Source: Polyangium spumosum (lineage in GTDB: Bacteria > Myxococcota_A > Polyangia > Polyangiales > Polyangiaceae). Taken from it: a stretch of DNA of 64,000 bases. Positions 1 to 64,000 of this stretch are shown here, one piece after another. The notes under the pieces were generated by a model. The model ran no database searches and was not told the origin of the DNA. It saw only the letters and a list, made by a program, of their open reading frames with translations. The stretch spans positions 224,685-288,684 of the forward strand of contig NZ_WJIE01000009.1 of assembly GCF_009649845.1 (NCBI RefSeq), in the 5' to 3' direction. How positions within the stretch are numbered: the first letter of the stretch is position 1; each line of letters starts with the position of its first letter. A program made the position numbers and the translations under genes.

Positions 1-198
1 TTCGGGCTTGATCGTGCCGCGGAGCTCATCCACGCATTCGCGGAGGCGCTCCGCGGTGGATTCAGGGATGCGCGGGCGGTCGTCGGGCACGGTAGGCCGG
101 TAAATCGTGGCCGAGGAGCAGCCGAGCGGGAGGAGCGAGAGCGTCAGGCAACCAAGAAGGGCCAGGGAGAGGAGGGGGCGCCAGCGCGGACGTCTCAT
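1..198 (-). CDS. lipoprotein precursor, partial (N-terminal 66 aa; 3' end outside window)
   Basis: Reverse complement from ATG at 198..196 reads MRRPRWRPLLSLALLGCLTLSLLPLGCSSATIYRPTVPDDRPRIPE... This has a basic n-region, a hydrophobic core and a lipobox LPLGC. The ORF runs off the window edge, so it is absent from the ORF track. Confidence 0.5.
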   Translation of the reverse strand, partial: MRRPRWRPLLSLALLGCLTLSLLPLGCSSATIYRPTVPDDRPRIPESTAERLRECVDELRGTIKPE

Positions 199-452
199 TG
201 CTGGATGGAAGCAGAAACACCGAGCGCCTGTCAACGCAGCGTGTGTCGGCCGCCTTCGACGAGGCCCCGCCGCGCCATCGATGACCCCTCATCCGCGAGG
301 AGCGGCGACGCCGCAGACCCGAGTCTTGCTGGACGAGCGCTCGCCATGGTAGACAACGCCTCGACGTGACGCGTTTCTCGGGGGCCGGAGGAAATCGACA
401 CGCGGCGGTCGATTTCCGCGAACCAAATCCTGCGCTCGGCCATGAGGCGCGC

Positions 453-1352
453 ATGGAGCGTGCTGCCAATCTTCCCAAGCTGCTGGACGAACTACTTGCC
501 GTTTGCCCTGAACTCGCTCGTTTCGTAGGCCGGCGGCGACGAGGCCCGAAAGCAGAAGACCGATTCCAGGAGGTCATGGCGCGGGCGTTTGCCCGCCTCC
601 CCTCCTACGTGCCCCATGAGGACGGCATTCGTCCTTGGACGTTCGGCATCGCGAAAAACGTCGAGCGCGAGGCGCTTCGCGCAGAGCGGCACGAGCGGCG
701 CCTGTTCTCCGCGGACACGAACGACGCCGAGCCGGCGGCGGGCCGCGGGCGGACGCCCGAGGAAGACGCCTTTCTCGCCGAAGCCCGAACCAAGCTCACG
801 GAGGCGATGTCCAGCATGCCGGAGCGATACCTCGTGGTGTTCGTGCTCGTCGACCTCATGGACGTGCCGTACGAGGAGGCCGCGAAGCGGCTGCGGATCC
901 CGATCGGCACCGTGAAGTCGAGGCGTTCGGCCGCCATCGACCACCTTCGTTACCACCTCGGGGAACGCGAGGACTGGATTGGCGCGCTGTTCCTGCGGCT
1001 CCGCCGTGCACGAGCAATACGCGGCGCGTACGAGTGGGCGTATCAGGCCGTGCACGTGTGCGGCCCGATCATCTTTGCGATTGCCAGCATGCATGGCCCG
1101 GAGCCGGAGCAGGCTGCCGCGCGGGCCCACTTCGCGGGCGCTGTGCGCGCGCTGGCAGGGCTCGTGACGGACGTGGCGCCCGTCGTGCCCGACGAGGTCA
1201 CACCCGCGTCCGCGCCGTCGCACGAAGAGCCGCGGAGCGCATCACCTCCCCCCGCTCGCCCGCGCACGCGGCACGCACCGGACGCCGCGGACGAAGGCGA
1301 GAGCAAGCCCTCGGAGCGATCGACGACGCGGGGGGGAGGTTGGTCCCTGTAG
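453..1352 (+). CDS. ECF-family RNA polymerase sigma-70 factor with a ~120-aa C-terminal extension
   Basis: Sigma-70 region 2 is present (FQEVMARAFARLPSY...GIRPWTFGIAKN). Region 4 helix-turn-helix is present (YLVVFVLVDLMDVPYEEAAKRLRIPIGTVKSRRSAAIDHLR). ATG at 453 is preferred over the TTG at 366. The C-terminal tail is Pro/Ala-rich. Confidence 0.8.
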   Translation: MERAANLPKLLDELLAVCPELARFVGRRRRGPKAEDRFQEVMARAFARLPSYVPHEDGIRPWTFGIAKNVEREALRAERHERRLFSADTNDAEPAAGRGRTPEEDAFLAEARTKLTEAMSSMPERYLVVFVLVDLMDVPYEEAAKRLRIPIGTVKSRRSAAIDHLRYHLGEREDWIGALFLRLRRARAIRGAYEWAYQAVHVCGPIIFAIASMHGPEPEQAAARAHFAGAVRALAGLVTDVAPVVPDEVTPASAPSHEEPRSASPPPARPRTRHAPDAADEGESKPSERSTTRGGGWSL

Positions 1353-1386
1353 AACCGCTCGCAGGGATGCGCTAGGATCCAGGCGT

Positions 1387-2610
1387 ATGCGTCGCTTTGT
1401 CGCTGTGTTTTTGATGGTCGTCGGCCTCGCTGCACCCGCAATGGCACAGGCCGACGAAGAGGCCGACGAGACGGAGGAGAATGACGAGGAGCAGCGGTTC
1501 CAGGCGTTCGCAGCGCTGGGAGACCGCGAGGCCGCCGCGGGCCGGCGTCGCGCGGCGGTCGCGGCCTACCGGCGAGCCTTGAGCGTCCGCCCGGATCCGC
1601 TCATCGCCGGGCGGCTCGGGGTGCTCCTCGTGAAGCTCGGCAAGCCCGAGCAAGCGGCCGATCATCTGCTCGACGCGATCCAGCTCGCGGTGAAAGCATC
1701 ACCCGCCGAGCGCCAGCGGTTCTTCGACGCGCACGAGGTCGCGCGGAACGCGGGCGCCTGGATCGAGGTACTCCTCTCGCACACGGGCGTACGCGTGACC
1801 CTCGACGGGAAGCCGTCGAACCTCGCCGGCCGCTCCTCTTACTTCACCTTCATGCGCGCCGGGGAGCATGAGCTGCGCGCGAAGCTCGACGGGTACGAGG
1901 AGGCGATCGTCACGTTCACGGTCGAGAAGAGGCAGGACAAGCAGCTCCCGATCACGTTGAAGCCGCTGCCCGTGCCGGACGTGCCCGCGCCCGCGGTGTA
2001 CGAACCGGAGAAGGACCCGCCGAAGGTGGAGCGGGCCGTGGCCGTAGGCGACACGAAGCTCCCGAAGCAGGAGGACCCGTGGGGGTACGAGGAGCCGCGG
2101 CCCGCGGAGAAGTCCGAGGAAAAACGCTGGTCGATTGGAGGTGGGCCGGTCGTCGTGTTTGGCGTGGCGTCGTGGATGCCGGCCGTGGGGTTGGGCGTGG
2201 GCGCGAGTCTGCGGCCGAGCGAGTACGTCTCGCTCGGTCTCGAAGGACGGGCGGCGTGGCTGACCTCGGGCGTGGGCGGCGAGCCGATCAGCGCGATGAC
2301 GGCGGGCGGGATCGTGAGCGCGTGTGGACACTATCGCTGGGCTTTCGGGTGCGCGATCGGGCATTTCGGGGTGATCTCCGTCTCGTTTTCCGGAGATACG
2401 TTCACACCTCGAACCGAGCACTTTGTCAAACCCGGCGTAGGCGGGCGCCTCGGAGCGAGGTTTGTCCTCACGCGTTCCTTCGCTGTACAGGGGGCCGTGG
2501 ACTTGTTAGGTTTGTCTAGCGGCGTGCTGGTCGGCGTCGGGAAGCGTGTTGTCTCGGAGACGCCTCCCCTGATGGTTGCCAGCTCGATCGTCGGATCATG
2601 GGAGTTCTGA
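1387..2610 (+). CDS. secreted PEGA-domain protein
   Basis: Signal peptide MRRFVAVFLMVVGLAAPAMAQA, followed by a TPR-like helical segment. A PEGA-like beta-sandwich motif is present (GYEEAIVTFTVEKRQDKQLPITLKPL). The C-terminus is Gly-rich and hydrophobic. The gene lies immediately downstream of the ECF sigma factor. Confidence 0.55.
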   Translation: MRRFVAVFLMVVGLAAPAMAQADEEADETEENDEEQRFQAFAALGDREAAAGRRRAAVAAYRRALSVRPDPLIAGRLGVLLVKLGKPEQAADHLLDAIQLAVKASPAERQRFFDAHEVARNAGAWIEVLLSHTGVRVTLDGKPSNLAGRSSYFTFMRAGEHELRAKLDGYEEAIVTFTVEKRQDKQLPITLKPLPVPDVPAPAVYEPEKDPPKVERAVAVGDTKLPKQEDPWGYEEPRPAEKSEEKRWSIGGGPVVVFGVASWMPAVGLGVGASLRPSEYVSLGLEGRAAWLTSGVGGEPISAMTAGGIVSACGHYRWAFGCAIGHFGVISVSFSGDTFTPRTEHFVKPGVGGRLGARFVLTRSFAVQGAVDLLGLSSGVLVGVGKRVVSETPPLMVASSIVGSWEF

Positions 2611-2612
2611 TC

Positions 2613-3809
2613 ATGCGAAGTTCGTTTCATCTGTTGTCCATGTTCGTCGTTGGGTTGGCATCCGCATGCAGCGTGCCGCCCGAATCAACGTGGAGCGATT
2701 GTGCTCCGGATGCTCGTCGGCCGTCGAAAGAGTGCCTCGCCGAGCTGGACGCGGGCACCGACGCGAGCGAGACGAGCAGCGACGCGAGCGACGACGCGGC
2801 GGATGGAGAGACGCAAGCCGCCACCTGCCCGGGCCGTTGCGTGCCCGAGCCGAGCAGCGAGTCGGCCGGGGATTGGCCGCGCACGCCGATGCTCCTCTGG
2901 TATGGGCCGCGGGAGCTCGCTCCCGCGAACTGCGACGAGGCGCGCAAGCTGGGCGGTTATGGCGAGGACGTGGAGTTCTTCGAGAAGTACCGCCGCTTCG
3001 CCTTCCTCGACGCGCCACCTGCGGCGTGTGAGTGCACCTGCCCAGACTCCGAAGGCACGTGCACCGGGCTGCCCGAGACGATCGAGGTCCGCGCCGGCAC
3101 GTGCGCGGAGAACGGAGCCCCCGCGCTCCCTTTTGGCGGACCCGTCGGCTGGGACGGCTCGTGCACGAGCACGAACGCCCTGCCGGCGGGGGCTGATTGT
3201 GGCGGTGAGCCTTGCGCGCAGTCCGTCTTCACCTCGCCGCTCCCTGGGCCGACGAGCGAGGCGTGCCCGACGATAACGAAGCCGGCCGCGCTCACCAAGT
3301 CAACGGATTGGCTCTGGATGGGCCTCGCCTGCGAGGCGAAGGAGCGCGAAGGGAGATGCGAGACGGCCACGCGCCGATGTATGTACGACCTGCCGTACCC
3401 GTTTCTCCAGTGCGTCGCGCTCAGGGGGATACACGCCACGTGCCCCGGCAACTACGACCGGTATGACCCCATTTACCTCTACGGCGAGGTGCCGAACGAC
3501 ACGCGCGGCTGCGCGGCGTGCGAGTGCGGCGGTAACCCGGTCGGGAGCGCCTGCGCCGCAAAGATGCGGCTCTACAGCGATGGGGCGTGTGCGTTGGAGG
3601 CCGACAAGAACGGGTTGTCGTCGCTCGTTGATCAGTGCATCAACGTGGCCCCACCCGGGCAAGCGCTCGGGAGCAAGGCCATCACGGACCTCGCCTACGT
3701 GCCCGGCCTCTGCCTCGCGACGGGCGGGGAGCCCACGGGCGCGGCCTCGGAAGACCCCGCCGACGCCGTGACGTTCTGCTGCCTCTCGCCGCTCGAGTTC
3801 GCCGAGTAG
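2613..3809 (+). CDS. cysteine-rich lipoprotein (about 29 Cys)
   Basis: Signal peptide with lipobox GLASAC. Many CxC/CxxC spacings (ACECTCPDSEGTCTG, GCAACECGG) suggest a disulfide-rich extracytoplasmic protein. The start is adjacent to the stop of the PEGA gene. Confidence 0.6.
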   Translation: MRSSFHLLSMFVVGLASACSVPPESTWSDCAPDARRPSKECLAELDAGTDASETSSDASDDAADGETQAATCPGRCVPEPSSESAGDWPRTPMLLWYGPRELAPANCDEARKLGGYGEDVEFFEKYRRFAFLDAPPAACECTCPDSEGTCTGLPETIEVRAGTCAENGAPALPFGGPVGWDGSCTSTNALPAGADCGGEPCAQSVFTSPLPGPTSEACPTITKPAALTKSTDWLWMGLACEAKEREGRCETATRRCMYDLPYPFLQCVALRGIHATCPGNYDRYDPIYLYGEVPNDTRGCAACECGGNPVGSACAAKMRLYSDGACALEADKNGLSSLVDQCINVAPPGQALGSKAITDLAYVPGLCLATGGEPTGAASEDPADAVTFCCLSPLEFAE

Positions 3810-3909
3810 GCGAAGCTCCCATCTTTTTCGGAAAATCAGCGAACAAAATGCAAGCTCCCGACAAGGGCGTGGGCGAGGGGTGCGGCTCGCTGTTGCCCCT
3901 CCTGCCCGA

Positions 3910-3959
3910 GCCGAACGCGGTTCTCCTGGCCTCGTGAACGAAACCGCGCCGCGTTCGGC
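3910..3959. promoter_or_regulatory. 11-bp perfect inverted repeat (gccgaacgcgg ... ccgcgttcggc) with 28-nt spacer in intergenic region
   Basis: Read directly at 3910-3920 and 3949-3959, downstream of the Cys-rich lipoprotein gene. There is no T-tract, so it is not a canonical terminator. Confidence 0.4.
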
Positions 3960-4081
3960 TTCGGGCGGACTCTTCGCTCGACGACCCGTAGAAGAGGGCG
4001 ATGGGGGCGGCGCACGTCTGGGCAAGCACCTCTCGCCTCCATCGTCCTCTTCTGCGGGCCGGTGACTTTCTGGAGGTACGC

Positions 4082-4714
4082 ATGAGCGCCGCACCGAACA
4101 TGGACGACGATGACGTGACGACGACCGTGATGGATCGCGCGGCGTTGCCCCCGGCGAGCGGAACGCGCGTCTCCGTGGCGCATTCCGAGCCGCCCCGGGA
4201 TACGTTCGTGGATCCACCCTCGCCGTGGACCCGTGTCCGAACCGCCGTTGGCGCCGCGTTTCGGCGTGTCCGTGAGGGATTCCGTAGGTCACGCCTCTCC
4301 GATCGTCTGCCGCCACTCCCTCCCCCACGCTCCATCACGGCGACCCGTGTATCCCCGGGAGGCGTCGGCCACGACGAGCGCGGCGAGCAGCTCCTCCTCG
4401 ACATCGTGCGCGCAGCGCGGCCCTATCAGGAGGCCGCGCTCTACGTCGTCAACTACGCCGTCGCTCTCAGGAACCTGGGGGACGACGCGCACGCCGAGGG
4501 GCTCGTGCACTTCGCGCTGGCTCGCATGCGCGCGGATGCCGGGGGGTTCGTAGCCATTGCGCGCCTGCGAGACAGGCTTCCGGAGCTGTCGTCCGCGGGG
4601 GCGCTCGTGCCCGCGCTAGGCCGTCTAGAGGCGGCCGGCATCGTCACACTCACGGCGACGACGGAGAGCGGATCGCCCCGGATCGAGCGCGTACAGCTCC
4701 GGGTCCCCCTTTGA
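4082..4714 (+). CDS. hypothetical protein
   Basis: The ORF has a plausible non-Arg-biased C-terminal half (LLLDIVRAARPYQEAALYVVNYAVALRNLGDDAHAEGLVHFALARMRA), possibly winged-helix-like. The start is uncertain (ATG 4082, or upstream at 4001). Confidence 0.35.
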   Translation: MSAAPNMDDDDVTTTVMDRAALPPASGTRVSVAHSEPPRDTFVDPPSPWTRVRTAVGAAFRRVREGFRRSRLSDRLPPLPPPRSITATRVSPGGVGHDERGEQLLLDIVRAARPYQEAALYVVNYAVALRNLGDDAHAEGLVHFALARMRADAGGFVAIARLRDRLPELSSAGALVPALGRLEAAGIVTLTATTESGSPRIERVQLRVPL

Positions 4715-5694
4715 TCCACCTGCGGCCCGTCGCCGTCCATTCCAGCCAGACGGAAACGACGAAAAAGCAGCCGAATCGTCTTTTTCTGCCGCGCCACGGC
4801 ACCCCATTTGCTGGGGAGCGGGCCGAGGAGGTCTCCGTGTCACCCCACCGCACCCTCACCGCTGCCTGTCTTGCAATCGCGCCGCTCTTTGCAGGTTGTC
4901 TCGGCTCTGACGCCTCCACCGAGGCCCTGGAGATCACCGCGGAGCACGAGGTCGATCTCTCCTTCTCCACCTATTACACCGCCAGGCGCGACGTACGCCG
5001 CTGCGCCTATCCCCAATGTGGCGGCTTCTTCATCTCCGCCGTCAATCAGGAGAAGACGACGTGCGCCGACGGCACCACCGCCGAGGAGTGTTACGTCGCC
5101 GATCTCCAGTTCTCCAGCCTCCTCCGCCTCGCGGGCGTCGAGGGGGTCGTCCGCGAATCCATCGGATTGCAGCGAGAAACGACGCGCGCCGTCCTCTACG
5201 GCGACCTCTTCCCGGGCACGAGCGGCCTCGGCACGCTCTCGTTGCGGTTTGCCTGGGTCGCCCTCGAGACGGCCGAGCTCAAAGGGTCGTTTTATCGCGT
5301 ATTGCACAACGGCGTCGTCTGCGTCGCCGCGCCCTGCCCGAGCTTCGACCAGGAATACCTCAATTCGGGCACCGCGCGGACGTTCCACGAGGTGCACCTC
5401 CGCGAGATCCCCGGCGCCGGTCGGGACGAATTCGACTCCGGCACCGCCCTCTTCTCGTCCCTCGGCATGATCCTGACCGGACAAAACGTCGTGATCGAGG
5501 ACTACGGACCGGCCGGGGACGCCGTCGTCTTCCGGGCGAACCAGGGATTCCTCCCGGTCATCATGCCCTCCATCCGCGGCCTCCGCGCCCCCGCCGAGCC
5601 GCCGGTCTTCGACCGCGGCTTCCGCAGCGGAATCGAGGGCGGCGAGGGCGGCGAGGGCGGGAGCGGGGGCATCCGGAACACGAGCACGCAGTGA
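4711..5694 (+). CDS. hypothetical lipoprotein
   Basis: The internal sequence VSPHRTLTAACLAIAPLFAGC has a lipobox LFAGC, so the likely true start is GTG 4837. The TTG at 4711 overlaps the upstream stop as TTGA. The mature part is Cys-containing (CAYPQCGGFF, CVAAPCPSF) with a Gly/Glu-rich tail. Confidence 0.5.
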   Translation: MIHLRPVAVHSSQTETTKKQPNRLFLPRHGTPFAGERAEEVSVSPHRTLTAACLAIAPLFAGCLGSDASTEALEITAEHEVDLSFSTYYTARRDVRRCAYPQCGGFFISAVNQEKTTCADGTTAEECYVADLQFSSLLRLAGVEGVVRESIGLQRETTRAVLYGDLFPGTSGLGTLSLRFAWVALETAELKGSFYRVLHNGVVCVAAPCPSFDQEYLNSGTARTFHEVHLREIPGAGRDEFDSGTALFSSLGMILTGQNVVIEDYGPAGDAVVFRANQGFLPVIMPSIRGLRAPAEPPVFDRGFRSGIEGGEGGEGGSGGIRNTSTQ

Positions 5695-5755
5695 CGTCCA
5701 CGATGGCCATTGCCCCGCGGCCCACGACGGGGCACCATCCCCGCGGGACGAGGAG

Positions 5756-5977
5756 GTGGCCATGGACATCGAATGGCGGACGGACGTGGACCCCGCCACG
5801 CGGCGCGAGATCGAGGCGCTCGTCGCCTCCCAGCACACGCTCGAAGACGTGGTCCGCTGGGGCCTCTCGCTCGCGCCCCCGCGCCTGATCGCGGACGTGG
5901 TCGTTCAGGACGAATACAACCACGACGTCGTCCTCGAACATCCGGCCGGCGTCTTTCTCGTCTACGACACCACCTGA
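5756..5977 (+). CDS. small hypothetical protein (73 aa)
   Basis: The ORF has balanced, non-Arg-rich composition (MAMDIEWRTDVDPATRREIEALVASQHTLEDVVRWGL...). No motif was recognised. Confidence 0.3.
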   Translation: MAMDIEWRTDVDPATRREIEALVASQHTLEDVVRWGLSLAPPRLIADVVVQDEYNHDVVLEHPAGVFLVYDTT

Positions 5978-6134
5978 CTGGGCGGATTGACGGCGGTCGC
6001 CGTCTGGGACCACAAACCCTCCGCAGCAGAGATGCTCGAAGCGCGCCTCGCGCGTGGCTGGACCCCCACGCCCACCGCCACGCGGGACGGCCCCGTCATC
6101 CTCGGGTATGCCGCGTGCGCCGCGCCTCGTCGCT

Positions 6135-9100
6135 CTACGCCGCCCCGAGCAACGTGAGCACGGCCGTCTCGCCGAACTGCTCCCGCGCCAGCCGGGCGGC
6201 CTCCGCGTTCGACGGCACCTCGCGCAAGAGGCGCGTTTGTCCCTCCGGATCACGCACGTCCGCGCACTGCTCGCCGAGCAGCCCGAGCGCCGCGCGGAGC
6301 TCGTCCTCGAACGCGCCGACCTCGCCCGCGGCCCGCAGCGCCTCCGCCGCCGCGAGGCGCAGGTCCACCTCGATCGCGCCCACGCCGCCCGCCGCGCGCA
6401 CCTCCACGAGCGCCGCGCGCGCGAGCGAGAGCGACTCCGCCCCCCGCCCGAGCCGCGTGAGGGCGCGGATCCGCGTCGCCGTCAGCGACAGGCGCCGGAG
6501 CCGCATCGGATCGACGAGCGCGAGCCCCCTGTCGACCTCCACGAGCGCCCGCGCCGCGTCGCCCTCCACGAGCGCCACCCGCGCCGCGATCCCCCACGCG
6601 AGCGCCACGTCGAACGGGTTGAGCCCCGCCTCCGCCACGAGCGCCTCCGCGAGCGCGCGCGCCTCCTTTTGCGCCTCCGGCGTCGACTGCTCGGCCAGGA
6701 ACAAAGCACGCGAGAGCCGCACCGCGGCCTTCGTGCGCCTGTCATCGAGCTCGATCGCGAGCGCCTCCGCCTCCACGAGCCGCGCGAGGGCCGCCTCGTG
6801 CTCCCCGAGCGCCACGAGCGCCTCGCCCGCGCGCGCCGCGCAGACCACCTGCATCCGCGCGTCCCCCGCGGCCTCGAACGCGCGCATCGCGTCCTCGATC
6901 CGCTCGAGCTGCGCGAGCGGATCGTGCTTCGCGCTCCGACCGTACTCGTACGCCGCGAGCCGCGCCCAGCCGTGCGCGCTCGGATCCACCGCGCCCGTCT
7001 GCTCCAGCGTCTCACGCATCCGCGCGAGCACCCGGCTCGACGCGCCCCGATCGAGCCGCACCGCGAGCAGGCAAAGCAGCCGCCCGAGGCACTCGGCGTA
7101 GGCCCCCAGCGCCTCGAGATCCGGCGAGAGCGCGAGCAGCTCGTCGAGGTGACCCGCGAAGGCCTCCACGCCCGCCCCGAGCCCCGCGAGGGTACAGACG
7201 AGCCCGAGCACCCGGCAAAACCACGTCGAGCCCTCCGGCAGGAGCGGCAGCGCCTCCGTCCCCCTCCGGCGCGCCTCGTCCCAGGCCCCGTTCCAGTACA
7301 GGACGGAGCACGCCATGCCACGCACGAGCCCGAGCTCGGCCCCCTCCGCGCCGAGCTCCTCGGCCTTCGCCGCGTGCAGGCGTGTCCCTTCGAGGTCGTT
7401 CCTTTCGAACGCCTCGCGCGCCGCTCGCACGTGCAGCACCCGCGCGCGCGCCGCGTCGCCGCCGCGTCGCCAGTGGTCGGCGAGGCTCTGCGCGTCGCTC
7501 TCGCCCGCGGCCTCCAGGAACAGCGCCGCGCGCGCGTGCCCCAGCGCGAGCTCCTCCTCGCCGAGCAGCCCGTACGCCGCCTCCCGCACGAGCACGTGCC
7601 GGAAGACGTACTCCACGTCCCCCGCGAGCCTGCTCGTCCGTTGCTTCTCCAGAAGCTCCGCCCGCGTCAGCGCCGCGAGCGCCTGATCCACCGACGCCTC
7701 GTGCCCCTGCCGATCCATCAGCGCCACGACGCCGCCGCGCCAGAAGCGCGCGCCGAAGAGGCTCGCCGCCACGAGCGCCCGGCGCGCCTCCGGCCCGAGC
7801 CTGCCGAGCCGCGCTTGCAGCATCACCAGGAGCGTCGCCGGCGGCGCGCCCTCCTCGCCGCCCGTCGCCCGCGCCGCCCGCGCGAGCTCCTCCAGGAACA
7901 GCGGGTTTCCCGCGGCGCGCTCCACGATCCGCTCCACCACCACGTCGCTCGCGCCCTGCCCGAGCGCCGCCCGCGCGAGCTCCTCGGCGTCGCGGCGCAC
8001 GAGCGGCGACAGCACCATCCGCTCCGCCCGATCGCCCCAGAGCCGCGGGTAGACGTCCTCGAGGTCCGGCCGCGCCAGCGCGAGCACGAAGAGCGGCTGG
8101 TCCGACAGCTCCACGAGCGCGCGCTCCACGAGCCGCACGCTCGGCGCGTCGCCGTGGTGCACGTCCTCCAGCGCCAGCACCACCGGCCGCTCCGCGCATA
8201 CGCCGCGCAGGTCGTCGAGCAACACGCGCTCGAGCTGCGCGCGTGTCGCCGCGCGCCCCTCGCTCGTCGTGAGCTCGGCGAGCCCGCGCCCCCGGAGCGC
8301 GTCCGCCAGCATCGTGTAGGCCGGCGCTCCCAGCGGATCGCTGTGACCCACGAGGAAAAGCACGCCGTCCTCGCGCGCCTCGAGCCTCGCGCGGAGCTCC
8401 TGCAAGAGCCGCGACTTGCCCATGCCCGGCGGCGCCACCACCACGACCGCCCGCGCGAGGGGCTCCTCCCGCGTCGCCTCGAACGCGCGCAGCAAGAGGT
8501 CGAGCTCGCGCTTTCGCCCGACGAACGGCAGGGTTTCTCCGGGCCGGACTGCCCGCGTGAGCTCCTCGCCGGCGAGCAGGATCCGCCCGCCCTCGCGCGC
8601 CGTCGGGAACCGCCCTCCGACGAGCCCCGCCGTCACGGCGTCGACGATCACCACCCCACGCGGCGTGTCCTCCGCCGCGAGGGCCTCCGCCGCTTGATCC
8701 ACGGCGCGCCCGATCGGCTGCTCCCCCGAGACGAACGCGGGCCCCGTCGCGAGCGCGATCGTCGCCCCTGGGGCGGCGGCCCGGATCACGAGCGCCGCGC
8801 GCGTGGCCGCCGTCGCTTGGTCCGTCGCGTCCCCGCCGAAACGCGCGAACGCCGCGACGAGGGTCCCGTCGGGCCTCTGGCCGCGCGAAAACGCCCCGTT
8901 TCGCGCGAGGATCGCCCCGATCTCCTCGGCGCCCGCGCCCTCCGGGAGCGAGAGCACGAGCACGCTCGAGAGCTCCTGCACGTCCCGCGCGAGGGTCGGG
9001 TAAAACGCCCCCTTGTGCGCCTCCAGATCGAGGTGCTCGGCGAGCCCTTCGAGGAGCGAGGCCGCGCTCGCCGGCCGCTCGGCCGGGTCTTTCCGCAGCA

Positions 9101-9869
9101 AGCTCTGCACGAGCGCCGCGACGGGCGGCGGCACCCCCGGGCGCGACGACAGGAGGCTCGGCGCCTCCGCGCTCAGGATCTTCGACATCACCAGCACCGG
9201 GTCCGTCGCGACGAACGGCGTCCGACCCGCGAGGCACTCGAACAGGATGCAGCCGAGCGAGAACATGTCCGAGGCCGGACCGACGGGCTCTTCGCTGCCC
9301 ACCTGCTCGGGCGACATGTACTCGGGCGTCCCGATCGGCCGACCCGCCGCGGTGATACCCGTCGACGAGCCCATCGGCCGCGCGATGCCGAGGTCCACGA
9401 TCGTCGCCTGGTCGATGTCTCCGCCGCGGAGGAGCACGTTCGAGGGTTTGAGGTCCCTGTGGACGATGCTCCTCGCGTGCAACGCGGCGAGCCCTTCGGT
9501 GATGCGCCGGAGCAGCAGCAAGGCCTCGCCCGTCGAGAGTGGCCCGCGCGCGAGCCGCTTTGCGAGGTCCTCGCCCTCCAGCCATTGCATCGCCAAAAAG
9601 TGCCGACCGTCCTCGTTCTGTCCGTGCGCCACGTACGAGACGACACGCGGATGCCGGATCAGGGACAGAATTCGTGCTTCCCGCGCGAAGCGCTCGGCGT
9701 CGACGGACGTCGCGTCCGTATGCAGGAGCTTCAGCGCGACCTCTTCGCCGGTCTCCTGATCACGCGCCCGGTAGACCTCGCCCATGCCGCCGCGGCCGGC
9801 GAGCGAGCGGACCACGAACCGCCGCGCGATCAGCGTTCCGGCGGGCAGGGGCTTGCTCCTCGGGGCCAT
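6135..9869 (-). CDS. PknK-like Ser/Thr protein kinase: kinase domain + nucleotide-cyclase-like region + AAA/STAND NTPase + TPR-like C-terminus (1244 aa)
   Basis: N-terminal Hanks kinase motifs: GRGGMGEVYRA, VALKLL, HRDLKPSNVLL, DLGIAR, GTPEYMSPE. A P-loop VAPPGMGKSRLL sits near residue 480. The remainder is a long Ala/Leu-rich helical repeat region. Confidence 0.9.
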   Translation of the reverse strand: MAPRSKPLPAGTLIARRFVVRSLAGRGGMGEVYRARDQETGEEVALKLLHTDATSVDAERFAREARILSLIRHPRVVSYVAHGQNEDGRHFLAMQWLEGEDLAKRLARGPLSTGEALLLLRRITEGLAALHARSIVHRDLKPSNVLLRGGDIDQATIVDLGIARPMGSSTGITAAGRPIGTPEYMSPEQVGSEEPVGPASDMFSLGCILFECLAGRTPFVATDPVLVMSKILSAEAPSLLSSRPGVPPPVAALVQSLLRKDPAERPASAASLLEGLAEHLDLEAHKGAFYPTLARDVQELSSVLVLSLPEGAGAEEIGAILARNGAFSRGQRPDGTLVAAFARFGGDATDQATAATRAALVIRAAAPGATIALATGPAFVSGEQPIGRAVDQAAEALAAEDTPRGVVIVDAVTAGLVGGRFPTAREGGRILLAGEELTRAVRPGETLPFVGRKRELDLLLRAFEATREEPLARAVVVVAPPGMGKSRLLQELRARLEAREDGVLFLVGHSDPLGAPAYTMLADALRGRGLAELTTSEGRAATRAQLERVLLDDLRGVCAERPVVLALEDVHHGDAPSVRLVERALVELSDQPLFVLALARPDLEDVYPRLWGDRAERMVLSPLVRRDAEELARAALGQGASDVVVERIVERAAGNPLFLEELARAARATGGEEGAPPATLLVMLQARLGRLGPEARRALVAASLFGARFWRGGVVALMDRQGHEASVDQALAALTRAELLEKQRTSRLAGDVEYVFRHVLVREAAYGLLGEEELALGHARAALFLEAAGESDAQSLADHWRRGGDAARARVLHVRAAREAFERNDLEGTRLHAAKAEELGAEGAELGLVRGMACSVLYWNGAWDEARRRGTEALPLLPEGSTWFCRVLGLVCTLAGLGAGVEAFAGHLDELLALSPDLEALGAYAECLGRLLCLLAVRLDRGASSRVLARMRETLEQTGAVDPSAHGWARLAAYEYGRSAKHDPLAQLERIEDAMRAFEAAGDARMQVVCAARAGEALVALGEHEAALARLVEAEALAIELDDRRTKAAVRLSRALFLAEQSTPEAQKEARALAEALVAEAGLNPFDVALAWGIAARVALVEGDAARALVEVDRGLALVDPMRLRRLSLTATRIRALTRLGRGAESLSLARAALVEVRAAGGVGAIEVDLRLAAAEALRAAGEVGAFEDELRAALGLLGEQCADVRDPEGQTRLLREVPSNAEAARLAREQFGETAVLTLLGAA

Positions 9870-9978
9870 GCGCGACCATTGGTTTCATACCCGGGCGCGC
9901 CTGCTGTCAAGCGCTTCGCCGCAGCGCGTCGGCCTTTGGCGCTTGCGAGAGCGTCGAAGCTTTGAGAAATTCATCGGC

Positions 9979-10527
9979 GTGTCGTGCCCCAAGCTCATCA
10001 CCGAGCGCCTCGAGCTGGTCCCCATGTCGGTGGAGGTCGTCGAGGCCGTGCTCGATGGGCGCCGCAGCGATACCGAGGCGCTCCTCGGCGCGAAGATGCC
10101 AAACGCGTGGCCGGGCCGCGCGCTCGTCGAGCGGGCGTTCCTGGCGCGGCTCGACGCGGTCCGCGCCGATCCCGAGCATCGGCTCTGGGGTGATCGTGTG
10201 GCCCTGTCGCGCGAGGCTGCCCGGCGGGTCATCGGCAGCGTGGTATTTCACGGGGGGCCGGACGAGACCGGCCTCGTCGAGGTGGCCTACGGCATCGAGG
10301 AGGAATCGCAGCAGCAGGGCTTCGGCTTCGAGGCCGTGAGCGCGTCGGTGGCCTGGGCGCTCGCCGAGCCGCGCGTGCGCGCCGTGCGGGCCTCCACGTT
10401 CACCTGGCACCTCGCGTCTCGCCGCATCCTCGAGAAGCTCGGCTTCCGCGTGGTCGCCACGGAGGACGATCTGCTCGGCGAAATGCTCAAGTACGAGGTC
10501 GCCCCGAGCGCGTTCCGTCTTCGCTGA
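9979..10527 (+). CDS. GNAT family N-acetyltransferase (RimJ/RimL-like)
   Basis: TERLELVPMSVEVVEAVLDG is a typical RimL-type N-terminus. The acetyl-CoA binding region is present (VEVAYGIEEESQQQGFGFEAVSASVAWAL). The upstream part of ORF 9784.. is Arg-rich, so the start is moved to GTG 9979. Confidence 0.75.
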   Translation: MSCPKLITERLELVPMSVEVVEAVLDGRRSDTEALLGAKMPNAWPGRALVERAFLARLDAVRADPEHRLWGDRVALSREAARRVIGSVVFHGGPDETGLVEVAYGIEEESQQQGFGFEAVSASVAWALAEPRVRAVRASTFTWHLASRRILEKLGFRVVATEDDLLGEMLKYEVAPSAFRLR

Positions 10528-10587
10528 CGCCTCCACGCTGGTTTTCCTGGGGAACCTTCCTGTAAGCTCCCCCGGAGCGGAGCGTTC

Positions 10588-12171
10588 ATGCCGGACGACA
10601 TGCTGATCTCGTATCCGAGGCGCGGGTGGCTCGTGGCTCTCCTCGTCGCGCTGGGCTCTTTTGCGGCGGGCGCGGGCCCCGCGTCGGCCCAGGAAGCCGC
10701 GGCCGCGCCGCCGATCGAGCCTGCCCCGATCCCGCCGCCGCCCGTCGAGGTCGCGACGGAGGAGCCACCGCCGCCGCCTCCTCCGCCTCCGCCGTACGTG
10801 CCGCCGCCTCCGCCGTACAGGCCGCCGCCTCTGCCGCCCAAGCCGAACCGCTGGTATTTCCTCCAGCCGGGCGTCTTTCCCGAGGCGGACCTCTTCGCGG
10901 GCATCGGGCAGCTCGGGCTCGTCACGCCCTCGGCGAAGCAATTTTACGGCGGCGTACAGGTGGGCCTCTTCGGCGCGACGGCCGAGCACTTCACGGGCCT
11001 CGCGCAGGTCGGCCTCGTGCACACCAACGCCGAGCGTGTCTTCCGGGGCGGCGTCGAGCTCACGCTCGGCAGGAACCTCGCGAAGGAGTTCTACGGCGGC
11101 GCGCAGGTCGCGCTCTACCGCAACGTCGTCAGCGATCTCTTCGTGGGCCTCGCGCAGGTCGCGGTCCTGCGCAACGACACGCGCCGCTTCGCCGGCCTCT
11201 TGCAGATGGGCGGGCGCAACGGGGCCGAGGCGTTCATCGGCGGCTTGCAGCTCGGCGCCTACAACGTCATCGGCGCCGGCCTCGACTGGGACGACGAATA
11301 CGGATACGGCGGCCGCCGCGGCGGCGGCGGGTTCGTCGGGGCATTGCAGATCGGCGCATACAACAAGATCGACCACGGGAATTTCTCGGGCCTCCTCCAG
11401 ATCGGCGGCGCCAATGCGGTGGAGGACGGCGCCTTCCGCGGCGTGGCCCAGGTCGGCCTCCTGAGCTACGTCGACGGCTCGTTTTACGGCGTCGGCCAGG
11501 TCGGCCTCCTGAACGGCGTCGACGAGTCGTTTCATGGGATCGGCCAGCTCGGCGCGGTGAACATCGCCGTCGACGATTTTTACGGCGTCTTCCAGGCCGG
11601 CGGCGCCAACGTGATCATCGAGGACGACTTCCACGGCGTCGGGCAATTCGGCCTCGCTTCGTACGTCGCCGAAGACTTTCGTGGCGTCCTGCAGACGAGC
11701 GCGATCTTCAACTACGTCGGCGAGGGCTTCGGCGGCGTCCTGCAGCTCGGCGGCATCTTCAACTACGTCGCCGACGATTTCCAGGGCGTCTTCCAGATCG
11801 GCGCCTTCAACGGCGTGCGCGAGGAGTTTTACGGCGTCTCGCAGATCGGCGTCGTGAACATGACCCGCGACGACCACGTCGGCGCGCAGCTCGGCGTGGT
11901 CAACATCGTCAAGGACCAGATCCACGGCCTCCAGGCCGGGTTCTTCTCGGGCGCCGACGAGGTCACGGGCGTGCAGCTCGGCGTGGCCAACGTGAGCAGT
12001 CGCCTCACGGGCACCTCGATGGGCCTCTACAACCGTACGAAACACGTCCGCGGGCTCCAGATAGGCCTCATCAACCAGACCGATCGCCTGCGTGGCGCGC
12101 AGATTGGCCTCATCAACCTCTCCAAGCAGGGCGGCCTCCGCTTCTTCCCCGTGCTGAACATCGGCCTCTGA
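10588..12171 (+). CDS. secreted repeat protein: signal peptide, poly-Pro stalk, ~25 tandem 16-20-aa repeats (F-x-G-[VL]-x-Q-[VIL]-G-x-x-N)
   Basis: Signal peptide RRGWLVALLVALGSFAAGAGPASAQE. A P10-containing linker follows (EEPPPPPPPPPPYVPPPPPYRPPPLPPKP). The repeats include FYGGVQVGLFGATAEH, FTGLAQVGLVHTNAER, FYGVGQVGLLNGVDES, RGLQIGLINQTDRL and RGAQIGLINLSKQ. The C-terminus is RFFPVLNIGL. Confidence 0.8.
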   Translation: MPDDMLISYPRRGWLVALLVALGSFAAGAGPASAQEAAAAPPIEPAPIPPPPVEVATEEPPPPPPPPPPYVPPPPPYRPPPLPPKPNRWYFLQPGVFPEADLFAGIGQLGLVTPSAKQFYGGVQVGLFGATAEHFTGLAQVGLVHTNAERVFRGGVELTLGRNLAKEFYGGAQVALYRNVVSDLFVGLAQVAVLRNDTRRFAGLLQMGGRNGAEAFIGGLQLGAYNVIGAGLDWDDEYGYGGRRGGGGFVGALQIGAYNKIDHGNFSGLLQIGGANAVEDGAFRGVAQVGLLSYVDGSFYGVGQVGLLNGVDESFHGIGQLGAVNIAVDDFYGVFQAGGANVIIEDDFHGVGQFGLASYVAEDFRGVLQTSAIFNYVGEGFGGVLQLGGIFNYVADDFQGVFQIGAFNGVREEFYGVSQIGVVNMTRDDHVGAQLGVVNIVKDQIHGLQAGFFSGADEVTGVQLGVANVSSRLTGTSMGLYNRTKHVRGLQIGLINQTDRLRGAQIGLINLSKQGGLRFFPVLNIGL

Positions 12172-12359
12172 GCCCGAGGGTGAGGACCAAAGGCCTCACC
12201 CGGCGCGGCGTCGAGGCATCGATGTAGGGGGGGCGCGCGACGCTCGCGGGCCCGCTCCTCGGCCATCTCGGGCCATTTGCGCATGGCATCTTCCTTGCTG
12301 TCGTGCCATGAACCGGGCGCTCCGCGACGAACGTCCGACTCGAATACCTCCGAGGAACC

Positions 12360-13478
12360 ATGGCTCGACGTACACTTCTTTCGGCCTCGATGCTGGCCGC
12401 GATCCTCTCCGTGCCCGCCGCGTCTCACGCGCAGAACGTTGCCACCAAGCAATACGTGGACGTCGCCATTGCCGAGCCGCCAAAGCAGGACGGGCTCGAG
12501 ATCACCATGAAAAACGGCGCCACCTTCTCGCTCGTGGATACCCGCGACGTGGTCGGCGTCACCCCCAATGGCTCGACCTTCACCGTGGGCCTCAAGTTCG
12601 ACGGCGTGGCGACGTACCGGAGAGGCGGCCACGAGTGGCGCACGATGCTCGGCATCAACGAGGCGCTCACGAAGACGCCGGCCCTCGAAGACATCGTCAA
12701 GAGCGCCGACAATTTCAACGTGGAGAGCACCTATCTCTATTTCGTGCGCCCCTGGTTCGGCCCGTTCGCGCGCGTCACGCTGGGCACGCCGCTCTTCCGT
12801 GGCTTCGACGTCCGGCCCAACGACACGACGTACACGATCGCCCGCCTCTCCGGCGCGACCGAGACCGTCACCGCGCGGCGCCTCACGCTCACCGACCCCT
12901 TCCGTCCCCTCACGCTGAAGCAGACCATCGGCCCGTTCGCGCGCCCCGTCTCCGGCGATCGATTCAACCTGGAGACGCGCGTCGGCCTCGGCGGGTTGCA
13001 GACCTTCGCCGACGGGCAGCTCATCCTGAAGGACGACGCGGCCACGGCCGATCGCGTCGAGGTGCAGGAGCTCCGGGACGTGCTTCAGCTCGGCGTCGAG
13101 GGCTCGCTCGAGGTGTGGGGCGCGCTGAACGACAAGAAGATCGCCTACAAGCTCGGCGTCGGCGCGCTCATCCCGGCCTGGAACAACGACATGCCCGCGG
13201 CCGGAGAGGCCAAGAAGAGCGCGCTCTCGCTCACCAACCTGGACATCGGCGCGGCCATTTCGTTCAAGGTGGTCGAGTGGGCGACGCTCGATTACGAGCT
13301 CAAGCTCGTCCGCCAGCCCCAGCTCACCGAGCAATGGCAGATACGTAACGGAATGATGCTCACCCTCGGCCTCGGTTATTCCAGGAAGCCGCCTGCGCCG
13401 CCCGAGCCCGCGAAGCCCGCGGCCCCCGCCGCCGCGCCCGCCGCGCCCACGCCCGCTCCAGCGCCGGCCGCGAAATAG
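12360..13478 (+). CDS. secreted/outer-membrane-like hypothetical protein
   Basis: Signal peptide MARRTLLSASMLAAILSVPAASHAQ. Alternating amphipathic beta-strand patterns suggest a beta-barrel. The C-terminal tail is Pro/Ala-rich. Confidence 0.6.
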   Translation: MARRTLLSASMLAAILSVPAASHAQNVATKQYVDVAIAEPPKQDGLEITMKNGATFSLVDTRDVVGVTPNGSTFTVGLKFDGVATYRRGGHEWRTMLGINEALTKTPALEDIVKSADNFNVESTYLYFVRPWFGPFARVTLGTPLFRGFDVRPNDTTYTIARLSGATETVTARRLTLTDPFRPLTLKQTIGPFARPVSGDRFNLETRVGLGGLQTFADGQLILKDDAATADRVEVQELRDVLQLGVEGSLEVWGALNDKKIAYKLGVGALIPAWNNDMPAAGEAKKSALSLTNLDIGAAISFKVVEWATLDYELKLVRQPQLTEQWQIRNGMMLTLGLGYSRKPPAPPEPAKPAAPAAAPAAPTPAPAPAAK

Positions 13479-13525
13479 GCGTCATCGTTCGTGGCGGACG
13501 CCGGCCGGACCGCCGGGCACGTCGC

Positions 13526-14854
13526 GTGCAAACCCCCACCCGTCCGGGCACATCTGCGAAGCAGTGGGCCATGATCGACGGGGGGGAAACATTGAACTCC
13601 AACAAATACATCGTCCTCATCGCGGCGCTGCTCGCGCCAGCGTGCGCGCCTGACGAGCCTTCCACGCAGCCGGCGGAAAAGTCTCTCCTCGACGCGCCTG
13701 TCGGGGGTTCGGGCATTCAATACCGCATGACCTCCACGATCGCCCCGGGGGTCGAATCCTATGGTTGTCGCCTCTTCCAGGTGCCTCCCGAGGGGCTCGT
13801 GATCCGGGGCCAAGACGTCGCGTTCGGCCCGGGCGGACACCACGTCCTCCTGTACCGGACCCCATATCGACAGGTTCCGTCCCACGATGAAGAGGGCGTC
13901 GCTGTCGACGCGCTCACGGAGCACGATTGCTCCGAGGGCGCGACCGCGCGCTGGAAGGTCGACGCCGTGCTGGGCGGCTCCGAGAGCTTCGGCAGCGTGG
14001 GGCTGCTCCATCGATTGCCCGATGGCGTGGGCCTCGTCGTGGAGCCGAACGTGGTGCTCGTGATGAGCACCCATTACCTCAACACCACGAGCGCCCCGCT
14101 CGAGGTCGACGCCCGCATCAACGTCTACACCATGCCTCCCGAGGATCTCCGGATCGAGGCCGGCCTCCTTTACATGGACAACCAGGCCCTGCGCGTCGCC
14201 CCCAACAGCGAGGCCACGGCGCGCATGCGTTGCCCCGTGCCCGACGACGTGCACGTGGTGAGCCTGCAATCGCACATGCACGCGCGGGGCGCCTCGTTCG
14301 AGGCCACGCTGCTGCCGCCCGCCGGCGCGGCCACGTCCATTTATTCGACGACGTCCTGGCAGGAGCCGCCCGTACGCGAGCTCGACCCGCCGCTGCTCCT
14401 GCCCCGGGGGAGCACCCTCGAGATCCGCTGCGATTTCCGGAGCGGCGAGAGCCGGCCCATCACGTGGGGCCTCTCCTCGAACGACGAGATGTGCCAGCTC
14501 ATCGGGCCGTACTTCCCGAAGAACCCCCATTTCGAGCGATGCGAGGACGAGAGCGGCGCGCCCGCCGCGACGTGGGTGGGCCACGGGAAGGCCGACGGCA
14601 CGGAGACGGCCGCTTGCCTGAAGCAGGCGGTGTCGACCGAGGAGGGGGAGGGGTACGCGTACAACGATTGCGTGCTCGGCGCCTGCCCGGCCATCGCGGC
14701 CGAGGTCTCGGCGCTCGTGCGTTGCCAGAAGGCGAGTCGGGCCGGGGCTTGCGCGAATACGTGCCAGGGCGAGAGCCCCGGCGATTGCGCGTCTTGCCTC
14801 GCGGGGGCCTGCGCCGCGGAGGAGCAGGCCATGTGCGGCGCGAATTGCCCGTGA
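13526..14854 (+). CDS. copper type II ascorbate-dependent monooxygenase-like (PHM/DBH fold) secreted lipoprotein with Cys-rich C-terminal tail
   Basis: Candidate CuH ligands: HH105/106 (GGHHVLLY) and H162 or H183. Candidate CuM ligands: H250-x-H252 (QSHMHARG) and M322 in an EMC motif (NDEMCQL). The spacings between ligands are 57-77, 67 and 70 residues, matching the PHM H107/H108, H172, H242/H244, M314 pattern. N-terminal signal with LLAPAC. The C-terminus has 11 Cys. Confidence 0.65.
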   Translation: MQTPTRPGTSAKQWAMIDGGETLNSNKYIVLIAALLAPACAPDEPSTQPAEKSLLDAPVGGSGIQYRMTSTIAPGVESYGCRLFQVPPEGLVIRGQDVAFGPGGHHVLLYRTPYRQVPSHDEEGVAVDALTEHDCSEGATARWKVDAVLGGSESFGSVGLLHRLPDGVGLVVEPNVVLVMSTHYLNTTSAPLEVDARINVYTMPPEDLRIEAGLLYMDNQALRVAPNSEATARMRCPVPDDVHVVSLQSHMHARGASFEATLLPPAGAATSIYSTTSWQEPPVRELDPPLLLPRGSTLEIRCDFRSGESRPITWGLSSNDEMCQLIGPYFPKNPHFERCEDESGAPAATWVGHGKADGTETAACLKQAVSTEEGEGYAYNDCVLGACPAIAAEVSALVRCQKASRAGACANTCQGESPGDCASCLAGACAAEEQAMCGANCP

Positions 14855-14863
14855 CGTCTCGAG

Positions 14864-16333
14864 CTAGCGTTTCTTGACGCGCCCGACCGAGCCGTCGTAG
14901 TGGCCTTCCCTCCGGACGTAATACACGAAATAGAGCCACTGCTCGCCTTCCGCCGTACGGGCCAGGCTCGGCTCTCCGATGCCCACGATGTCGCCCGGCC
15001 CGTCGGGGGGCGCGTCGAGCCCGAGCGCGACCACGGGATCCCCGAACGAGGCCGGGAGCGCCGGATCGCCACCCGAATACGCGCTCGCCGCGATGTCGCG
15101 GAAGCCGCGCGAGAAATAGAGGAGCGAACTGGCCTCGTCCACGAAGGGCTGGAACTCCTCGACGTCGGGCTCGCTGATCGCCGCGACGACCGTCTCGGAG
15201 AACGAAGCCCCCGGGAAGGCGCCCGAGGGCCTGGCCACGAAGATGTCCTTTTCCACCGGCCCCTCGGTGTCGAACCAGACGTGGCCGTGACCAAACGCGG
15301 GATTCGATTGAAAGGGCTCCATCGGCGTGAGCGGGAGCTGCGTCGCGGGGAAGGGATCGGCGATCAGGAAGTTGTTCACGAACGAATACTTCCCGAGGCT
15401 CACGGGCGCGCCGAGCGTGATGTCCGCGTGATAAAGATCGGGCGCCGTGTCCGGGCCGTGCAGCGGGTCGAACGCGAAGAGCACGGGCGCCGCGCCGCCC
15501 TCCGGCGCGCCGAGGAAGGTGAACCCGAACGGCGAATACGTGAAGCCATTCATGTCGATGGCGATCACGAAAGGCTCGGCGAACGACCCGTCCGGCTGCT
15601 TGCGGAATCCATACGCGGCCACGGGCGGCAAGGCGAAGAGCGCCTGCGCGACGCCGAGCTCGGGGATGGTGTGGTCGATCTCGGTCGGCGAGAGGATCCG
15701 TCCGGCGCCGGGCATGTCGGGCCGCTCGGGAGCGGCGTACGGGCCGCGCGTCGTATTACATTCGGTCGCGGCCGGACTCGCGGCCTCGCCCGTGCAGCCG
15801 GGCAGATCTTTCCCGCCGATGCAGCAGAGCAGGTCGGCTGGCGAATACGTGCTCACGATCAGCCATTGCCCGTCCGGGCTCACCTCCGCCGAGTCCTCCG
15901 TGCCCGCGGTATTGACGAGCCCGGGGACCCGCTCCGGCTGGCCCCACGCCGCGCCCACGAAGGGCAAGACGACCGCCGTCCTCTCGGCCGAGAGATCCGC
16001 GACCTTCGCGCGCACCACCACTTCCCCCGCGTCCCCCGCGGCGATCGAGGGTTTCACGGTGGCCCGGTACGTGCCATCCCCGACGTCTTCGGCCGCGTCC
16101 GCCGTACCCCCCTCGGCCGTGATTTCCACCGCGAGCCCGGGCACGGGTTTGCCGTCGCTCGACGTCACGCGCACGGTGACCTCGATGGGATGCGGCGCGG
16201 GCCCGTCCTGCCGCGCGAGCTCGAGGGCGAGCGACGCGGGCGAAAGGGCCGCGGGGTTCGAGGGATCCGCCTCCGAACCGCAGGCGGCGAGGGCGAAAGG
16301 GACGAGGAGCGCGAGAGTCCGTCGGTATCGCAT
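14864..16333 (-). CDS. hypothetical lipoprotein
   Basis: MRYRRTLALLVPFALAACGSEAD has a lipobox LAACG. An Ig-like N-terminal region is present (IEVTVRVTSSDGKPVPGLAVEITAEGG). A WLIVSTYSPADLLCCIGG segment suggests a beta-propeller-like fold. Confidence 0.6.
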   Translation of the reverse strand: MRYRRTLALLVPFALAACGSEADPSNPAALSPASLALELARQDGPAPHPIEVTVRVTSSDGKPVPGLAVEITAEGGTADAAEDVGDGTYRATVKPSIAAGDAGEVVVRAKVADLSAERTAVVLPFVGAAWGQPERVPGLVNTAGTEDSAEVSPDGQWLIVSTYSPADLLCCIGGKDLPGCTGEAASPAATECNTTRGPYAAPERPDMPGAGRILSPTEIDHTIPELGVAQALFALPPVAAYGFRKQPDGSFAEPFVIAIDMNGFTYSPFGFTFLGAPEGGAAPVLFAFDPLHGPDTAPDLYHADITLGAPVSLGKYSFVNNFLIADPFPATQLPLTPMEPFQSNPAFGHGHVWFDTEGPVEKDIFVARPSGAFPGASFSETVVAAISEPDVEEFQPFVDEASSLLYFSRGFRDIAASAYSGGDPALPASFGDPVVALGLDAPPDGPGDIVGIGEPSLARTAEGEQWLYFVYYVRREGHYDGSVGRVKKR

Positions 16334-16398
16334 CGAGCCATTCTAGACGAGCTCGCCCCGTTTTGTCTTCGCCCGCGCCGCGGTGTAGAGTGCGCGCC

Positions 16399-17313
16399 AT
16401 GAGGTTCGTCCGAATCGATGGTCTTCTCCGCTCTGCCCGCGTGTTTTTCGCGGGCCTCACCGTGTTCGCCGCGGGTTGCGGCGGCGCGCCTGCGCCCGAG
16501 CCCGGCGCGCCCACGCCGGCGAACACCACGCCCGCGACGGTCCAGACGTCCCCGTCCGAGGGCATGCAGGGCACGCTCTCCGAGGAGGCCTTCAAGGCGC
16601 TGCACCAGCTCAGCGCCGAGAAGGCCCCGCCGCCGCGCGGCGAGCGCGTCGCGATCGACGGCACGAGCGGCTACCTCAGCCTGCCCAGGGGGAAAACCGC
16701 GCCGCTGCCGGGCATCCTCGTGATCCACGAATGGTGGGGCCTGAACGAGCACATCCAGCACTGGACCGACCGCCTCGCGGAGGACGGGTATGCCGCGCTC
16801 GCCGTGGATCTTTATGGCGGGAAGGTCGCGAAGACGCCCGACGAGGCGATGGCCACGATGAAGAGCGTCGACAACAAAAAGGCGCTCGCCACGCTCGTCG
16901 CCGCGCACGATTTCCTGGAGAAGGATCCGCGCGTCCAGGCGACGCGCACCGGCGTGATCGGCTGGTGCTTCGGCGGCGCCTGGTCGCTCCAGTTCGCCAT
17001 GCACGAGCCCGACCTCGACGCGGCCGTGATTTATTATGGCCACCTCGTCACGGATCCGAACGAGCTGAAGCCGATCAAGGCCGAGATCCTCGGCATTTTC
17101 GGGAACAAGGACAAGGCGATCCCACCCGAGGACGTGAACGCCTTCGACGCGGCGCTCGGGCAGGCCGGCGTCACGCGCACCGTCCACCGCTACGACGCCG
17201 ACCACGCCTTCGCGAACCCCTCGCAACAATCACGGTACGACGAGAAGAGCGCGGCCGACGCCTGGGAGAAGGTGCGCGTGTTCTTGCGGCGGAAGCTCGC
17301 CGAGCAGAAATGA
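16399..17313 (+). CDS. dienelactone hydrolase family protein (secreted)
   Basis: The DLH fold is indicated by ILVIHEWWGLNEHIQHWTDRLAEDGYAALAVDLYGG plus a nucleophile-elbow-like GWCFGG and the C-terminal DADHAFANP. The N-terminus has a signal peptide (LTVFAAGCGG). Confidence 0.8.
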   Translation: MRFVRIDGLLRSARVFFAGLTVFAAGCGGAPAPEPGAPTPANTTPATVQTSPSEGMQGTLSEEAFKALHQLSAEKAPPPRGERVAIDGTSGYLSLPRGKTAPLPGILVIHEWWGLNEHIQHWTDRLAEDGYAALAVDLYGGKVAKTPDEAMATMKSVDNKKALATLVAAHDFLEKDPRVQATRTGVIGWCFGGAWSLQFAMHEPDLDAAVIYYGHLVTDPNELKPIKAEILGIFGNKDKAIPPEDVNAFDAALGQAGVTRTVHRYDADHAFANPSQQSRYDEKSAADAWEKVRVFLRRKLAEQK

Positions 17314-17323
17314 CGCGGGACGC

Positions 17324-19420
17324 TCAGGGCGTGCTGCTGCGATAAAGGCCGTGCGCCCCGAGCGCGAATGTCGTCTCGCCGTCCGGGAGCCGCGCAATCT
17401 TGCGGAGCTCGTCGCCGCCGGGAAACTCGCGCGGCGACCACGATTGCCCACCGTCGTTTGTCATGACGAGGGAACGTGAGCCGCCTGGGGCCTCGACGAC
17501 GGCGCTCGCGCGGGACGGCGTCGCGGCCGCGACCTCGACGATGGCGCCGCTCGACCCTCCCTCGAGCGATGACGCGGCCCAGGTCTCTCCCCCGTCCTCG
17601 GTGCGAAGCAAGAGCGGCTGCCCCGCGCTCGTGACGCCGCCGGCCCAGCCCACGCGGCTTTGGGGCGCGAAATCGACCGTGAGGAGCTTCTCCTCGTCCG
17701 GCCTCCCCCCGCGGCGGCTCGTGAACGATTGCCCCGCGTCGTCGCTCGTCAGAATGAGGCCGTTCTCGCCGACGGCGACGACGCGTTGCAAATCGAGGAC
17801 ACGCAGGTCGCGCACGAACGTCCCGGCCGGCAATGTCACCGCGTCGAACGTCGCGCCGCCGTCCGTCGACCGGTAGAGCGCGCGTGTATTCACCGCCCCG
17901 CGCGTGGTCGCGACGAACCCGAGGCCGCCCGGCCCGAGCGCGACCGCCGCGACCGGCTGCCCTTGTCCGGGAAAACCATCGGGCAGGAAGGTCCGGCCGC
18001 CGTCCTCGCTGCGCAGGAACGTCCGCTTCACGAATTCGCTCGGCAGCGCGAGCCACAGCCGATCTCCGTGCGCCGCCATGACGGGCGTCGGGATCCCTTC
18101 GTCCGTGAACGCGTCGAGATCACGCCCCTCGTCGAAATGAAGCCCGTCGTCCGTGCGGTGGAGCCGATATCGGAAGACCGCGGTCGTGTTCTGCATGGCG
18201 ATCACGTACCCGCGCGCCTTCGTGGGGAAGAGCAAGGCCTTGTTTTCGTTCAGGCCGCCGGGCCAATCGGCCGCGAGGGCGTTTTCTTCGATCGGCTCCG
18301 AGCTCCGCGCGCCGTCGGTCGAGCGGAGCAGCCTGTGCGTGAGCAAGAGGCCGTGGTTCGGGGTCCCGAAGCTCATGCGGTTCGCGCCGCGCCATGAGCT
18401 CTCGAACTCGGCGCCCCAGGTGCCGCGCGTGAACGTCTCGCCGCCGTCGCGCGACGTCCAGACCTCGAAGGTGGTCGGCATGTCGACGGTGTTGCAATGC
18501 GTCATCACGTGAAAGGAGCCGGATCCACCCTCGATCTGCGGCCCCCGCGCGCATTCCGGCGCGATCGAGCCTCGCGCCTCGAACGCGCTCCCCCGCGACG
18601 TCGAGCAATGAATAACCATCCCGCCGACGTCCGTGTCCTCGGCCATCACGCAGGCGAGGAGCTCGCGGCGCGACACCCACAAGGAATCCACGTAGCCGGG
18701 GTAGCCGCCCGGCAAGACCGTATCTCCGTGAAAGGCGTCGAGGTCGGGGGCTTCCGTCGCGCGGATTCGCGTCGTCGATCCAGTCTCGGTCGCGACGACG
18801 AGATACCCGGGGCCGGCTTGCACGATCGTGCGCCCCGGATCGAGCGGCGCGTGTTCGAACGCCGCGGCGCCGAGCTCGAAATGGTACAGGCCGCCTTGCG
18901 CCGAGCCGCAGACCACGCGGCCGGAGAAGCGGAGGCAACGCGTGAGCTCGGCCGGCGCCTCGGGCGAAGGCTCGAACGTCCTCCCTTTGTCGAGAGAAAC
19001 CCACGCGCGCCGCGCGGACGTCACGACGATCGCCGCCTCGTCCGCCCACACGAACGCGAGGTCCTCGCGGGTGCCGAGATCGACGCGCTCGAAGCGCTCG
19101 CCGCCGTCATCGCTGTGCAATACGAGCCCGCCTCGGCCCACGATCCACGCCTCGCGCCCGTCCACGTCCGCGACGTCGCTCATGCGCCGCGCGCTCGCGG
19201 GCAGCGGCGCGATCTCCGCCCAGAGAGGCGCTTCGCAGGCGTCGCCGCGCCGCACGAGCCCCGGGCCGCAGAGGGCCTTCGTGGGCTCGAGCGACAGGAC
19301 GTCCTCGGATTCCCGGGGCTCGGGCCGGCAGGACGAGAGCGCGATCGTCGAAAGGACGATCCCGATAAACGCGCATTTTCCGGCGAGCATCGACGCCTCT
19401 CCTCGCCGGCGGGCGAGCAA
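17324..19420 (-). CDS. BNR/Asp-box repeat lipoprotein (sialidase/Ycf48-like beta-propeller)
   Basis: Seven S-x-D-x-G-x-[TS]-[FW] Asp-boxes: SDDGGERF, SRDGGETF, SEDGGRTF, STDGGATF, SDDAGQSF, TEDGGETW, TNDGGQSW. N-terminal IVLSTIALSSC lipobox. Confidence 0.8.
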   Translation of the reverse strand: MLARRRGEASMLAGKCAFIGIVLSTIALSSCRPEPRESEDVLSLEPTKALCGPGLVRRGDACEAPLWAEIAPLPASARRMSDVADVDGREAWIVGRGGLVLHSDDGGERFERVDLGTREDLAFVWADEAAIVVTSARRAWVSLDKGRTFEPSPEAPAELTRCLRFSGRVVCGSAQGGLYHFELGAAAFEHAPLDPGRTIVQAGPGYLVVATETGSTTRIRATEAPDLDAFHGDTVLPGGYPGYVDSLWVSRRELLACVMAEDTDVGGMVIHCSTSRGSAFEARGSIAPECARGPQIEGGSGSFHVMTHCNTVDMPTTFEVWTSRDGGETFTRGTWGAEFESSWRGANRMSFGTPNHGLLLTHRLLRSTDGARSSEPIEENALAADWPGGLNENKALLFPTKARGYVIAMQNTTAVFRYRLHRTDDGLHFDEGRDLDAFTDEGIPTPVMAAHGDRLWLALPSEFVKRTFLRSEDGGRTFLPDGFPGQGQPVAAVALGPGGLGFVATTRGAVNTRALYRSTDGGATFDAVTLPAGTFVRDLRVLDLQRVVAVGENGLILTSDDAGQSFTSRRGGRPDEEKLLTVDFAPQSRVGWAGGVTSAGQPLLLRTEDGGETWAASSLEGGSSGAIVEVAAATPSRASAVVEAPGGSRSLVMTNDGGQSWSPREFPGGDELRKIARLPDGETTFALGAHGLYRSSTP

Positions 19421-19455
19421 GGCGCATGCCCTTGCCTTGCGCTTCGAGCCCGGCG

Positions 19456-20049
19456 ATGATGCCGAGCATGAAGATCATGCTCAAGCTCGAAAACCTGAAG
19501 ACAGGCGAGACGTCTTTCCAGGAGTTCCCGGACGAGGAGGCGACGACGGCGTGGCTCCGCGAGCGGCCGCGCTTCACGGACGTGCTCGGCGTGGTCTTCG
19601 AGGGCCTCTCGCGCGAGCAGAACGATCGCCTCAAGGGCGCGATGCGCCCGCTCGACGAGGAGGAGCGCGCGGCGGAGAAGGCCCTCGCCGAGGTGCGCGA
19701 GAAGGCCGCCGAGGCCGCGGCGCTCGCGCGCGAGAAGGAGAACGTGGCCGCGCGCGCGGCGCACCGCGAGGCGCAGAAGAACCTCGACCCGAACCGCCCG
19801 ATGGAGGTCCGGTTCCGCTACGATACGGGCCTGCAGCTCGCCGATCCGGACGACCCGCGGGGCATCTCGGACGAGGTCCGCGCCGCATGCACCGCGTGGA
19901 TCGAGGAGCGCAACGAGTGGGTCGCCTCGCGCGGGCAAATCGTGGGCGAAGCGAAGATCACCGTGCTCCCCGGCGCGCTGCCGAAGCCCGGCGCCGACCG
20001 CGTGCAACACGGCTCGTTCGTCCCGGTGACCGGCCCGAAGAAGGCCTGA
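19456..20049 (+). CDS. hypothetical cytoplasmic protein
   Basis: MMPSMKIMLKLENLKTGETSFQEFPDEEATTAWLRERPRF... has balanced composition with a charged coiled-coil-like middle. There is no signal peptide. Confidence 0.5.
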   Translation: MMPSMKIMLKLENLKTGETSFQEFPDEEATTAWLRERPRFTDVLGVVFEGLSREQNDRLKGAMRPLDEEERAAEKALAEVREKAAEAAALAREKENVAARAAHREAQKNLDPNRPMEVRFRYDTGLQLADPDDPRGISDEVRAACTAWIEERNEWVASRGQIVGEAKITVLPGALPKPGADRVQHGSFVPVTGPKKA

Positions 20050-20175
20050 GCGAGCGCCGTCCGCGGGAGGCGCGGGCCGTCCTCCCTGCAAGCGCGAATC
20101 CTCAGGCGACGCCGGATTCGACATTCAGGCTTTCGTCAGCTCGCGGTCGATTGCGTCGTCTGACAACATCCGTCG

Positions 20176-22335
20176 TTGCCTTCACCCAGGAAATCGCGCC
20201 GTCACGGCAAACGATGGAATCCGGGGGAGGACGCGGTCCTCGGGGCCTTCGTGTACGCGCTGCACGCCTGCAGGCGGCCGCGGGAGGTGGCGGCGGCGGT
20301 GGCCCGCGAGGGCGCGCGGGCCCTCGGGGCGACGTCGGGCGTGCTCGCGGTCCTCGTCGCCGACGAGCTCTCCGTCCCTGGTACGAATGATCCGGCCCCG
20401 CGCGGGCTCTCCGAGGCCCTCCGGGCGCCGGGGCCGACGCGGGTGCGTATGGCGGGGCGCGACGGGTGGGCCGCGCGGCTCGCCGTCGGGGACAGAGTCC
20501 TCGGCGTGATCGCATTCGAGGGGCTCTGCCCGCACGGGGCCACGAAGGCGCGTTTGTCCCGGCTGGCCAAGCATTGCGCTCCGGCCCTCTCGCGGGTGCT
20601 CGCGGAGGAGGCGGAGCTCTCGGCGTTGCGGCTCTCGCGGCAGCTCTTGCGCGCCGTCACCGAGGGGACGCACGACTGCGTCTTCGTCAAGGACCTGAAC
20701 CTCCGGTACGTGATGATCAACTCGGCCGGCGCGCGTGTCTTCGGGCTCGAGCCGGAGGACGTCGTGGGCAAGGACGACAAGACGCTCTTCGCCCGGGAGG
20801 ACGCCGACGAGATCGCGCAGCGGGACCGGGAGGTCATCACCCGCCGGCAGACGACGATCTACGAATGCTCGTCGACCACGAGCGGGGGGACCACGCGGTT
20901 CTGGCAATCGATGAAGGGGCCCTGGTACGACGAGGAGGGGCGGGTGATCGGCCTCGTGGGCATTTCGCGCGACGTCACGGCGCGCCGGCGCGCCGAGGAG
21001 GGGCAGCGGCTGCTCGCCGAGGTGAGCGGCGTCCTCGGCGCGTCGCTGGAATACGAGAGCACGCTCGCGGCCATGGCGCGGCTGCTCGTGCCGACGTTCG
21101 CCGAAGGGTGCACGATTCACGTGCAGGAGGCGGGCGAACGTTATTGCCTCGCGGCGCTCGGGCGAGGGGCCGCCTATGCCGAGCCATTGCTCGGCGTCGC
21201 GCCGCCAGGGCGTGCCTTCGGCTTGTCGGACCTCGACCTCGCCACGCGCGTGGAGCTCGAGGAGCGCGGCATTCATTCGCTGCTCATCGTGCCCATCGTG
21301 ATGCAGGGGCACGCGTTTGGCCACATGACGCTGCTCGCCGGGACGCCGGGACGATACGTGACGGAGCCCGAGCGCGCGCTCGTGGACGAGCTCTCGCGGC
21401 GCGCGGCCATGGCGATCGATCGCGCTCGGCTCTATCGCGCGGTCCAGGAGGCGAGCCGGCTGAAAGACGAGTTCCTGGGGGTCATCTCGCACGAGCTCCG
21501 CACGCCGCTCACGGCGATCCTCGGATGGACCAGCATTCTGCGGCGCGACTCGGTGCCGGAGGCGAGCCGCGGCAAGGCCCTCGAGACGATCGAGCGGAAC
21601 GCGCAGGCGCAGGCGCGGCTGATCGAGGATCTGATGGACACGACGAGCATGATCGCGGGCACGTTGCAGCTCGATTATGAGGACGTCGACCTCGTCGAGC
21701 CCCTCGGGCACGCCGTCCGGGTGATGCGCCCGCTCGCGGAGGTGAAGGGGATCGTGCTGAAGACCGCGTTCGAGGGGGGCGGCCCGCTGCCGGTCCTCGG
21801 CGACGACCTCCGGCTGCGGCAGATCTTCGAGAACCTCCTCGGCAATGCGCTCAAATTCACGCCGGCCGGCGGCACGGTGGAGATCGGCGGCCGTCGCGGC
21901 GACAAGGTGATCGTCTGGGTGAAGGACGACGGCGTGGGGATCCCGCCCCAGACCTTGCCGCACGTGTTCGAGCGTTTCCGGCAGGGCGACAGCTCGTCGA
22001 CCCGCAGCCACGGGGGCCTCGGCCTGGGGCTCTCGATCGTGCGCTATCTCGTGGAGGCGCACGGCGGCGCGGTCGTCGCCGAGAGCCCGGGCAAGGGGCT
22101 CGGGGCGACGTTCACCGTCGAATTGCCATTACGCGTGGACACGAGCTTGGAGGTCTCCGCCGCGGAGGAGGCGCGCGCGCCGCGCCGCGAGGGCGTGCAC
22201 GTGCGCGTCGTCGACGAGGCGCCGCAGCACCGCGAGCTCGTCACGGGGATCTTTCCGAGCGCGCGCCGCGGGGCGCCCGGGCCCGCCAACGACGAGCCCC
22301 GCGCGAGCAAGACCCGAGGAACCGTGGGGACATGA
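20176..22335 (+). CDS. GAF/PAS sensor histidine kinase
   Basis: PAS region: THDCVFVKDLNLRYVMINSAGARVFG. GAF-like regions flank it. HisKA H-box: LGVISHELRTPLTAILGW. HATPase_c G-box: GGLGLGLSIVRYLVEAHGG. The true start is likely an internal GTG near 20251. There is no receiver domain. Confidence 0.85.
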   Translation: MPSPRKSRRHGKRWNPGEDAVLGAFVYALHACRRPREVAAAVAREGARALGATSGVLAVLVADELSVPGTNDPAPRGLSEALRAPGPTRVRMAGRDGWAARLAVGDRVLGVIAFEGLCPHGATKARLSRLAKHCAPALSRVLAEEAELSALRLSRQLLRAVTEGTHDCVFVKDLNLRYVMINSAGARVFGLEPEDVVGKDDKTLFAREDADEIAQRDREVITRRQTTIYECSSTTSGGTTRFWQSMKGPWYDEEGRVIGLVGISRDVTARRRAEEGQRLLAEVSGVLGASLEYESTLAAMARLLVPTFAEGCTIHVQEAGERYCLAALGRGAAYAEPLLGVAPPGRAFGLSDLDLATRVELEERGIHSLLIVPIVMQGHAFGHMTLLAGTPGRYVTEPERALVDELSRRAAMAIDRARLYRAVQEASRLKDEFLGVISHELRTPLTAILGWTSILRRDSVPEASRGKALETIERNAQAQARLIEDLMDTTSMIAGTLQLDYEDVDLVEPLGHAVRVMRPLAEVKGIVLKTAFEGGGPLPVLGDDLRLRQIFENLLGNALKFTPAGGTVEIGGRRGDKVIVWVKDDGVGIPPQTLPHVFERFRQGDSSSTRSHGGLGLGLSIVRYLVEAHGGAVVAESPGKGLGATFTVELPLRVDTSLEVSAAEEARAPRREGVHVRVVDEAPQHRELVTGIFPSARRGAPGPANDEPRASKTRGTVGT

Positions 22336-22348
22336 ATCTCGATTCGTA

Positions 22349-22813
22349 TCAAACCTCTTCGTCCGTGGGCGCCGCCTTCAGATAGGCCTGCCAGGCTTCG
22401 ACGTCGTAGAGGCCGAGGTGCGCGATGGCCTCGCCGTATTTTCGGATGTCGTCCTCGAGCGAGGGGGCCGCGTCGTCGTCCTCCTCCTCCTCGTCCATTA
22501 CGATCTGCATCCCGACCCAATCGACCCATTCGGTCTGGATGGGCGCGAATTCGCGGAAGTATGCCGTCTTCTCCTCGGCCGAGCGTCCTTCGGCCCAGTG
22601 CCACCAGATCGTCATGTAATCCTCGCCGTAGCCCATGCGCCAGCCGATGGAGTAGCGCGGGATCTCCGGATGGCGGATCCACGGGGGGAGGGGCGAGGTG
22701 CGCCCCTGTTCGCGGAGCACCCTCTCGAGGGATTCTTGACGGAACGCTTGCGGATCGAAGGAGTCATTGCGCGTCACGAGGACCTCCACCACGGCCGTTC
22801 GGGAGGGCGGCAT
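22349..22813 (-). CDS. hypothetical protein (acidic C-terminus)
   Basis: A Trp-rich core (YSIGWRMGYGEDYMTIWWHWAEG) and an EEEEDDD stretch, in a non-biased frame. No motif was recognised. Confidence 0.5.
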   Translation of the reverse strand: MPPSRTAVVEVLVTRNDSFDPQAFRQESLERVLREQGRTSPLPPWIRHPEIPRYSIGWRMGYGEDYMTIWWHWAEGRSAEEKTAYFREFAPIQTEWVDWVGMQIVMDEEEEDDDAAPSLEDDIRKYGEAIAHLGLYDVEAWQAYLKAAPTDEEV

Positions 22814-23023
22814 TGTCGTCGCAGGGTCGTACGGCTGTCAAGCGGCGAGGCCCCGGCTCTCCAGGCTCCAGCGAACCCCGAAGACGCGGGTGAGGCAACC
22901 TTTCAAGGCAGGCGGACGCGCACGGGTTTCTCAGCGGATCGGGGTGGTCCTTGCTTTGCAGTGCCTGGAGGCGGTTGCCGTCATGGGCAGCCGGGAAAAT
23001 CATAAGGACGGAGGGATTGGCCC

Positions 23024-23818
23024 ATGCGTTCATTCACGATCGCGCGCGCCGCGGTTCTGCCTTTCCTCGGCCTCGCGCTCGCCGCTTGTGTGAGCGGTCC
23101 GGCGGAGGAATACGTGCTCGGAAAGGAGAGCGTGCCGAGCGTCGAGGAGGGCAAGGGGGCCCCGGAGGGCTCGCAGAGCGGCGCAGAAGAAGGCCTGCCG
23201 AGCGACGAGGCCGACGGGACGCAAAACGAGGCCGACGCGGGTCCGTCGACGGGCGAGCCGCTGGACGAGGGCAAGGAGATCGAAGCGCCTCTGCCGGGCG
23301 AGATCACGAAGGGGGAGATCTCGAAAGGAGAGATCTCGAAGGGCGAGGAGACGCCCGAGATCCCGGCAAAGGAGGGGCCGGAGGAGGGCGCGCCGGCCGA
23401 GCCCGCCGACGTCACGAAGGCGCCCGAGCCGACGGCCGAGCTCCCGTCGAAGGGCGAATTCGCGCCGGTCTCCCCGACCGCGCCGAAGGGCGAATTCGCG
23501 CCGATCCTGCCGAAGGGTGATTCCGGGGCCCTCACGCCGAAGGGGCTCGTGAGGCCCCGGATCGATCTCGGGGCGCGTCTCCCGCCGAGGCTCGATTACA
23601 GGCCGAGCGGCGATTCGCCGCCGAAGGGGGATCTCGCGCGCGGCGGTCGCGGCTGCCCGAATGCGCTGGCCCGGACGCCGGAGGTCGTCGGGGCGTGCGT
23701 GCAGGCAATCACGTACGCGAGAAACCCGGCGACGGGCGAATGCTGCGTGTACGCCACGCCTTGCGAGGTGCCGCACCGCTGGAACGCATCGTTCTCCCGG
23801 GACGACGTTTGCCGGTGA
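23024..23818 (+). CDS. lipoprotein with acidic low-complexity KGEIS repeats and C-terminal Cys domain
   Basis: Lipobox LALAAC. The repeats KGEISKGEISKGEE are encoded by 15-bp tandem DNA repeats. C-terminal region: CPNALARTPEVVGACVQAITYARNPATGECCVYATPCEVPHRW. Confidence 0.6.
   Translation: MRSFTIARAAVLPFLGLALAACVSGPAEEYVLGKESVPSVEEGKGAPEGSQSGAEEGLPSDEADGTQNEADAGPSTGEPLDEGKEIEAPLPGEITKGEISKGEISKGEETPEIPAKEGPEEGAPAEPADVTKAPEPTAELPSKGEFAPVSPTAPKGEFAPILPKGDSGALTPKGLVRPRIDLGARLPPRLDYRPSGDSPPKGDLARGGRGCPNALARTPEVVGACVQAITYARNPATGECCVYATPCEVPHRWNASFSRDDVCR
23297..23350. repeat. 15-bp tandem repeat (ggagagatctcgaaa, ~3.5 copies), each unit carrying the palindrome gagatctc
   Basis: gggcgagatcacgaagggggagatctcgaaaggagagatctcgaagggcgaggag encodes the KGEISKGEISKGE stretch of the lipoprotein. 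Confidence 0.75.
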
Positions 23819-23874
23819 CCTCCGGGCGCCGTCACGGTTGACGGAAGCGCGCATCCGCGCTTTCCTGGGCCGCG

Positions 23875-24243
23875 ATGGAGCTCGTGAGCGTCGACGTGGG
23901 TGAGGAGAAGGTCGTGGAAGGCCAGCCGGGCCAGGCGTTCCTGGCGAGCGCTCGGGATGTCGATCGCGTGATCGAGGCCTCGTTTTCGAGCGGCGCGGGC
24001 TCTGCCCTCCTTTACGCGGCGAACCTGCCGGCGGCCTTCTTCGACCTGAGCTCGGGCGAGGCCGGAGAGATCCTGCACAAATTGAGGCTGTATCGAATCC
24101 GCCTCGCCGTCGTCTGCCCGCCGGGGAGCGTCAGCTATAGCAGCCGCTTCGGGGAGATGATGGCCGAGGAGCGGCGCGGCGCGTGGTTCGGGGCGTTCGA
24201 GACACGCGACGCGGCCCTCGAATGGATCGGCTCGCCTCCCTGA
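23875..24243 (+). CDS. DUF4180-like small protein
   Basis: The 122-aa product contains FFDLSSGEAGEILHKLRLYRIRLAVV, which matches my recollection of the DUF4180 family. Confidence 0.5.
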   Translation: MELVSVDVGEEKVVEGQPGQAFLASARDVDRVIEASFSSGAGSALLYAANLPAAFFDLSSGEAGEILHKLRLYRIRLAVVCPPGSVSYSSRFGEMMAEERRGAWFGAFETRDAALEWIGSPP

Positions 24244-24249
24244 AGGCGC

Positions 24250-27200
24250 TCATTTCGACCCCACCCGAACGAACGACCCCCCCGTCCGCCCGAACGTCTC
24301 CGGCGCGTACATCTCCTCGATCCGCGTCGGCGGCGCCACGAATCGACCCACGTGGGCCGCGCGGGCGAGGTACCGATATCTCGAAATGCCCGCCGGCAAG
24401 GCGTCGATGAAATAAACGACGCGGTCGTCGCGCATTTCACGCCGCTCGGCCGGCGTCGCTTCGAGCTTCGCGAGCCAGGGGCCGCCCACGTCGCGGGCGA
24501 GGCGCAGCGGCTCGAGTCCGCCGGGGACCGGGTCTTCGAGGACGACGAAGCGGCGCGGCGCGGGCGTGACGACCTCGATCTCGCAGAGCACGACCTGCCC
24601 GGGATCAAACGCGGGCTCGCCGGAGAGAGGCGCGAGGACGGGGCCGCCGAGATCCGCGACGGGGCGGAAGGATTTTGTCACGTAAAACCCGGCGTCGAGC
24701 GGCTCGCGTGGCATGTCCTCGCGAGCGTAGCGGAGGACGGCCTCGTAATGGAGGTGGCCCCGAGACGTGGCCTCGAAGGTGAGCGGCGCGCCGCGGCTGC
24801 GGAGGAGATCGGACATCGAGACGAAGGCCGTCCGGCGGAGTTTTCCGGATTCGCCGCCGAGGCGCGCGTCCGCGAGCAGGGTATCTCCGAGGAAGACCCG
24901 CGCCTGCACGGGATCGGCGGGGGCGGGGTTTTTCTTGCGGAACGCGTCGAGCGCGAGCAGCGCCCAGCCGGCCTCGTGGGTCGTGCGGTAGGCGCCGCCG
25001 GCCCGCGCGTCCACGATGCCACGCGCGAGGCGGGCGGCGAGCGGGTGCGCGGGGTTCGTCGCGACGATCGCGAGCAGCCCCGCGGCATCGGTGCGCACGC
25101 CGGAGTCGAAATCACGAAATGGGGAGGGCCTCTCGGACGCGGCCACGAGGTGCGCCGCGGGGCCGTCGATCCGCATATTGGTTTCGAGGTCGCGGAGGAG
25201 CTCGCGGGCGGCGTCCTCGCCGCCGTGGCCCGAGACGGCGAACGCGTGGAGCAGGAGGGCGCGGGCGAACGGAGACATCCGGGCGCGCTCGTCGAAGAGG
25301 GCGCGCATGCGGGGTTCGTCGGGCCGGCGGGCCATGGCGAGGACGTCGAGCGCGAACGCGGATCGTTCGAGCGAGGAAGGGTTTGCCGCGGCGAACGGGG
25401 CCGCGAGGGCATTCGCGAGGGAACGAGCGGCGCGGTCGAGGGTCGCCTCGGGGACGGGTAGGCCGCGGCGGCGCGCCTCGTCGAGGCCCCAGAGCGCATA
25501 CGCGGTGATGTAGGGGTCTCCCTCGGCCGAGCCGGGCCAGAGGCCGAAGCTGCCGTCCTTTTGTTGATGCGTGAGCAACCTGTCCACCGCGCCCCGGAGC
25601 GCGGCGTCGACCTCGCTGCCTTTTTGCGGTCCAGGTTGTCCGGGCACGAGAGGCACGCCGAGGGAATCGGCGAGGTCGCGCAGCGCGAGGAGCGGGACCA
25701 TGCGGCTCACGGTCTGCTCGGTGCAACCATGAGGGTATTCGACGAGCTGCTCGATGCCGCCGGCGAGGCCCGAGAGCGGGGTCGAGGCGAGCGAGATCGA
25801 GAGCCCACCCGTATCCGCGCGGATCCCGGCGAGGTCCCCGAGGCGCTCGGCGACGGCCGCGGACGTCTCGCCGGTGAGGGCCGCGGTTTCGAGCGTCGTG
25901 GGCACGGAAATGTCCCTTTTGAGGTCGACGCCGTCGGTCTCCGGGCGGCCGCTCTCCTTCAATCGCGCCTCGAACGAGAGGTGGGCCTCTCCGGCGCGCT
26001 CGGCGCGGAAGGGAAAACGCAGGACGGCGGGTTCTTCGGGGTCGACCGTGGCCTCGCGGCGCATCGGGCCCGCAGGCGTGAGGCCGACTGCATTCGCGGT
26101 CACCACGGCCGAGCCGCGAGGGAGGTCGAGGGCGGAGAGGACGACGGAGGCCTCGAATCGATCTCCGGCGCGCAAAACCGCGGGGACGCTCGGGCGCGCC
26201 ATGAGGGGCTTCGAGGTGACGACCGTCTCGTCATCGGAGCCCGTGCGGTCGTCCTCGGTGACCGCGACGGCCATGAATCGATAAGCCGTGAGGCCGTCGG
26301 GCAAGGTGACGCGGCGCTTGACGCGGCCCGCGGCGTCCGTGACGAGGTCTGGCAAGAAAAACACCGTTTGTCGAAAATCGCCGCGGTGGGGGGCGACGCT
26401 GGTCGCGCCCATGCGGACCTGGGGCGGCTTCGCGCGGTGGCCCCCCGAGAAGGTGCGGAGGAGGTCGTGGCGCGCGTCTTTCGTCCAGACGCTCGGATAA
26501 CGTGTCGAATAGAGCGCAGCATGAGGCTCGGGCGTTCGGTACCACGTGAGCAAGAGCGAGCCCTCGTCCGCGGCCCACAACGTGATTTCGGCCCGCACGG
26601 GTTTGCCCGCGGCGTCTTTCGCGACGACCTCGACGTCGAGCGTCTCGCCGGGCGCCGCGTGGAGCTTGCTCGGGCGCACCTCGACGTCGAGCATGCGGGA
26701 CCGAGCGCTGACCTCGATGGACGCGCGCTGTGACTCGGATCGAGGGCCCGAGAGCGTGGTGACCGTCACGTCGGCGTTTGGCATCATGGAGAACGTGATC
26801 GGCACCTCGACGGTCGTCTTTTTGCCGTGTGGTTCGAGGGTCACGACACGCTGGTAGAGCAGGCCCTCGCGCTCCATCGTGAAGAGGGCCGGGCTCGGCT
26901 TCGAATGCGGAGATTCGACGACGAAGCGGGCGGTTTGTCCGACCCGATAGTCGCTTCGTTCGAGGCGCAGGACGAGCTCCGGCGGAAGGGGCTCGGGGGG
27001 CGGCGGCGGGGGCGGCGGAGGCGGTGGCGGAGGAGGCGGCGCCGAGGGGGCGGGCGTGGTCGTGGGCTCGAGACGAATTGAATAGGAGGCCGCGGCGCGG
27101 CGGCCTTTGCCGTCCCGGGTGGTGGCGCGGACGATGAGCTCCACCTCGTCGTCGGCCCCGACGCCGAGCGTCGGGACCTGGAACTCACAGGAGACCGGCG

Positions 27201-29835
27201 TGGGGCCGGTCGTGACGTCGCAGGCGCTGATCGGGTGGTCCTCGACGACGTTGTTCTCGCGGCGGATGCGGCGCGAGAATTCGACGTGGACCGGGAGCGC
27301 GCGTCGCTCTCCTTTCGGCGTCACCACGAGGACCCGGGGCGCGAGTTTGTCCCCCGGCTTCAGCCAGTATCGCTCCTCCTCGGCGAGCGCGACGAGCACG
27401 TCGGCGGGGTAGACCGTGGCGCTCGCCTCGGCATATCGGCTCTCCCGGTTGAGGTCCATGATCTCGACCTTGCAGGCGACCGACTCGACCGTCGTTTGGC
27501 CGGGCAATACGGCGGGGACCCCGAGCGAGAAGGCGCCCTTCCCGTCGAGCTTGCCCGTGCCCTGCGCGATCTGCGCCTCGGACACCCGCAGGTCGTGCTC
27601 GCTGAACACGTGATCGTCGAGGCCGGGGACCTGGGCCTCGGCCGAGCGGCGGGTCACGACGAAGGAGGCGCGGCCGCCGGCCATCGGGGCGCCGTAGAGC
27701 ATCTCGCCCCGCGCGGTGCAGGTCATCCGTTCACCAGGCTCGTAGACCGGTTTGTCGAGGCGCACGTCGGCCTTGCTCTCGACGGGGCGGTAATGGTCCA
27801 CCGAGAAGCCCCAGTAGATCTTCTCGCCGTCGAGCTCGACCTCGACTCGATAACGCCCGAGCGGGGCCTCCTCGGCGAGGGGCACGAGCGTGGAGAACGT
27901 GCCGAAGCGCGAGAGCACGTGCCGCGAGGTGGTGATAGGGCGGCGCTCGGGATCGAGGACCCGGAGCGTGATCTCGCGGCCGCTCGGCGTCATGAGGCCC
28001 GCCGTGACGGGGACGCGGAGGATCCCTTTGAGCTCCACGCGTTCGCCGGGCCGATAGATTCCGCGGGCGGAGAAGACGCGGCCGACGGGCTCGGGCGCGG
28101 GCGGGGCTTCGAGGGTCTGGTACATCCAATCGTCGCCGCTCCGCGCGACGAGGGCGAGCGTGCCCGAGGGTCGCCCCGCCGCTCGAGGGGGCAGGCGCAA
28201 GGGAATGGCCGCCAGGCCTTTTTCGTCCACCTCGGCCGCGCCGAGGAGCGCGGGCGCGCCGCCGCGAGGCACGTGGTGGATCTCGACCCGCGCGCCTCTC
28301 GAGGGCGACGCATTCGAGAGGCGCGTGAGCCAGACGAGCGCCTCGTCCGGGGCGATCTTCGTCAGCGGTCCGAGGTCTGTCAATTGCATTTCCCGCGTGA
28401 TCGTCCGGGGCGCCGCGCCGGGCGCGTCGCGATACGTGGCGCGGGCGAGCACGGGGCCGCTCTTCACGCCCGGGGGCAAGAGGTCCTCGACGACGAGGCG
28501 CGACCAATGGTCTTCGTTGCGTTTGCCCGCGGGGACCACGAAGCTCAGGGGAGCCGAGGGCGGCGGGAGCGGGATTTCATTGCCGGCGAGCCGCGCGAGG
28601 ACCCCGCTCGGGTCGAGGGGGACCATCGAGATCGACGTATCGATCGCGTTCGTCACGCCGATCGGCAAGACGCGTTTTTCGGGGATCCAGTACGTGCCCG
28701 TGGCGCCGAAGACGACCTCGGCGGGCAGATCGCCGAAACGGACCTCGCGCCGCTCGTCGCGGAGGGGCTGGCCGTGGATGTCCTGGGAGGCGCGGCCGGA
28801 GGCGCGGGCGCGGAGCTCGACACGATAGGTTTGTCCGGGATCGAAGTCGGCGTGCACCTGAAAGCTGCGGCTCGCGTCGCCGTCCTCGTAGGAGCCGTGG
28901 ACGGAGAGCGAGTCGGGGCGGGGATCGATGACGAGGGCGCGCTCGAGGACCTCGTCGGGCATGGGCGTCGCGAACGTGAGGGTGAGCGCGCGTTCGGTCG
29001 GATCGCAGCGGCCTTTTTCGACGGGGTGGGGGGGACAAACCAAAGAGGCGAGGCCGGCGGGGCCCAGGGTGCGGAATCGAATCTCCTCGGCCTTGCCCGC
29101 GGAGAGCTCACCCTCGGCGCCGCGGAGCGAGGCGTCGACGCGGACGCGGACGTCGGCGTCGCGCGGGAGCGGGGCGCGCGGGGAGAGGACGGCGCGATGG
29201 TCCTTCATCTCGGCGATCGAATACGCGACGGGGCGGCCTTTCGCCTCGATCGTGACGGCGCGCGAGAGCTCCGCGGCGCTGACGGGCTGCGTGAAAAACA
29301 GGGTGATCGTGGCGTCCGGGCGGATGCCGGTCGCGCCCTCGGCGGGCTCGCTGCCGGAGAGGGAGGGCCTCGGGGTCGAAAAAGAAAAGGCAAAGGGCTC
29401 GTCGAGGAGGCTGCCGTCGAGCGCGCGGGTGCCCGCGGGGACCTCGACACGAAAGGGCGTGGCGTGAGGCAATGGTTTTGCCGGGACGAACCGAAGCGCG
29501 GTCGAGCCGATCCAGGAGAAGGCCCCGGGGATCGCGGGGGTGAGGCGGACGGGGGCCTCGGGGGCGCGAGGATCCGATCCGAGCGCGCGTAGGGGTTTGT
29601 TGAAGACGATCGTGATCTCGGGGCGCTCGCCGGCCTCGCCGTTCGGGCCGGCGAAGACGACGCGCAGCGGGCCGGCCTCGGGCGCGCGCGGGGCGAGGGC
29701 CGGGCGAGGGGCGAGCTCGCCGCGGACGGGCGCCGAGGGCGGCCTGGGGGGGCGCGCGCCGGGCAAACAGGCCGCCGAGGCAGCGGCGAGGGCGACGAGC
29801 ACGGCGGCGGCAGGCGAGGGGCGACGCAGACGCAT
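24250..29835 (-). CDS. bacterial alpha-2-macroglobulin family lipoprotein (1861 aa, thioester-containing)
   Basis: Lipobox LAAASAACLPG. The thioester motif EYPHGCTEQTVSRMVPLLAL (CxEQ) lies in the TED region. The size and layout of the MG domains match the YfhM/ECAM class. An internal poly-Pro linker is present (APPPPPPPPPPPPPPPEP). Confidence 0.9.
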   Translation of the reverse strand: MRLRRPSPAAAVLVALAAASAACLPGARPPRPPSAPVRGELAPRPALAPRAPEAGPLRVVFAGPNGEAGERPEITIVFNKPLRALGSDPRAPEAPVRLTPAIPGAFSWIGSTALRFVPAKPLPHATPFRVEVPAGTRALDGSLLDEPFAFSFSTPRPSLSGSEPAEGATGIRPDATITLFFTQPVSAAELSRAVTIEAKGRPVAYSIAEMKDHRAVLSPRAPLPRDADVRVRVDASLRGAEGELSAGKAEEIRFRTLGPAGLASLVCPPHPVEKGRCDPTERALTLTFATPMPDEVLERALVIDPRPDSLSVHGSYEDGDASRSFQVHADFDPGQTYRVELRARASGRASQDIHGQPLRDERREVRFGDLPAEVVFGATGTYWIPEKRVLPIGVTNAIDTSISMVPLDPSGVLARLAGNEIPLPPPSAPLSFVVPAGKRNEDHWSRLVVEDLLPPGVKSGPVLARATYRDAPGAAPRTITREMQLTDLGPLTKIAPDEALVWLTRLSNASPSRGARVEIHHVPRGGAPALLGAAEVDEKGLAAIPLRLPPRAAGRPSGTLALVARSGDDWMYQTLEAPPAPEPVGRVFSARGIYRPGERVELKGILRVPVTAGLMTPSGREITLRVLDPERRPITTSRHVLSRFGTFSTLVPLAEEAPLGRYRVEVELDGEKIYWGFSVDHYRPVESKADVRLDKPVYEPGERMTCTARGEMLYGAPMAGGRASFVVTRRSAEAQVPGLDDHVFSEHDLRVSEAQIAQGTGKLDGKGAFSLGVPAVLPGQTTVESVACKVEIMDLNRESRYAEASATVYPADVLVALAEEERYWLKPGDKLAPRVLVVTPKGERRALPVHVEFSRRIRRENNVVEDHPISACDVTTGPTPVSCEFQVPTLGVGADDEVELIVRATTRDGKGRRAAASYSIRLEPTTTPAPSAPPPPPPPPPPPPPPPEPLPPELVLRLERSDYRVGQTARFVVESPHSKPSPALFTMEREGLLYQRVVTLEPHGKKTTVEVPITFSMMPNADVTVTTLSGPRSESQRASIEVSARSRMLDVEVRPSKLHAAPGETLDVEVVAKDAAGKPVRAEITLWAADEGSLLLTWYRTPEPHAALYSTRYPSVWTKDARHDLLRTFSGGHRAKPPQVRMGATSVAPHRGDFRQTVFFLPDLVTDAAGRVKRRVTLPDGLTAYRFMAVAVTEDDRTGSDDETVVTSKPLMARPSVPAVLRAGDRFEASVVLSALDLPRGSAVVTANAVGLTPAGPMRREATVDPEEPAVLRFPFRAERAGEAHLSFEARLKESGRPETDGVDLKRDISVPTTLETAALTGETSAAVAERLGDLAGIRADTGGLSISLASTPLSGLAGGIEQLVEYPHGCTEQTVSRMVPLLALRDLADSLGVPLVPGQPGPQKGSEVDAALRGAVDRLLTHQQKDGSFGLWPGSAEGDPYITAYALWGLDEARRRGLPVPEATLDRAARSLANALAAPFAAANPSSLERSAFALDVLAMARRPDEPRMRALFDERARMSPFARALLLHAFAVSGHGGEDAARELLRDLETNMRIDGPAAHLVAASERPSPFRDFDSGVRTDAAGLLAIVATNPAHPLAARLARGIVDARAGGAYRTTHEAGWALLALDAFRKKNPAPADPVQARVFLGDTLLADARLGGESGKLRRTAFVSMSDLLRSRGAPLTFEATSRGHLHYEAVLRYAREDMPREPLDAGFYVTKSFRPVADLGGPVLAPLSGEPAFDPGQVVLCEIEVVTPAPRRFVVLEDPVPGGLEPLRLARDVGGPWLAKLEATPAERREMRDDRVVYFIDALPAGISRYRYLARAAHVGRFVAPPTRIEEMYAPETFGRTGGSFVRVGSK

Positions 29836-29927
29836 GAGGAGGCCGGGATCGACAGGCGGGAATGTCGAAGGTTCCCCGGCTCATTCGTCTCTGGCAGGGC
29901 GGTAAAGCGCCACGCCCGACGCAGAGG

Positions 29928-30431
29928 TCATTCGTCGTCCTCTTCGTCCTCCGGCACGACCTTCCCCTCGTAGAGCGCAAAGGCGACCTCGAATCCATCG
30001 TCCTCGAACGACGTGACGACGTCGTCGAACGAGGCGTTCTCGTGATACCCGAAGCCGATCTGATCGGTCGGGCCGAGCACGGCCTGGAGCGCCTCGCTTT
30101 CGGCCGCGGCGAACGAGCGGAGGACGCCGAGCAGGGCCTCGGTGCTCGCGCGCGGCGCGGGCTTCTCGGGATGCCGCACGAAGAGCTCCATGAGGTCCGC
30201 GTCGTCCTCGATCAGGAACCAGACGGGCTTCTCGGCGTGCTTCTTGACGAGCGTGGCGTCGGCGAAGCCACGCAGATCACCGAATCGACCGAGGACGACC
30301 GTCGGGCCGAGCTCGTCGTCGTCCTCCTCTTCGTCCTCCTCGCCTTCGGCGAGCTCCTCTTCCTCGAGCGGCAGGGGCTCTGCTTGCTCGGGCGCTTGGC
30401 CTTTCGCCTTTGGGTCCCGTCGTTTGTCCAT
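29928..30431 (-). CDS. acidic hypothetical protein upstream of the A2M gene
   Basis: EEEELAEGEEDEEEDDDE, followed by a folded-looking C-terminus (VWFLIEDDADLMELFVRHPEK). It is on the same strand as A2M, 92 bp upstream of it. Confidence 0.5.
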   Translation of the reverse strand: MDKRRDPKAKGQAPEQAEPLPLEEEELAEGEEDEEEDDDELGPTVVLGRFGDLRGFADATLVKKHAEKPVWFLIEDDADLMELFVRHPEKPAPRASTEALLGVLRSFAAAESEALQAVLGPTDQIGFGYHENASFDDVVTSFEDDGFEVAFALYEGKVVPEDEEDDE

Positions 30432-30622
30432 CGTGCTCTCCGGGGGCCTCTCTCTGCGTCGACGCTCGTGACGCGTGGGTCTCCCCGATGGCAGTGTCCA
30501 TCGACACCCACGCGTGGCGTCGCTTTTTACCCCACCCCGCTCGCGTCCGCGACTAGAATGGTTCTTTGCCTCGCGCCGTCTCCTCGCTCCGCCGCGGAGG
30601 GCGTTCGCCGCGGGAGCCGCCC

Positions 30623-32011
30623 ATGCGTTTCTCGCCTCTCGCCGATCCCCGCCTCGAGATCCTGGATTTGCTCGGTCACGCCGTGTGGATCACGGTCCCG
30701 GAGGAGGTCCGCATCGCGTGGGCGAACCACGCGGCCGTGGCCCTGTGGCGCGCCGCGGATCTCGACGAGCTCATCAACCGGGACCTGACGCCGTCGCCGA
30801 CGATGCGCGCGACCGTGCAGCAGCTACGGGACCGCGTGGCGCAAGGCGAGCGCTTCGGGGCGGAGCGGACGATCTATCCGAAGGGAGAGGTCGTCCGTGT
30901 CTACATGAGTTACGCGCCATTCCCGCTGCCGGACGGCCGCGTATGGCTCCTCGTCGAGGCGACCGAGCTCCGGGACGCGCTGGACCCCGAGGTGGTGCGC
31001 GCCGCGGAGGCCGTGCGGTATGCGCCGCTCGTGGTGACGACGCACGCGCTCGATGGCTCGCTCTTGCAGGCGAATACGCGGGCGCGTGAGACGTTCGGCA
31101 ATTCGTTTTCGTTCCAGGGGATCTTCGCCGAGCCCGGAGAGGGGGCGCGCGTGCTCGCAGAGGTCGCGGGAGGCGAGCCGTTCTTCGAGGACGTGGAGGT
31201 CGTGACGACCCAGGGGCGGCGGTGGTTCTCGGTGTCGGCGCGTCCCATCCCGGATCCGGTGACGGGCAACCCCGCCATTCTGGTGAGCGCGCACGATATG
31301 ACGGCGCGTATCGAGGCGGAGCGCGCGAAGGACGAGCTCGTGAGCGTGGTGAGCCACGAGCTGCGCACGCCGCTGACGGCGATCCGGGGCGCGATCGGGC
31401 TCGTCGTGGGGGGCGTCGCGGAGGCGGAGCCGGAGCTGCGCGTCGAGCTCTTGCAGATGGCGTCGGAGAACGTGCAGCGCCTCGGGCGGCTCGTGGACGA
31501 TCTGCTCGACGTACGAAAGCTCGCGGCGGGGGGCATTTCGTTGACGATGGCGGACACGGACCTCGCGGACGTGGTGCGGGGCGCCGTGGAGGCGCACGCG
31601 CCGGTGGCCCGCGCGAAGGACATCGCCGTGGAGACGGACGTGGCCGGGCCAATGCCGGTGTTCGTCGATCCGCAACGAATTCAGCAGGTGGTGCTCAATT
31701 TCCTGTCGAACGCGATCAAGCACTCGCCGGCCGGGGAGGTCGTGCACGTCCGCGCGCGCGTGATCCCGGAGGGGTTTCGCGTGGAGGTGGCGGATCGGGG
31801 GCCCGGGGTGCCGGCGGCATTTCGCGAGAAAATATTCCGGCGGTTCTCCCAGGCGGACGCGTCGAGCACGCGGAGCGTCGGCGGGACGGGGCTCGGGCTC
31901 TACATCGCGAAGACGATCGTGGTGATGCACGGCGGCCGCCTGGGATACGAGAACCAGGAGGCGGGGGGCGCGGTGTTCTTCTTCGAATTGCCCGCGAAGG
32001 CAGGCGATTAA
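30623..32011 (+). CDS. PAS sensor histidine kinase
   Basis: Two PAS-like regions, a HisKA H-box (LVSVVSHELRTPLTAIRGAIGLV), and an HATPase_c domain (GGTGLGLYIAKTIVVMHGGRLGYENQEAGGAVFFFELP). ATG at 30623 is preferred over the TTG at 30566. Confidence 0.85.
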   Translation: MRFSPLADPRLEILDLLGHAVWITVPEEVRIAWANHAAVALWRAADLDELINRDLTPSPTMRATVQQLRDRVAQGERFGAERTIYPKGEVVRVYMSYAPFPLPDGRVWLLVEATELRDALDPEVVRAAEAVRYAPLVVTTHALDGSLLQANTRARETFGNSFSFQGIFAEPGEGARVLAEVAGGEPFFEDVEVVTTQGRRWFSVSARPIPDPVTGNPAILVSAHDMTARIEAERAKDELVSVVSHELRTPLTAIRGAIGLVVGGVAEAEPELRVELLQMASENVQRLGRLVDDLLDVRKLAAGGISLTMADTDLADVVRGAVEAHAPVARAKDIAVETDVAGPMPVFVDPQRIQQVVLNFLSNAIKHSPAGEVVHVRARVIPEGFRVEVADRGPGVPAAFREKIFRRFSQADASSTRSVGGTGLGLYIAKTIVVMHGGRLGYENQEAGGAVFFFELPAKAGD

Positions 32012-33894
32012 CGCGGGGACACGACGAGCTTCTCGGCCGGCGTTTTGTCGAGGAGCGCCTCGCGCAGGAAGGTGAGGAGGGCGCGTTTGTCGCCTTTGGA
32101 CAAACCGAGCGGGCGCACGTCGGGGTCCTGGTTCGGGACGGCGATCCCGAGGGCCTTGCCGCCGCCCTTGTCGTAGAAATCGACGACCTCCTCGAGGGTG
32201 CGGAAGGCGCCGTGGTGGAAGTAGGGGGCGGTGCGGGCGAGGTTGCGGGTCGTCGGGGTCTTGAACGCGCCCTCGTCCAGGGCGCGCCCGGTGACCGCGC
32301 CGCGGCCGCGGTCGGGGTCGAGTTTGGCGCCGCCGGGTTTGTCGGGGACGCCGAGGACGGCGAAGACGGGGACGGCGAAATCGTGAGGACGGGAGCCGCC
32401 GAAGAAAGGCGGGATGTGGCAGCGAGCGCAGCGGCCCTTGCCAGCGAAGACGTCGAGGCCGCGGCGGCTCTCGGACGAGAGCGCGGCCTCGTCGCCGCGG
32501 GCGAACCGATCGATGGGGGCGTCGCCGGGGACGAGCGCCTCGGATTGAAAAGCGGCGAGGGCGCGGCCGACGTTGTCGGCGCTCACGCCGGGGGTGGGGA
32601 GCGCCTGGAAGAGGGCGCGTAGATCGGCGGCCGATTCGATCGCAAGGGCGAGCTCGCCGGGCTCGAGCCCCATTTCGGCGCGGGCATGAATGACCCCGAG
32701 GGCCTGGCGCTCGGGCGTGAGCGCGCGGCCGTCCCAGAGCTGCGCGGCGTGCAGGGGGGCATAAAGCAAGGTGGGGGTGTGGCGGAGCGTGACGGCCGGG
32801 TCGAGCGAGGGCGGGCGGGGGAGGCCGTCCGCATAACCCCGTTCGGGGACGTGGCAGGTGGCGCAGGAACGGACGTTGTTTTTCGACAAACGTTTGTCGA
32901 AGAAGAGCTTCTTGCCCAGCGCGGCATATTCGGCCTGGCTCGCGCCGTCCTTGCGGGGGCGGCTGCGCGGGGCGGGGAGGGTGAGGGCCGAGATGGGCTC
33001 GTCCGAGCCCCCGTTCGCGGCGGGGATCCGGGCATGATAAGGCACGCGGACGGGGAGGGCGGCGGCCGAGGCGAGGCGGCGAAGGGCGACGCCGAGGCGG
33101 CCGGCGCCGAGGACGAAGCTCGCGCGGTCGTCGAGGTCGTCGGCGGTCCTGGCGGCGTCGAGGCGGGCGCGGAGGGGCCGGGCGGCTTCCTGGACGGACG
33201 CGAGGGCGGCCGCGGCCCGGGCATTTCCCGTCGTCAGGAGGGCCTCGGCGGCATTCTCGATGAAATCGAGGGTGCCGCGGAGGTCGGCGAGCACGGCGGC
33301 GGAGCTCTCGGGGACGCCCTGGATCGATTCGAGCGCGAGGGCGCCGAGGTCGTACGCGGCGAGCGAGAGGGCATGCGCGACGGCCGGAGGGGCAGGCGGG
33401 AGGCGGCGGGCCTCGCCGAGGAAGAGGCGCAAGGCGCGCTCGAGGGCGACCCTTTCGGGGCGCGCGGCGGCGGCGTCGCCGCGGACGAGGGCGGCGTCGA
33501 GGCGGAGGAGCGCGCCGCCGCCCTCGTCGATCGAGCGCGGAGGGCCGAAGACGACGTCGCCGCCGAGGCTCTCGGGCCTGCGCCAGAGCGGCGCGCCCGC
33601 GGCCAGGGCGCGGCGGAGGTCGAGGTAATGGGGATCGGAGTCGCCGCGGCCCTCGGGCATCGCGGCGGCGAGGGCTTCGAGGGCGGCGATGCCGCGGCGC
33701 GCGGGTTCTTCGACGATATGCGTGAGCGGAGAAGAGGGAGGCTCGGGCGGGAGGGCCGCGGACGCGTCGCCTTTGGCGCTCACGTCCGCGGGGCCGGGGG
33801 CCAGCGGCTCGTCCGGGCAGCCGGCGAGGAGCAGGGCTGCGAGGAGGACGAGCGCGGAGAGGTTGTCAGGGCTCGAAGATCGCCTGGCAGGCAT
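32008..33894 (-). CDS. di-haem cytochrome c peroxidase (CCP/MauG family) lipoprotein with ~300-aa N-terminal extension
   Basis: Two CxxCH haem motifs: SCATCHVPERGYADG and GRCARCHIPPFFGG. Also FKTPTTRNL, PYFHHG and FYDKGGG. Lipobox LLLAGC. Confidence 0.85.
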   Translation of the reverse strand: MPARRSSSPDNLSALVLLAALLLAGCPDEPLAPGPADVSAKGDASAALPPEPPSSPLTHIVEEPARRGIAALEALAAAMPEGRGDSDPHYLDLRRALAAGAPLWRRPESLGGDVVFGPPRSIDEGGGALLRLDAALVRGDAAAARPERVALERALRLFLGEARRLPPAPPAVAHALSLAAYDLGALALESIQGVPESSAAVLADLRGTLDFIENAAEALLTTGNARAAAALASVQEAARPLRARLDAARTADDLDDRASFVLGAGRLGVALRRLASAAALPVRVPYHARIPAANGGSDEPISALTLPAPRSRPRKDGASQAEYAALGKKLFFDKRLSKNNVRSCATCHVPERGYADGLPRPPSLDPAVTLRHTPTLLYAPLHAAQLWDGRALTPERQALGVIHARAEMGLEPGELALAIESAADLRALFQALPTPGVSADNVGRALAAFQSEALVPGDAPIDRFARGDEAALSSESRRGLDVFAGKGRCARCHIPPFFGGSRPHDFAVPVFAVLGVPDKPGGAKLDPDRGRGAVTGRALDEGAFKTPTTRNLARTAPYFHHGAFRTLEEVVDFYDKGGGKALGIAVPNQDPDVRPLGLSKGDKRALLTFLREALLDKTPAEKLVVSPR

Positions 33895-35311
33895 CGAGTT
33901 TGTCTTGGGCGACCGTGGGAATGGTGACCGCCGGCGGATCGACGTGCGGGGGATTCTCGAAATCGAACATCTCCCAGGGCGCCTCGGCGTTCGCGTCGCG
34001 GTTCGTCAGGGCCGGCATCTGGAAGCGGGCCTCGATGAAGCGGACGATCGAGGTGTGATCGTAGGTGCGGTGATCGACGAAATGTTTCTTCGCGTAGGGC
34101 GAGACGACGATGAGCGGGACGCGGACGCCGAGCGTGTCGAACCCCGCGGCGGTGTCGCCCTCCTTCAGATCCGGGGCGATGTCGTCGGGCGGGCAGGCCT
34201 TCGGGGGGACGACGTGGTCGTAGAGGCCGCCGTGCTCGTCGTACGTGATGAAGAGGGCGGAGCGCGGCCAGGCCGAGCTCTTCGCGAGGGCGTCGACGAC
34301 GGTGGCGGTGAATTGCTCGCCGAGCATGGCGATCGCGGGCGGGTGCTCGTCGTTCTGCGCGTAACCCTCCCGCGCGATGCCCGGATCGACGAACACGACC
34401 TGGGGCAGGTTGCCCGTCTCGAGGTCGTGGAAGTAATTGTCGATCGGGACGTAATGCTCGTGCTCGTCCTTGCTGTATTCGAGGTATTTCTCGACGAAGA
34501 CCGCGGCGCCGGGGGTGGTGGAGACGTAGACGCGCCAGGAGACCTGCCGCTGCTCGAGGTAATCGAAGAGGACCTTGTCGGGCGTCACGAACTGGTTGTG
34601 GACGGCGCCGAAGGAGCTCGCGGCGTAGAGGAACATGCGGTTCGGCCAGGTGGGGCCGGCGATCGAGGAGAAGTAGCGGTCCGCGATGGCGAACTCGTTC
34701 GCGAGCCAGTAATAAAACGGCAGGTCCTCCTGGGTGTAGTAGCCGAGGGCGCGGCTGCCGCTCAGCATCTCCAGGGTGCCGCCGGCCGGCTGCTCGTGGA
34801 AGCCGTGGCTTGTCTTGTAAAACCCGTCCATCTGGCCGCCGTTGATCTGCTCGTGCGTGCCGGTCCACTCGTGGTTCGTGTCCACGAAGCAGAGCTGGGT
34901 GTCGCGGAACGGGGCGACGGGGTTCCCATTCTCGTCGGGGTTCGTGTAGTTCTCGGGCGCGACGTCGACGTCGGACTGGCCAGCCTCGGGCAGCTTCTGG
35001 AAGTAATGGTCGAAGGAGCGATTCTCCAACATGAGGACCACGATGTGGTCGACGGGGATGTCAGCGCCGTAGGGGCGGGACTTCCCTTGCGTCTCGGCCG
35101 GGAGCATGCCGGCCTTGTACTCGCAGGTATCGCGCTTCGCCGCGGCCTCGTCGTCGCTCGGGGGGACGACGTCGCGGTTCCATTCGGCGGGGCCGGGGAG
35201 CGGGGGCGGCTCGGGCGGGCCTCCGTCGTCGGTCGTGCAGCCGACGAGGGCGAGGGTCGGGAGCAAAGCGAGGAGCAGAGAGCTTTCGCGGCGCATCAGC
35301 TCCATCATCAC
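33866..35311 (-). CDS. phospholipase C / acid phosphatase (phosphoesterase family) lipoprotein
   Basis: VVLMLENRSFDHYFQ, GPTWPNRMF and ITYDEHGGLYDHV are characteristic of the PlcN/AcpA phosphoesterase family. Lipobox LALVGC. Confidence 0.8.
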   Translation of the reverse strand: MMMELMRRESSLLLALLPTLALVGCTTDDGGPPEPPPLPGPAEWNRDVVPPSDDEAAAKRDTCEYKAGMLPAETQGKSRPYGADIPVDHIVVLMLENRSFDHYFQKLPEAGQSDVDVAPENYTNPDENGNPVAPFRDTQLCFVDTNHEWTGTHEQINGGQMDGFYKTSHGFHEQPAGGTLEMLSGSRALGYYTQEDLPFYYWLANEFAIADRYFSSIAGPTWPNRMFLYAASSFGAVHNQFVTPDKVLFDYLEQRQVSWRVYVSTTPGAAVFVEKYLEYSKDEHEHYVPIDNYFHDLETGNLPQVVFVDPGIAREGYAQNDEHPPAIAMLGEQFTATVVDALAKSSAWPRSALFITYDEHGGLYDHVVPPKACPPDDIAPDLKEGDTAAGFDTLGVRVPLIVVSPYAKKHFVDHRTYDHTSIVRFIEARFQMPALTNRDANAEAPWEMFDFENPPHVDPPAVTIPTVAQDKLDACQAIFEP

Positions 35312-35340
35312 CCGCAGCGCCCTCGATGGCTACGAGAAAA

Positions 35341-37605
35341 TCAGGGCGCAGGGGGCGGGAGCTCGGCCGGGGGAGGCTCCTTCGGCGCCTTCGGTGGCGC
35401 GGACTCCTTCGGCTTGGACGGCGCCGCCGCGGCGGCGGGCTTGCTCTCGTTCCGGAACGTCGCGGGTTTCGTCGGCCCGTTGTCGTCGGGCTTGGGCTCG
35501 TCGAGGTCCTCGCTCGGGGCGGGTTTGTCCTCGACGGGCGGCGCGACGGCGACGGCCTCGGCCTTGTCGTCCGGGGTCTCCTTCGGGGGCGGCGGCGCGG
35601 CCTTGGGGGCGGCGGGCTGCGCGACGTAGACGACGACTTTGTCACCCGGGGCGAGGGCGCTCGTGCGCGAGCGGTGGTTGATGCGCTCGAGCATGCCGAG
35701 GCTGAGATTGTATCGCTTCGACAAACCCCGCCAGGTGTCGCCCTCGGCGGCGGCGATCTCCAGGCGCTTTCGGCCCTTCAAGTTCTCGAAATGCGTGAAG
35801 AACTCGGTGGAGCCGACGGGCAGGACGCGGGCCTCGGCCTCCTCCAGGACGAGGACATGGGCGAGGGCACGCTCACGCGGGACGAAGACCTGCAAGGTCA
35901 TGCCGTCATGAAGGGAGGCCGAGGGGTCGATGGCATTCCAGCGAGCGAGCTCGGCGGGGGAGACGGAGAGCGCGGCGGCGACCTCGCGGACGGTGTCGCC
36001 GGCGACGACGCGATAAAAGACGCGCCGACGATCGGGGTAGGAGAAGGCCTCGGCAGGGACGACGATGACGGGCTTCTGGCCAGGGGCGCCGGAGACGACG
36101 CTGGCGAGCGTGGGTTTGTCGGAGACGGCCTCGGGGACAAAAAGGACGGTGCCAGGGCGGACGTGCTCGCCCGAGCGGAGGCCATTCAAGGAGAGCAAGG
36201 TGCTCTTCGTGGTGCCGCGGAGGGCGGCGATGTCCTCGATCGATTCGCCCCAGCGGACGAGGTGGCGCTCGAGTTTGTCCTCGCGCTCGAGGAGCCTGGC
36301 CACGGTCTTGGCGGCGCGGGCGCCGGTGCCGGGCGGGACACGGACGACGAAGGAGGCGGCCTCCTTGGCGTCAGGGCCGAGCGGAGGCGTGCGGCCGACG
36401 GGGAGCTGGGGGTTCAAGGCGAGGACGGCGTCGAGGTCGGCGCCGGCAGCAGCCGCGACGGTGCGGAGCGCGACGCCGGAGCCGACGGCGACCTTGTCGA
36501 AGGTGACGGCGGGCTCGAGCTCGAGGCCGTCGCAGCCGAAGACGGCGCAGTTCTTGGCGACGATCGCGAGGGAGACGATCTTGGGGACGTAGAGCGCCGT
36601 CTCGAGGGGGAGGCCGGCTTCGAGGCGGCTGAGCTCCCAGAAGTCGTTGGTGTTGTACTTGCGAATGGAGGCGAGCAGGCCACCATAACCCATGTTGTAG
36701 GCGGCGAAGGCGAGCTCCCAGCCCCCGAAGCGGCGGTGGAGGTCGGCGAGGTAACGGGCGGCGGCGAGGGTGGATCGCTCGGGATCGAGGCGCTCGTCGA
36801 TCCAGCGATCGACGGTGAGGCCATAGATACGAGCGCCCTCGGGCATGAACTGCCAGAGGCCGGCGGCGCCGACGGGCGAATGAATGGTGGGATTGAAGCC
36901 GCTCTCGACGAGCGCGAGCCAGACGATGTCCTCGGGCAAACCCTGCTCGCGGAGGACACGACGAATGGCAGCGGCGTACTTGCCGCTCTTTTTCATCCAG
37001 ATGGCGACCATGGAGCGGCCGCGGGGGTTGTTCTTGTAAAACTCGAGGTAACGGATGACGCGCGCATCCCAGCGGACGGGGATGTCGGGGAGGTCGAGCT
37101 TCTTGAGGAAGGAGAGGTCGCTCGTCGGTGGGGGCGGCGAGAGCGGCGCAGGCAGCGGCGGCGAGGGGGGAACACCCGTGGCGAGGAGGACGGGGCCGCC
37201 GCGATCGAGCGAGGGCAAATCGTCCGAGGGCCAGGGGGCGCCCGCATGAGGCGCCGGAGAGAAGAGGGCGAGGTCGAGCTCGCGGAGGGCGCGGAGCTCG
37301 GCGGACTCGTCCACGGAGGGATGAGGGTTCGGAGGCACGCCCGCGATGGCGCGGCGGACGTTTTCGTCGGGCTGGCCAGGCTCACCGGGCTTACGCGTGA
37401 GGGGCTTCTTGGCGGCCGGCTTCCTGGCCGCGGGCTTCTTGGCCGCGGGCTTCTTGGCCGTGGGCTTCTTGGCCGTGGGCTTGGGCTTGGGCTTGGCAGC
37501 GGCGGGCGGGGGCTTGGCCTCGACGAGGCTCGCATGGGAGACGAGCGCGCCGGCGAGGAGCCAGCCGACCGTGACGAACACGCGTGCGGCCTTTCGAAAG
37601 CGCAT
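35341..37605 (-). CDS. mltD: membrane-bound lytic murein transglycosylase D-like (SLT domain + 2-3 LysM domains)
   Basis: SLT catalytic region: WLALVESGFNPTIHSPVGAAGLWQFMPEGARIYGL. LysM modules: YRVVAGDTVREVAAALSVSPAELARWNAI, GDTWRGLSKRYNLSLGMLERINH. N-terminal KKPAA repeats. Confidence 0.85.
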   Translation of the reverse strand: MRFRKAARVFVTVGWLLAGALVSHASLVEAKPPPAAAKPKPKPTAKKPTAKKPAAKKPAARKPAAKKPLTRKPGEPGQPDENVRRAIAGVPPNPHPSVDESAELRALRELDLALFSPAPHAGAPWPSDDLPSLDRGGPVLLATGVPPSPPLPAPLSPPPPTSDLSFLKKLDLPDIPVRWDARVIRYLEFYKNNPRGRSMVAIWMKKSGKYAAAIRRVLREQGLPEDIVWLALVESGFNPTIHSPVGAAGLWQFMPEGARIYGLTVDRWIDERLDPERSTLAAARYLADLHRRFGGWELAFAAYNMGYGGLLASIRKYNTNDFWELSRLEAGLPLETALYVPKIVSLAIVAKNCAVFGCDGLELEPAVTFDKVAVGSGVALRTVAAAAGADLDAVLALNPQLPVGRTPPLGPDAKEAASFVVRVPPGTGARAAKTVARLLEREDKLERHLVRWGESIEDIAALRGTTKSTLLSLNGLRSGEHVRPGTVLFVPEAVSDKPTLASVVSGAPGQKPVIVVPAEAFSYPDRRRVFYRVVAGDTVREVAAALSVSPAELARWNAIDPSASLHDGMTLQVFVPRERALAHVLVLEEAEARVLPVGSTEFFTHFENLKGRKRLEIAAAEGDTWRGLSKRYNLSLGMLERINHRSRTSALAPGDKVVVYVAQPAAPKAAPPPPKETPDDKAEAVAVAPPVEDKPAPSEDLDEPKPDDNGPTKPATFRNESKPAAAAAPSKPKESAPPKAPKEPPPAELPPPAP
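37402..37497. repeat. 15-bp tandem repeat (gggcttcttggccgc-like, about 6 copies) encoding (AAKKP)n in mltD N-terminus
   Basis: Direct reading shows cttcttggccgcgggcttcttggccgcgggcttcttggccgtgggcttcttggccgtgggcttgggcttgggcttggc. Confidence 0.8.
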
Positions 37606-37727
37606 GACCCGAAGGCGGGTGTCTCATGGTGGGGACGCGGGGTCAACTTTCCGCGGGAGGCGCGGATGGTTGCACACGAAAAGTCATGCGCGCCTCACGA
37701 CGCGCTCCGACCGGAGCCCCGCACCGT

Positions 37728-38840
37728 TCACGACAATGCAGCGACCCAGTCCACGATCTGCGGCAGCCCCATCACCTCGTTCACCACGCCCGCCTTCACC
37801 GCCGCGCGCGGCATGCCGTACACGACCGCGGTCTCCTCGCTCTCGGCGATGATCGTCCCGCCGCCGGCCCGGATCGCGCGGGCGCCGGCGACGCCGTCGT
37901 CGCCCATGCCCGTGAGGATGACGCCGTAGGCCCGCGAGCCGACGGGCGCGAGGCTACGCAGGAGGCGGTCGGCGCTCGGGATGTAACGGTCGTGCTGCGA
38001 GGGAGGTCCGACACGCAGGCGGATCTCGTTCCAGCCCATGCCACTCGGGTTCTGCGAGACGACCGCCTCCATGCACATCTTGCCCGGGCAGATGAAGGCC
38101 CGGCGCGCCGTGACGAGGTCGCCGTCGACGGCCTCGGTCACGCGGATCGCGCTCTTCCTGTCGAGGCGCTCGGCGAAGGTGCGCGTGAACTTCTCCGGCA
38201 TGTGCTGGGCGATGAGGATCGCCCCGCCGAACTTCTCGGGGACGCGGCTCAGGATCTCGAGCAGCGCCGTGGGGCCGCCCGTCGAGGAGCCGATGCCCAC
38301 GATGAAGCGCGCCGCGATGTTGGCCACGGAGCGCGCGCTCGGCTGCTCGGGTTGCGGCGTCGAGAGGACCGGCGGGGTGGCCGTGGAGCGCGGGAGCGGC
38401 GGGATGGCGCTGTTTCGTTGGCTCATGGCGGCGAGCGGGCGCAGGTACCGGACGAGGAGGACCTTCTGCAAAATCTCGCGGCGCAAGGAGGTGTCGGGCG
38501 CGAGCCTTTGCGTGGGTTTGGCGACGAAGTCGACGGCGCCGAGCTCGAGCGCCTTGAAGACGTTCTCCTTGTGGCTGTAGCTCGACACCACGATCACCGG
38601 CGTCGGCTGCCGGACCATGAGGATGCGGAGGAAGGTGAAGCCGTCCATCCGCGGCATCTCGAGGTCGAGCGTGATGACGTCCGGCTTGAGGCTCAAGGCG
38701 AGGCGCAGCGCCTCCTCCCCGTCGCCCGCCTTGCCGACGACCTCGACCTCGTCGCTGCCGGCGAGGATGTCCGCGATGTTCCTGCGGTTGTAGGCGGAGT
38801 CGTCGACGACGAGCACCCGCAGCGGACCGGTCTTCACCAC
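37728..38840 (-). CDS. cheB: chemotaxis response regulator protein-glutamate methylesterase CheB
   Basis: N-terminal receiver domain (LRVLVVDDSAYNRRNI...DVITLDLEMPRMDG). C-terminal methylesterase (GSSTGGPTALLEIL, AQHMP, GMGDDG). Confidence 0.9.
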   Translation of the reverse strand: MVKTGPLRVLVVDDSAYNRRNIADILAGSDEVEVVGKAGDGEEALRLALSLKPDVITLDLEMPRMDGFTFLRILMVRQPTPVIVVSSYSHKENVFKALELGAVDFVAKPTQRLAPDTSLRREILQKVLLVRYLRPLAAMSQRNSAIPPLPRSTATPPVLSTPQPEQPSARSVANIAARFIVGIGSSTGGPTALLEILSRVPEKFGGAILIAQHMPEKFTRTFAERLDRKSAIRVTEAVDGDLVTARRAFICPGKMCMEAVVSQNPSGMGWNEIRLRVGPPSQHDRYIPSADRLLRSLAPVGSRAYGVILTGMGDDGVAGARAIRAGGGTIIAESEETAVVYGMPRAAVKAGVVNEVMGLPQIVDWVAALS

Positions 38841-38874
38841 CGTTTCACCTCTGCTGACTCCCTTGCCGAAGTGC

Positions 38875-39777
38875 TCATGGTTTCCCCGATCCGAGCGTCC
38901 CGCCGTCCAGACCCCCCGGGGCGAACCGCGAGGCCGTGATGGGCTTCCGATAGACGAGATCGTCGCGCAAATGGACGAGCTCGAACGCGGTCGACACGTT
39001 GAGGAGCGACTCCGAGTGGCCGAGGAGCAAGAAGCCGCCCGGGAGGAGCCGGTCGTAAAACATGTCGATCACGCGGCGCCGCGAGACGTCGTCGAAGTAG
39101 ATGAGGACGTTGCGGCAGAAGATGATGTCGACGCGGCCGACGACCGAGGCACGGACGGGATCGAGCAGGTTCAGGTGGCCGAAATGGCACCAGGCCCGGA
39201 GGTCGTCCTGCACGTGCATGCCGTCGGGCTTCTCGACGAAGTACTTGCGCTTCAAGTCGGCAGGGATCGCGCGGAACGACGAGGTGCCGTAGACGCCGCG
39301 GCGCGCGTGGGCCACGCAGCGCCGGGAGATGTCGCTGCCGAAGATGCGGAGGTCGCGGCGCCCGGACAAACCGGCCTCCCTCGCCGTGATGGCGATGGAG
39401 TAGACCTCCTCGCCCGTCGAGCAGCCAGCGCTCCAGATGGAGAGGCTCTCGCGGGAGAGCGGCGGGCGGCGGAGCATGGGGAAGAGCTCGTTGCGGAGCG
39501 CCGTGAGCTGATAGTCCTCGCGATAAAAGTAGGTCTCGTTGATCGTGACGAGATCGAGCGCCTCGTCGAGCTCGGCCCGGCCCCGGTCCGGCGAGCGGAG
39601 GAGCTGGTAATACTCGCCGAACGAGTGCAAGCCATGCACGCTGAGGCGCTCGCGCAAGCGCCGCTCGATGACGGGGCGCTGCTCGGGGCTCAGCGCGATG
39701 CCGCAATGCTGGTTGATGAGATCCCGCAAGAGGCGGAACTCGTCCGGCGCGAGGCGGATCTCATCCGGGAAGCGCAT
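38875..39777 (-). CDS. cheR: chemotaxis protein methyltransferase CheR
   Basis: ETYFYREDYQLTAL, IWSAGCSTGEEVYSIAI and FCRNVLIYF are CheR SAM-methyltransferase motifs. The start ATG at 39777..39775 shares one base with the stop of the upstream HEAT gene (TGATG). Confidence 0.9.
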   Translation of the reverse strand: MRFPDEIRLAPDEFRLLRDLINQHCGIALSPEQRPVIERRLRERLSVHGLHSFGEYYQLLRSPDRGRAELDEALDLVTINETYFYREDYQLTALRNELFPMLRRPPLSRESLSIWSAGCSTGEEVYSIAITAREAGLSGRRDLRIFGSDISRRCVAHARRGVYGTSSFRAIPADLKRKYFVEKPDGMHVQDDLRAWCHFGHLNLLDPVRASVVGRVDIIFCRNVLIYFDDVSRRRVIDMFYDRLLPGGFLLLGHSESLLNVSTAFELVHLRDDLVYRKPITASRFAPGGLDGGTLGSGKP

Positions 39778-41999
39778 CACGACCCGAAGAAGCCCCTTTC
39801 CCCGCGCCAGCGGATCGACGAGAGCGCACCCTCGAGGGTGTCGCGCACGTCCCGATCGAGCTCGTGCGAAGCGCGCTGCGCGAGGCGCTCGCGCAAGGTC
39901 GTGTTGTCGCTCGCCGCGATCGTCTCGGCCGCGAGGAGCCGGACGTCGGGCGAAGGATGGTCGAGGCAACGAAGCAGCGCCTCCCCCTCGGGGCCACTCG
40001 TCTCGAGCTTGAGCATCGCCGCCTTGACGACCGCGGCGTCGGGGTGATCGAGCGCCGCGACGAGCGCCGCTTGCCTGCCTGCCGCGCCCCAGGGCAGGCG
40101 CCCGATGGACTCGGCAGCCGCGATCGCCACGACGGCCTCGGCCTCGCGGGCGAGGGGCGCGAGGGCCTCGATGAGCGCGTCCGCGGCGCGCTCCGCGGCC
40201 TCGGGCGGGATCGTGGAGAGGGCCTCGCCGAGCGCGCGGATCGCGGTGGCCACGAGCTCGGCGTCCATCGAGCGGCCCGCGATGTCGAGGATGGTGCGCA
40301 GGCTCGGCGTCGCGTTCGTCTCGGCCGAGGCCTCGCGCCGCCGCGCCGCCGCGCCGAGGTAGCCGAGCGCGCGCGCCGCGGCGAGCTGGACCTCGCGCTC
40401 CTCGTCGGCGAGCGCGAGCGAAAGGACGTCGAGCGCCGAGTCGCCGCCGATCTCGGCGACGGCGCCGATCGCCGCACGACGCGTGCGCACGTCCTCGGCC
40501 GCAGCCGCGCGCGCGAGGAAGCCGAGGTCGAAGGGAGACGGCGGCGGGCTCGAGGGGCTACGCGTGGCCGCGAGGGCGCCGAGGATGATCGCGGCGGCGA
40601 AGGCCTCGTCGCCGGGCTCGCTGCCGGCGCGGGTGACGAGGGCGTCGCCGAGCGCGCGCGCGGCCTTCTCGTGGCGGGTCGCGAGCGAGGCGAGCGCGCC
40701 CTCGGCGGCGTGGGCGACGGGGCGGAGCGGCGAGGCGACGAGGCGCGCGGCGAGCGCGAGGTCCTCCTCGGTGCCGAGCTTCGAGAGGGCGAAGAGGGCG
40801 CTCGTGGCGACGCGGCGCTCTTCGTCGAGCACGGCCGCGCGCAGGGCCTCGAGCAGCGCCGTGGGCCGCTCGGGCGCGCCGGGCGCGAGGGCGATCGCCG
40901 CGGCGACCTCGATGAGCGCGGCGCGCACGTCGGCCGCGAGCGGCGTCACGCCTTTCTCGGGGGCGATACGCGCGACGAGGCCGGGCAGCGCGGCAGGCCC
41001 GAGGAGGAAGAGCGCACGTTCGGCCTGTTCGGTGAAGGTCTCCTCGGCGAGCGCGAGGGCGGCCGCGTCGACGACGCCGGGCGCGCGCGCGACCGCGGCG
41101 AGCAGGAGCGCCATGGCGCGGTGGTGCGGGGGGTCGGTGCCCTCGGCCATGGCGACGCGCACGAGGCGCTCGCCGAGCTCGGGGCCTTCGGCCGCGAGGG
41201 CGCCCGTGACGGCGGGCAGGAGCGGTCCGTCGGCGAGGCGCGCGAGCGCGCTGATGGCCTGCATGAAGGTGCCGCCGCGCGCCTTGTGGAGCATGCGGGC
41301 GAGCGCCGGGGCGGCCGCGGGGCTCTCGGAGGTGGCGGCGGCCGAGAGGGCCGCGCCGCGCAGGGAGGGGTGCTCGAGCAGCGGCGCGAGGCGCTCCCAG
41401 GGGATCACGGCGCCGAGGGCGTTGAGGCCTTCGAGGGCGGCGAGCTTGGCGAAGGGATCGGCGCTGTCGAGGCAGCGGAAGAGGAGGCGCTGGACCTCGA
41501 CGGGGGCGATCGGCCCGAGCTGCGCGATGGCCTCGACGGCGCCCTGGCGGACGTTCTCGTCGGCGTCGCGCAGGGCGCGCTCGAGGACGGCGAGGGCGTG
41601 GGGATCTCGCGTGAAGCCGAGGGCCTGGACGGCGAGCTTGCGGCCGTCGGCGTCGAGGCGCGCGAGCGACGCTTCGAGGGGCGCGGTGGCGGCGCTGCCG
41701 CAGCTCGCGAGGACCTCGATCGCGGCGTTGCGCAGGCCGACGTTGTCGCAGGGCTCGAAGGTCTTGACCATCGCCGCGATGAGGCTCGGCGCGGGGATGA
41801 ACGCGCGCGCCGCGTAGGTGGCCTCCTTGCGCACGCGCCAGTCGGTGTCGCCGAGCGCGCGGACGAGGAGCGGCAGCGCGTCGTAGAGCGGTAGCTCGGC
41901 GGCGAGGGCGGTGGCCTGGCGGCGCTCCTCGGCGTCCGCGGCGTCGAGGGCGGCTTCGATCAGCGCAGGCGAGACGGTGCGGGTCGAAGGGGGGTTCAC
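39777..41999 (-). CDS. HEAT-repeat (PBS-lyase-like) protein embedded in che operon (Cpc7-like)
   Basis: About 740 aa of repeated helix pairs with DxxVRxxAxxALG-type HEAT signatures (DWRVRKEATYAA, NVRQGAVEAIAQLG, DVRTRRAAIGAVAEIG, EVQLAAARALGYLG, DVRLLAAETIAAS). Start reassigned to GTG 41999, 10 nt after the cheW stop. The first 118 codons of the track ORF overlap cheW and are Ser/Arg-rich. Confidence 0.75.
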   Translation of the reverse strand: MNPPSTRTVSPALIEAALDAADAEERRQATALAAELPLYDALPLLVRALGDTDWRVRKEATYAARAFIPAPSLIAAMVKTFEPCDNVGLRNAAIEVLASCGSAATAPLEASLARLDADGRKLAVQALGFTRDPHALAVLERALRDADENVRQGAVEAIAQLGPIAPVEVQRLLFRCLDSADPFAKLAALEGLNALGAVIPWERLAPLLEHPSLRGAALSAAATSESPAAAPALARMLHKARGGTFMQAISALARLADGPLLPAVTGALAAEGPELGERLVRVAMAEGTDPPHHRAMALLLAAVARAPGVVDAAALALAEETFTEQAERALFLLGPAALPGLVARIAPEKGVTPLAADVRAALIEVAAAIALAPGAPERPTALLEALRAAVLDEERRVATSALFALSKLGTEEDLALAARLVASPLRPVAHAAEGALASLATRHEKAARALGDALVTRAGSEPGDEAFAAAIILGALAATRSPSSPPPSPFDLGFLARAAAAEDVRTRRAAIGAVAEIGGDSALDVLSLALADEEREVQLAAARALGYLGAAARRREASAETNATPSLRTILDIAGRSMDAELVATAIRALGEALSTIPPEAAERAADALIEALAPLAREAEAVVAIAAAESIGRLPWGAAGRQAALVAALDHPDAAVVKAAMLKLETSGPEGEALLRCLDHPSPDVRLLAAETIAASDNTTLRERLAQRASHELDRDVRDTLEGALSSIRWRGERGFFGS

Positions 42000-42009
42000 G
42001 GCGCGCTCC

Positions 42010-42516
42010 TCACAGGTCGTCGATCGGCGGAAGGACGTCGGCGATGTCGTCGACGAGCTCGGTGAACCGCTTCGTGTCGAGCACGAAGACGAGCAGGCCG
42101 TTGTGGTTCGTGACGCCCGAGATGCCGCGCAGATCGCGGCCGCCGCCGACGGGGGGCGTCGGCCGGATCTCGTCGGCGCCCGTGCCGAAGACCTCGGAGA
42201 CGGCGTCGACGACGAGGCCCACCATGCGCGCGCCGGCGTCGACGAGGATCCACTTCGTCGAGCGCGTCGGCGACGTCGGCGGCAGGCCGAAGCGGATGCG
42301 CAGATCGATGACGGGCACCACGTCGCCGCGGTGATCGGCCACGCCCGAGACATCGGGGGGCGTGTGCGGGAGCGGCGTGACTGGCAAGGGGTTCACGATC
42401 TCGCGCACCTGGCCGATCCCGATCGCGTAGTGGACGTCGCCGACGACGAAGCCGACGAGGCTCTTCTGGGGATCGGCGCGGTGTCTCTGGCCATAGTCGG
42501 GCATCGCTTTCGTCAT
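42010..42516 (-). CDS. cheW: chemotaxis coupling protein CheW
   Basis: The 168-aa product has the CheW fold: VGFVVGDVHYAIGIGQVREI, VPVIDLRIRFGL, GLVVDAVSEV, GLLVFVLD. Confidence 0.85.
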   Translation of the reverse strand: MTKAMPDYGQRHRADPQKSLVGFVVGDVHYAIGIGQVREIVNPLPVTPLPHTPPDVSGVADHRGDVVPVIDLRIRFGLPPTSPTRSTKWILVDAGARMVGLVVDAVSEVFGTGADEIRPTPPVGGGRDLRGISGVTNHNGLLVFVLDTKRFTELVDDIADVLPPIDDL

Positions 42517-42537
42517 CTCCGAACGGCGACCTCGGGG

Positions 42538-43107
42538 TCAGGACGCGAGCACCACCTTCAAGTCGAGGAGGATGATCACGGACGCGTCGTGGCGCAGGCC
42601 GCTGGCGTTCCTCGCCTGGGCCTTCGCGTCCGCCTGGTTCTGCGCCTGCGCGGGGCGCGCGATGCCGGCGATGTAACCGGCGACCTCGCCTCCGAGCGCG
42701 GACGCGGTCTGCTCGATGTCGCTGTCGGCGAGGCGGTAGACCTGGAGGACCTCGTCGACGAAGAGCCCGAGCGTCTCGACGCCCATCGGATCGACGAGCA
42801 GGATGCGCGCCTTGCTCGTGACGGGCCCCTCGGAGAGGCGGAGGCGGCGCCTGAGATCGAGCACCGTGACGAGCTGGCCGCGGACGCTGATGATGCCCAT
42901 GATCGACGAGGGCGCGCGCGGCACCGGGGTGATCGGGCGGAGCGTCAGGATCTCGCGGATGAGCGCGACGGGCGCGGCGTAGACGTTCTCGGCGAGGCGG
43001 AAGGCGAGGTACTTGGTGCCCTGTCCGCGGTCGCGGAGCTGCTTCTTGTGCTTCTGGCCCGCGACGACGACGGCGGAGTCGCTGCGGCGAGCGAGGTTAG
43101 AAGCCAT
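42538..43107 (-). CDS. cheW: chemotaxis coupling protein CheW (second copy)
   Basis: YLAFRLAENVYAAPVALIREI, LVTVLDLRRRL, LGLFVDEVLQV, VIILLDL. The start overlaps the cheA stop. Confidence 0.85.
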   Translation of the reverse strand: MASNLARRSDSAVVVAGQKHKKQLRDRGQGTKYLAFRLAENVYAAPVALIREILTLRPITPVPRAPSSIMGIISVRGQLVTVLDLRRRLRLSEGPVTSKARILLVDPMGVETLGLFVDEVLQVYRLADSDIEQTASALGGEVAGYIAGIARPAQAQNQADAKAQARNASGLRHDASVIILLDLKVVLAS

Positions 43108-45511
43108 GGGTGCCTCCGTGGGTCATCCGAGCGCGCTCGGAGTGGGCGAACATCTCCTCGACGAGCGCGGGCGCGTCGAGCACGAGCGCGATGCGTTGAT
43201 CCGCGAGCTGCGTCGCGCCCGCGAAGCCGGCGATGTTCTTCAGCGAGGGGCCGAAGCCCTTGATCACGACGTCCTGCTGCCCGACGAGGGAGTCGACGAC
43301 GAGGCCGAGCCTCCGGGTGCCGACGGCCGTGACGACCACGAACTTGCGCTTGGACCGCGGCGCGAGCGCGTTCTTCATGGCGTTGCTCACCGTCGACGTC
43401 TGCGCGGGCCGGTAGGGGAAGGCCGGCGAGTAGCCCTGCTGCCGCAGAGGCTCGCCGCGGAGCGACGAGCGCGCCCCCGGCGCGATCTGGCTGAGCTGCG
43501 GGGCGTCGAGGCCGAAGCCGTCGGTGCCGCTCACCTCGCTCGTGTCGGCGAGCCCGAAGAGCCGCGCGAGGTAGCAGAGCTGGAGCGTGTTGCCGCGCAG
43601 CGTGACGGCGTCGCGCCCGTCGATCACGCGCACCGCGGAGAGGTCGAGCCACACGGCCTCCTGCACGTTGGCGAGCGGGATCGCGAACTGCTGATCGCTG
43701 ACCTTCACGATGAGCGCCTTCAGGATCGCGAGCGTGATCGGCAGCGTCACCGTGAACTTGGTGCCGATGCTGATCTCGCTCTGCACGTCGATGACGCCGC
43801 CGAGCTTCGAGATGTTCGTCTTCACGACGTCCATGCCGACGCCGCGCCCGCTGATCTCGCTCACCGACGTCTTCGTGGACAGGCCGGGCACGAAGATGAG
43901 GTTCAACACCTCGCGGCGGCTCATCGTCCGCGCGTCCTCCGGCCCCACGAGGCCCATCCGGATCGCCTTCTCGAGCAGGCGCTCCATCTCGATGCCCTTG
44001 CCGTCGTCCTCGATCTCGATGACGACGTGGTTGCCCTTCTGGAAGGCGTTCAGCGCGATCGTCCCGATCGCGGGCTTGCCCATGGCCTCGCGCGCGTCGC
44101 GATCCTCGATGCCGTGATCGATCGCGTTGCGCATCATGTGCATGAGCGGATCGCTGAGCTCCTCGACGATGAGCTTGTCGACGTTGGTCTCCGCGCCCGT
44201 GATGACGAGGTTCACCTGCTTGCCCGCCTGGCGGCTGATCTGGCGCGCGACGCGGGCGAGCTTGTCGAAGACCTGCCCGAGCGGCACCATGCGCACCTCG
44301 AGGATGCCGTCGCGCAGGCGCTTGACGTTGTGCCCGAAGTCGCGCTGGAGCCTCCGGAGGTTGTTCTTCACCTCGTGGTTCGCCTGCGCGTCGCGCATCT
44401 TCTCGAGCAGCCGATCGAGCTCCGTCCGCACGATCGACAGCTCGCCGACGTAGTTCATCAGGACGTCGAGCTTCTGGATGTCGACGCGCACCGTCTGCGC
44501 GACGCTCTTGATCGTGCCGAGCTCCTGCGCCTTCGGCGGGATGCTCGCGCTCGTGTCGAGGTGCGGCGCGGGGAAGGGGTGCGGCGCCGTCATGTCGAGC
44601 GGCGCGCTGCCCATCGGCGGCATCGGGCTCGGGGGCTCGCTCGGCGCGACCGGCGGCGGCGAGGGCGTGGGCGTGGGGATGTTCGTGTGCGAGAACGTCG
44701 ACGCCGACGAGGCCGAGGCCGTCGACGAGGTGGGCGGGGGCGGGGGCATGGCCGCATGCGAGGGCCCTCCGCCCTGCCGCGGCAGCTCCTCGACCTCCAC
44801 GCCGAGGTGGTTGAGCGCGTTTCGCAGCGTCGTCGAAGGCGCGCGCGAGCCCATCAGGATCTCGAGCGTGATCGAGTCGATGTCGTCGGTGTCGCTCGCG
44901 GGCAGGTACGTGATGATGTCGCCGTGCGGCTTCGCGGTCGCCTTGAGCTCGTCGAGCCCTTGATCGATCGTCGCGAGCTGGAACCGCACGCGCAGCCGGT
45001 AGAGCGTGTTGCCCTGCGCGATGTTCGTCTTGAGCTTGTGCTCCTCGAACTCCGTGAGCACCGCGAGCAGGTTCGGGTCGATGATGGGCCCGCCGCCGCC
45101 GCCGCCCGCGCCTGCGCCCGCGCCTCGATCGAGCTGCGCGAGCAGCTTGTCGAGCTCGGGGATCGGCTGATCGCGGCTCTCCTTCTCGGCCTGGAGCAGC
45201 TTGCCGTAGAGCTGCACCGAGGCGAAGAGCAGGTCGAGCACGGGGGCCGTGACGTCGACCTTGCCGAGGCGCAGATCGTCGAGCAGCTCCTCGAGCTTGT
45301 GCGAGAGGCTCGACATCCGCGTCGCGCCGAAGAGGCCCGCCAGGCCCTTCAGCGTGTGCACCGCGCGGAAGACGTCGTTGATGAGGTCCGGGTCGACGTG
45401 GCCGGATTTCTGGGCCTCGTCGAGCGCGAGCAGATCTCGCCCGAGCCCCTCGACGATCTCCTGCGCCTCGGAGAAGAACTCCTCGCGCGCGCGTTCGCTC
45501 TCGCTCGTCAA
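43097..45511 (-). CDS. cheA: chemotaxis histidine kinase CheA
   Basis: HPt: FRAVHTLKGLAGLFG. Ala/Pro/Ser-rich linker. Dimerisation and HATPase regions (DHGIEDRD, GRGVGMDVV). C-terminal CheW-like domain. The ATG overlaps the cheY stop (ATGA). Confidence 0.9.
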   Translation of the reverse strand: MTSESERAREEFFSEAQEIVEGLGRDLLALDEAQKSGHVDPDLINDVFRAVHTLKGLAGLFGATRMSSLSHKLEELLDDLRLGKVDVTAPVLDLLFASVQLYGKLLQAEKESRDQPIPELDKLLAQLDRGAGAGAGGGGGGPIIDPNLLAVLTEFEEHKLKTNIAQGNTLYRLRVRFQLATIDQGLDELKATAKPHGDIITYLPASDTDDIDSITLEILMGSRAPSTTLRNALNHLGVEVEELPRQGGGPSHAAMPPPPPTSSTASASSASTFSHTNIPTPTPSPPPVAPSEPPSPMPPMGSAPLDMTAPHPFPAPHLDTSASIPPKAQELGTIKSVAQTVRVDIQKLDVLMNYVGELSIVRTELDRLLEKMRDAQANHEVKNNLRRLQRDFGHNVKRLRDGILEVRMVPLGQVFDKLARVARQISRQAGKQVNLVITGAETNVDKLIVEELSDPLMHMMRNAIDHGIEDRDAREAMGKPAIGTIALNAFQKGNHVVIEIEDDGKGIEMERLLEKAIRMGLVGPEDARTMSRREVLNLIFVPGLSTKTSVSEISGRGVGMDVVKTNISKLGGVIDVQSEISIGTKFTVTLPITLAILKALIVKVSDQQFAIPLANVQEAVWLDLSAVRVIDGRDAVTLRGNTLQLCYLARLFGLADTSEVSGTDGFGLDAPQLSQIAPGARSSLRGEPLRQQGYSPAFPYRPAQTSTVSNAMKNALAPRSKRKFVVVTAVGTRRLGLVVDSLVGQQDVVIKGFGPSLKNIAGFAGATQLADQRIALVLDAPALVEEMFAHSERARMTHGGTHGF

Positions 45512-45954
45512 CGCGACCCCTCGCTGGTCTCGGCCGGGGGAAGGGAGCTGCGCGCTTGCAGGATCGTCGTGATGGCGCGCTGCAGCGCCTCCACCGTGAA
45601 GGGCTTCGCGAGGAACGCGTCGGCGCCGAGCGCGAGGCCGCGCGCCCGATCCTTCTCGGAGGACTGCGTCGAGATGATGATCGTGGCGACCTTGCGGTGA
45701 CGCTCGCTGTCGCGCATGAACCGCAGGAGCTCGAGCCCGTTGATGTCCGGCATGTTGATGTCGGTGATCACGAGGTCGTAGTGCCCGCGCGGCAGGAGGC
45801 GCAACGCGTCGAACCCGCTGGCAGCCTCGACGACCTCCACCTCGCCTTGCGCGTCGTCCGGGCTCGTCGCGAAGAGCCCCGGCGTTTCCTCGAGCGCCGC
45901 GCGGATGAACGCCCGGAACGCAGAGGAGTCCTCGACGACCAGGATACGAGCCAT
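45508..45954 (-). CDS. cheY: CheY-like single-domain response regulator
   Basis: MARILVVEDSSAFRAFI...DLVITDINMPDINGLELL...LAKPF contains the receiver D-D-D-T-K residues. It is the first gene of the che operon. Confidence 0.85.
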   Translation of the reverse strand: MARILVVEDSSAFRAFIRAALEETPGLFATSPDDAQGEVEVVEAASGFDALRLLPRGHYDLVITDINMPDINGLELLRFMRDSERHRKVATIIISTQSSEKDRARGLALGADAFLAKPFTVEALQRAITTILQARSSLPPAETSEGSR

Positions 45955-46281
45955 GTCGGGAGGTTAGCGGAAACGCCTCTCGATCAGGAGGTTTTTGGGC
46001 GACCTCCCCGGCCCCGGGGGGCCGCTGCCGTGTCGTGAAGGGGCAGGCGCCGATTTCTTGCCCGTATTTGCGCCTTCGCCGGGGGGCCGCGCGGGGGAAA
46101 CAGGCCTTTCACGCGCCCCGTGGGCCGGTGTGGCGCTCGTGGTCACGGCGACGCCCATGCGGCCGCGAATTGACAGGCCCGCCGTGGTCCTGCCCTAATG
46201 CGTTCCGTGAACGACAGAAACAAGGCCGCGCTCGGCGCGGGTATCTCTTCCCATGCCCGGCCCAAGTGTGGGCTCCGCCTG

Positions 46282-47301
46282 ATGCTCTTCTCGCTGCTCG
46301 CGCTCATGCTCGTCGCGTGCGGGGGCGGCTTGAACGTCCGGCTGATCAACTCCGCGCAGAAGAAGCCCAACAACGTCTGGGTCTTCTTCACGGTCGACGC
46401 GGGCAAGGACAAGCCCGTCGGCGGCCTCGTCGCCGAGGACTTCAAGATCTACGAGGACGGCGAGCTCGTCTCGGCCTTCGAGAGCAAGCAGACCATCCAG
46501 AACCCGGAGGTCGCGGCCGTCATGTACACGATGTTGCTCGTGGACATGAGCGGCTCGGTCACCGAGTCCGGGCAGGCGGACGCGCTCGTCGACGCGGCCA
46601 AGGCCTTCGCGGATCGTGTCGGCAAGACGCAGAAGGTCGGCGTGTACGGCTTCGACGGCTCCGAGAAGATCTTCTCGGTCGTGCCCTTCACCGAGGCGGC
46701 AGGATCGGTCGAGGGGGGCCTCGAGGGGCTGCGCAGCTACAAGCCGAAGGACCCGTCGACGAACCTGCACGGCGCCGTCGTCGAGGGCCTCGCGACGCTC
46801 AAGAAGGAGCTCGACAAGGACAAGCGCCCGCTCAAGTTCGGCTCCCTCGTCGTCTTCTCGGACGGCACGGATCGCGCCGCGCGCGTGACCCGCGACGAGA
46901 TGAAGGACGCGATGGACAAGGAGGAGTACGAGAACTACGAGATCTACGCGATCGGCGTCGGCGCCGAGATCGGCAAGGCGAAGCTCGACGAGATCGGGCG
47001 CGACGGGACCGAGCTCGCGACGGATCAGGCGAAGGTCAAGGAGGCCTTCGACAGGATGGCCGCGCGCATCGAGTCGCACATGAAGCGCTTTTATCTGCTC
47101 TCGTACTGCACGCCGGCCCGCAAGGGTGAGCACGAGGTCACCATCGAGGCCATCAGCAAGAAGGACCCCGAGGGCTCGGGCTCCGTCGAGTACAAGTTCA
47201 ACGCCGACGGCTTCGGGCCTCCGCCGGACTGCAACCCCAACGCGCCGCCGGCCTTCGAGCTGAAGGAGCCGGCGCCGAAGCCCGCCGAGGCCGCCAAGTA
47301 A
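46282..47301 (+). CDS. von Willebrand factor type A (VWA) domain lipoprotein
   Basis: Lipobox LMLVACGG. MIDAS motif LLVDMSGSV. VWA fold elements (VGVYGFDGSE, VVFSDGTD). ATG at 46282 is preferred over 46198. Confidence 0.75.
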   Translation: MLFSLLALMLVACGGGLNVRLINSAQKKPNNVWVFFTVDAGKDKPVGGLVAEDFKIYEDGELVSAFESKQTIQNPEVAAVMYTMLLVDMSGSVTESGQADALVDAAKAFADRVGKTQKVGVYGFDGSEKIFSVVPFTEAAGSVEGGLEGLRSYKPKDPSTNLHGAVVEGLATLKKELDKDKRPLKFGSLVVFSDGTDRAARVTRDEMKDAMDKEEYENYEIYAIGVGAEIGKAKLDEIGRDGTELATDQAKVKEAFDRMAARIESHMKRFYLLSYCTPARKGEHEVTIEAISKKDPEGSGSVEYKFNADGFGPPPDCNPNAPPAFELKEPAPKPAEAAK

Positions 47302-47327
47302 CACGCAAACGGTTCGTCGACACGAAA

Positions 47328-47368
47328 GGCCCGCGCGCATCCTGTATGCTCGCGGGCCTCGGCTTTTT
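47328..47368 (+). terminator. rho-independent terminator after VWA lipoprotein gene
   Basis: Perfect 8-bp GC stem: GGCCCGCG 47328-47335 pairs with CGCGGGCC 47351-47358, with a 15-nt loop. It is followed by TCGGCTTTTTCG. Confidence 0.7.
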
Positions 47369-47383
47369 CGAGGGGAACCACGC

Positions 47384-47776
47384 ATGGCGGTTTCGAAGGT
47401 GCTGCTGGTGGACGACGAGCCGCATATCCGGCGGATCGGAGAGCTCAGCCTGAAGGGCGTCGGCAAGTGGAAGGTCGTGCTCGCGTCCTCGGGGCACGAA
47501 GCGCTCGAGGCCGCGGCGCGCGAAGCGCCGGACGTGATCCTGCTCGACGTGATGATGCCGGGCATGGACGGGCAGGAGACACTCGTCGAGCTCCGCACGC
47601 GCGAGGAAACAGCCGCGATCCCGGTCATCTTCATGACCGCGAAGGTGCAGAAGCACGAGGTCGACAGGTACCGCGAGCTCGGCGCCGCGGGCGTCATCCC
47701 GAAGCCCTTCGACCCGATGTCGCTGCCCGGACAGGTCCTCGACATCCTCGCCTCGTACGTGGGCGCACGCTCTTGA
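47384..47776 (+). CDS. single-domain response regulator (receiver only)
   Basis: VLLVDDEPHIRRI...DVILLDVMMPGMDGQETL...IFMTAK...IPKPF. No output domain. Confidence 0.85.
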   Translation: MAVSKVLLVDDEPHIRRIGELSLKGVGKWKVVLASSGHEALEAAAREAPDVILLDVMMPGMDGQETLVELRTREETAAIPVIFMTAKVQKHEVDRYRELGAAGVIPKPFDPMSLPGQVLDILASYVGARS

Positions 47777-47813
47777 TCGTGGCTCGCCACGTGCAAGGGA
47801 GAGGGGCGGAGAT

Positions 47814-49124
47814 TTGATGAAAGCAGCCCCTCCCCCGAGCGACGAGATCGAGCGCCTCGTGGCGCTCAGCGAAGCGGCGATCCTCGACACGCCCCCCGAG
47901 CCTGCCTTCGATGATCTCACGCGCCTCGCGGCCGCGATCTGCCGCACGCCGATCGCGCTGGTCTCGCTCGTCGATCGCGAGCGCCAGTGGTTCAAGTCGA
48001 AGGTCGGGCTCGACGCGAGCGAGACGCCGCGCGAGGTGGCCTTCTGCGCGCACGCGATCCTCGGCGAGCAGCTCTTCCTCGTCCCCGACGCGCACGAGGA
48101 CGCGAGATTTGCAGACAACCCGCTCGTGACCGGCGGGCCTCACGTGCGCTTCTACGCGGGCGCGCCGCTCGCGACCGCGGACGGTCACAACGTCGGCACC
48201 CTCTGCGTCATCGACCACGGGCCGCGGCAGCTCGACGACGCGCAGCGGGCCGCGCTCACGGCCCTCGCGCGCCAGGTGGCCGCGCAGATCGACCTCCGCC
48301 GCGCGAACGGGCGGCTCGCGAAGCTCAACGGCGAGCTCGTGGCGCGGGCGCGCGAGGCGCAGGCGCTGGCCGAGGAGCGCAAGGCCGTCGAGCGGGTCAA
48401 GGACGAGTTCGTCTCGACCGTCTCGCACGAGCTCCGGACGCCGCTCACCTCGATCCGCGGCGCGCTCGGCCTGCTCGAAGGCGGCGTGCTCGGCCCCCTG
48501 CCCGACGGGGCGATGGAGCTCGTCCAGATCGCCCGCACGAACACCGACCGGCTCGTGCGGCTCGTGAACGACATCCTCGATCTCGAGAAGATCGTGGCGG
48601 GCAAGCTCGAGCTTCACCCGAAGCGCGTCGACGTGCGGCGGCTCGTCTCGGGCCTCGTCGACAGCCTCGGCCCCGTGGCCTCGGAGGCCAGGGTCGAGCT
48701 CTTCGTGGACGTGCGGGGCGAGATCGAGGTCGTGGTGGATGAGGACCGCATCGCTCAGGTGCTCACGAACCTGATGTCGAATGCCCTCAAGTTCTCGCCC
48801 CCCGAGGCGCGGGTCGAGCTCGGCGTGGAGGCGAAGGCCGACGGGCGCGTGTGCTTCGCGGTCCGGGACCGCGGCCCCGGGATCGCGGAGGCGGACCTCG
48901 GGCGGCTCTTCAAAAGGTTCGAACAGCTCGAGGGCGAGGGCCGGCGCGAGCAGCGCGGCACGGGCCTCGGGCTCGCGATCTCGAAGGCGATCGTGGAGCA
49001 ACACGGCGGGGCGATCGGCGTCGCCTCGAAGCTCGGGCAAGGCAGCACGTTCTGGTTCGAGTTGCCCTCGCCAAATGGAGAGGCGCGTCGAAATCCCGGG
49101 GCCCCTGCCGTCGGTTTCGCTTAA
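47814..49124 (+). CDS. GAF sensor histidine kinase
   Basis: N-terminal GAF (ICRTPIALVSLVDRERQWFKSKVGLD...FYAGAPL). HisKA: FVSTVSHELRTPLTSIRGALGLL. HATPase: GTGLGLAISKAIVEQHGGAIGV. Confidence 0.85.
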   Translation: MMKAAPPPSDEIERLVALSEAAILDTPPEPAFDDLTRLAAAICRTPIALVSLVDRERQWFKSKVGLDASETPREVAFCAHAILGEQLFLVPDAHEDARFADNPLVTGGPHVRFYAGAPLATADGHNVGTLCVIDHGPRQLDDAQRAALTALARQVAAQIDLRRANGRLAKLNGELVARAREAQALAEERKAVERVKDEFVSTVSHELRTPLTSIRGALGLLEGGVLGPLPDGAMELVQIARTNTDRLVRLVNDILDLEKIVAGKLELHPKRVDVRRLVSGLVDSLGPVASEARVELFVDVRGEIEVVVDEDRIAQVLTNLMSNALKFSPPEARVELGVEAKADGRVCFAVRDRGPGIAEADLGRLFKRFEQLEGEGRREQRGTGLGLAISKAIVEQHGGAIGVASKLGQGSTFWFELPSPNGEARRNPGAPAVGFA

Positions 49125-49139
49125 AATCGAGAGGTTTCA

Positions 49140-49492
49140 TGGCGCAGACGAAGGACGACGAGATCCGAGCGGCGCTCCTGGAGTTACGCAAGGAGTACCT
49201 CGCGGAGCTGCCGGAGCTCTTGCGAGAGCTCGCCGAGATCGTGGCCGCAGCAAAAGAGGGGTCCAGGCAGGACGCGATGCGCGCCGCCGTGTCGAGGGCG
49301 CACGCGCTGCGCGGGACCGCGGGTTCGTACCGCTTCCAGGAGATCAGCGACGCCGCGGGCCTCGTCGAGGACGGGCTGCTCGGCATCCAGGGCGGCTGGC
49401 TCTCGGCGGAGCAAGCGTGGCCCGAGATCGAGCGCGCGCTCGCGGCGGCGCGGGCGGCGTGTGATCGAGCGGTCGTCGATCTTCTCTCGTGA
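49140..49492 (+). CDS. histidine phosphotransfer (HPt) domain protein
   Basis: The 117-aa helical protein has RAHALRGTAGSYRF, matching the HPt HxxKG consensus around the phospho-His. ATG at 49140 lies 16 nt after the HK stop. Confidence 0.65.
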
Positions 49493-49495
49493 CGC

Positions 49496-50893
49496 TCAAG
49501 CCCAGCCGGCGCGCTCGACGATGCCCTCGATCGTGTCGACGAGGCGCCGCAGATCGATCGGCTTGGCCACGAACTCGCGCACGCCGAGGACGGCGAACTT
49601 CCAGCGCTCCTGCGGGCCGACGCGGCCGCTGAGGACGACGACGCGGGCGTGATCGCCGCGCGGCAGGGCGCGCAGGTGCGAGAGCGTGTCCACGCCGTCG
49701 AGGTCGGGCATGTCGAGGTCGAGCAGGACGAGATCGGGGGGCTCTTCGCGCGCGGCCTCGAGCGCGGCCTGGCCCGAGCGCGCGACGCGGATCCGCATCG
49801 ATCGGCCCTTCATGGCGAGCTCGGCGGCCTTGGCGGCGAACTTGCCGAACGCGGGGTCGTCGTCGACCGTGAGCACGCGGATCGATCGCGTGGCGCTCTC
49901 GGCGGGTTGCCTGACGCTCGCGGGCGGCGGCGCGCTCGGCGACGCCTGGGCCTTGGGTGAGCCGGCGAGGACGAGGTCCCGCGCGAAGGCGCCGCAGCTC
50001 GTGTATCGATCGGCGGGGTTTTTCGCGAGGGCGCGCGAGAGCACGGCGTCGAAGGGCGCGAGCTCGGGGCGCACCGACGAGGCGAGGGGCACGGGCGCGC
50101 TGAAGTGCGCGTGCAGCAGCCGCACGAGGTCACGCTGGAGGTACGGCGTGCGCCCGGTGAGCAGCTCGAACGCGACACATCCGAGCGCGTAGACGTCGCT
50201 CCACGGGCCCACGGGTATCCCCTCGCCGGCGAGCCCTGCTTGCTCCGGCGCCATGTAGACCGGCGTGCCCTCGATCGTCTCGGGCCTCGACGCGGAGTGC
50301 TGCTGCGCGAGGCCGAAGTCGATGAGCACGGGCCTGCCGGTGTCCTCCTCGATGACGATGTTGCCCGGCTTGACGTCGCGATGGACGATGCCCCGGCCGT
50401 GCGCGGCGTCGAGGCCGTCGGCGATGCGCCCGAGGATGGTGATCGCGCGGTGCTGGGGCAAGGCGCTCTGGCGCTGCCGGTACTCGTCGAGGATCGCCTC
50501 GAGCGAGCGGCCCTCGACGTACTCCATGGCGAAGAAGTACGAGGAGCCGTGTCGGCCGAACGCGTAGACCTGCACGACGTGTTGATCACGCAGCGTCGCG
50601 AGCGCCTTCGCTTCCTGCTGGAGCCGCTGCTCGGCGAGCGCGTCGTCCCACGTCGGGGCGATGAGCTTCAGGGCGACCGTGCGATCGAGCCAGGTGTCGC
50701 GCGCGCGGTAGACGACCCCCATGCCGCCGCGCCCGAGCTCCTTTTCGACGCGATAGGTCCCGGCCACGATCATGCCCGGCTCGGGCGTGATCGAGGGGCG
50801 CGCGGGGGGATCGATCACGTTGCCGGATTCGTCGATCGACGAGGTGTCGCTCAAGGCTTCGCCGGATCTGTCAGGCGACGAAGGTGTGCTCAT
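49496..50893 (-). CDS. Ser/Thr protein kinase fused to C-terminal receiver (REC) domain
   Basis: Kinase motifs: GRGGMGVVYRA, VALKLI, HRDVKPGNIVI, DFGLAQ, GTPVYMAPE. C-terminal REC: IRVLTVDDDP...DLVLLDLDMPDLDGVDTL...FVAKP. ATG at 50893 is preferred over the ORF-track start at 51010. The 3' end is 3 nt from the HPt stop (convergent). Confidence 0.85.
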   Translation of the reverse strand: MSTPSSPDRSGEALSDTSSIDESGNVIDPPARPSITPEPGMIVAGTYRVEKELGRGGMGVVYRARDTWLDRTVALKLIAPTWDDALAEQRLQQEAKALATLRDQHVVQVYAFGRHGSSYFFAMEYVEGRSLEAILDEYRQRQSALPQHRAITILGRIADGLDAAHGRGIVHRDVKPGNIVIEEDTGRPVLIDFGLAQQHSASRPETIEGTPVYMAPEQAGLAGEGIPVGPWSDVYALGCVAFELLTGRTPYLQRDLVRLLHAHFSAPVPLASSVRPELAPFDAVLSRALAKNPADRYTSCGAFARDLVLAGSPKAQASPSAPPPASVRQPAESATRSIRVLTVDDDPAFGKFAAKAAELAMKGRSMRIRVARSGQAALEAAREEPPDLVLLDLDMPDLDGVDTLSHLRALPRGDHARVVVLSGRVGPQERWKFAVLGVREFVAKPIDLRRLVDTIEGIVERAGWA

Positions 50894-50939
50894 GATCGCT
50901 TGCCTGCGGAGGCCGAGAAGTGCCGGTCCATTTTCATTT

Positions 50940-52199
50940 TTAGGTCGGTAGCTTCGGCGTCGCGAGGGAAAACGTTCGTTCGGCGCGTCGCGCGCCTGCG
51001 AGCTGACCACAGGCGCCGCCGACGTCGCGGCCGCGGGGCCTGCGGACGAGCGTCGTCACGCCGTGCGACGAGAGCCGCGCGACGAAGGCGTCGAGCCGCT
51101 CCTGCGTGGGCGGGCGCAGCGAGGGATCGGGCCCGGGGTTGCACGGGATCACGTTCACGCGGCAGCGGATCGGGCGGACGTAGGCCGCGAGCAGGTCGGC
51201 GTCCTCGGGCGCGTCGTTCCAGCGGTCGAAGAGCACGTACTCGAAGAGCACACGGCGGCCGGGCGGGAGCGCGCCTACGATCGCGTCGCGCAGCGCCGCG
51301 AGCGGGAAACGCGTGTTGATGGGCATGATCGTTCGGCGCCGCTCGTCGTCCGGCGCGTTGAGGCTCACGGCGAGCTCGGCGCGCGTGCCGGCGAAAAACG
51401 CGGGCAGCTTGTCGGCGACGCCCACGGTGCTCACGGTGACGCGTGAGGGCGCGAAGCCGAAGGCGCGATCGTCGGTGAGCAGGCGGAGCGCGCGCAGCAC
51501 CTCGGGCAGGTTGTCGAAGGGCTCGCCCATGCCCATGAAGACGAGGTTCGAGAGGGGCGGCGCGCCGCCGGCCTCGTGAAAGATCGCGCGGGCGAGGCGG
51601 ACCTGGTCGATGATCTCGCCCGCGGCGAGCTGGCGCTCGAGCCCGAGCCGGCCCGTCTCGCAGAACGCGCAGGCGCGCGCGCAGCCGACCTGGCTCGAGA
51701 TGCAGAGCGTGGTGCGGCCGGGGCCGGGGATGAGGACGGACTCGACGAGGGCGCCGTCGGCCCGCGCGCGAAATAGCAGCCGGATCGTGCCGTCCTCCGC
51801 GGGCGCGCGCTCGTGCAGCGTGAGGGCCGGCGCGGGATCGAGGGCGTCGAGCGCCTCGTGGGCCCAGGCGCCGATGCCGAGGTCGGCGAAGGTCGAGCGG
51901 CCCCAGGGGATCTCTGCGGCGTCGTCGCGGGAGAAGGCGTGCCGCACGATCCGGGCGGCGGCCGAGCGAGCGGCCGAAGGTGATCCGCCGCGCGCGACCA
52001 GGCGCTCGGTGAGTGAACCTGCGTCGTGCGAGGCGAGCAGCGTGTCGCCGCGGGCGGCGCGCGAGACGAGCGGGATCCCCCCGCGCTTGTCGAGAACGTC
52101 CACGGCCGTTCTGTTACTACGGCGAGGGCCGGCGCGGCAGCCCGCGTGTCCCAGCCGGATCGACCAGGCTGCCCGAGCCTCCCTCCGCAGCTTATCCAC
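50940..52199 (-). CDS. rlmN: 23S rRNA/tRNA adenine C2-methyltransferase RlmN (radical SAM)
   Basis: CISSQVGCARACAFCETG (CxxxCxxC radical-SAM cluster), GMGEP, NVIPCNP and the C-terminal ACGQLAG are RlmN/Cfr signatures. The real start is probably internal (N-terminus Arg-rich). Confidence 0.85.
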   Translation of the reverse strand: MDKLRREARAAWSIRLGHAGCRAGPRRSNRTAVDVLDKRGGIPLVSRAARGDTLLASHDAGSLTERLVARGGSPSAARSAAARIVRHAFSRDDAAEIPWGRSTFADLGIGAWAHEALDALDPAPALTLHERAPAEDGTIRLLFRARADGALVESVLIPGPGRTTLCISSQVGCARACAFCETGRLGLERQLAAGEIIDQVRLARAIFHEAGGAPPLSNLVFMGMGEPFDNLPEVLRALRLLTDDRAFGFAPSRVTVSTVGVADKLPAFFAGTRAELAVSLNAPDDERRRTIMPINTRFPLAALRDAIVGALPPGRRVLFEYVLFDRWNDAPEDADLLAAYVRPIRCRVNVIPCNPGPDPSLRPPTQERLDAFVARLSSHGVTTLVRRPRGRDVGGACGQLAGARRAERTFSLATPKLPT

Positions 52200-52277
52200 A
52201 GGCCTGTGGAGAACCTGTGGCGCGGCGGCGGACCGAGTTCTTCCGGCCGCGCGTGTCGTTAAGGTAGAGTTCGCCCG

Positions 52278-53927
52278 ATGCTTCCCTCGGGCTTCGGTTT
52301 TCGCGCGGTGTTTTCGCTCGTCGCGTTCGGCTCACCGCTCCTCTGGGCTCTGCCTGCACGCGCGGCGGCGCCGAAGGACGCGCAGACCGAGAAGGCCATC
52401 ACGCAAGCGATGGATGTGGACTACCTGGAGACGAAGTTCGACCAGGCTGAAAAGCGCTTGCGTACGGCGATCGACGCGTGTGGCGCGGACAAATGCACGC
52501 CGAGCGTGAAGGCGCGGGCGCTCGTGGCGCTGGGCGTGGTGCTCGCGGGCGGCAAGAAGCAGCTCGAGGACGCGCGCGAGGCCTTCGTCGAGGCGCTGAC
52601 CCTCGACAGGGACACGAAGCCCGACGAGGACATGAGCTCGGCCGAGGTGAAGTACGCCTACGAGAACGCGCGCAAGCAGCTCAAGCTCGACGGCGCGGCC
52701 GCAGCGGGGGGGGCACCTGCGCCTTCGGGGCAAGGCATGACGCACGCGCCGCCGGCCGAGCAGCGCATCAACACGCCGGTGCCGCTCTACGTGCGGCTCG
52801 CGCCGGAGCTCCTGGAGGACGCGAAGAAGGTCACGGTCACGTACCTGGCCCCGGGCGCGGGCGACTGGAAGACGCTCGTGATGAAGAAGGTCGGCGAGTT
52901 CGGCTTCGGCATCAACGTGCCGTGCACCGACGTCACGAAGGAAGGCAAGCTCGACTATTTCATCACGATCACCGACGCGGACGGCGCGATCGTGACGGGC
53001 GCGGGCTCGCGCGCGCAGCCCTTGAGCACGGCGATCAAGCCGCGCATCGAGGGTGATCCGCCGAGCTGGCCAGGCTTCGCGCCGCCCGAGCTCTGCGTGA
53101 AGGTCGAGGCGGGGCCGAAGCAGTGCCTCGACGACAACCAGTGCAACGCGGGTTATTCGTGCGTGGGCGGCGAGTGCACGCAGAAGCCCTCGATCGTCGA
53201 CGAGCCGAAGGACACGGGGCCGAAGAAGAACTGGGTGTCGATCTCCATCGCGCCGGACATCTCGATCTTCTCGGGCAAGGACGTCTGCGCGGTCGACGTG
53301 CAGGACCGTGATCACTTCGTTTGCGTGCGTAACGACGGCAGCCGCTACCTCGGCGCGCCCACGCCCGGCATCGGGAACAACGTCTCCGCGGGCCTCGCGC
53401 TCTCCACGATCCGCATCATCGCCGGCTACGACCGGCTCTTCATGGACAACATCCTCGCGGGCGTCCGCCTCGGCTTCGCGTTCCGGACCTCGAGCGACGA
53501 CGACGCGAGCTTCCTGCCGGTGCACGCCGAGCTGCGTGGCACCTACGTGATCGGCAAGAACCCGTTCGGCAGCCTCGGCGCGCGCCCGTTCGTCTTCGCG
53601 GCGGCCGGGCTCGCGCAGATCGACACGCCCGTCGACGTGGAGGTGCTCGAGGACGGCGTGCGGTGCGGCGCGGCGAACCCGGCCGATCAGAGCAGCCCTT
53701 GCACGCAGCCGGGCAACCCCGAGTTCGAGGGCAGCCGCGTCGAGCCTCGGATCCAGTCCTTGAAGGCGTACAAGCAAGCCGGGCAGGGCTTCCTCTCGCT
53801 CGGCGGCGGCCTGCAGTATGCGCCGCTCGAGCGGGTCGCGATCAGCGTGGGCCTGCGGGCGAACATCACGCTGCCCGTCGTTACGTTCGTGCTCACGCCC
53901 GAACTCGGCGCCACGATCGGGTTCTAG
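52278..53927 (+). CDS. secreted hypothetical protein with Cys-rich middle segment and beta-barrel-like C-terminal domain
   Basis: Signal peptide AVFSLVAFGSPLLWALPARAAAP. CLDDNQCNAGYSCVGGECTQKP is EGF-like. The C-terminal ~250 aa has alternating hydrophobic strands ending in IGF. Confidence 0.55.
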   Translation: MLPSGFGFRAVFSLVAFGSPLLWALPARAAAPKDAQTEKAITQAMDVDYLETKFDQAEKRLRTAIDACGADKCTPSVKARALVALGVVLAGGKKQLEDAREAFVEALTLDRDTKPDEDMSSAEVKYAYENARKQLKLDGAAAAGGAPAPSGQGMTHAPPAEQRINTPVPLYVRLAPELLEDAKKVTVTYLAPGAGDWKTLVMKKVGEFGFGINVPCTDVTKEGKLDYFITITDADGAIVTGAGSRAQPLSTAIKPRIEGDPPSWPGFAPPELCVKVEAGPKQCLDDNQCNAGYSCVGGECTQKPSIVDEPKDTGPKKNWVSISIAPDISIFSGKDVCAVDVQDRDHFVCVRNDGSRYLGAPTPGIGNNVSAGLALSTIRIIAGYDRLFMDNILAGVRLGFAFRTSSDDDASFLPVHAELRGTYVIGKNPFGSLGARPFVFAAAGLAQIDTPVDVEVLEDGVRCGAANPADQSSPCTQPGNPEFEGSRVEPRIQSLKAYKQAGQGFLSLGGGLQYAPLERVAISVGLRANITLPVVTFVLTPELGATIGF

Positions 53928-53938
53928 GTTCCAGGCCG

Positions 53939-54772
53939 ATGACAGAACAACCCAGCAAGCTCGACGCGGCCCTCGATGGGGTCCTCGCGGGTGGCCCCCT
54001 GCGCGGGCTGCTCGACGTGCTCGATCGCCACTCGAACCTGCCCGGCACGCGTCCGAACCTCGACTTCGCGCGTACCGTCGGCATCCTGATCGCCGCGCGC
54101 CGAGGCAAGGCCGACGCGCTCGTCCGCGCCCTGCTCGCCTCGCCCGGCGAGTATCCCGTGATCGTCGCGGCGCACGCGCTCGCGCAGCGGGCCCTCGCCG
54201 GTTTCGACGCGCGGGCGGCCATGACCACGCTGCACGACCTCGCGGACGAGCCGCGCCACCTCGTCCGCATGGGCATCGTCTCTGCGCTGCGCGAGGTGCT
54301 CCTCGTGCGGGGCGAGGAGGCGCTGCGTGAGCTCGTGACGTGGACCGACGGGTATTTCCACGCGCACGTCGTGCTCGCGGCGCTCGCGGATCGGGAGGTC
54401 CTCGATCGGCTGCGGGGCCCCGAGGAGGTGCTCGCGCGGCTCGAGGAGGCGTTCGTGCTGGCCGACGTGTCGCCTCGCGCGGCGGAGCGCTCCCAGGGCC
54501 TGCGCACCTTGCGTGAGGGGATGCCGGCCGAGGTCGCGGTGCTCGCGGCGCGTTTCCCCGAGGTCGTCGCGTGGCTCGAGGGCAAGACGTCGGCGAAGCG
54601 CCCGGAGACACGCGAGGTCGTCTCGCAGGCCATCGCGGCGCTGCGCCGGGGAGGCCTGAAGAACGCGGAGGCCGCGCGGATCGCGGGCCTCTTGGAGGCG
54701 AGCAAAAAGCCCCCGCGTGACGCGGCTCGGATCGTGCAGGGAACACGAAAGCGGAGCAAAGGGCGGCGTTGA
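53939..54772 (+). CDS. hypothetical helical-repeat protein (possibly DNA-alkylation-repair/HEAT-like)
   Basis: ATG 53939 lies directly after the upstream stop. The product is Leu/Ala-rich with helical repeats. The 5' part of track ORF 53663.. overlaps the upstream gene and is rejected. Confidence 0.4.
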   Translation: MTEQPSKLDAALDGVLAGGPLRGLLDVLDRHSNLPGTRPNLDFARTVGILIAARRGKADALVRALLASPGEYPVIVAAHALAQRALAGFDARAAMTTLHDLADEPRHLVRMGIVSALREVLLVRGEEALRELVTWTDGYFHAHVVLAALADREVLDRLRGPEEVLARLEEAFVLADVSPRAAERSQGLRTLREGMPAEVAVLAARFPEVVAWLEGKTSAKRPETREVVSQAIAALRRGGLKNAEAARIAGLLEASKKPPRDAARIVQGTRKRSKGRR

Positions 54773-54838
54773 CGGCGCGCGCCCCTCGGGCGACGAAATC
54801 CGTCGCGGAGGGTGCCTGCGTGCAGTATGGAACCCGCC

Positions 54839-55687
54839 ATGCGGCTCGAGAACAGGGTTGTCTTCATCACGGGCGCCTCCCGGGGCATTGGTCGCGCGGT
54901 CGCGCTCGCTTGTGCGCGGGAGGGCGCCGACGTCGTCGTCGCGGCCAAGTCGGAGGTCGAGCAGAACCCCCGGCTCCCGGGGACGATCCACAGCGTGGCG
55001 AAGGAGGTCGAGGCGCTCGGCCGTCGCGCCTTGCCGATCAAGCTCGACGTGCGTGACGCCGACGCGTGCGAGGCGGCGGTCGCGCAGGCGGCGGCGCACT
55101 TCGGCCGGCTCGACGTGCTCGTGAACAACGCGGGCGCGCTCTGGTGGGCGGACGTGCTCGGGACGCCGATGAAGAAGTTCGACCTCGTGATGGGCATCAA
55201 CGTGCGTGCGTCGTTCGCGCTCGCGCGCGCGGCCTTGCCGCACATGATCGAGCGCAAGTGGGGGCACATCGTGATGATGTCGCCGCCGGTCGACGCGAAT
55301 GCGGTCGCGCACCATGGGGCGTACGCGGTCTCCAAGTTCGGCATGACGATGATCGCGCTGGCGATCGCGGAGGAGGCGAAGGCGCACAACGTGACGGCGA
55401 ACGCGCTCTGGCCGGCGACGGCGATCGAGAGCTACGCGACCATCAACTTCGGCCTCGGGGGCCCGGAGTTCTGGCGCAAGGCGGACATCCTCGCGGACGC
55501 GACGCTCGCTTTGATCACCAAGGAGCCTTCGGCGCGGCCGGGCAAGGCCTGGATCGACGAGGCGCTCTTGCGCAGCGAGGGCGTGACCGATTTCTCGAAG
55601 TACCAGTGCGCGCCTGGCCATGAGCCGCCGCATTTCCCGTTCTCGGCGCTCCCGACGACGACCGAGACCGTCGACAAGAAGAAGTGA
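54839..55687 (+). CDS. SDR family oxidoreductase (HSDL2-like)
   Basis: Rossmann motif VVFITGASRGIGRAVA. NNAG. Catalytic Y-x-x-x-K in HHGAYAVSKFG. Confidence 0.85.
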   Translation: MRLENRVVFITGASRGIGRAVALACAREGADVVVAAKSEVEQNPRLPGTIHSVAKEVEALGRRALPIKLDVRDADACEAAVAQAAAHFGRLDVLVNNAGALWWADVLGTPMKKFDLVMGINVRASFALARAALPHMIERKWGHIVMMSPPVDANAVAHHGAYAVSKFGMTMIALAIAEEAKAHNVTANALWPATAIESYATINFGLGGPEFWRKADILADATLALITKEPSARPGKAWIDEALLRSEGVTDFSKYQCAPGHEPPHFPFSALPTTTETVDKKK

Positions 55688-55690
55688 ACC

Positions 55691-56008
55691 ATGGCCTCGA
55701 GCGACGATGACGACCGGACGATCGGATCGGGATCTACGTTCTCCGTGGATCCCACCCGGGAGATCTCGAGCGTGTTCGACGACCTCGAGGATCTTTTGAA
55801 GAACGGCGACGTGATCGAGGCGCTCTCGCAGAGGGGCGTGAACGCGAGCATCGCGCTCACGGCGATCGAGGGGCTAAGGGCCTACCTCGATGGGAAGAAG
55901 GCCGAGGCGGCCGAGGACTTCGCCATGGTGGCGGAGGAGATCCGGGGTCGCCTCGAGCTCGCCCGCGCTGCGGAGGGACCCAAGAACGGGCAAGGGGGAC
56001 ACTCGTGA
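55691..56008 (+). CDS. small acidic hypothetical protein (105 aa)
   Basis: Non-biased composition. Its stop overlaps the mtnA GTG start (GTGA). Confidence 0.4.
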
Positions 56009-57099
56009 CCACGGTGGCGCCACCGCCCTGGTATCCATCCCCGGCGCTCTCGGGCGCGGGATACTCGGCGGCCGAGCTCGCGGAGAGCTGCGACCGCGTG
56101 TTTCTCCTGGATCAACGGGATCTCCCGGCGCGCGAGGTCTACGCGACGTTGCGCTCGGTCGAGGAGGTCGCGGAGGCGATCCGCGCGATGGTGGTGCGGG
56201 GCGCGCCTGCGATCGGGATCGCGGCGGCGTACGGCATGGTGCTGGCTGCGCGGGCGCTACGTCCGGCGGAGGCCTCGCGGTACGTGGCGGGCCTTCGCGC
56301 GGCGGCGAGCATGCTGGTGGCGGCGCGGCCGACGGCGGTGAACCTCTCGTGGGCGGTCTCGCGGATGCTCGCGTCGGCGGAGGCGCACGCGCACGAGCCG
56401 GCCGAGGAGCGCGTGGCGGATCTCGCGGCGCTCGCGCGACGTATCCACGTGGAGGACCTCGAGGCCTGCCGGCGGATGGGCCGGGTGGGCGCGGCGCGGA
56501 TCCCGCATGGCGCGACGATCCTGACGCATTGCAACGCCGGCGCGCTGGCGACGGGCGGATATGGCACGGCGCTCGGGGTGGTCCGTGCGGCGGCGGAGGC
56601 GGGCAAGCAGGTGCGGGTCCTGGCGGACGAGACGAGGCCGTACCTGCAGGGCGCGCGGCTGACGGCGTGGGAGCTGTCGCAGGACGGGATCCCGGTCGAG
56701 GTGATCACGGACTCGATGGCGGGGCATTTCCTGCGTCGACGCGAGGTGACGGCGATCGTGGTGGGCGCGGATCGGATCGCGCGGAACGGGGACATCGCGA
56801 ACAAGATCGGCACGTACGGGCTCGCGTGCCTGGCGAAGCACCACGGGGTGCCGTTTTACGTGGCCGCGCCGTGGAGCACGGTGGATCTGGCGACGCTCGA
56901 CGGCGACCACATCCCGCTGGAGGAGCGGAGCCGGGACGAGGTTGTGCGGGTGGGAGGGTCGGTGCTGGTGCCGGAAGGTGTACCGGCGCGGCACCCGGCG
57001 TTCGACGTGACGCCGGCGGAGCTGATCACGGCGATCTTCACGGAGCGGGGCGAGTATGCCGCGGGGGAGATTGCGCGGGCGGGGGAGGCGGGGGCGTAG
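56005..57099 (+). CDS. mtnA: S-methyl-5-thioribose-1-phosphate isomerase (eIF-2B alpha/beta/delta family)
   Basis: [56 protein letters not shown] and [19 protein letters not shown] are MtnA family motifs. Confidence 0.85.
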
Positions 57100-57102
57100 G
57101 TC

Positions 57103-57876
57103 TCAGGCGGGCGCTGCGGGCTGCGTCGCGGCGACGTCTTCGGCGAGCTCGCTCGACGACGTGCGCCGCGTGGTCTCCTTCTCGGCTGCGCGCAGCGGTC
57201 CGAGGATGGCGCTGACGATCACTTCGCTCGCGCCTTCGAGCTCGAGGGTCGTCTCGACGTGTCGCGCGACCTTGATCCAGAAGTTGCGCGCCTTGAGGGC
57301 GTCCATCTTCGACGGGCTCGTGGCGCCGGCGGCGGCCGTGCGTTTTTCCTTCTCATCTTCGAGCTGCCCGAGCTCGCGACCTGCTTCGAACCAGTCCTCG
57401 ACGACGTTCCACGCCTTGCCGCCGGGCACGGGCAGCTTCTTCAGGAGCGCGCGTGTCTTCTCGGAGATCCGCGCCTCGGTGAGCTCCACGGCGCCGGCCT
57501 CGTCGTGATAACTCTCCTTCGTCGCGCTGAGCCCGTTCGGGAGGAGCTCGTCCCGCGCCGCGAGGATGGCCTCGGCGTCCTCTGGATCGTCGGCGGCCTC
57601 GGCGAAGCCGGTGAGCACGAACCAGGAAGCGCGGATCTTGCGGTCGTGACGTTTGTCGGCGGCGGCTTGTTTCTCGGAGAGGGCGGAGAGCTCTTTCGAG
57701 GCGGAGAGGTCTCTCTTCTGGGTGGAGAGCAGGCCTGCGTGGGCCGTTTCGACCTTGCCGAGGAGGGTGGAGCCCGAGGGGAGCGCTTCGATCGTGGGGC
57801 GATCACGCGCGGGGTCGAGCCATGCCTCGGTGATACGAACCATCCGGGCGGTGGAGATGTCCTTGAGGTTTCCCAT
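57103..57876 (-). CDS. hypothetical protein
   Basis: The 257-aa product is hydrophilic with balanced composition. No motif was recognised. Confidence 0.45.
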   Translation of the reverse strand: MGNLKDISTARMVRITEAWLDPARDRPTIEALPSGSTLLGKVETAHAGLLSTQKRDLSASKELSALSEKQAAADKRHDRKIRASWFVLTGFAEAADDPEDAEAILAARDELLPNGLSATKESYHDEAGAVELTEARISEKTRALLKKLPVPGGKAWNVVEDWFEAGRELGQLEDEKEKRTAAAGATSPSKMDALKARNFWIKVARHVETTLELEGASEVIVSAILGPLRAAEKETTRRTSSSELAEDVAATQPAAPA

Positions 57877-57975
57877 CGACGTGCCTCCTTGAAGTAGGGG
57901 TGCGAGAGAAACGCTGCCGGACGGGAAAGATTCACGGTGGGCGTCCGTGGGAGCAGGGTTCGGACGGGAGGTGGA

Positions 57976-58095
57976 TACGGAGGGGGACCGTGGCGGGGGC
58001 GTCGCGGGGTGGGGGAGCTACGGAGGAGGAGCGTGGAGGGGGCGTGGCGGGGAAGGGGGGCGACGGAGGGGGAGCGTGGCGTGGTCGTCGTGATG
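57976..58095. repeat. G-rich imperfect tandem repeat (~43-bp unit, ~2.5 copies) with G4-G6 runs
   Basis: cggagggggaccgtggcgggggcgtcgcggggtgggggagcta / cggaggaggagcgtggagggggcgtggcggggaaggggggcga / cggagggggagcgtggcgtgg. Intergenic, between the hypothetical gene and xisI. Confidence 0.7.
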
Positions 58096-58227
58096 GCCGC
58101 CTCGACCTTCAGTGCCATCGAGCGGGAACGGCGCGACGGCGTCCGCGAACCCTACCCGATGCTGCGGTGGAATCCGGTCGAGATATTCATTCGGGTTCTT
58201 TCCGAGCCTACGCACGATTTCAATCTC

Positions 58228-58566
58228 TCACGCCGCCGAAAGCTCCGAATACCTCTTCGCCCCGTACACATGGAACGCGAGCACGATCCTCTCCGCCGCG
58301 ATCCCACCCTGCACGAGCTCCGGCGCGATCCCATGCTCGATGCCATCCCGCTGGATGACCACGTCCTCCCCCACGACATCCACATGCACGAGGCACCCGT
58401 GCACCCGCTTCCTCCCCTCGCGTCCCACGATCATCAAGAGGTAGTGCCCGCGCTCCCGGTCGAACACCGTCTGCGTCTGCACGTCTCCGTGTGCGTACGG
58501 GATCGCGGCGTACTCCGACAGCACGCGCTCGATCACCTCTCGGTCGACTGCTCGGGTGTCCATCAT
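58228..58566 (-). CDS. xisI: XisI-like protein (fdxN element excision controlling factor XisI family), orphan
   Basis: The 112-aa product MMDTRAVDREVIERVLSEYAAIP...TQTVFDRERGHYLLMIVGREGRKRVHGCLVHVDVVGEDVVIQRDGIEHGIAPELVQGGIAAERIVLAFH matches the XisI signature (TQ.IFD.ERDHY...G.....RV.G...H.DI....IWIQ.DGTE.GIA.ELV..G.....IVLAFH). The ORF-track 5' extension overlaps rpn and is rejected. Confidence 0.8.
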   Translation of the reverse strand: MMDTRAVDREVIERVLSEYAAIPYAHGDVQTQTVFDRERGHYLLMIVGREGRKRVHGCLVHVDVVGEDVVIQRDGIEHGIAPELVQGGIAAERIVLAFHVYGAKRYSELSAA

Positions 58567-58684
58567 CGGATGCTCTCCGGCTCCCTCCATCCGGAAGACC
58601 GATCGTAGTAGCCACGCGCTTCCCTCGGACAGCCGTCGCGTAAAACTTGTTTTCCCCGGGCTCCCTGGGCAAACGTCCCCGGTC

Positions 58685-59785
58685 ATGCCCAAGCCACGCC
58701 GTCGGGGCCGTCTGCCCCAGCCGCACGACGCGCTCTTCAAGTGGGCGTTTTCCCAGCGCGAGCACGCCATCGGCCTGCTCCGGGCGGCGCTGCCAGCGGC
58801 GCTCTCCGCCTGGATCGACTGGAGAAGCTTGCGGCTCGAGCAGGGCAGCTTCGTCGACCGCGCGTTACGCCATCGCCACGGTGACCTCGTGTTCTCCGCG
58901 CGCATCCGCGGGAAAAGCGTGTACTTCCACGCCCTCGTCGAGCAGCAGCGCGACGTCGAGCCGCTCATGGTCTTTCGCATGGGCGTCTACATGATGCGGC
59001 TCTGGGAGCAGCTCGTCCGCGACGACCCGGCCTTGAAAGAGCTGCCGCCGATCATCCCCATCGTCGTGCATCACAGCGAGGCGGGCTGGACGGCGGCCAC
59101 GGCGTTCCAGGACCTCGTGCCGATGGACGAGATCGTTCGGCCTGCCGTCCTCCCGTTCGTCCCGCAGTTCGAGGTCCGGCTGATCGACCTCGGCGGCGGG
59201 CGGGCGGGGGATCTCGTGGAGCAGGCGCTCACCTCGCTCGGACAGGTCGTGCTCTGGTGTCTGTCCGTGGCGGGCGACGATCTTCGGTTCGAGCGAGAGA
59301 TCGATCGGATCGGGAAGGCGCTCGACGAGGTGCTCCTGGCCAAGGACGGCCTTGCTGCACTCGGCGTGTTGCTGCGGTATCTTGCAGCCACGCACGAGCG
59401 TATCGGCGCGGCGATGGTCGGAGAGATCCTGGAGAGCGCGACGAGCTCGAAGGTGGGAGACGCGATCATGACCTGGATAGACGAGATCGAAGAGCGGGGC
59501 GTCGAGCGGGGCCGCGTCGAAGGCCGCGTCGAAGGCCGCGTCGAAGGCCGCGTCGAAGGCCGCATGGAGGGGCAAGCGCGACTCCTGCGCAAGCTCCTCA
59601 CCGCGCGCTTCGGCGCTCTGCCGGCCTCTGCCCGCGCCCGGATCGCCGACGCCGACGAGGCCACGCTCAGCCGCTGGGGCGTCCGGCTGCTCACGGCGGA
59701 GACCCTCGACGACGTGTTCGGCGAGGCGCGCCGCGCCCCGCTCGCCTCGAAGCCTCGTGGTCGCGTTCGGCGCAGCCCCGCATGA
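58685..59785 (+). CDS. Rpn-family recombination-promoting nuclease / putative transposase (YhgA-like PD-(D/E)XK)
   Basis: N-terminal PHDALFKWAF, then DLVFSARI, VEQQRDVEPLMVFRMGVYMMRLW and PIIPIVVHHSEAGW match the RpnA-E family. The C-terminal LLxxRFGxLP...WGVRLLTAETLDDVF is the conserved Rpn tail. Contains a (VEGR)4 tandem repeat. Confidence 0.8.
   Translation: MPKPRRRGRLPQPHDALFKWAFSQREHAIGLLRAALPAALSAWIDWRSLRLEQGSFVDRALRHRHGDLVFSARIRGKSVYFHALVEQQRDVEPLMVFRMGVYMMRLWEQLVRDDPALKELPPIIPIVVHHSEAGWTAATAFQDLVPMDEIVRPAVLPFVPQFEVRLIDLGGGRAGDLVEQALTSLGQVVLWCLSVAGDDLRFEREIDRIGKALDEVLLAKDGLAALGVLLRYLAATHERIGAAMVGEILESATSSKVGDAIMTWIDEIEERGVERGRVEGRVEGRVEGRVEGRMEGQARLLRKLLTARFGALPASARARIADADEATLSRWGVRLLTAETLDDVFGEARRAPLASKPRGRVRRSPA
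59501..59575. repeat. 12-bp tandem repeat gtcgaaggccgc x4 (+ degenerate copies) encoding (VEGR)n inside the rpn-family gene
   Basis: Direct reading: gtcgagcggggccgc gtcgaaggccgc gtcgaaggccgc gtcgaaggccgc gtcgaaggccgc atggaggggcaa. Confidence 0.85.
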
Positions 59786-59849
59786 CTGCACGCTCGTGGA
59801 TCACGCGAGTCCCTTGCTCCCGCCTCGCCGTGGCCTAAGAACGGAATCC

Positions 59850-60926
59850 ATGACCGCCGCTTCCCGCTTCGCCCCCAAGCCCCCCTGGCTCAAAGTCCGC
59901 GCGCCCGGCGGCGACACCTACCATCACCTCAAGCAGACCTTCCGCGAGCTCGATCTCCACACCGTCTGCGAGGAGGCGCGTTGCCCCAACGTGGGCGAGT
60001 GCTGGCGCGAGGGCACGGCCACCGTGATGCTGCTCGGTGACGTCTGCACCCGTGGCTGCCGCTTCTGCGCCGTCACCACCGGCAACCCGCGCGGCGCCGT
60101 CGACACCCGCGAGCCCGAGCACGTCGCGCGCGCCATCGCGCGGCTCGATCTCCAGTACGTCGTCATGACCATGGTCAACCGCGACGACCTGCTCGACGGC
60201 GGCGCCGAGCACGTGGCGCGCACCGTCCAGCGCTTGAAGGACCTCCGCCCCGACATCCTCGTCGAGACCCTCGTCGGCGACTTCTCGGGCCACCTCTCCG
60301 CCGTCGACACCGTCGTCGAGGCCAGGCCCGACGTCTTCGCGCACAACGTCGAGACCATCCGCCGCCTCACGCGCACCGTGCGCGACGTGCGATCGAGCTA
60401 CGACCAGTCCCTCGCCGTGCTCGAGCGCGCGAAGACCCGCGCGAAGGCCGCGGGGATCGAGGGACAGTTGACGAAGAGCTCCATCATGGTCGGCGTCGGC
60501 GAGACCGACGACGAGGTCGTCGAGACCATGCGCGATCTTCGCGCCGTCGGCGTCGACGTCGTCACGATCGGCCAGTACCTCCGGCCCACGCCCAAGCACC
60601 ACGACGTCTTGCGCTTCGTCCCGCCCGAGACTTTCGCGCGGTACGAGGAAGAGGCCCTCGCGTTGGGCTTCCTCTACGCCGCGTCTGGCCCGCTCGTCCG
60701 GTCGAGCTACCGCGCGGCCGAGGTCTTCCTGCGCAGCCTCTTGCGGGAAAAAGGCGGCGAGGGCGGCGACGTGCAGGCCGAGCTCGAAGCGCGGCTCGAC
60801 GTCGCGCGTCGTGAGGCCGCGCGTGTCGCCCTGGAGCTCGGCTCTCCTTCGAGCGTCGAGATCCCGCTCGGCAAGAAGGCCGAGTCGGCGGGCCTCGTCC
60901 CGGCGGCGTCGCTCGTGCGGCGGTGA
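59850..60926 (+). CDS. lipA: lipoyl synthase
   Basis: CEEARCPNVGEC is the auxiliary cluster motif. CTRGCRFCAV is the radical-SAM CxxxCxxC motif. Also VVMTMVNRDDL and SIMVGVGET. ATG at 59850. About 60-aa C-terminal extension. Confidence 0.9.
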   Translation: MTAASRFAPKPPWLKVRAPGGDTYHHLKQTFRELDLHTVCEEARCPNVGECWREGTATVMLLGDVCTRGCRFCAVTTGNPRGAVDTREPEHVARAIARLDLQYVVMTMVNRDDLLDGGAEHVARTVQRLKDLRPDILVETLVGDFSGHLSAVDTVVEARPDVFAHNVETIRRLTRTVRDVRSSYDQSLAVLERAKTRAKAAGIEGQLTKSSIMVGVGETDDEVVETMRDLRAVGVDVVTIGQYLRPTPKHHDVLRFVPPETFARYEEEALALGFLYAASGPLVRSSYRAAEVFLRSLLREKGGEGGDVQAELEARLDVARREAARVALELGSPSSVEIPLGKKAESAGLVPAASLVRR

Positions 60927-60999
60927 AGGCGACGGGCGCCGGGGCTTGGCGTTTCGTCCGGAGTGTGTGAAAAGGGGCGTCGAGGGAAGGTGTCCCGGC

Positions 61000-61572
61000 A
61001 TGAGTGCCCCTGACGAGAAGTTCATCGAGCGCGTCACGCAGTGCATCGCGCAGCCTGGGCCGAACGCCCCGCGTGGCGTGCGGCACTCGATCCTGGCGCA
61101 AGCGGCGCGCCTCGCGCAGAGCCGTCCGGTCGGGGACGAGGCCACGGCTCCTTCCGGCTTCGATCCTGCGGCGGCGGCGCTCTTCGAGGGCACGGTCGAG
61201 AGCGCGTACCTCGTGGCCACCTCCGACGGCCCGATCACCACGACCGAGGACGCCGTTTTGCGGGCCATCGTGGGCATCGGCTGCGACGGCAAGGTCTCGC
61301 CCGAGCAGGTCGAGGCCCTCTTCGGCGAGCTCGCCTCCGCGCAGAAGCGCGAGAGCGAAGACGAGCGCGTCGCGCACATCGCGCAGATGATCACGCAGCG
61401 GGATCACCAGCGTGAGGTGCTGCGGATCGCGGCGATCATGGCGCGCGCCTCCGGCGGCGTCCGGCCTGCGGAGCGCGCCTTGCTCGAGCGGCTCGCGCAG
61501 CGCTTCACGCTCGGCGAGGCGGCGGTCGACGCGGCGATCGCCGAGGCCAGCGAGGCCCTCGGCACCGTCTGA
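61000..61572 (+). CDS. TerB-like (tellurite-resistance TerB / DjlA N-terminal family) domain protein
   Basis: Two helical halves (YLVATSDGPITTTEDAVLRAIVG and VLRIAAIMARASGGVRPAERALLERLAQRF) resemble the TerB motif. ATG at 61000. The upstream part of the track ORF is Arg-rich. Confidence 0.5.
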   Translation: MSAPDEKFIERVTQCIAQPGPNAPRGVRHSILAQAARLAQSRPVGDEATAPSGFDPAAAALFEGTVESAYLVATSDGPITTTEDAVLRAIVGIGCDGKVSPEQVEALFGELASAQKRESEDERVAHIAQMITQRDHQREVLRIAAIMARASGGVRPAERALLERLAQRFTLGEAAVDAAIAEASEALGTV

Positions 61573-61777
61573 GCTTTGGCGCTCGCCCCGCCTCTTTTAT
61601 CTCGTTGCATCTCGTAGCATGCTGCAGGTGCAGCACGAATTCGCGCAATGATTGCCGGCGTGTTCTGTGGGCTTTTCGCAGTCGCAACAATCGCGACGCG
61701 GTGTGTTGTAAAATGCCGGGGAGCTCGCTTGTCCCCTGGCCATTCCGTCGCCCTTTGACTAGGGTCCGGGCGCCATC

Positions 61778-62971
61778 ATGAGCACCGCCACCCAACCCGC
61801 ATCGAGCCTCGCCTCCACTGCCTCGGGAGGCAGCACGGACGGCTCCGTTCACCCGGTCGCGCGGCATCCGCTCGACGCGCATGCGCCCGACGTCGTGCGT
61901 GTTCTCCGCGACGACGGCACCCTCGATCCGGCGAACGATCCTGGTCTTCGCAGCGACGAGGTGCTCACGCTCTACCGCGCCATGGTCCGCGCGCGTTTGC
62001 TCGACGAGCGCCTCGTCCTCCTGCAGCGGCAGGGGCGCATCGGCTTCCACATCGGTTGCCTCGGCGAGGAGGCCTCGATCCTCGGCAGCGCCTTCGCGAT
62101 GCGGGAGAACGACTGGATCTTCCCGTGTTACCGCGAGTTCGCCGCGGCGCTCTGGCGCGGCATGCCCCTCCAGCGGTACGTCGACAACATGTTCGGCAAC
62201 ACGAACGACCCGGTGAAGGGTCGGCAGATGCCGGACCACTACACCTGGAAGCGCGGCAAGTTCGGCTCGGTCAGCTCGCCGATCGGGACGCAGATCACGC
62301 AGGCCGTCGGGTTCGCCTGGGCCGCGAAGATCCGCAAGGAGGACCTCACGGCGCTCGTGTACTTCGGCGACGGCGCCACGAGCTCGAACGAGTTCCACAA
62401 CGGCATGAACTTCGCCGGCGTGTTCAAGACCCCGGTGGTGTTCTTCTGCCGCAACAACGGCTGGGCGATCAGCGTGCCGACCGAGCGCCAGACCGCGAGC
62501 GAGACCTTCGCGCAGAAGGGCGTCGCGTACGGCGTGCCCGGCGTGCGTTGCGACGGCAACGACCTCTTCGCGGTCATCAAGGTGACGCGTGACGCGGTCG
62601 CCCGCGCGGCGCGGGGCGAGGGCCCGACGATCATCGAGGCGCTCACCTACCGCCTCTCGGGCCACTCGACGAGCGACGATCCCAAGGCCTACCGGCCCGA
62701 GGCGGGCGTGGATCCCTGGAAGAAGCTCGATCCGATCCCGCGCCTTCGCCGCTACATCGAGCGCACGATCGGCTGGACCGACGCGCAGGACAAGGAGCTC
62801 GAGGCCGAGCTCGACGCCGAGCTCAAGGCCGCGATCGCGGTCTCCGAGAAGACGGCGCTGCCCTCGCTCGAGTCGATGTTCGAGGACGTCTTCGGCGAGC
62901 TGCCCTGGCACCTGCAAGAGCAGCGCGACGAGCTCTTGCGTGGCCCCCGCGCCAAGGGGCACGGCCACTGA
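61778..62971 (+). CDS. bkdA1: 2-oxoisovalerate (branched-chain alpha-keto acid) dehydrogenase E1 alpha subunit, TPP-dependent
   Basis: GRIGFHIGCLGEEA, the TPP-binding YFGDGATSSNEFHNGMNFAGV...PVVFFCRNNGWAIS, and YRLSGHSTSDD (phosphorylation-loop region). Confidence 0.9.
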   Translation: MSTATQPASSLASTASGGSTDGSVHPVARHPLDAHAPDVVRVLRDDGTLDPANDPGLRSDEVLTLYRAMVRARLLDERLVLLQRQGRIGFHIGCLGEEASILGSAFAMRENDWIFPCYREFAAALWRGMPLQRYVDNMFGNTNDPVKGRQMPDHYTWKRGKFGSVSSPIGTQITQAVGFAWAAKIRKEDLTALVYFGDGATSSNEFHNGMNFAGVFKTPVVFFCRNNGWAISVPTERQTASETFAQKGVAYGVPGVRCDGNDLFAVIKVTRDAVARAARGEGPTIIEALTYRLSGHSTSDDPKAYRPEAGVDPWKKLDPIPRLRRYIERTIGWTDAQDKELEAELDAELKAAIAVSEKTALPSLESMFEDVFGELPWHLQEQRDELLRGPRAKGHGH

Positions 62972-63022
62972 TCGGGGGATGCCCCCGCCCTCCTTTCGAG
63001 AAGGTCACGGAGAGATAGCACG

Positions 63023-63997
63023 ATGCCTCAGATGAACATGGTCCAGGCCATCAACGACGCCCTCCGCCACGAGATGCGGCGTGATCAGCGCGTCGTCGTC
63101 CTCGGCGAGGACGTCGGGAAGGTCGGCGGCGTCTTCCGCGTCACGCAGGGCCTCTTCGACGAGTTCGGCGACGACCGCGTGATCGACACCCCGCTTTCCG
63201 AGGGTGGCATCATCGGCACGGCGATCGGCATGGCCCTCTACGGCCTGGTCCCGGTCCCGGAGATCCAGTTCTCCGACTTCATCTTCCCCGCGTACGACCA
63301 GATCGTCTCCGAGCTCGCGAAGTATCGGTATCGCTCGGGCGGCGAGTATCCGGCGAAGCTCGTCATTCGCACGCCGACGGGCGGCGGCATCCGCGGCGGC
63401 CATTACCACTCGCAGTCCCCGGAGGCGCAGTTCATCCACGTCGCCGGCCTCAAGGTGGTTTGTCCCTCGAACCCGGCGGACGCGAAGGGCCTCCTGCTCG
63501 CCTCGATCCGCGACCCGGATCCGGTCCTCTTCTTCGAGCCGAAGCGCATCTACCGCGCGGCGAAGGGCGAGGTCCCCGAGGGTGATTTCACGGTGCCGCT
63601 CGGCAAGGCGAGCGTCGTGCGCAAGGGCCAGAACGTCACGATCGTCGTCTGGGGCGCGATGCTCTACGAGGCGCTCGAGGCGGCGAACCAGGCGGCGGCG
63701 CAGGGCATCGACTGCGAGGTCATCGACCTGCGCACGCTCTGGCCGCTCGACATCGAGACGATCATCACGTCCGTGAAGAAGACGGGCCGCGTGGTCGTGG
63801 TGCACGAGGCGCCGAAGAGCTGCGGGCTCGGCGGCGAGATCGTCGCGCTCATCAACGAGAAGGCCTTCCTCCACCTCGAGGCGCCGCCGAAGCGCGTGAC
63901 CGGCTTCGACACGCCCTTCCCGTACACGCTCGAGATGGAGTACCTGCCGCTCTCCCACCGCATCCTGCCGGCGATCATCGAGACCGCGAGGTACTGA
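63023..63997 (+). CDS. bkdA2: 2-oxoisovalerate dehydrogenase E1 beta subunit
   Basis: VVVLGEDVGKVGGVFRVTQGL, IDTPLSEGGIIGTAIGMA, the transketolase-like C-terminal domain, and TGRVVVVHEAPKSCGLGGEI. Stop TGA at 63995. Confidence 0.9.
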   Translation: MPQMNMVQAINDALRHEMRRDQRVVVLGEDVGKVGGVFRVTQGLFDEFGDDRVIDTPLSEGGIIGTAIGMALYGLVPVPEIQFSDFIFPAYDQIVSELAKYRYRSGGEYPAKLVIRTPTGGGIRGGHYHSQSPEAQFIHVAGLKVVCPSNPADAKGLLLASIRDPDPVLFFEPKRIYRAAKGEVPEGDFTVPLGKASVVRKGQNVTIVVWGAMLYEALEAANQAAAQGIDCEVIDLRTLWPLDIETIITSVKKTGRVVVVHEAPKSCGLGGEIVALINEKAFLHLEAPPKRVTGFDTPFPYTLEMEYLPLSHRILPAIIETARY

Positions 63998-64000
63998 GAT

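Follow-up and report, generated by a model that had tools for sequence, protein, structure and literature searches.

We identified a gene for a 527-aa exported repeat protein in a 64,000-nucleotide stretch of the Polyangium spumosum genome. This stretch, hereafter the window, has a G+C content of ~70%, its nearest relatives are Polyangium genomes, and all positions below refer to it. The gene and its associated features are as follows, with the evidence in brackets.

10588..12171, + strand: coding sequence of the 527-aa exported repeat protein together with its stop codon (open reading frame list, codon-position GC, GGAG, orthologues).
10588..10689, + strand: predicted Sec-type signal peptide, aa 1-34, predicted cleavage ASA/QE (sequence; site kept in orthologues).
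10690..10845, + strand: proline-rich stalk, aa 35-86, with P10 and a PPYVPPPPPY motif (sequence; orthologue comparison).
10846..10893, + strand: conserved N-terminal cap, aa 87-102, NRWYFLQPGVFPEADL (orthologue identity).
10894..11871, + strand: 19 long repeats of 16-17 aa, F-x-G-x-x-Q-[VIL]-G-x-x-N, aa 103-428 (repeat table; DNA periodicity; pLDDT >90).
11269..11337, + strand: Gly-rich insert loop of 23 aa, aa 228-250, which breaks the array (anchor spacing; pLDDT; indels).
11872..12126, + strand: six short canonical LA_2272 repeats of 14-15 aa, x-G-x-Q-x-G-x-x-N, aa 429-513 (profile matches).
12127..12168, + strand: C-terminal cap, aa 514-527, QGGLRFFPVLNIGL, the end of the protein (orthologue identity; family comparison).
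12169..12213, + strand: stable hairpin over the stop codon and onward 3', a probable terminator without a U-tract (MFE, shuffles).
10626..12227, + strand: shadow open reading frame (533 aa) in another frame of the same strand, non-coding (Arg-rich translation; fails the GC3/GC2 coding test).
9907..12045, - strand: shadow open reading frame (712 aa) antisense to the repeat gene, non-coding (Arg/Asp/Glu-rich translation; fails the GC3/GC2 coding test).

The GC content at codon positions 1, 2 and 3 of 10588..12171 (+) is 0.71, 0.44 and 0.92, as for a real gene in a high-GC genome, and we therefore take this frame to be the coding one. A GGAG sequence (10579-10582) lies 5 nt before the ATG, and Polyangium genomes carry orthologues of the protein with 69-75% identity. 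The 527-aa reading frame, its coding GC pattern and its orthologues establish that the gene called here by an initial annotation made from the sequence is real. That annotation was also right to regard two long alternate-frame reading frames as shadows, both of which are Arg-rich and fail the GC3/GC2 test. The window contains no paralogue of the repeat protein. The hairpin at the stop codon has a predicted MFE of -26.3 kcal/mol (z = -3.4; equally stable structures in 0 of 200 shuffles); it is absent from a consensus terminator scan and has no T-run. Its position at the stop codon suggests that the gene 3' of the repeat gene is probably a separate transcription unit.

Genes in the neighbourhood encode a kinase, a GNAT protein, a DUF3078-like protein and a Cu-monooxygenase-like protein. 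Six close Polyangium genomes share the order Ser/Thr kinase-AAA (-), GNAT (+), repeat gene (+), 372-aa secreted protein (+) and Cu-monooxygenase-like protein (+). The stretch of this order from the kinase to the 372-aa protein is limited to close Polyangium genomes; at orthologues of 54-60% identity only the GNAT gene still adjoins, and distant homologues (P0004 and P0006) have other neighbours. Four lower-GC 'Polyangium' MAG contigs, for which GC3 gene calling is unsuitable, were left out of this synteny comparison. A search for a conserved partner gene beyond the genus found none, and no secretion or assembly partner can be named. Ser/Thr kinases occur near 20 of 82 compared loci. We treat this proximity as not significant, because myxobacterial genomes are kinase-rich and the window together with its close orthologues makes up seven of the 20 loci.

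The initial annotation described a signal peptide followed by a poly-proline stalk, and both descriptions stand. The predicted signal peptide (M1-A34) consists of an R11R12 n-region, a hydrophobic core and then A-S-A/Q, and AlphaFold2 models aa 3-26 as a helix with low pLDDT. The A-x-A/Q-E cleavage site is conserved across orthologues and the RR pair is not, which argues for Sec rather than Tat export and led us to reject a Tat signal as unlikely. The protein contains no Cys and therefore has no lipobox and should not be lipidated. By these sequence criteria, it is a Sec-exported, non-lipidated protein. The 52-aa proline-rich stalk contains P60-P69 and then YVPPPPPY. Its length differs between orthologues, its C-terminal part (YVPPP...LPPKP) is conserved, and it is modelled with a pLDDT of 38-77. 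The PPYVPPPP motif also occurs in two distant homologues (P0002 and P0006, 31-38% identity).

Both flanks of the repeat array are conserved. Mean identity to orthologues is highest among all regions at aa 87-102 (0.83), which we read as an N-terminal cap; the first modelled strands begin at aa 92. The C-terminal cap has an identity of 0.78 among orthologues. Its tail (...PVLNIGL) alternates L-x-I-x-L and ends in Leu, not in an aromatic residue.

We counted 25 repeats between the two caps (aa 103-513), in agreement with an initial estimate of ~25, the last six of which lack the F-x-G element. Their proposed length of 16-20 aa needs narrowing: 16-17 aa holds for 19 repeats, the last six are 14-15 aa long, and the upper part of the range is absent. 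The register, which had been called invariant, is strongly conserved at F, G, Q, G and N but varies from 14 to 23 of 25 repeats. Counted from the Gln, the conserved positions are F(-5) and G(-3) (19/25 each), Q(0) (23/25), G(+2) (21/25) and N(+5) (14/25). The motif G-x(1,2)-Q-x-[GA] is present in 25 copies, compared with 2.8 +/- 1.7 (maximum 10) in 2000 shuffles, and residue identity in the protein autocorrelation reaches 0.22 at a spacing of 16 and 0.19 at a spacing of 17 against a background of ~0.07. The repeat periodicity is thus far beyond chance. At the DNA level, the autocorrelation of the repeat gene peaks at 48 bp (z 7.3) and 51 bp (z 5.4) and shows no periodicity at 54-60 bp, so that only the lower part of the expected ~48-60 bp period was recovered. 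Tandem Repeats Finder detects just two short arrays, and the copies are diverged at the DNA level.

The array is also not as unbroken as it first appeared, since its 25 regular repeats are interrupted by the Gly-rich insert at aa 228-250. The anchor spacing widens to 33 aa at this loop, which is indel-prone and has a pLDDT of 59-74 and an orthologue identity of 0.58. In the repeat profile, Gly and hydrophobic residues fill almost every position from -5 to +4, and acidic or polar residues fill positions +8 to +10. This pattern suggests that a solenoid built from these repeats may be acidic along one edge and may perhaps expose a hydrophobic face.

The comparison set for the protein comprised 10 sequences, both orthologues and paralogues, with 43-75% identity, drawn from Polyangium and allied MAGs. 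All are colinear and contain 24-25 repeats; each repeat has its own orthologue, and indels are confined to the stalk and the Gly-rich loop. The structural positions F, G, Q, G and N are 0.85-0.96 identical among orthologues, compared with 0.55-0.70 for the intervening positions. The variation in repeat number for which the initial annotation suggested looking is therefore not seen among orthologues. These alignments show an old array of constrained length that is not a contingency repeat.

This constancy bears on the proposal that the protein is an amyloid-like scaffold. A curli-like functional amyloid or matrix fibre subunit would be expected to grow end to end, which the Pro-containing, conserved caps at both ends should block, and the 25 coils are non-identical, with each conserved between species. 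The protein has no match to the curlin repeat (Curlin_rpt, PF07012) even at E <= 10, and neither csgB/E/F/G-like neighbours nor a csgBEFG-type locus was found around the gene. We thus rejected the curli subunits CsgA and CsgB as counterparts and consider the amyloid reading very improbable.

The initial annotation could not name a family, but a curated model does so. NCBIfam NF047436 (LA_2272 family surface repeat-containing protein) matches the protein in seven stretches with 93.3 bits (E 5.4e-27; cut-off 25 bits), the best of which in the full protein is aa 488-513. When searched separately, aa 433-527 score 70 bits in three stretches and aa 100-432 score 35.4 bits, so that each part exceeds the cut-off alone. 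This difference suggests that a canonical LA_2272 tail follows a divergent, longer repeat variant. These profile matches identify the window protein as a member of the LA_2272 repeat family. Two related models fall short of their cut-offs. NF047435 (LA_2272/LA_2273 family lipoprotein) scores 29.1 bits against a cut-off of 30 bits, and this membership was rejected on the score, the absence of Cys and the A-x-A-type cleavage site. NF047437 (VC2662 family, equivalog) scores 65.2 bits, less than half of its 140-bit cut-off, over positions 82-173 of a 187-position profile, and was rejected on both counts. Pfam searches with the 527-aa protein found nothing relevant even at E <= 10, and the family profile, searched against PDB sequences, retrieved nothing beyond chance matches (TcdB repeats, E 0.29).

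LA_2272/LIC11665 of Leptospira interrogans, the NF047436 prototype, shares with the window protein tandem G-x-Q-x-G-x-x-N repeats of 14-15 aa. Members of the NF047436 family and the window protein are both exported and both end in a GG...N-x-G-hydrophobic cap. The window protein differs from the NF047436 type in its poly-proline stalk and in that 19 of its 25 repeats are a 16-17-aa variant with an extra F-x-G, weakly detected by the model (35 bits). It further differs from the LA_2272 lipoproteins in having no Cys and in its NF047435 score (29.1 against 30 bits). With Vibrio cholerae VC2662 (NF047437) it shares the last ~90 residues, comprising short repeats and the cap (aa 433-527 correspond to profile positions 95-185), and it is about three times longer than the VC2662 family profile (187 positions).

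A profile search of 1.84 billion representatives retrieved 9,015 proteins at E <= 0.001 and 5,254 at E <= 1e-10. The family ranges over Myxococcota, Bacteroidota, Spirochaetota, Verrucomicrobiota, Chlamydiota and Vibrio. Genomic matches come from Polyangiaceae, Labilithrix, Niastella, Saprospiraceae, Sphingobacteriaceae and Elusimicrobiota, as well as from Chlamydiae, Verrucomicrobia, Kiritimatiellae and Spirochaetota. At least eight long-type motifs are present in 44 of 238 retrieved relatives. We found no Pfam entry, solved structure, dedicated paper or published function for the LA_2272 family, so the profile search does not place the protein in a well-characterised family of known function. 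The literature on LA_2272/LIC11665 consists only of entries in lists of predicted outer-membrane proteins. VC2662, described as an 'uncharacterized hypothetical protein', has been deleted in V. cholerae in the delta-ompU background only, and the deletion did not alter the colony phenotype further (PMC10865864). The 'knotted solenoid' described in a 2026 paper is an unrelated Brevundimonas fold. The window protein is thus an additional, experimentally unstudied member of a catalogued family.

Repeat profile and family range also speak to a Ca2+-stabilised RTX-like beta-roll or an ice-binding protein, the latter having been suggested by the initial annotation. The profile contains no GGxGxD nonapeptide, HemolysinCabind (PF00353) is not matched, and export through Sec by an N-terminal signal is expected in place of type I secretion. 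Nor does the profile reveal a Thr/Ser/Asx-lined flat face or a T-x-T or T-x-N register, and family members come from Leptospira, Vibrio, gut Bacteroidaceae and ruminant Kiritimatiellae. Solved small beta-solenoids such as region IV of the Marinomonas primoryensis antifreeze protein (3p4g), ryegrass IBP (3ult) and CsgA (8c50) have no sequence relationship to the window protein, which has neither a Ca2+-binding GGxGxD-type turn nor an ice-binding face and gives no significant global Foldseek match to them. We regard both the RTX and the ice-binding variants of this idea as extremely improbable.

A beta-solenoid or beta-roll had been predicted from the regularity of the repeats, and AlphaFold2 returns a repetitive solenoid. 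The model (22-sequence alignment) has a mean pLDDT of 85.8, a pTM of 0.72 and 385 residues with pLDDT >= 90. Confidence exceeds 90 over most of aa 91-500 except the insert loop and declines toward the C-terminal cap. The predicted structure consists of beta-strands and regular turns throughout, and DSSP assigns long strands linked by 2-3-residue turns. A second AlphaFold2 model, built from an independent alignment of Bacteroidota relatives, produced the same solenoid. A Foldseek search of the PDB found no solved structure at E <= 0.001 (best TM-score 0.22). The fold class is therefore predicted to be a beta-solenoid whose particular coil is without a solved counterpart.

AlphaFold2 can be over-confident on repeats, and the solenoid could be an artefact that conceals another beta architecture, such as a membrane-embedded sheet, a barrel or hairpin repeats. 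The long strands with short turns and the low Foldseek TM-scores (<= 0.22) are consistent with such a fold, as are a repeat body that is 61% non-polar or Gly and a C-terminus that resembles the beta-signal of outer-membrane proteins. We consider an artefact improbable for several reasons. First, two independent alignments led to the same solenoid. Second, one Bacteroidota relative (P0033) is modelled as a solenoid and a true barrel side by side, which indicates that AlphaFold2 tells the two apart. Finally, a conserved register of Gly, Gln and Asn that recurs every 14-17 residues is what solenoid coils typically show, and the repeat has no alternating polar/non-polar pattern. The beta-signal of BAM-dependent outer-membrane proteins is a C-terminal strand of alternating hydrophobic residues with an aromatic last residue; the tail here has the L-x-I-x-L alternation but a terminal Leu, as in 12 of the 116 relatives that end at the cap.

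In other family members, the LA_2272 array is usually a C-terminal module behind varied N-terminal domains, including caspase, ankyrin, PEGA, FGE-sulfatase/GldK-like lipoprotein, and STN with CarboxypepD_reg, a variety that fits a carrier role. The extra N-terminal domain of P0004-type homologues has no match in Pfam or the PDB. Among 164 members with a recognisable cap, 116 have their C-terminus within 3 aa of it; 57 of these terminate in F, 27 in W and 12 in L, and F, W or Y together account for 87 of the 116. A further 18 proteins extend more than 120 residues past the cap, and 12 of these end in Phe, in keeping with an association with the outer membrane.

The Bacteroidota relatives are the most informative about location. 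Their solenoid is preceded by STN (Pfam accession PF07660) and NTE-like (Pfam accession PF13715) domains, and the P0033 model, which also matches the solved SusC NTE domain, places a predicted 8-stranded outer-membrane barrel after the solenoid. At the three Bacteroidota loci checked with Pfam (Niastella, Saprospiraceae and Sphingobacteriaceae), the gene follows genes for an ECF sigma factor and a FecR anti-sigma factor, and a FecR-like neighbour is common to seven Bacteroidota loci. STN and NTE domains are periplasmic in TonB-dependent transducers, and both termini of OmpA-type 8-stranded barrels are periplasmic. The expected position of the solenoid in the Bacteroidota branch is therefore below the outer membrane, in the periplasm.

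The Bacteroidota STN-NTE-LA_2272-barrel proteins (P0033 and the protein at the Niastella yeongjuensis locus L060) have the same repeat module and predicted solenoid as the window protein. They add STN and SusC-NTE-like domains in front and an 8-stranded barrel behind, none of which the window protein has, and their genes stand where a trans-envelope signalling operon has its transducer, unlike the window gene. The window protein also has no lipid anchor, and its last residue is Leu and not an aromatic one, so that attachment to the outer membrane, like its location and role, is inferred from relatives only. The word 'surface' in the NCBI name of NF047436 runs counter to a periplasmic reading. 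The relatives with STN, NTE and an 8-stranded barrel make the surface structure envisaged by the initial annotation doubtful and argue for the periplasmic side of the outer membrane.

The same relatives weigh on the suggestion of an adhesin. A surface adhesin or fibrillar-adhesin stalk would hold the solenoid outside the cell on its proline stalk, where it could bind prey, substrate or other cells. Type V autotransporter and TPS passengers (pertactin, EtpA and HMW1) are likewise long beta-helical rods exported via Sec. However, the window protein has neither the C-terminal 12-stranded translocator nor the N-terminal TPS domain of these systems, and its coils are smaller (14-17 residues). Pfam, NCBIfam and the Cys count reveal no autotransporter barrel, TPS domain or lipobox in the protein, the neighbours give no such Pfam or NCBIfam match either, and no TpsB/Omp85-type gene was found within ~6 kb. 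Type V autotransporters and TPS exoproteins were thus rejected as counterparts. Moreover, the stalk is N-terminal with nothing to anchor it, the repeat number is fixed, unlike that of fast-evolving adhesin stalks, and the STN, NTE and barrel of relatives place the solenoid in the periplasm. We consider an adhesin unlikely. None of the adhesin, amyloid, ice-binding and RTX readings is supported; at least one defining test speaks against each of them.

Our preferred reading, to which we give about an even chance, is that the protein forms a fixed-length LA_2272 beta-solenoid rod with a structural or tethering function that associates with the outer membrane, most likely from the periplasmic side. 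In the predicted solenoid, every repeat would make up one of the 25 coils, and stacked Phe, Gln and Asn residues and corner glycines would hold the coils together. As beta-solenoid coils are generally spaced by ~0.48 nm, 25 coils predict a rigid rod of ~12 nm, which would be closed by the conserved caps at both ends and preceded by the 52-residue proline stalk. The C-terminal GG-...-N-x-G-hydrophobic strand may dock the rod to the membrane or to a partner barrel, and the stalk may reach toward another envelope layer or a partner. Such a protein would have no catalytic role and would act within the cell envelope as a rod that gives structure or serves as a tether. Other lineages combine this module with varied N-terminal domains and join it to a small predicted outer-membrane barrel.

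A broader and speculative version of this proposal, which we think improbable, is that LA_2272 solenoids are a widespread, unrecognised class of periplasmic rods that have a fixed length and are tethered to the outer membrane. They would replace the TonB-transducer plug and 22-stranded barrel in Bacteroidota ECF-sigma/FecR signalling, and the barrel-less Polyangium form with its PPYVPPPP stalk would be a spacer or tether from the outer membrane to peptidoglycan or the inner membrane.

As one more member of a catalogued family, the window protein by itself matters little. The family is of somewhat greater importance, as it comprises ~9,000 representative clusters across the groups named above, has no Pfam entry, and its predicted solenoid has no near counterpart among solved structures. 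An envelope rod of modular design, open to fusion with a small outer-membrane barrel and placed in ECF-sigma/FecR operons, is a testable lead for studies of envelope architecture or signalling. Structure determination could well start from the Polyangium protein, whose 25 coils are stable.

The GNAT gene immediately upstream is the only neighbor that still adjoins the LA_2272-family repeat gene in orthologues down to 54-60% identity (relatives' loci L009-L011). Co-transcription of the two genes is possible. The following genes surround the repeat gene in the window:

4711-5694, + strand: DUF6748 protein (E = 5.7e-50)
6135-9869, - strand: Ser/Thr protein kinase-AAA_16/AAA_22 ATPase fusion, 1244 aa
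9784-10527, + strand: GNAT protein (Acetyltransf_3), on the same strand as the repeat gene and 60 bp upstream of it
12360-13478, + strand: protein of 372 aa that carries a signal peptide and a Pro/Ala-rich C-terminal tail; its match to DUF3078 is weak (E = 4.7e-4) and falls short of the cut-off
13526-14854, + strand: secreted protein of 442 aa, rich in Cys, that contains a domain resembling Cu2_monoox_C (E = 1.1e-7)

The 372-aa protein, which may be an outer-membrane barrel, is 83-90% identical and adjoins the repeat gene in six close Polyangium genomes; it is missing beside more distant orthologues. The Cu2_monoox_C-like and DUF6748 proteins are both retained in the Polyangium syntenic block. 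The kinase-ATPase gene is transcribed divergently from the GNAT-repeat gene pair and has a high G+C content (0.73-0.77), which accounts for a 1303-aa shadow ORF over it on the + strand. Of the 82 loci compared, 20 have a kinase nearby, a proximity that probably reflects nothing beyond the density of kinases in myxobacteria.

Four contigs labeled as Polyangium or Polyangiaceae MAGs (L009, L010, L012 and L013) have a G+C content of 56-59%, versus ~70% in the window, and yield few clean ORFs by a GC3-based gene filter. These contigs may be poorly assembled or may stem from another lineage. Both L009 and L012 belong to one MAG, which therefore carries two paralogues (60% and 43% identity).

LA_2272-repeat genes are also found in Bacteroidota:

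L060, 3414-7110: Niastella yeongjuensis
L070, 3390-7062: Saprospiraceae MAG
L072, 3830-7227: Sphingobacteriaceae MAG

At all three loci, ECF-sigma and FecR (anti-sigma) genes immediately precede the repeat gene, a slot usually occupied by a TonB-dependent transducer. The encoded proteins have N-terminal STN and CarboxypepD_reg domains and a C-terminal part predicted to form an 8-stranded barrel.

The proline-rich stalk of the window protein (10690-10845) contains a PPYVPPPP(P) motif that is retained even in homologues at 31-38% identity, including P0002 and P0006. Some of these homologues have an extra ~130-aa N-terminal domain, for which we found no match in Pfam or PDB. Conservation of the proline motif suggests that PPYVPPPP(P) serves in binding and is not just a passive linker.

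Follow-up and report, generated by a model that had tools for sequence, protein, structure and literature searches.

A predicted Polyangium spumosum lipoprotein with a PHM/DBH-type copper monooxygenase core and a family-specific Cys-rich helical domain

Peptidylglycine alpha-hydroxylating monooxygenase (PHM), dopamine beta-hydroxylase (DBH) and tyramine beta-monooxygenase (TBM) serve as textbook examples of non-coupled binuclear copper monooxygenases. Enzymes of this superfamily carry two Cu per chain, at sites that lie about 11 Å apart and face a cleft between two beta-sandwich domains, and they hydroxylate a C-H bond with the help of ascorbate and O2. In PHM, residues R240, Y318 and N316 hold the C-terminal carboxylate and the backbone of the peptide substrate. 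DBH carries an additional helical domain C-terminal to its core. To our knowledge, the characterised members of the PHM/DBH superfamily are all eukaryotic, and all mechanistic work on PHM, DBH and TBM has been done with ascorbate-dependent animal enzymes. We take the likeness to PHM of the myxothiazol off-loading domain to be one of reaction, not of family. This domain has been termed PHM-like (PMC9396620), and bacterial C-terminal amidation via glycine cleavage has been described for two non-copper enzymes, the alpha-KG/Fe enzyme MicC and the MNIO MovX (PMC12912966). The literature searched, outside whose coverage much subscription literature lies, contained no paper on a bacterial PHM/DBH-type enzyme and no report on the metal content or activity of any bacterial member. 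What databases already hold is an automatic family label: UniRef and NCBI entries named ‘Copper type II ascorbate-dependent monooxygenase C-terminal domain-containing protein’ (Sorangium cellulosum SOCE26_080930, Polyangium jinanense) belong to the same family as the protein described here. These labels rest solely on a match to the Pfam C-domain and say nothing of the N-domain, the complete set of ligands, the C-terminal tail or the predicted lipoprotein nature. To them we add a full two-site assignment, a predicted lipoprotein nature across the family, the lack of the PHM substrate-binding residues, an orphan helical domain that appears rich in disulfides, and a range within Polyangia that includes paralogues.

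The window, by which we mean the whole 64,000-nucleotide stretch of Polyangium spumosum DNA analysed, has a G+C content of about 70% and contains no paralogue of the gene elsewhere in its 64 kb. The product of the maximal ORF (Table 1) is 100% identical to a 420-aa P. spumosum protein in NCBI, which is named ‘hypothetical protein’ there and ‘monooxygenase’ in UniRef, and the codon bias of the ORF is host-like (GC3 0.86). In NCBI the 420-aa form begins with TTG 13592, preceded by a G-rich, SD-like run, and close orthologues begin at an ATG equivalent to 13571; the true start is probably one of these two, with the stretch upstream left untranslated. The mature protein is identical whichever start (GTG, ATG 13571 or TTG 13592) is used. 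No convincing promoter or terminator was found around the gene. Residues are given in the 442-residue numbering unless stated otherwise. It places His at 105, 106, 162, 183, 250 and 252, Met322 inside an E-M-C motif, and 18 Cys in total, 11 of them beyond residue 360 (364-441), in agreement with the 11-Cys tail reported in the first-pass annotation.

Table 1 Features of the gene and its predicted product in window coordinates.
Feature	Coordinates	Strand	Details
Maximal ORF of the PHM/DBH-like predicted lipoprotein	13526..14854	+	GTG to TGA, 442 codons
Predicted signal peptide ending in lipobox	13592..13645	+	L-A-P-A-C at 13631-13645
Pro/Glu/Ser-rich putative tether APDEPSTQPAEKSLLDAPVGGS	13646..13711	+	22 residues, lipid anchor to catalytic core
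N-terminal beta-sandwich domain, predicted CuH site	13712..14137	+	H105/H106 at 13838-13843, H183 at 14072-14074
C-terminal beta-sandwich domain, predicted CuM site	14147..14551	+	H250-M-H252 at 14273-14281, M322 (E-M-C) at 14486-14494
Family-specific Cys-rich helical domain	14567..14851	+	residues 348-442, ~95 aa, six helices

The Pfam model Cu2_monoox_C (PF03712) matched residues 237-341 of the window protein (E 1e-7, 32 bits, cut-off 23) and was matched in 29/29 homologues. The corresponding N-domain model, Cu2_monooxygen (PF01082), gave no significant match with the whole protein, the homologues or the isolated N-domain, and an NCBIfam search with the window protein gave no match. A phmmer search with the single sequence against PDB sequences returned nothing meaningful, and family profiles were needed. 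The profile of 29 homologues found DBH (9e-5) and PHM (3e-4) among PDB sequences, and a profile of 88 family representatives, a 24-41% identity set more diverse than the 29 sequences, found rat PHM with an E-value of 4e-17 and human DBH with 2e-13; its alignment to PHM runs from profile positions 38-309 against chain residues 19-293 and covers both domains. The profile-HMM check suggested beforehand was hence positive for the C-domain model and without significance for the N-domain model, yet the 88-member profile spans both domains. An AlphaFold2 model computed from the 29-sequence alignment (mean pLDDT 89.8, pTM 0.83) was laid out as two strand-rich domains followed by helices. The best 31 Foldseek matches of this model in the PDB were all PHM or DBH (E 1e-14 to 5e-11), with roughly 300 aligned columns and TM scores of 0.57-0.67 normalised to PHM, and the alignment covered about 300 of the 305 PHM residues across both domains. 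The next match was unrelated and had an E-value of 9e-5, roughly six orders of magnitude away. Two PROSITE-type signatures, which we take to read H-H-M-x2-F-x-C and H-x-F-x4-H-T-H-x2-G, did not match the window protein in their strict form, while relaxed forms matched with equal spacing at HHVLLYR and HVVSLQSHMHARG. Overall, the Pfam C-domain, the 88-member profile and Foldseek agree on the copper type II monooxygenase family that had been proposed from the sequence, and the best matches of the structural comparison were PHM and DBH exclusively, not a different fold. As judged from profiles and the predicted model, the assignment of the core as a two-domain PHM/DBH-type (copper type II) monooxygenase homologue is largely supported.

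Both parts of the superfamily’s metal-binding pattern were found, the H-x-H plus Met of CuM in the C-domain and, by profile and Foldseek alignment, the His pair plus third His of CuH in the N-domain. H105, H106, H183, H250, H252 and M322 were invariant in the 29-sequence alignment, and among the 88 relatives the CuM ligands H250, H252 and M322 were kept in 88/88 and each CuH His in 87/88. In the one exception, family member P0107, the three CuH histidines are missing as a set. This confirms H105/H106, H250-x-H252 and M322 in its EMC context as the putative ligand set and its conservation among orthologs. The third His had previously been placed at either 162 or 183; H162 lies in a variable, gappy stretch of the 29-sequence alignment and is not conserved, so that the third CuH ligand is assigned to H183 (87/88), which aligns with PHM H172. 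In the established ligand numbering of PHM and DBH, the family motif GSHHVLLY aligns with VHHMLLF of PHM (ligands H107/H108), vHy around H183 with QVHY (H172), SHMHRRG with VHTHHLG (H242/H244), and DEMC with DEMC in PHM (M314) and EEMC in DBH; DBH also has HTH at the HxH position of the profile alignment. The spacings in the window protein (77 from HH to H, 67 from H to HxH and 70 from HxH to M) compare with 64/70/70 in PHM and 70/79/73 in DBH; the first-pass annotation had described the spacings as matching the sites of these enzymes. Three Cys pairs of the core correspond to PHM disulfides, namely C81/C135 to C81-C126 (88/88), C302/C323 to C293-C315 (88/88) and C236/C339 to C227-C334 (84/88). 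From sequence comparison, we consider that the ligand pattern is not due to chance.

Compared to PHM, the catalytic core of PAM (rat PHMcc, PDB 1PHM/1SDW), the window protein has the same two beta-sandwich domains with aligned CuH and CuM ligands, the D-E-M-C motif, the three equivalent disulfide pairs and an HxH-to-Met spacing of 70, whereas its identity is only about 21%, R240, N316 and Y318 are not conserved and a PAL partner is missing. PHM is a secretory-granule protein, while the window protein is a predicted bacterial lipoprotein with an extra Cys-rich helical domain of ~95 aa. At the positions of PHM R240, N316 and Y318 the window protein carries Q248, Q324 and I326, and in the 88 relatives these positions are occupied by Q/A/V/L/S/I, M/V/I/L/A/S and I/A/V/F/L/T, respectively, so the substrate-binding residues that mark PHM proper (EC 1.14.17.3) are absent. 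No PAL domain is present in the window protein, and no NHL gene that could supply a PAL partner lies within ~8 kb in the window. The protein is therefore not a PHM orthologue. Because the carboxylate-holding residues are not conserved, the type of substrate cannot be transferred from PHM, and since the clamp residues are replaced by variable, mostly hydrophobic ones, a glycine-extended peptide C-terminus is probably not the substrate. The peptide or amine substrate suggested earlier, with glycine-extended peptides and tyramine as test compounds, is consequently unsupported. Similar to PHM, the enzymes of the DBH/tyramine beta-monooxygenase/MOXD1 group (human DBH, PDB 4ZEL) share the catalytic core and ligand set with the window protein, and DBH and the window protein both have Gln at the position of PHM R240 (SQxHxH). 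However, this Gln occurs in only 26/88 bacterial relatives, the identity to DBH is 15-16%, and the window protein has no N-terminal DOMON domain, only the signal peptide and the 22-residue tether preceding the first beta-strand. DBH is thus no better guide than PHM to the substrate of the window protein.

The N-terminus of the protein reads (M)NSNKYIVLIAALLAPAC and has the features of a lipoprotein signal, with Cys40 (Cys18 in the 420-aa form) as the predicted lipidated N-terminus. The lipobox Cys was kept in 88/88 family representatives, as was a residue A, G or S at -1; position -3 usually held L, A, V or I, and the Cys came after a median of 18 residues. Judged by the pattern [LVI][ASTVI][GAS]C, the site was accepted as a lipobox, the Pro at -2 of the window protein being atypical and seen in 3/88. 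The +2 residue is Ala in the window protein and S, G or A in most relatives, and no twin-arginine motif could be read in the signal peptide. The export signal with its LAPAC motif, as originally proposed, was confirmed, and predicted lipidation is, as read from these alignments, a property of the whole family. The Pro/Glu/Ser-rich stretch behind the Cys is read as a flexible tether: it varies in length and sequence across homologues, its first ~10 residues (19-28 in the 420-aa model) fall into a segment (14-28) with pLDDT below 50, and model confidence rises to ~84 by residues 31-40 of the same numbering. The protein might be placed in the outer membrane or on the surface of the cell.

The C-terminal helical domain was modelled confidently both within the full protein and alone (pLDDT 90.9 when alone). 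Pfam gave no match to the tail in any of 38 members, and a Foldseek search of the tail against the PDB found nothing significant (best E 4.8), with no detectable similarity to any PDB chain, that of DBH included. A search with a tail profile returned only two short fragments; this method needs shared 5-residue words and is hence uninformative on the mobility of the domain. When C339, which pairs into the catalytic domain, was excluded, the number of tail Cys was even (12, 10, 8 or 6) in 106 of 110 sequences. One Cys pair was absent as a pair from 20 sequences, and in no sequence was just one of its members missing (phi 1.0); this pair is lacking in the window protein and in its nearest relatives from Polyangium. 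C387/C441 (C365/C419 in the 420-aa numbering) showed joint loss in 17 sequences and one exception to it (phi 0.97), and loss within a four-Cys block was mostly joint over the 110 tails. These even counts and the pairwise co-loss indicate that the tail Cys form disulfides. For the 11 Cys of the window protein, five disulfides and one odd Cys (C437) are predicted; the odd count results from the retention of the shifted C437, which is probably unpaired. The sequence data support a disulfide-stabilised domain, consistent with an oxidising extracytoplasmic location, and its role may lie in stability, docking or substrate recognition. Given the CxxC and CxxxC spacings on its helices, we also considered a role of the tail in Csp-like Cu(I) storage. 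The even Cys counts and the paired losses spoke against it, as did the lack of any Csp among the fold matches, and the idea was rejected.

Searches with the family profile found 4990 clusters at E<=1e-3, of which 2168 remained at a cut-off of E<=1e-10 and 387 at one of E<=1e-30, counted at the 50% identity level with bacterial and eukaryotic sequences taken together. A second broad search, with the 88-sequence profile and a capped set of candidates, did not widen the taxonomic range. With numbers of this size, the statement that the family is uncommon in bacteria was overstated. The best 150 clusters were almost all proteins of ~400 aa that matched end to end, tail included. In data with one genome per species, a scan with patterns specific to this subfamily found 146 loci encoding a relative. 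The class Polyangia accounted for nearly all of the best 80 (Polyangium, Sorangium, Chondromyces, Byssovorax, Kofleriaceae, Haliangiales), with two to three paralogues in many genomes. Among named sequences, the family was thus found in the class Polyangia, and the 146 loci, the paralogues and the host-like GC3 mark it as old and established in its hosts.

Taken together, we consider it probable that the gene encodes an envelope-anchored two-copper monooxygenase of the PHM/DBH superfamily, likely acting on a non-peptidylglycine substrate and carrying an extra disulfide-stabilised helical domain. Copper binding, hydroxylase chemistry and envelope location would follow by analogy. Once cleaved by signal peptidase II and lipidated at Cys40, the enzyme would be held at an envelope membrane surface by a tether of ~20 residues. 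By homology, the CuH of the N-domain (H105, H106, H183; His3) would be the electron-transfer copper and the CuM of the C-domain (H250, H252, M322; His2Met) the O2-activating copper, two mononuclear coppers in separate domains. O2 bound to CuM would abstract hydrogen from a C-H bond of the substrate, leading to its hydroxylation, with the second electron coming from CuH. Both coppers would then be re-reduced by an external one-electron donor that delivers the two electrons singly. Myxobacteria are, as far as we know, not known to make ascorbate, and none of the present results supports a dependence on it. A more far-reaching reading, which we put forward tentatively and hold to be somewhat doubtful as a joint claim, is that a Polyangia lineage keeps and multiplies an envelope-anchored, non-coupled C-H hydroxylase that would combine an ascorbate-free periplasmic donor, a non-peptidylglycine substrate and a helical docking or recognition module. 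An envelope, matrix, signalling or prey-derived molecule would be the candidate substrate under this reading, and, if true, it would be the first prokaryotic PHM/DBH-class enzyme with its own substrate and redox partner.

An alternative explanation is that the protein is a true bacterial PHM that initiates the amidation of secreted peptides by hydroxylating their C-terminal glycine. PHM is indeed the best match in sequence and fold and has the identical HxH-to-Met spacing, and an SGL/NHL beta-propeller gene was found near one metagenomic locus, NHL propeller being the fold of the Zn lyase PAL. However, the positions of R240, N316 and Y318 are variable, the protein lacks a PAL domain, no adjacent NHL gene was seen in the window or at the other loci inspected, and the reported bacterial glycine-cleaving amidation enzymes, MicC and MovX, are not copper enzymes (PMC12912966), which makes this explanation unlikely. 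We give a similarly low probability to a copper-handling envelope lipoprotein that uses the PHM fold for sequestration, delivery or sensing and has no monooxygenase activity, possibly with its Cys-rich helices as a Csp-like Cu(I) store. The lipoprotein nature together with His/Met sites and the many helical Cys in CxxC and CxxxC spacing would fit, and the loss of the entire CuH site in P0107 indicates that a full two-site enzyme is not obligatory in the family. The parity and co-loss of the tail Cys, on the other hand, point to disulfides and run against the storage part of this idea.

That the gene was recently acquired from a eukaryote, or is an assembly contamination with no established bacterial role, might be suspected from the eukaryotic origin of all characterised superfamily members known to us. 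The identity of only ~21% to PHM, the host-typical GC3, the bacterial lipoprotein signal, the synteny with Polyangium sp. 6x1, and a family with wide distribution and paralogues throughout Polyangia (387 clusters at E<=1e-30) leave this very improbable and effectively refuted. Least probable of all is a coincidental His/Met pattern on another fold, such as a cupredoxin, a PNGase F-like domain or another jelly roll. The failure of the Pfam N-domain model to match would be in line with it, but the profile aligns ligand for ligand through both domains and the top 31 Foldseek matches were exclusively PHM and DBH, with the next E-value about six orders of magnitude higher, and we regard this reading as refuted.

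A bacterial member of ~400 aa with a complete ligand set would offer a genetically tractable system for the proposed two-copper monooxygenase. It would raise the question of which donor reduces the coppers in a setting in which no ascorbate is expected, and it might bring to light substrates of a class new to two-copper chemistry. Its value at present is that of a well-founded biochemistry target and not of a discovery in itself, and this value is limited because databases already assign the family automatically and the gene context gives no functional clue.

Neighbourhoods were compared by hand at six loci and by clustering of flanking ORFs at 80 genome loci. Upstream of the gene in the window lie an LA_2272-repeat surface protein gene (NCBIfam E 5e-27) and then ORF 12360-13478, whose product has a signal peptide and a sub-threshold match to DUF3078 (E 5e-4, 21 bits, cut-off 25). 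The outer-membrane-like gene said to directly precede the monooxygenase homologue is weakly supported by these two features. Downstream genes encode a dienelactone hydrolase, a BNR-repeat protein and an Ig-like lipoprotein, the last of which is convergent with our gene, so that the reported proximity to several other secreted enzymes is partly true. No PAL-like, cytochrome b561 or copper-homeostasis genes were found near the locus in the window. The arrangement is common to Polyangium sp. 6x1 and is not shared by P. aurulentum, Sorangium or metagenomic loci, and the genes found upstream in P. spumosum bear no relation to those in P. aurulentum. No conserved partner gene was found across the 80 loci beyond within-genus synteny. 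An operon or ‘tailoring cluster’ was considered and dropped, given that synteny was seen only within the genus at the six loci and in the 80-locus clustering. The proposed extracytoplasmic oxidative tailoring role likewise finds no backing from a conserved neighbour gene. Among the flanking-ORF clusters, one partner recurred in at most 17 loci, all of them showing the Sorangium pattern, in which the gene is flanked by those for a STAS/PAS/GAF protein, a TPR protein and an endonuclease-family protein.

The first-pass annotation placed the copper monooxygenase gene directly after an "outer-membrane-like" protein gene. That neighbour is the gene for the 372-aa protein, which has a signal peptide, a sub-threshold DUF3078 match and a Pro/Ala-rich C-terminal tail. 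P. aurulentum has a different, non-homologous gene ahead of its monooxygenase orthologue. The 527-aa protein encoded further 5' carries a Pro-rich stretch at its N-terminus and numerous FxGxxQxG-type repeats, and its counterpart in Polyangium sp. 6x1 likewise lies upstream of the monooxygenase gene. The name of the surface-repeat family that it matches otherwise comes from Leptospira. A kinase gene resembling that of the kinase-ATPase fusion was present at the matching position in Polyangium sp. 6x1 and, in P. aurulentum, close to the monooxygenase orthologue.

On the 3' side, the stop codons of the monooxygenase gene and the convergent lipoprotein gene are just 9 bp apart, and no terminator-like hairpin was found between them. 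Among the more distant genes, the MauG-type match of the 665-aa product is confined to its C-terminal half, the N-terminal ~350 aa being unassigned.

Genes in the window and at metagenomic locus L004
Position	Strand	Product	Length (aa)	Features
6135-9869	-	Ser/Thr protein kinase + AAA_16 (STAND-type) ATPase fusion	1244	
10588-12171	+	LA_2272-repeat secreted protein	527	NCBIfam LA_2272 surface-repeat family, E 5e-27
12360-13478	+	signal-peptide protein	372	DUF3078 below threshold, E 5e-4
14864-16333	-	lipoprotein, convergent with monooxygenase gene	489	LAACGS lipobox; Invasin_D3/Big_1 Ig-like domain
24250-29835	-	bacterial alpha-2-macroglobulin	1861	MG2, bait region, TED, bMG10 domains
32008-34005	-	di-haem cytochrome c peroxidase/MauG-domain protein	665	domain match E 7e-37
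L004 6278-7294 (JGI metagenome contig)	-	SGL/NHL-type beta-propeller		

The enzyme that partners PHM, PAL, is itself a propeller of the NHL type. At L004, a metagenomic locus encoding a family member, a propeller gene lies ~700 bp upstream of that member on the opposite strand. Among the loci inspected, this was the only one with a propeller gene beside a family member, and the pairing is therefore probably a coincidence.

In the alignment of 88 family representatives, a single protein (P0107; 397 aa, from a Polyangiales MAG, outside the window) had lost all three CuH histidines, which are replaced by Q, Y and R, with the CuM H-x-H/Met set retained. P0107 is possibly a paralogue with one copper or without catalytic activity.

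Follow-up and report, generated by a model that had tools for sequence, protein, structure and literature searches.

The analysed window, a 64-kb stretch of DNA from Polyangium spumosum, contains on its minus strand (45954-37728) a seven-gene operon composed of cheY, cheA, cheW, cheW, a gene for a 740-aa HEAT-repeat protein, cheR and cheB; the Pfam analysis confirmed the identity of all seven genes, as proposed in an earlier, sequence-only reading of this DNA. The first gene, cheY (45508..45954, minus strand), encodes a single-domain response regulator (Response_reg, E-value 5.6e-24), the translation of which exhibits an acidic pocket, the phospho-acceptor Asp in the motif VITDINMPD and a Lys in LAKPF. 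cheA (43097..45511, minus strand) begins with a TTG codon and encodes a non-hybrid histidine kinase of 804 aa, in which Pfam identified the Hpt, H-kinase_dim, HATPase_c and CheW domains and no receiver domain. The translation of CheA contains the phosphorylation motif HTLKG and a linker rich in Pro, Ser and Ala (approximately residues 240-335), and its CheW-like P5 domain carries an insertion; the linker and the presence of two cheW genes, both noted previously, are visible in the translated products. The two CheW proteins are encoded at 42538..43107 (minus strand, 189 aa, Pfam CheW 1.5e-28) and 42010..42516 (minus strand, 168 aa, Pfam CheW 3.4e-34), and the second copy ranks with the most highly conserved of the seven proteins when related loci are compared. 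The HEAT-repeat gene (39777..41999, minus strand) starts with GTG and its 740-aa product is matched by HEAT_2 in 6 stretches (2.2e-34). It is followed by cheR (38875..39777, minus strand), encoding a methyltransferase of 300 aa in which Pfam found CheR_N and CheR only (8e-54), with no TPR domain, and by the last gene, cheB (37728..38840, minus strand), encoding a 370-aa protein with receiver and methylesterase domains (REC and CheB_methylest, 5e-55). No desaturase domain was detected by Pfam in any of the ORFs of the operon.

The genes are closely packed. cheY and cheA overlap by 4 nt that read TTGA, with the TTG start of cheA placed on the stop codon of cheY; the end of cheA overlaps the start of the first cheW by 11 nt; the stop codon of the second cheW is separated from the GTG start of the HEAT gene by 10 nt; the stop codon of the HEAT gene and the ATG of cheR share one base in the sequence TGATG (1-nt overlap); and 34 nt lie between cheR and cheB. 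The junctions had been described as overlapping or nearly abutting, which they are, including the cheA/cheW overlap and the TGATG, but the cheY/cheA junction had been given as ATGA and is in fact TTGA with a TTG start. Likewise, the translational coupling of the HEAT gene to cheR had been highlighted, but tight coupling is not peculiar to this pair, as every junction of the operon is tight.

Both flanks are non-chemosensory, in agreement with the earlier description. Upstream of cheY lies a divergent gene for a VWA protein with a lipobox (LVAC). The 243-nt intergenic region between the two (45955..46197) is presumed by its position to be the promoter region, since the consensus scan found no sigma-70-like site. 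On the downstream side, a consensus scan reported a G+C-rich terminator-like hairpin with a T-rich tail (37688..37705, minus strand), which begins 22 nt past the stop codon of cheB; 9 terminator-like sites were seen in the scanned region versus 2.7 expected, and the hairpin is therefore regarded as a pattern match only. Past the hairpin, on the same strand, there is a gene for an MltD-like protein with SLT and LysM domains.

The operon encodes no receptor gene. The tblastn search of the 64-kb window with the signalling domain of Tsr, a query validated on PDB 1QU7, reported no MCP gene (best E-value 5), and the MCPsignal domain (PF00015) was not found by Pfam in 37 predicted ORFs of the window, which include most of the long ones. 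The validated query also detected no MCP within 10 kb of 83 related loci, nor did precomputed Pfam assignments reveal one in loci L001-L003 and L084-L087. The absence of an MCP from the cluster, noted in the sequence-only reading, is thus borne out by tblastn and Pfam. A receptor hidden in the HEAT ORF was considered and rejected, as Pfam reported only HEAT/Arm families and the helices are of ~8-26 residues, with no coiled-coil hairpin. An MCP in the transcript or within this ORF had been named beforehand as a finding that would speak against the proposal; Pfam, tblastn, the AF2 model and the family alignment revealed none in either place.

The catalytic motifs of CheA, CheY, CheR and CheB are intact as judged from the alignments and translations. 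All positions of CheB aligned to the motifs of Asp56, Ser164, His190 and Asp286 in 1a2o are conserved, and the SAM-binding motifs of CheR align without disruption with those of P. aeruginosa CheR1 (5xly). As CheR and CheB have kept their catalytic residues, receptors encoded in trans would be their likeliest substrate.

The HEAT-repeat protein is confidently predicted to be a pure α-solenoid: the AF2 model (pLDDT 91.3) contains about 40 short helices and neither a long antiparallel coiled coil nor a hairpin tip. Tandem bi-helical repeats of the HEAT_2/HEAT_PBS (PF13646) class span the whole chain according to Pfam, AF2 and Foldseek, the best structural matches being CAND1, karyopherin-β2 and SF3B1, and the N-terminus exhibits the signature DxDWRVR[KR]E. 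At E ≤ 1e-30 the family comprises 174 representatives at 50% identity, most of which are aligned end to end. By name it was seen in Polyangia only, and the matches included no protein named as coming from Myxococcus or Geobacter. MCP methylation sites are characterised by a conserved pair of adjacent Glx residues. In the alignment of 421 family members there is no adjacent pair of positions in which both are Glu or Gln in at least 70% of the sequences, and the earlier suggestion that CheR and CheB may act on the HEAT protein is unsupported because the family lacks such a pair.

The HEAT gene is an integral and syntenically conserved member of the operon. All 83 analysed loci related to this one share the seven-gene order, and gene calls show it in a further four, so that the synteny between the HEAT gene and che genes, on which the sequence-only reading depended, holds across relatives. 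The identifiable loci all belong to Polyangia (Polyangium, Sorangium, Minicystis, Sandaracinus and MAGs), as do the best 80 loci of the genome scan. In 55 loci the start of cheR follows the stop codon of the HEAT gene at a median distance of 5 nt (between -4 and 46 nt). An extra response regulator after cheB is present only in the Sandaracinus-type loci, past a coiled-coil-GAF gene. The sole annotated case of a HEAT-CheR fusion (P0083) was rejected as a frameshift artefact.

The mirror-tree analysis of 42 non-redundant loci (distance-based partial correlations, 500 bootstraps) revealed that HEAT and CheR are reciprocal best partners, with a partial correlation of 0.60, the highest of the whole matrix, and with CheR as the top partner of HEAT in 477 of the 500 bootstraps. 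The known pair CheA-CheW, which served as an internal control, was second (0.42); other adjacent gene pairs were near 0, and HEAT-CheY gave 0.03. In the rank-based version HEAT-CheR was still at the top (0.42), closely followed by HEAT-CheY (0.36). The HEAT protein thus appears to co-evolve with CheR, in the sense of a rate covariation that depends on the method and does not in itself signify binding.

The closest published system is the MCP-less Che8 of M. xanthus (MXAN_4751-4759), known as "group beta" in Geobacter, and not Che7; orthology to MXAN_4751-4759 and GSU2212-2223 is proposed from the arrangement of the genes, the sizes of their products and statements in the literature. In M. xanthus the order is CheY8b, CheA8, CheW8b, CheW8a, two unlisted genes, CheR8 and CheB8, with no Mcp8 (Moine 2014, PMC3945109), i.e. 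both clusters lack an mcp and share the arrangement cheY-cheA-cheW-cheW-[non-che gene(s)]-cheR-cheB. Che8 also has a non-hybrid CheA and a CheR without TPR (PMC3945109, Tables 2-3), and the sizes of the Che8 and Polyangium proteins are similar (CheW: 188/174 versus 189/168 aa; CheR: 290 versus 300 aa; CheB: 345 versus 370 aa; CheA: 862 versus 804 aa). However, Che8 ends with a second single-domain cheY (CheY8a), in place of which the Polyangium operon is followed by the hairpin and the MltD-like gene, and the Geobacter cluster contains extra cheY genes and an ATPase gene (GSU2221), none of which occurs in the window. The HEAT gene was compared with MXAN_4754/4755 and GSU2216 by its place in the cluster only. 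MCP-less clusters of this type are already known to be conserved in δ-proteobacteria: group beta clusters with cheA, cheW, cheB and cheR and no mcp were reported as conserved in this group, M. xanthus included (PMC2577667), Anaeromyxobacter and G. sulfurreducens share the che8 cluster (PMC2330069), and Che8 of C. coralloides is also devoid of an MCP (PMC6194562). In G. sulfurreducens, group beta corresponds to cluster 5 (GSU2212-2223), which contains EsnB and EsnC; its CheW (GSU2220) and CheA (GSU2222) interact in the two-hybrid assay, and share a phenotype, with the separately encoded MCP EsnA (GSU1704), the gene for the receptor of this cluster being located at another site (PMC5585712). The EsnA-EsnB-EsnC system provides an experimental precedent for the earlier suggestion that the substrate of CheR and CheB is encoded in trans.

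Altogether, our best explanation, to which we assign a probability of roughly 0.55, is that of a Che8-type non-flagellar pathway with receptors in trans and a HEAT adaptor. CheA and the two CheW proteins would assemble on at least one chemoreceptor whose gene lies in another part of the genome. CheA would phosphorylate CheY, as the output, and CheB, while CheR would methylate and CheB demethylate such receptors. The HEAT solenoid would serve the adaptation branch as an accessory adaptor, to which CheR, and perhaps CheB, would bind or by which they would be positioned on the array; as a polypeptide of its own, it would correspond to the TPR domain that many other alternative-function pathways have fused to CheR. 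That the operon is of the Che8 type with receptors in trans we regard as probable; a role of the HEAT protein as a dedicated CheR adaptor acting in trans, the split equivalent of the TPR in CheR-TPR fusions, is proposed only tentatively. A TPR domain is carried by FrzF, CheR3, CheR4 and CheR6 (PMC3945109), and CheR-TPR fusions are typical of pathways with alternative functions (PMC3447774). In fusions such as FrzF and WspC an α-solenoid module is likewise tied to CheR, there as a C-terminal domain, whereas in Polyangium the HEAT module is a distinct 740-aa polypeptide encoded upstream of cheR and the tie consists in invariant adjacency, translational coupling and co-variation. By this comparison, the two kinds of solenoid may be functionally analogous.

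The main rival to the adaptor role makes the HEAT protein the target through which CheY of this operon exerts its output, in the manner of Cpc7 and CheY7: phosphorylated CheY would bind the solenoid and the signal would be relayed, with CheR and CheB acting independently on receptors in trans. We consider this possible but rather doubtful. Che7, like the Polyangium operon, is associated with a HEAT-repeat protein, and CheY7 reportedly interacts with Cpc7. The rank-based correlation of HEAT with CheY is second only to that with CheR, but the distance-based values favour CheR; moreover, the HEAT gene is located between cheW and cheR rather than in the last position of the operon, and its product, at 740 aa, appears to be much larger than Cpc7. 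In Halobacterium, a HEAT_PBS protein, of the same HEAT_2/HEAT_PBS repeat class, has CheY, CheD and CheC2 as interaction partners, and motor switching requires it (PMC2666748). This protein, OE2401F, resembles the Polyangium one as the product of a che gene region and acts as an indispensable partner of Che proteins, but it is archaeal, functions in flagellar (archaellum) taxis and has Fla proteins among its partners (PMC2666748); since proteins with repeats of this kind hit one another non-specifically, the resemblance does not imply orthology. Also, published data on Che8 systems indicate other outputs: in M. xanthus the orphan regulator MXAN_4468, and in Geobacter the diguanylate cyclase EsnD (PMC5585712).

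According to the sequence-only reading, the operon looks like a stripped-down Che7-type module; it would then be a degenerate Che7 from which mcp7 and des7 were lost and whose HEAT gene was relocated. Che7 possesses a desaturase gene (des7) between mcp and cheR, with cpc7 after cheB. This origin seems improbable to us, and the label was replaced, as gene content, order and protein sizes fit Che8 (PMC3945109). Che7 likewise starts with cheY-cheA-cheW, ends with cheR-cheB and serves an alternative cellular function, both systems are linked to HEAT-type proteins, and Che7 and Che8 of M. xanthus belong to the same phylogenetic group (Group 1) (PMC3945109). However, Che7 encodes Mcp7 and a single CheW (PMC3945109), while the Polyangium operon has no mcp, two cheW genes as in Che8, the HEAT gene between cheW and cheR, and no desaturase gene. 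Furthermore, the analysed loci of Polyangium, Sorangium, Minicystis and Sandaracinus included no intermediate forms and all had the seven-gene order, and in M. xanthus Che7 and Che8 coexist as distinct clusters, of which Che8 already lacks an MCP (PMC3945109).

We judge the CheR-adaptor role more likely than a truly receptor-less system, in which the solenoid would stand in for the MCP, both as the platform that organises CheW and CheA and as the protein that CheR and CheB bind and modify or regulate, and which, if true, would represent a receptor-independent chemosensory system conserved across Polyangia; the lack of an MCP in or near the operon in all 83 loci, the intact CheR and CheB, which must have some target, and the co-variation of HEAT with CheR agree with it, but the family has no conserved Glu/Gln pair, the model offers no long coiled coil or hairpin tip for the binding of CheW or CheA P5, the homologous CheW and CheA of Geobacter bind a conventional MCP in trans (PMC5585712), and Mcp7, McpB and McpJ have been assigned to Che7/Che8 (Moine et al., PMC3945109), which leaves it very improbable. 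The operon is probably a Polyangium copy of the known myxobacterial Che8/group beta type, and its one uncharacterised part is the conserved 740-residue HEAT scaffold.

The chemosensory operon consists of seven co-directional genes, all on the minus strand, which were picked out by a third-position GC filter combined with Pfam searches; the G+C content of the window is ~70%, and long spurious ORFs are therefore abundant in it. The cheY gene (45508-45954, 148 aa) is followed by cheA (43097-45511, 804 aa; Hpt, dimerisation, HATPase and CheW-like domains, without a receiver), two copies of cheW (42538-43107, 189 aa, and 42010-42516, 168 aa), a HEAT-repeat gene with a GTG start (39777-41999, 740 aa), cheR (38875-39777, 300 aa, without TPR) and cheB (37728-38840, 370 aa). 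The sequence-only reading had proposed this seven-gene minus-strand operon, and the Pfam assignments and the junctions reveal that it is real and was correctly described, except that the cheY/cheA overlap, given there as ATGA, reads TTGA, with TTG as the cheA start codon. The remaining junctions, also read directly, comprise an 11-nt overlap at cheA/cheW, a 10-nt gap between the second cheW and the HEAT gene, TGATG at HEAT/cheR, and 34 nt between cheR and cheB.

Downstream of the operon lies an MltD-like gene (SLT and LysM domains). It is unlikely to belong to the operon, given the terminator-like hairpin (G+C-rich, with a T-rich tail) that begins 22 nt past the cheB stop and the Uma2 gene that intervenes in P. 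mundeleinium. The latter, a Uma2-family endonuclease gene on the opposite strand, is found between cheB and the MltD-like gene in the P. mundeleinium locus (L001, 14261-14914, minus strand), and no Uma2 gene occupies this position in the window. Upstream, on the strand opposite to the operon, a VWA protein with a lipobox is encoded; Polyangium and Sorangium retain this neighbour, whereas other Polyangiaceae do not. The VWA lipoprotein gene opens a divergent run that also encodes a response regulator and a GAF-HisKA-HATPase kinase (window 46198-49124, plus strand; L001 2537-5814), and in P. mundeleinium a single-domain Hpt gene comes next; the run could be either a linked phosphorelay or a mere neighbour. 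Another gene, at 49496-51010 (minus strand), encodes a Ser/Thr protein kinase that carries a receiver at its C-terminus (Pkinase and Response_reg), and a gene of the same architecture is also present beside the P. mundeleinium cluster (L001 1129-2547). Elsewhere in the window we found a bacterial alpha-2-macroglobulin of 1876 aa (24250-29880, minus strand; MG domains, bait region, TED and bMG10), and at 58228-59785 a XisI-domain ORF (minus strand) overlapping a YhgA-like Transposase_31 ORF (plus strand); one of the two ORFs has probably been miscalled, or its boundaries misjudged, and the stretch may be a mobile-element remnant.

The Tsr signalling-domain query detected no chemoreceptor (MCP) in the window (best E-value about 5), while in its validation on the PDB it aligned with 1QU7 over the full length and detected Thermotoga MCPs at 1e-23. 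Pfam identified no MCPsignal domain in 37 predicted ORFs of the window, most of the long ones included, and no MCP match was obtained within 10 kb in any of the 83 related loci onto which the window proteins were mapped. A conserved adjacent Glu/Gln pair is a hallmark of MCP methylation sites, and no adjacent positions are conserved as Glu/Gln in the 421-sequence alignment of the HEAT family. The idea of an MCP hidden in the HEAT ORF was therefore rejected on the grounds of the Pfam result, the AF2 model, the outcome of the fold search and the lack of Glx pairs, and the earlier description of the operon as MCP-less holds for the transcript as well as for this ORF.

Judging from the translations, the enzymes are well preserved: CheA exhibits the HTLKG phosphorylation motif, CheY the acidic pocket, the acceptor Asp and the conserved Lys, CheR keeps the SAM-binding motifs, and CheB shows conservation at every position that aligns with the 1a2o motifs of Asp56, Ser164, His190 and Asp286. 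CheA, CheY, CheB and CheR are accordingly predicted to be functional and are conserved across the family, and hence CheR and CheB must have a substrate.

MCP-less che clusters, referred to as Che8 in M. xanthus and group beta in Geobacter, have been known since 2007-2008. The M. xanthus Che8 cluster (Moine et al. 2014, PMC3945109) comprises CheY8b (MXAN_4759, 124 aa), the non-hybrid CheA8 (MXAN_4758, 862 aa), CheW8b (MXAN_4757, 188 aa), CheW8a (MXAN_4756, 174 aa), the unlisted MXAN_4755 and MXAN_4754, CheR8 (MXAN_4753, 290 aa, without TPR), CheB8 (MXAN_4752, 345 aa) and CheY8a (MXAN_4751, 126 aa), and no Mcp8 is listed. The che gene order is the same as in the window and the protein sizes match, with the trailing cheY (CheY8a) found only in Che8, whereas M. 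xanthus Che7 has one CheW and its own Mcp7, as opposed to two cheW genes and no mcp in the window. Beta clusters were reported as conserved in Geobacter, M. xanthus, Stigmatella, Anaeromyxobacter and Plesiocystis (Tran et al., PMC2577667), che8 as conserved in Anaeromyxobacter and G. sulfurreducens (Thomas et al. 2008, PMC2330069), and C. coralloides Che8 as devoid of an MCP (2018 BMC Genomics, PMC6194562). Since Che7 has a single CheW and its own Mcp7, Che8/beta-type is a better label for the operon, based on gene order, protein sizes and these published statements; the operon belongs to a class of MCP-less che clusters that had been described before, and is not a new or "stripped-down Che7" module, as had been suggested from the sequence. 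In G. sulfurreducens, the CheW (GSU2220) and CheA (GSU2222) of cluster 5 (GSU2212-2223) bind the separately encoded GAF-MCP EsnA in two-hybrid assays, and all three have a common phenotype (PMC5585712). Because of this precedent, the most economical explanation, by analogy, is that CheR and CheB would act on chemoreceptors encoded elsewhere in the genome. In M. xanthus, CheA8 contributes to phosphorylation of the orphan regulator MXAN_4468; beyond this, the literature still lists the function of Che8 as unidentified (PMC9040617).

The order cheY-cheA-cheW-cheW-HEAT-cheR-cheB is consistent in 83/83 loci (57 complete exact matches, 14 truncated yet consistent, and 12 in which the sole differences are a neighbour gene inside the scoring window or an HSP boundary), and gene calls with precomputed Pfam assignments confirmed it in seven genomes that differ in their flanks, Sandaracinus among them. 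The HEAT gene is therefore not a mere paralog without che synteny. In Sandaracinus-type loci, a coiled-coil-GAF protein of ~300 aa and then a second, single-domain response regulator are added after cheB (L085 14155-15471; L087 14071-15359), which is reminiscent of CheY8a at the end of M. xanthus Che8 and of the GAF sensor in Geobacter EsnA. This extension was rejected as a part of the operon in general, as it is limited to the Sandaracinus type and occurs neither in the window nor in Polyangium/Sorangium.

The AF2 model of the HEAT protein, built on a 33-sequence alignment, has a mean pLDDT of 91.3 and comprises ~40 helices of 8-26 residues, without a long coiled coil. The fold search reported CAND1, karyopherin-beta2 and SF3B1 as structural neighbours, while by sequence the nearest PDB entries are consensus alphaRep/HEAT proteins, with weaker matches to CpcE/F-type lyases. 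Neither NCBIfam nor the PDB yielded a specific identity in sequence searches, with generic HEAT, alphaRep, NblB or CpcE/F-type matches only. Identity is 89-92% to Polyangium species and 43-55% to Sorangium and Minicystis, which places the window in a Polyangium genome. At E<=1e-30, the family comprises 174 clusters among 1.84 billion representatives, most of them of 660-800 aa and aligned end to end, which marks them as a distinct family and not as unspecific matches among repeat proteins. Its most conserved peptide, DxDWRVR[KR]E, serves as a diagnostic motif for finding the family; a scan with it (one genome per species) identified 376 genomes encoding a relative, of which the best 80 are all Polyangia, and protein, representative and cluster searches gave matches only in Polyangia or in MAGs without a name. 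Surface conservation is highest in the N-terminal 230 residues (421-sequence alignment), and the evolutionary rate of the protein is roughly double that of the Che proteins (mean distance 1.13, compared with about 0.55). The G+C content of the window peaks at 40001-42000, the HEAT gene region (0.778 vs about 0.70 elsewhere), which fits the Ala/Arg/Leu/Gly-rich composition of the repeats; a second very-high-G+C stretch (0.77) contains the gene for a protein of 1249 aa that combines a Ser/Thr kinase domain at the N-terminus with an AAA_16 ATPase domain (6135-9884, minus strand).

The distance from the HEAT stop to the cheR start has a median of 5 nt and is tiny in all 55 measurable loci, but this closeness is not specific, as every junction in the operon is tight. 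In the mirror-tree analysis of 42 non-redundant loci, with the other five proteins partialled out of each pairwise correlation, HEAT-CheR obtained the top partial correlation of the matrix (0.60) and the two are reciprocal best partners, with CheR as the top partner of HEAT in 477/500 bootstraps; the established pair CheA-CheW was second (0.42), and the remaining adjacent gene pairs were near 0. This co-evolution signal is exploratory. The main rival reading is that the HEAT protein is a Cpc7-like or OE2401F-like target of CheY; in the rank-based variant of the analysis CheY rises to 0.36, with CheR still first (0.42). An annotated 1114-aa HEAT-CheR "Rosetta stone" fusion from a Minicystis sp. 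MAG (P0083) was rejected as a frameshift product, because BLASTP aligns it to the HEAT protein of M. rosea no further than residue 581 and the rest of the HEAT C-terminus is in another reading frame of the locus (L003). There, at about 11720-11735, the HEAT gene is shifted into the cheR frame and deposited as a "CheR family methyltransferase"; the cause is probably an indel error of long-read sequencing, so that the entry would be a mis-annotated database record and not a domain fusion.

The mirror-tree signal, with its co-variation of HEAT and CheR, and the lack of TPR in CheR together favour, with modest confidence, a role of the HEAT protein as an adaptor in the adaptation branch. The HEAT solenoid could do, as a separate chain, what the TPR domain does in CheR-TPR fusions (PMC3447774); the window CheR lacks this domain.

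The analysis does not reveal a new kind of system, and what is new here is limited to one HEAT family invariant in the cluster across Polyangia, its diagnostic motif, and the exploratory co-evolution signal to CheR. In Polyangia (83 loci analysed), the cluster always has one specific, fast-evolving HEAT solenoid of 660-800 aa, whose gene is wedged against cheR and whose divergence follows that of CheR more closely than that of any other partner. This provides a testable hypothesis for an uncharacterised component, namely that the HEAT protein may be an adaptor for the adaptation enzymes, which, if so, would play a part comparable to that of the TPR domain in CheR-TPR proteins and of the pentapeptide tether in enteric receptors.
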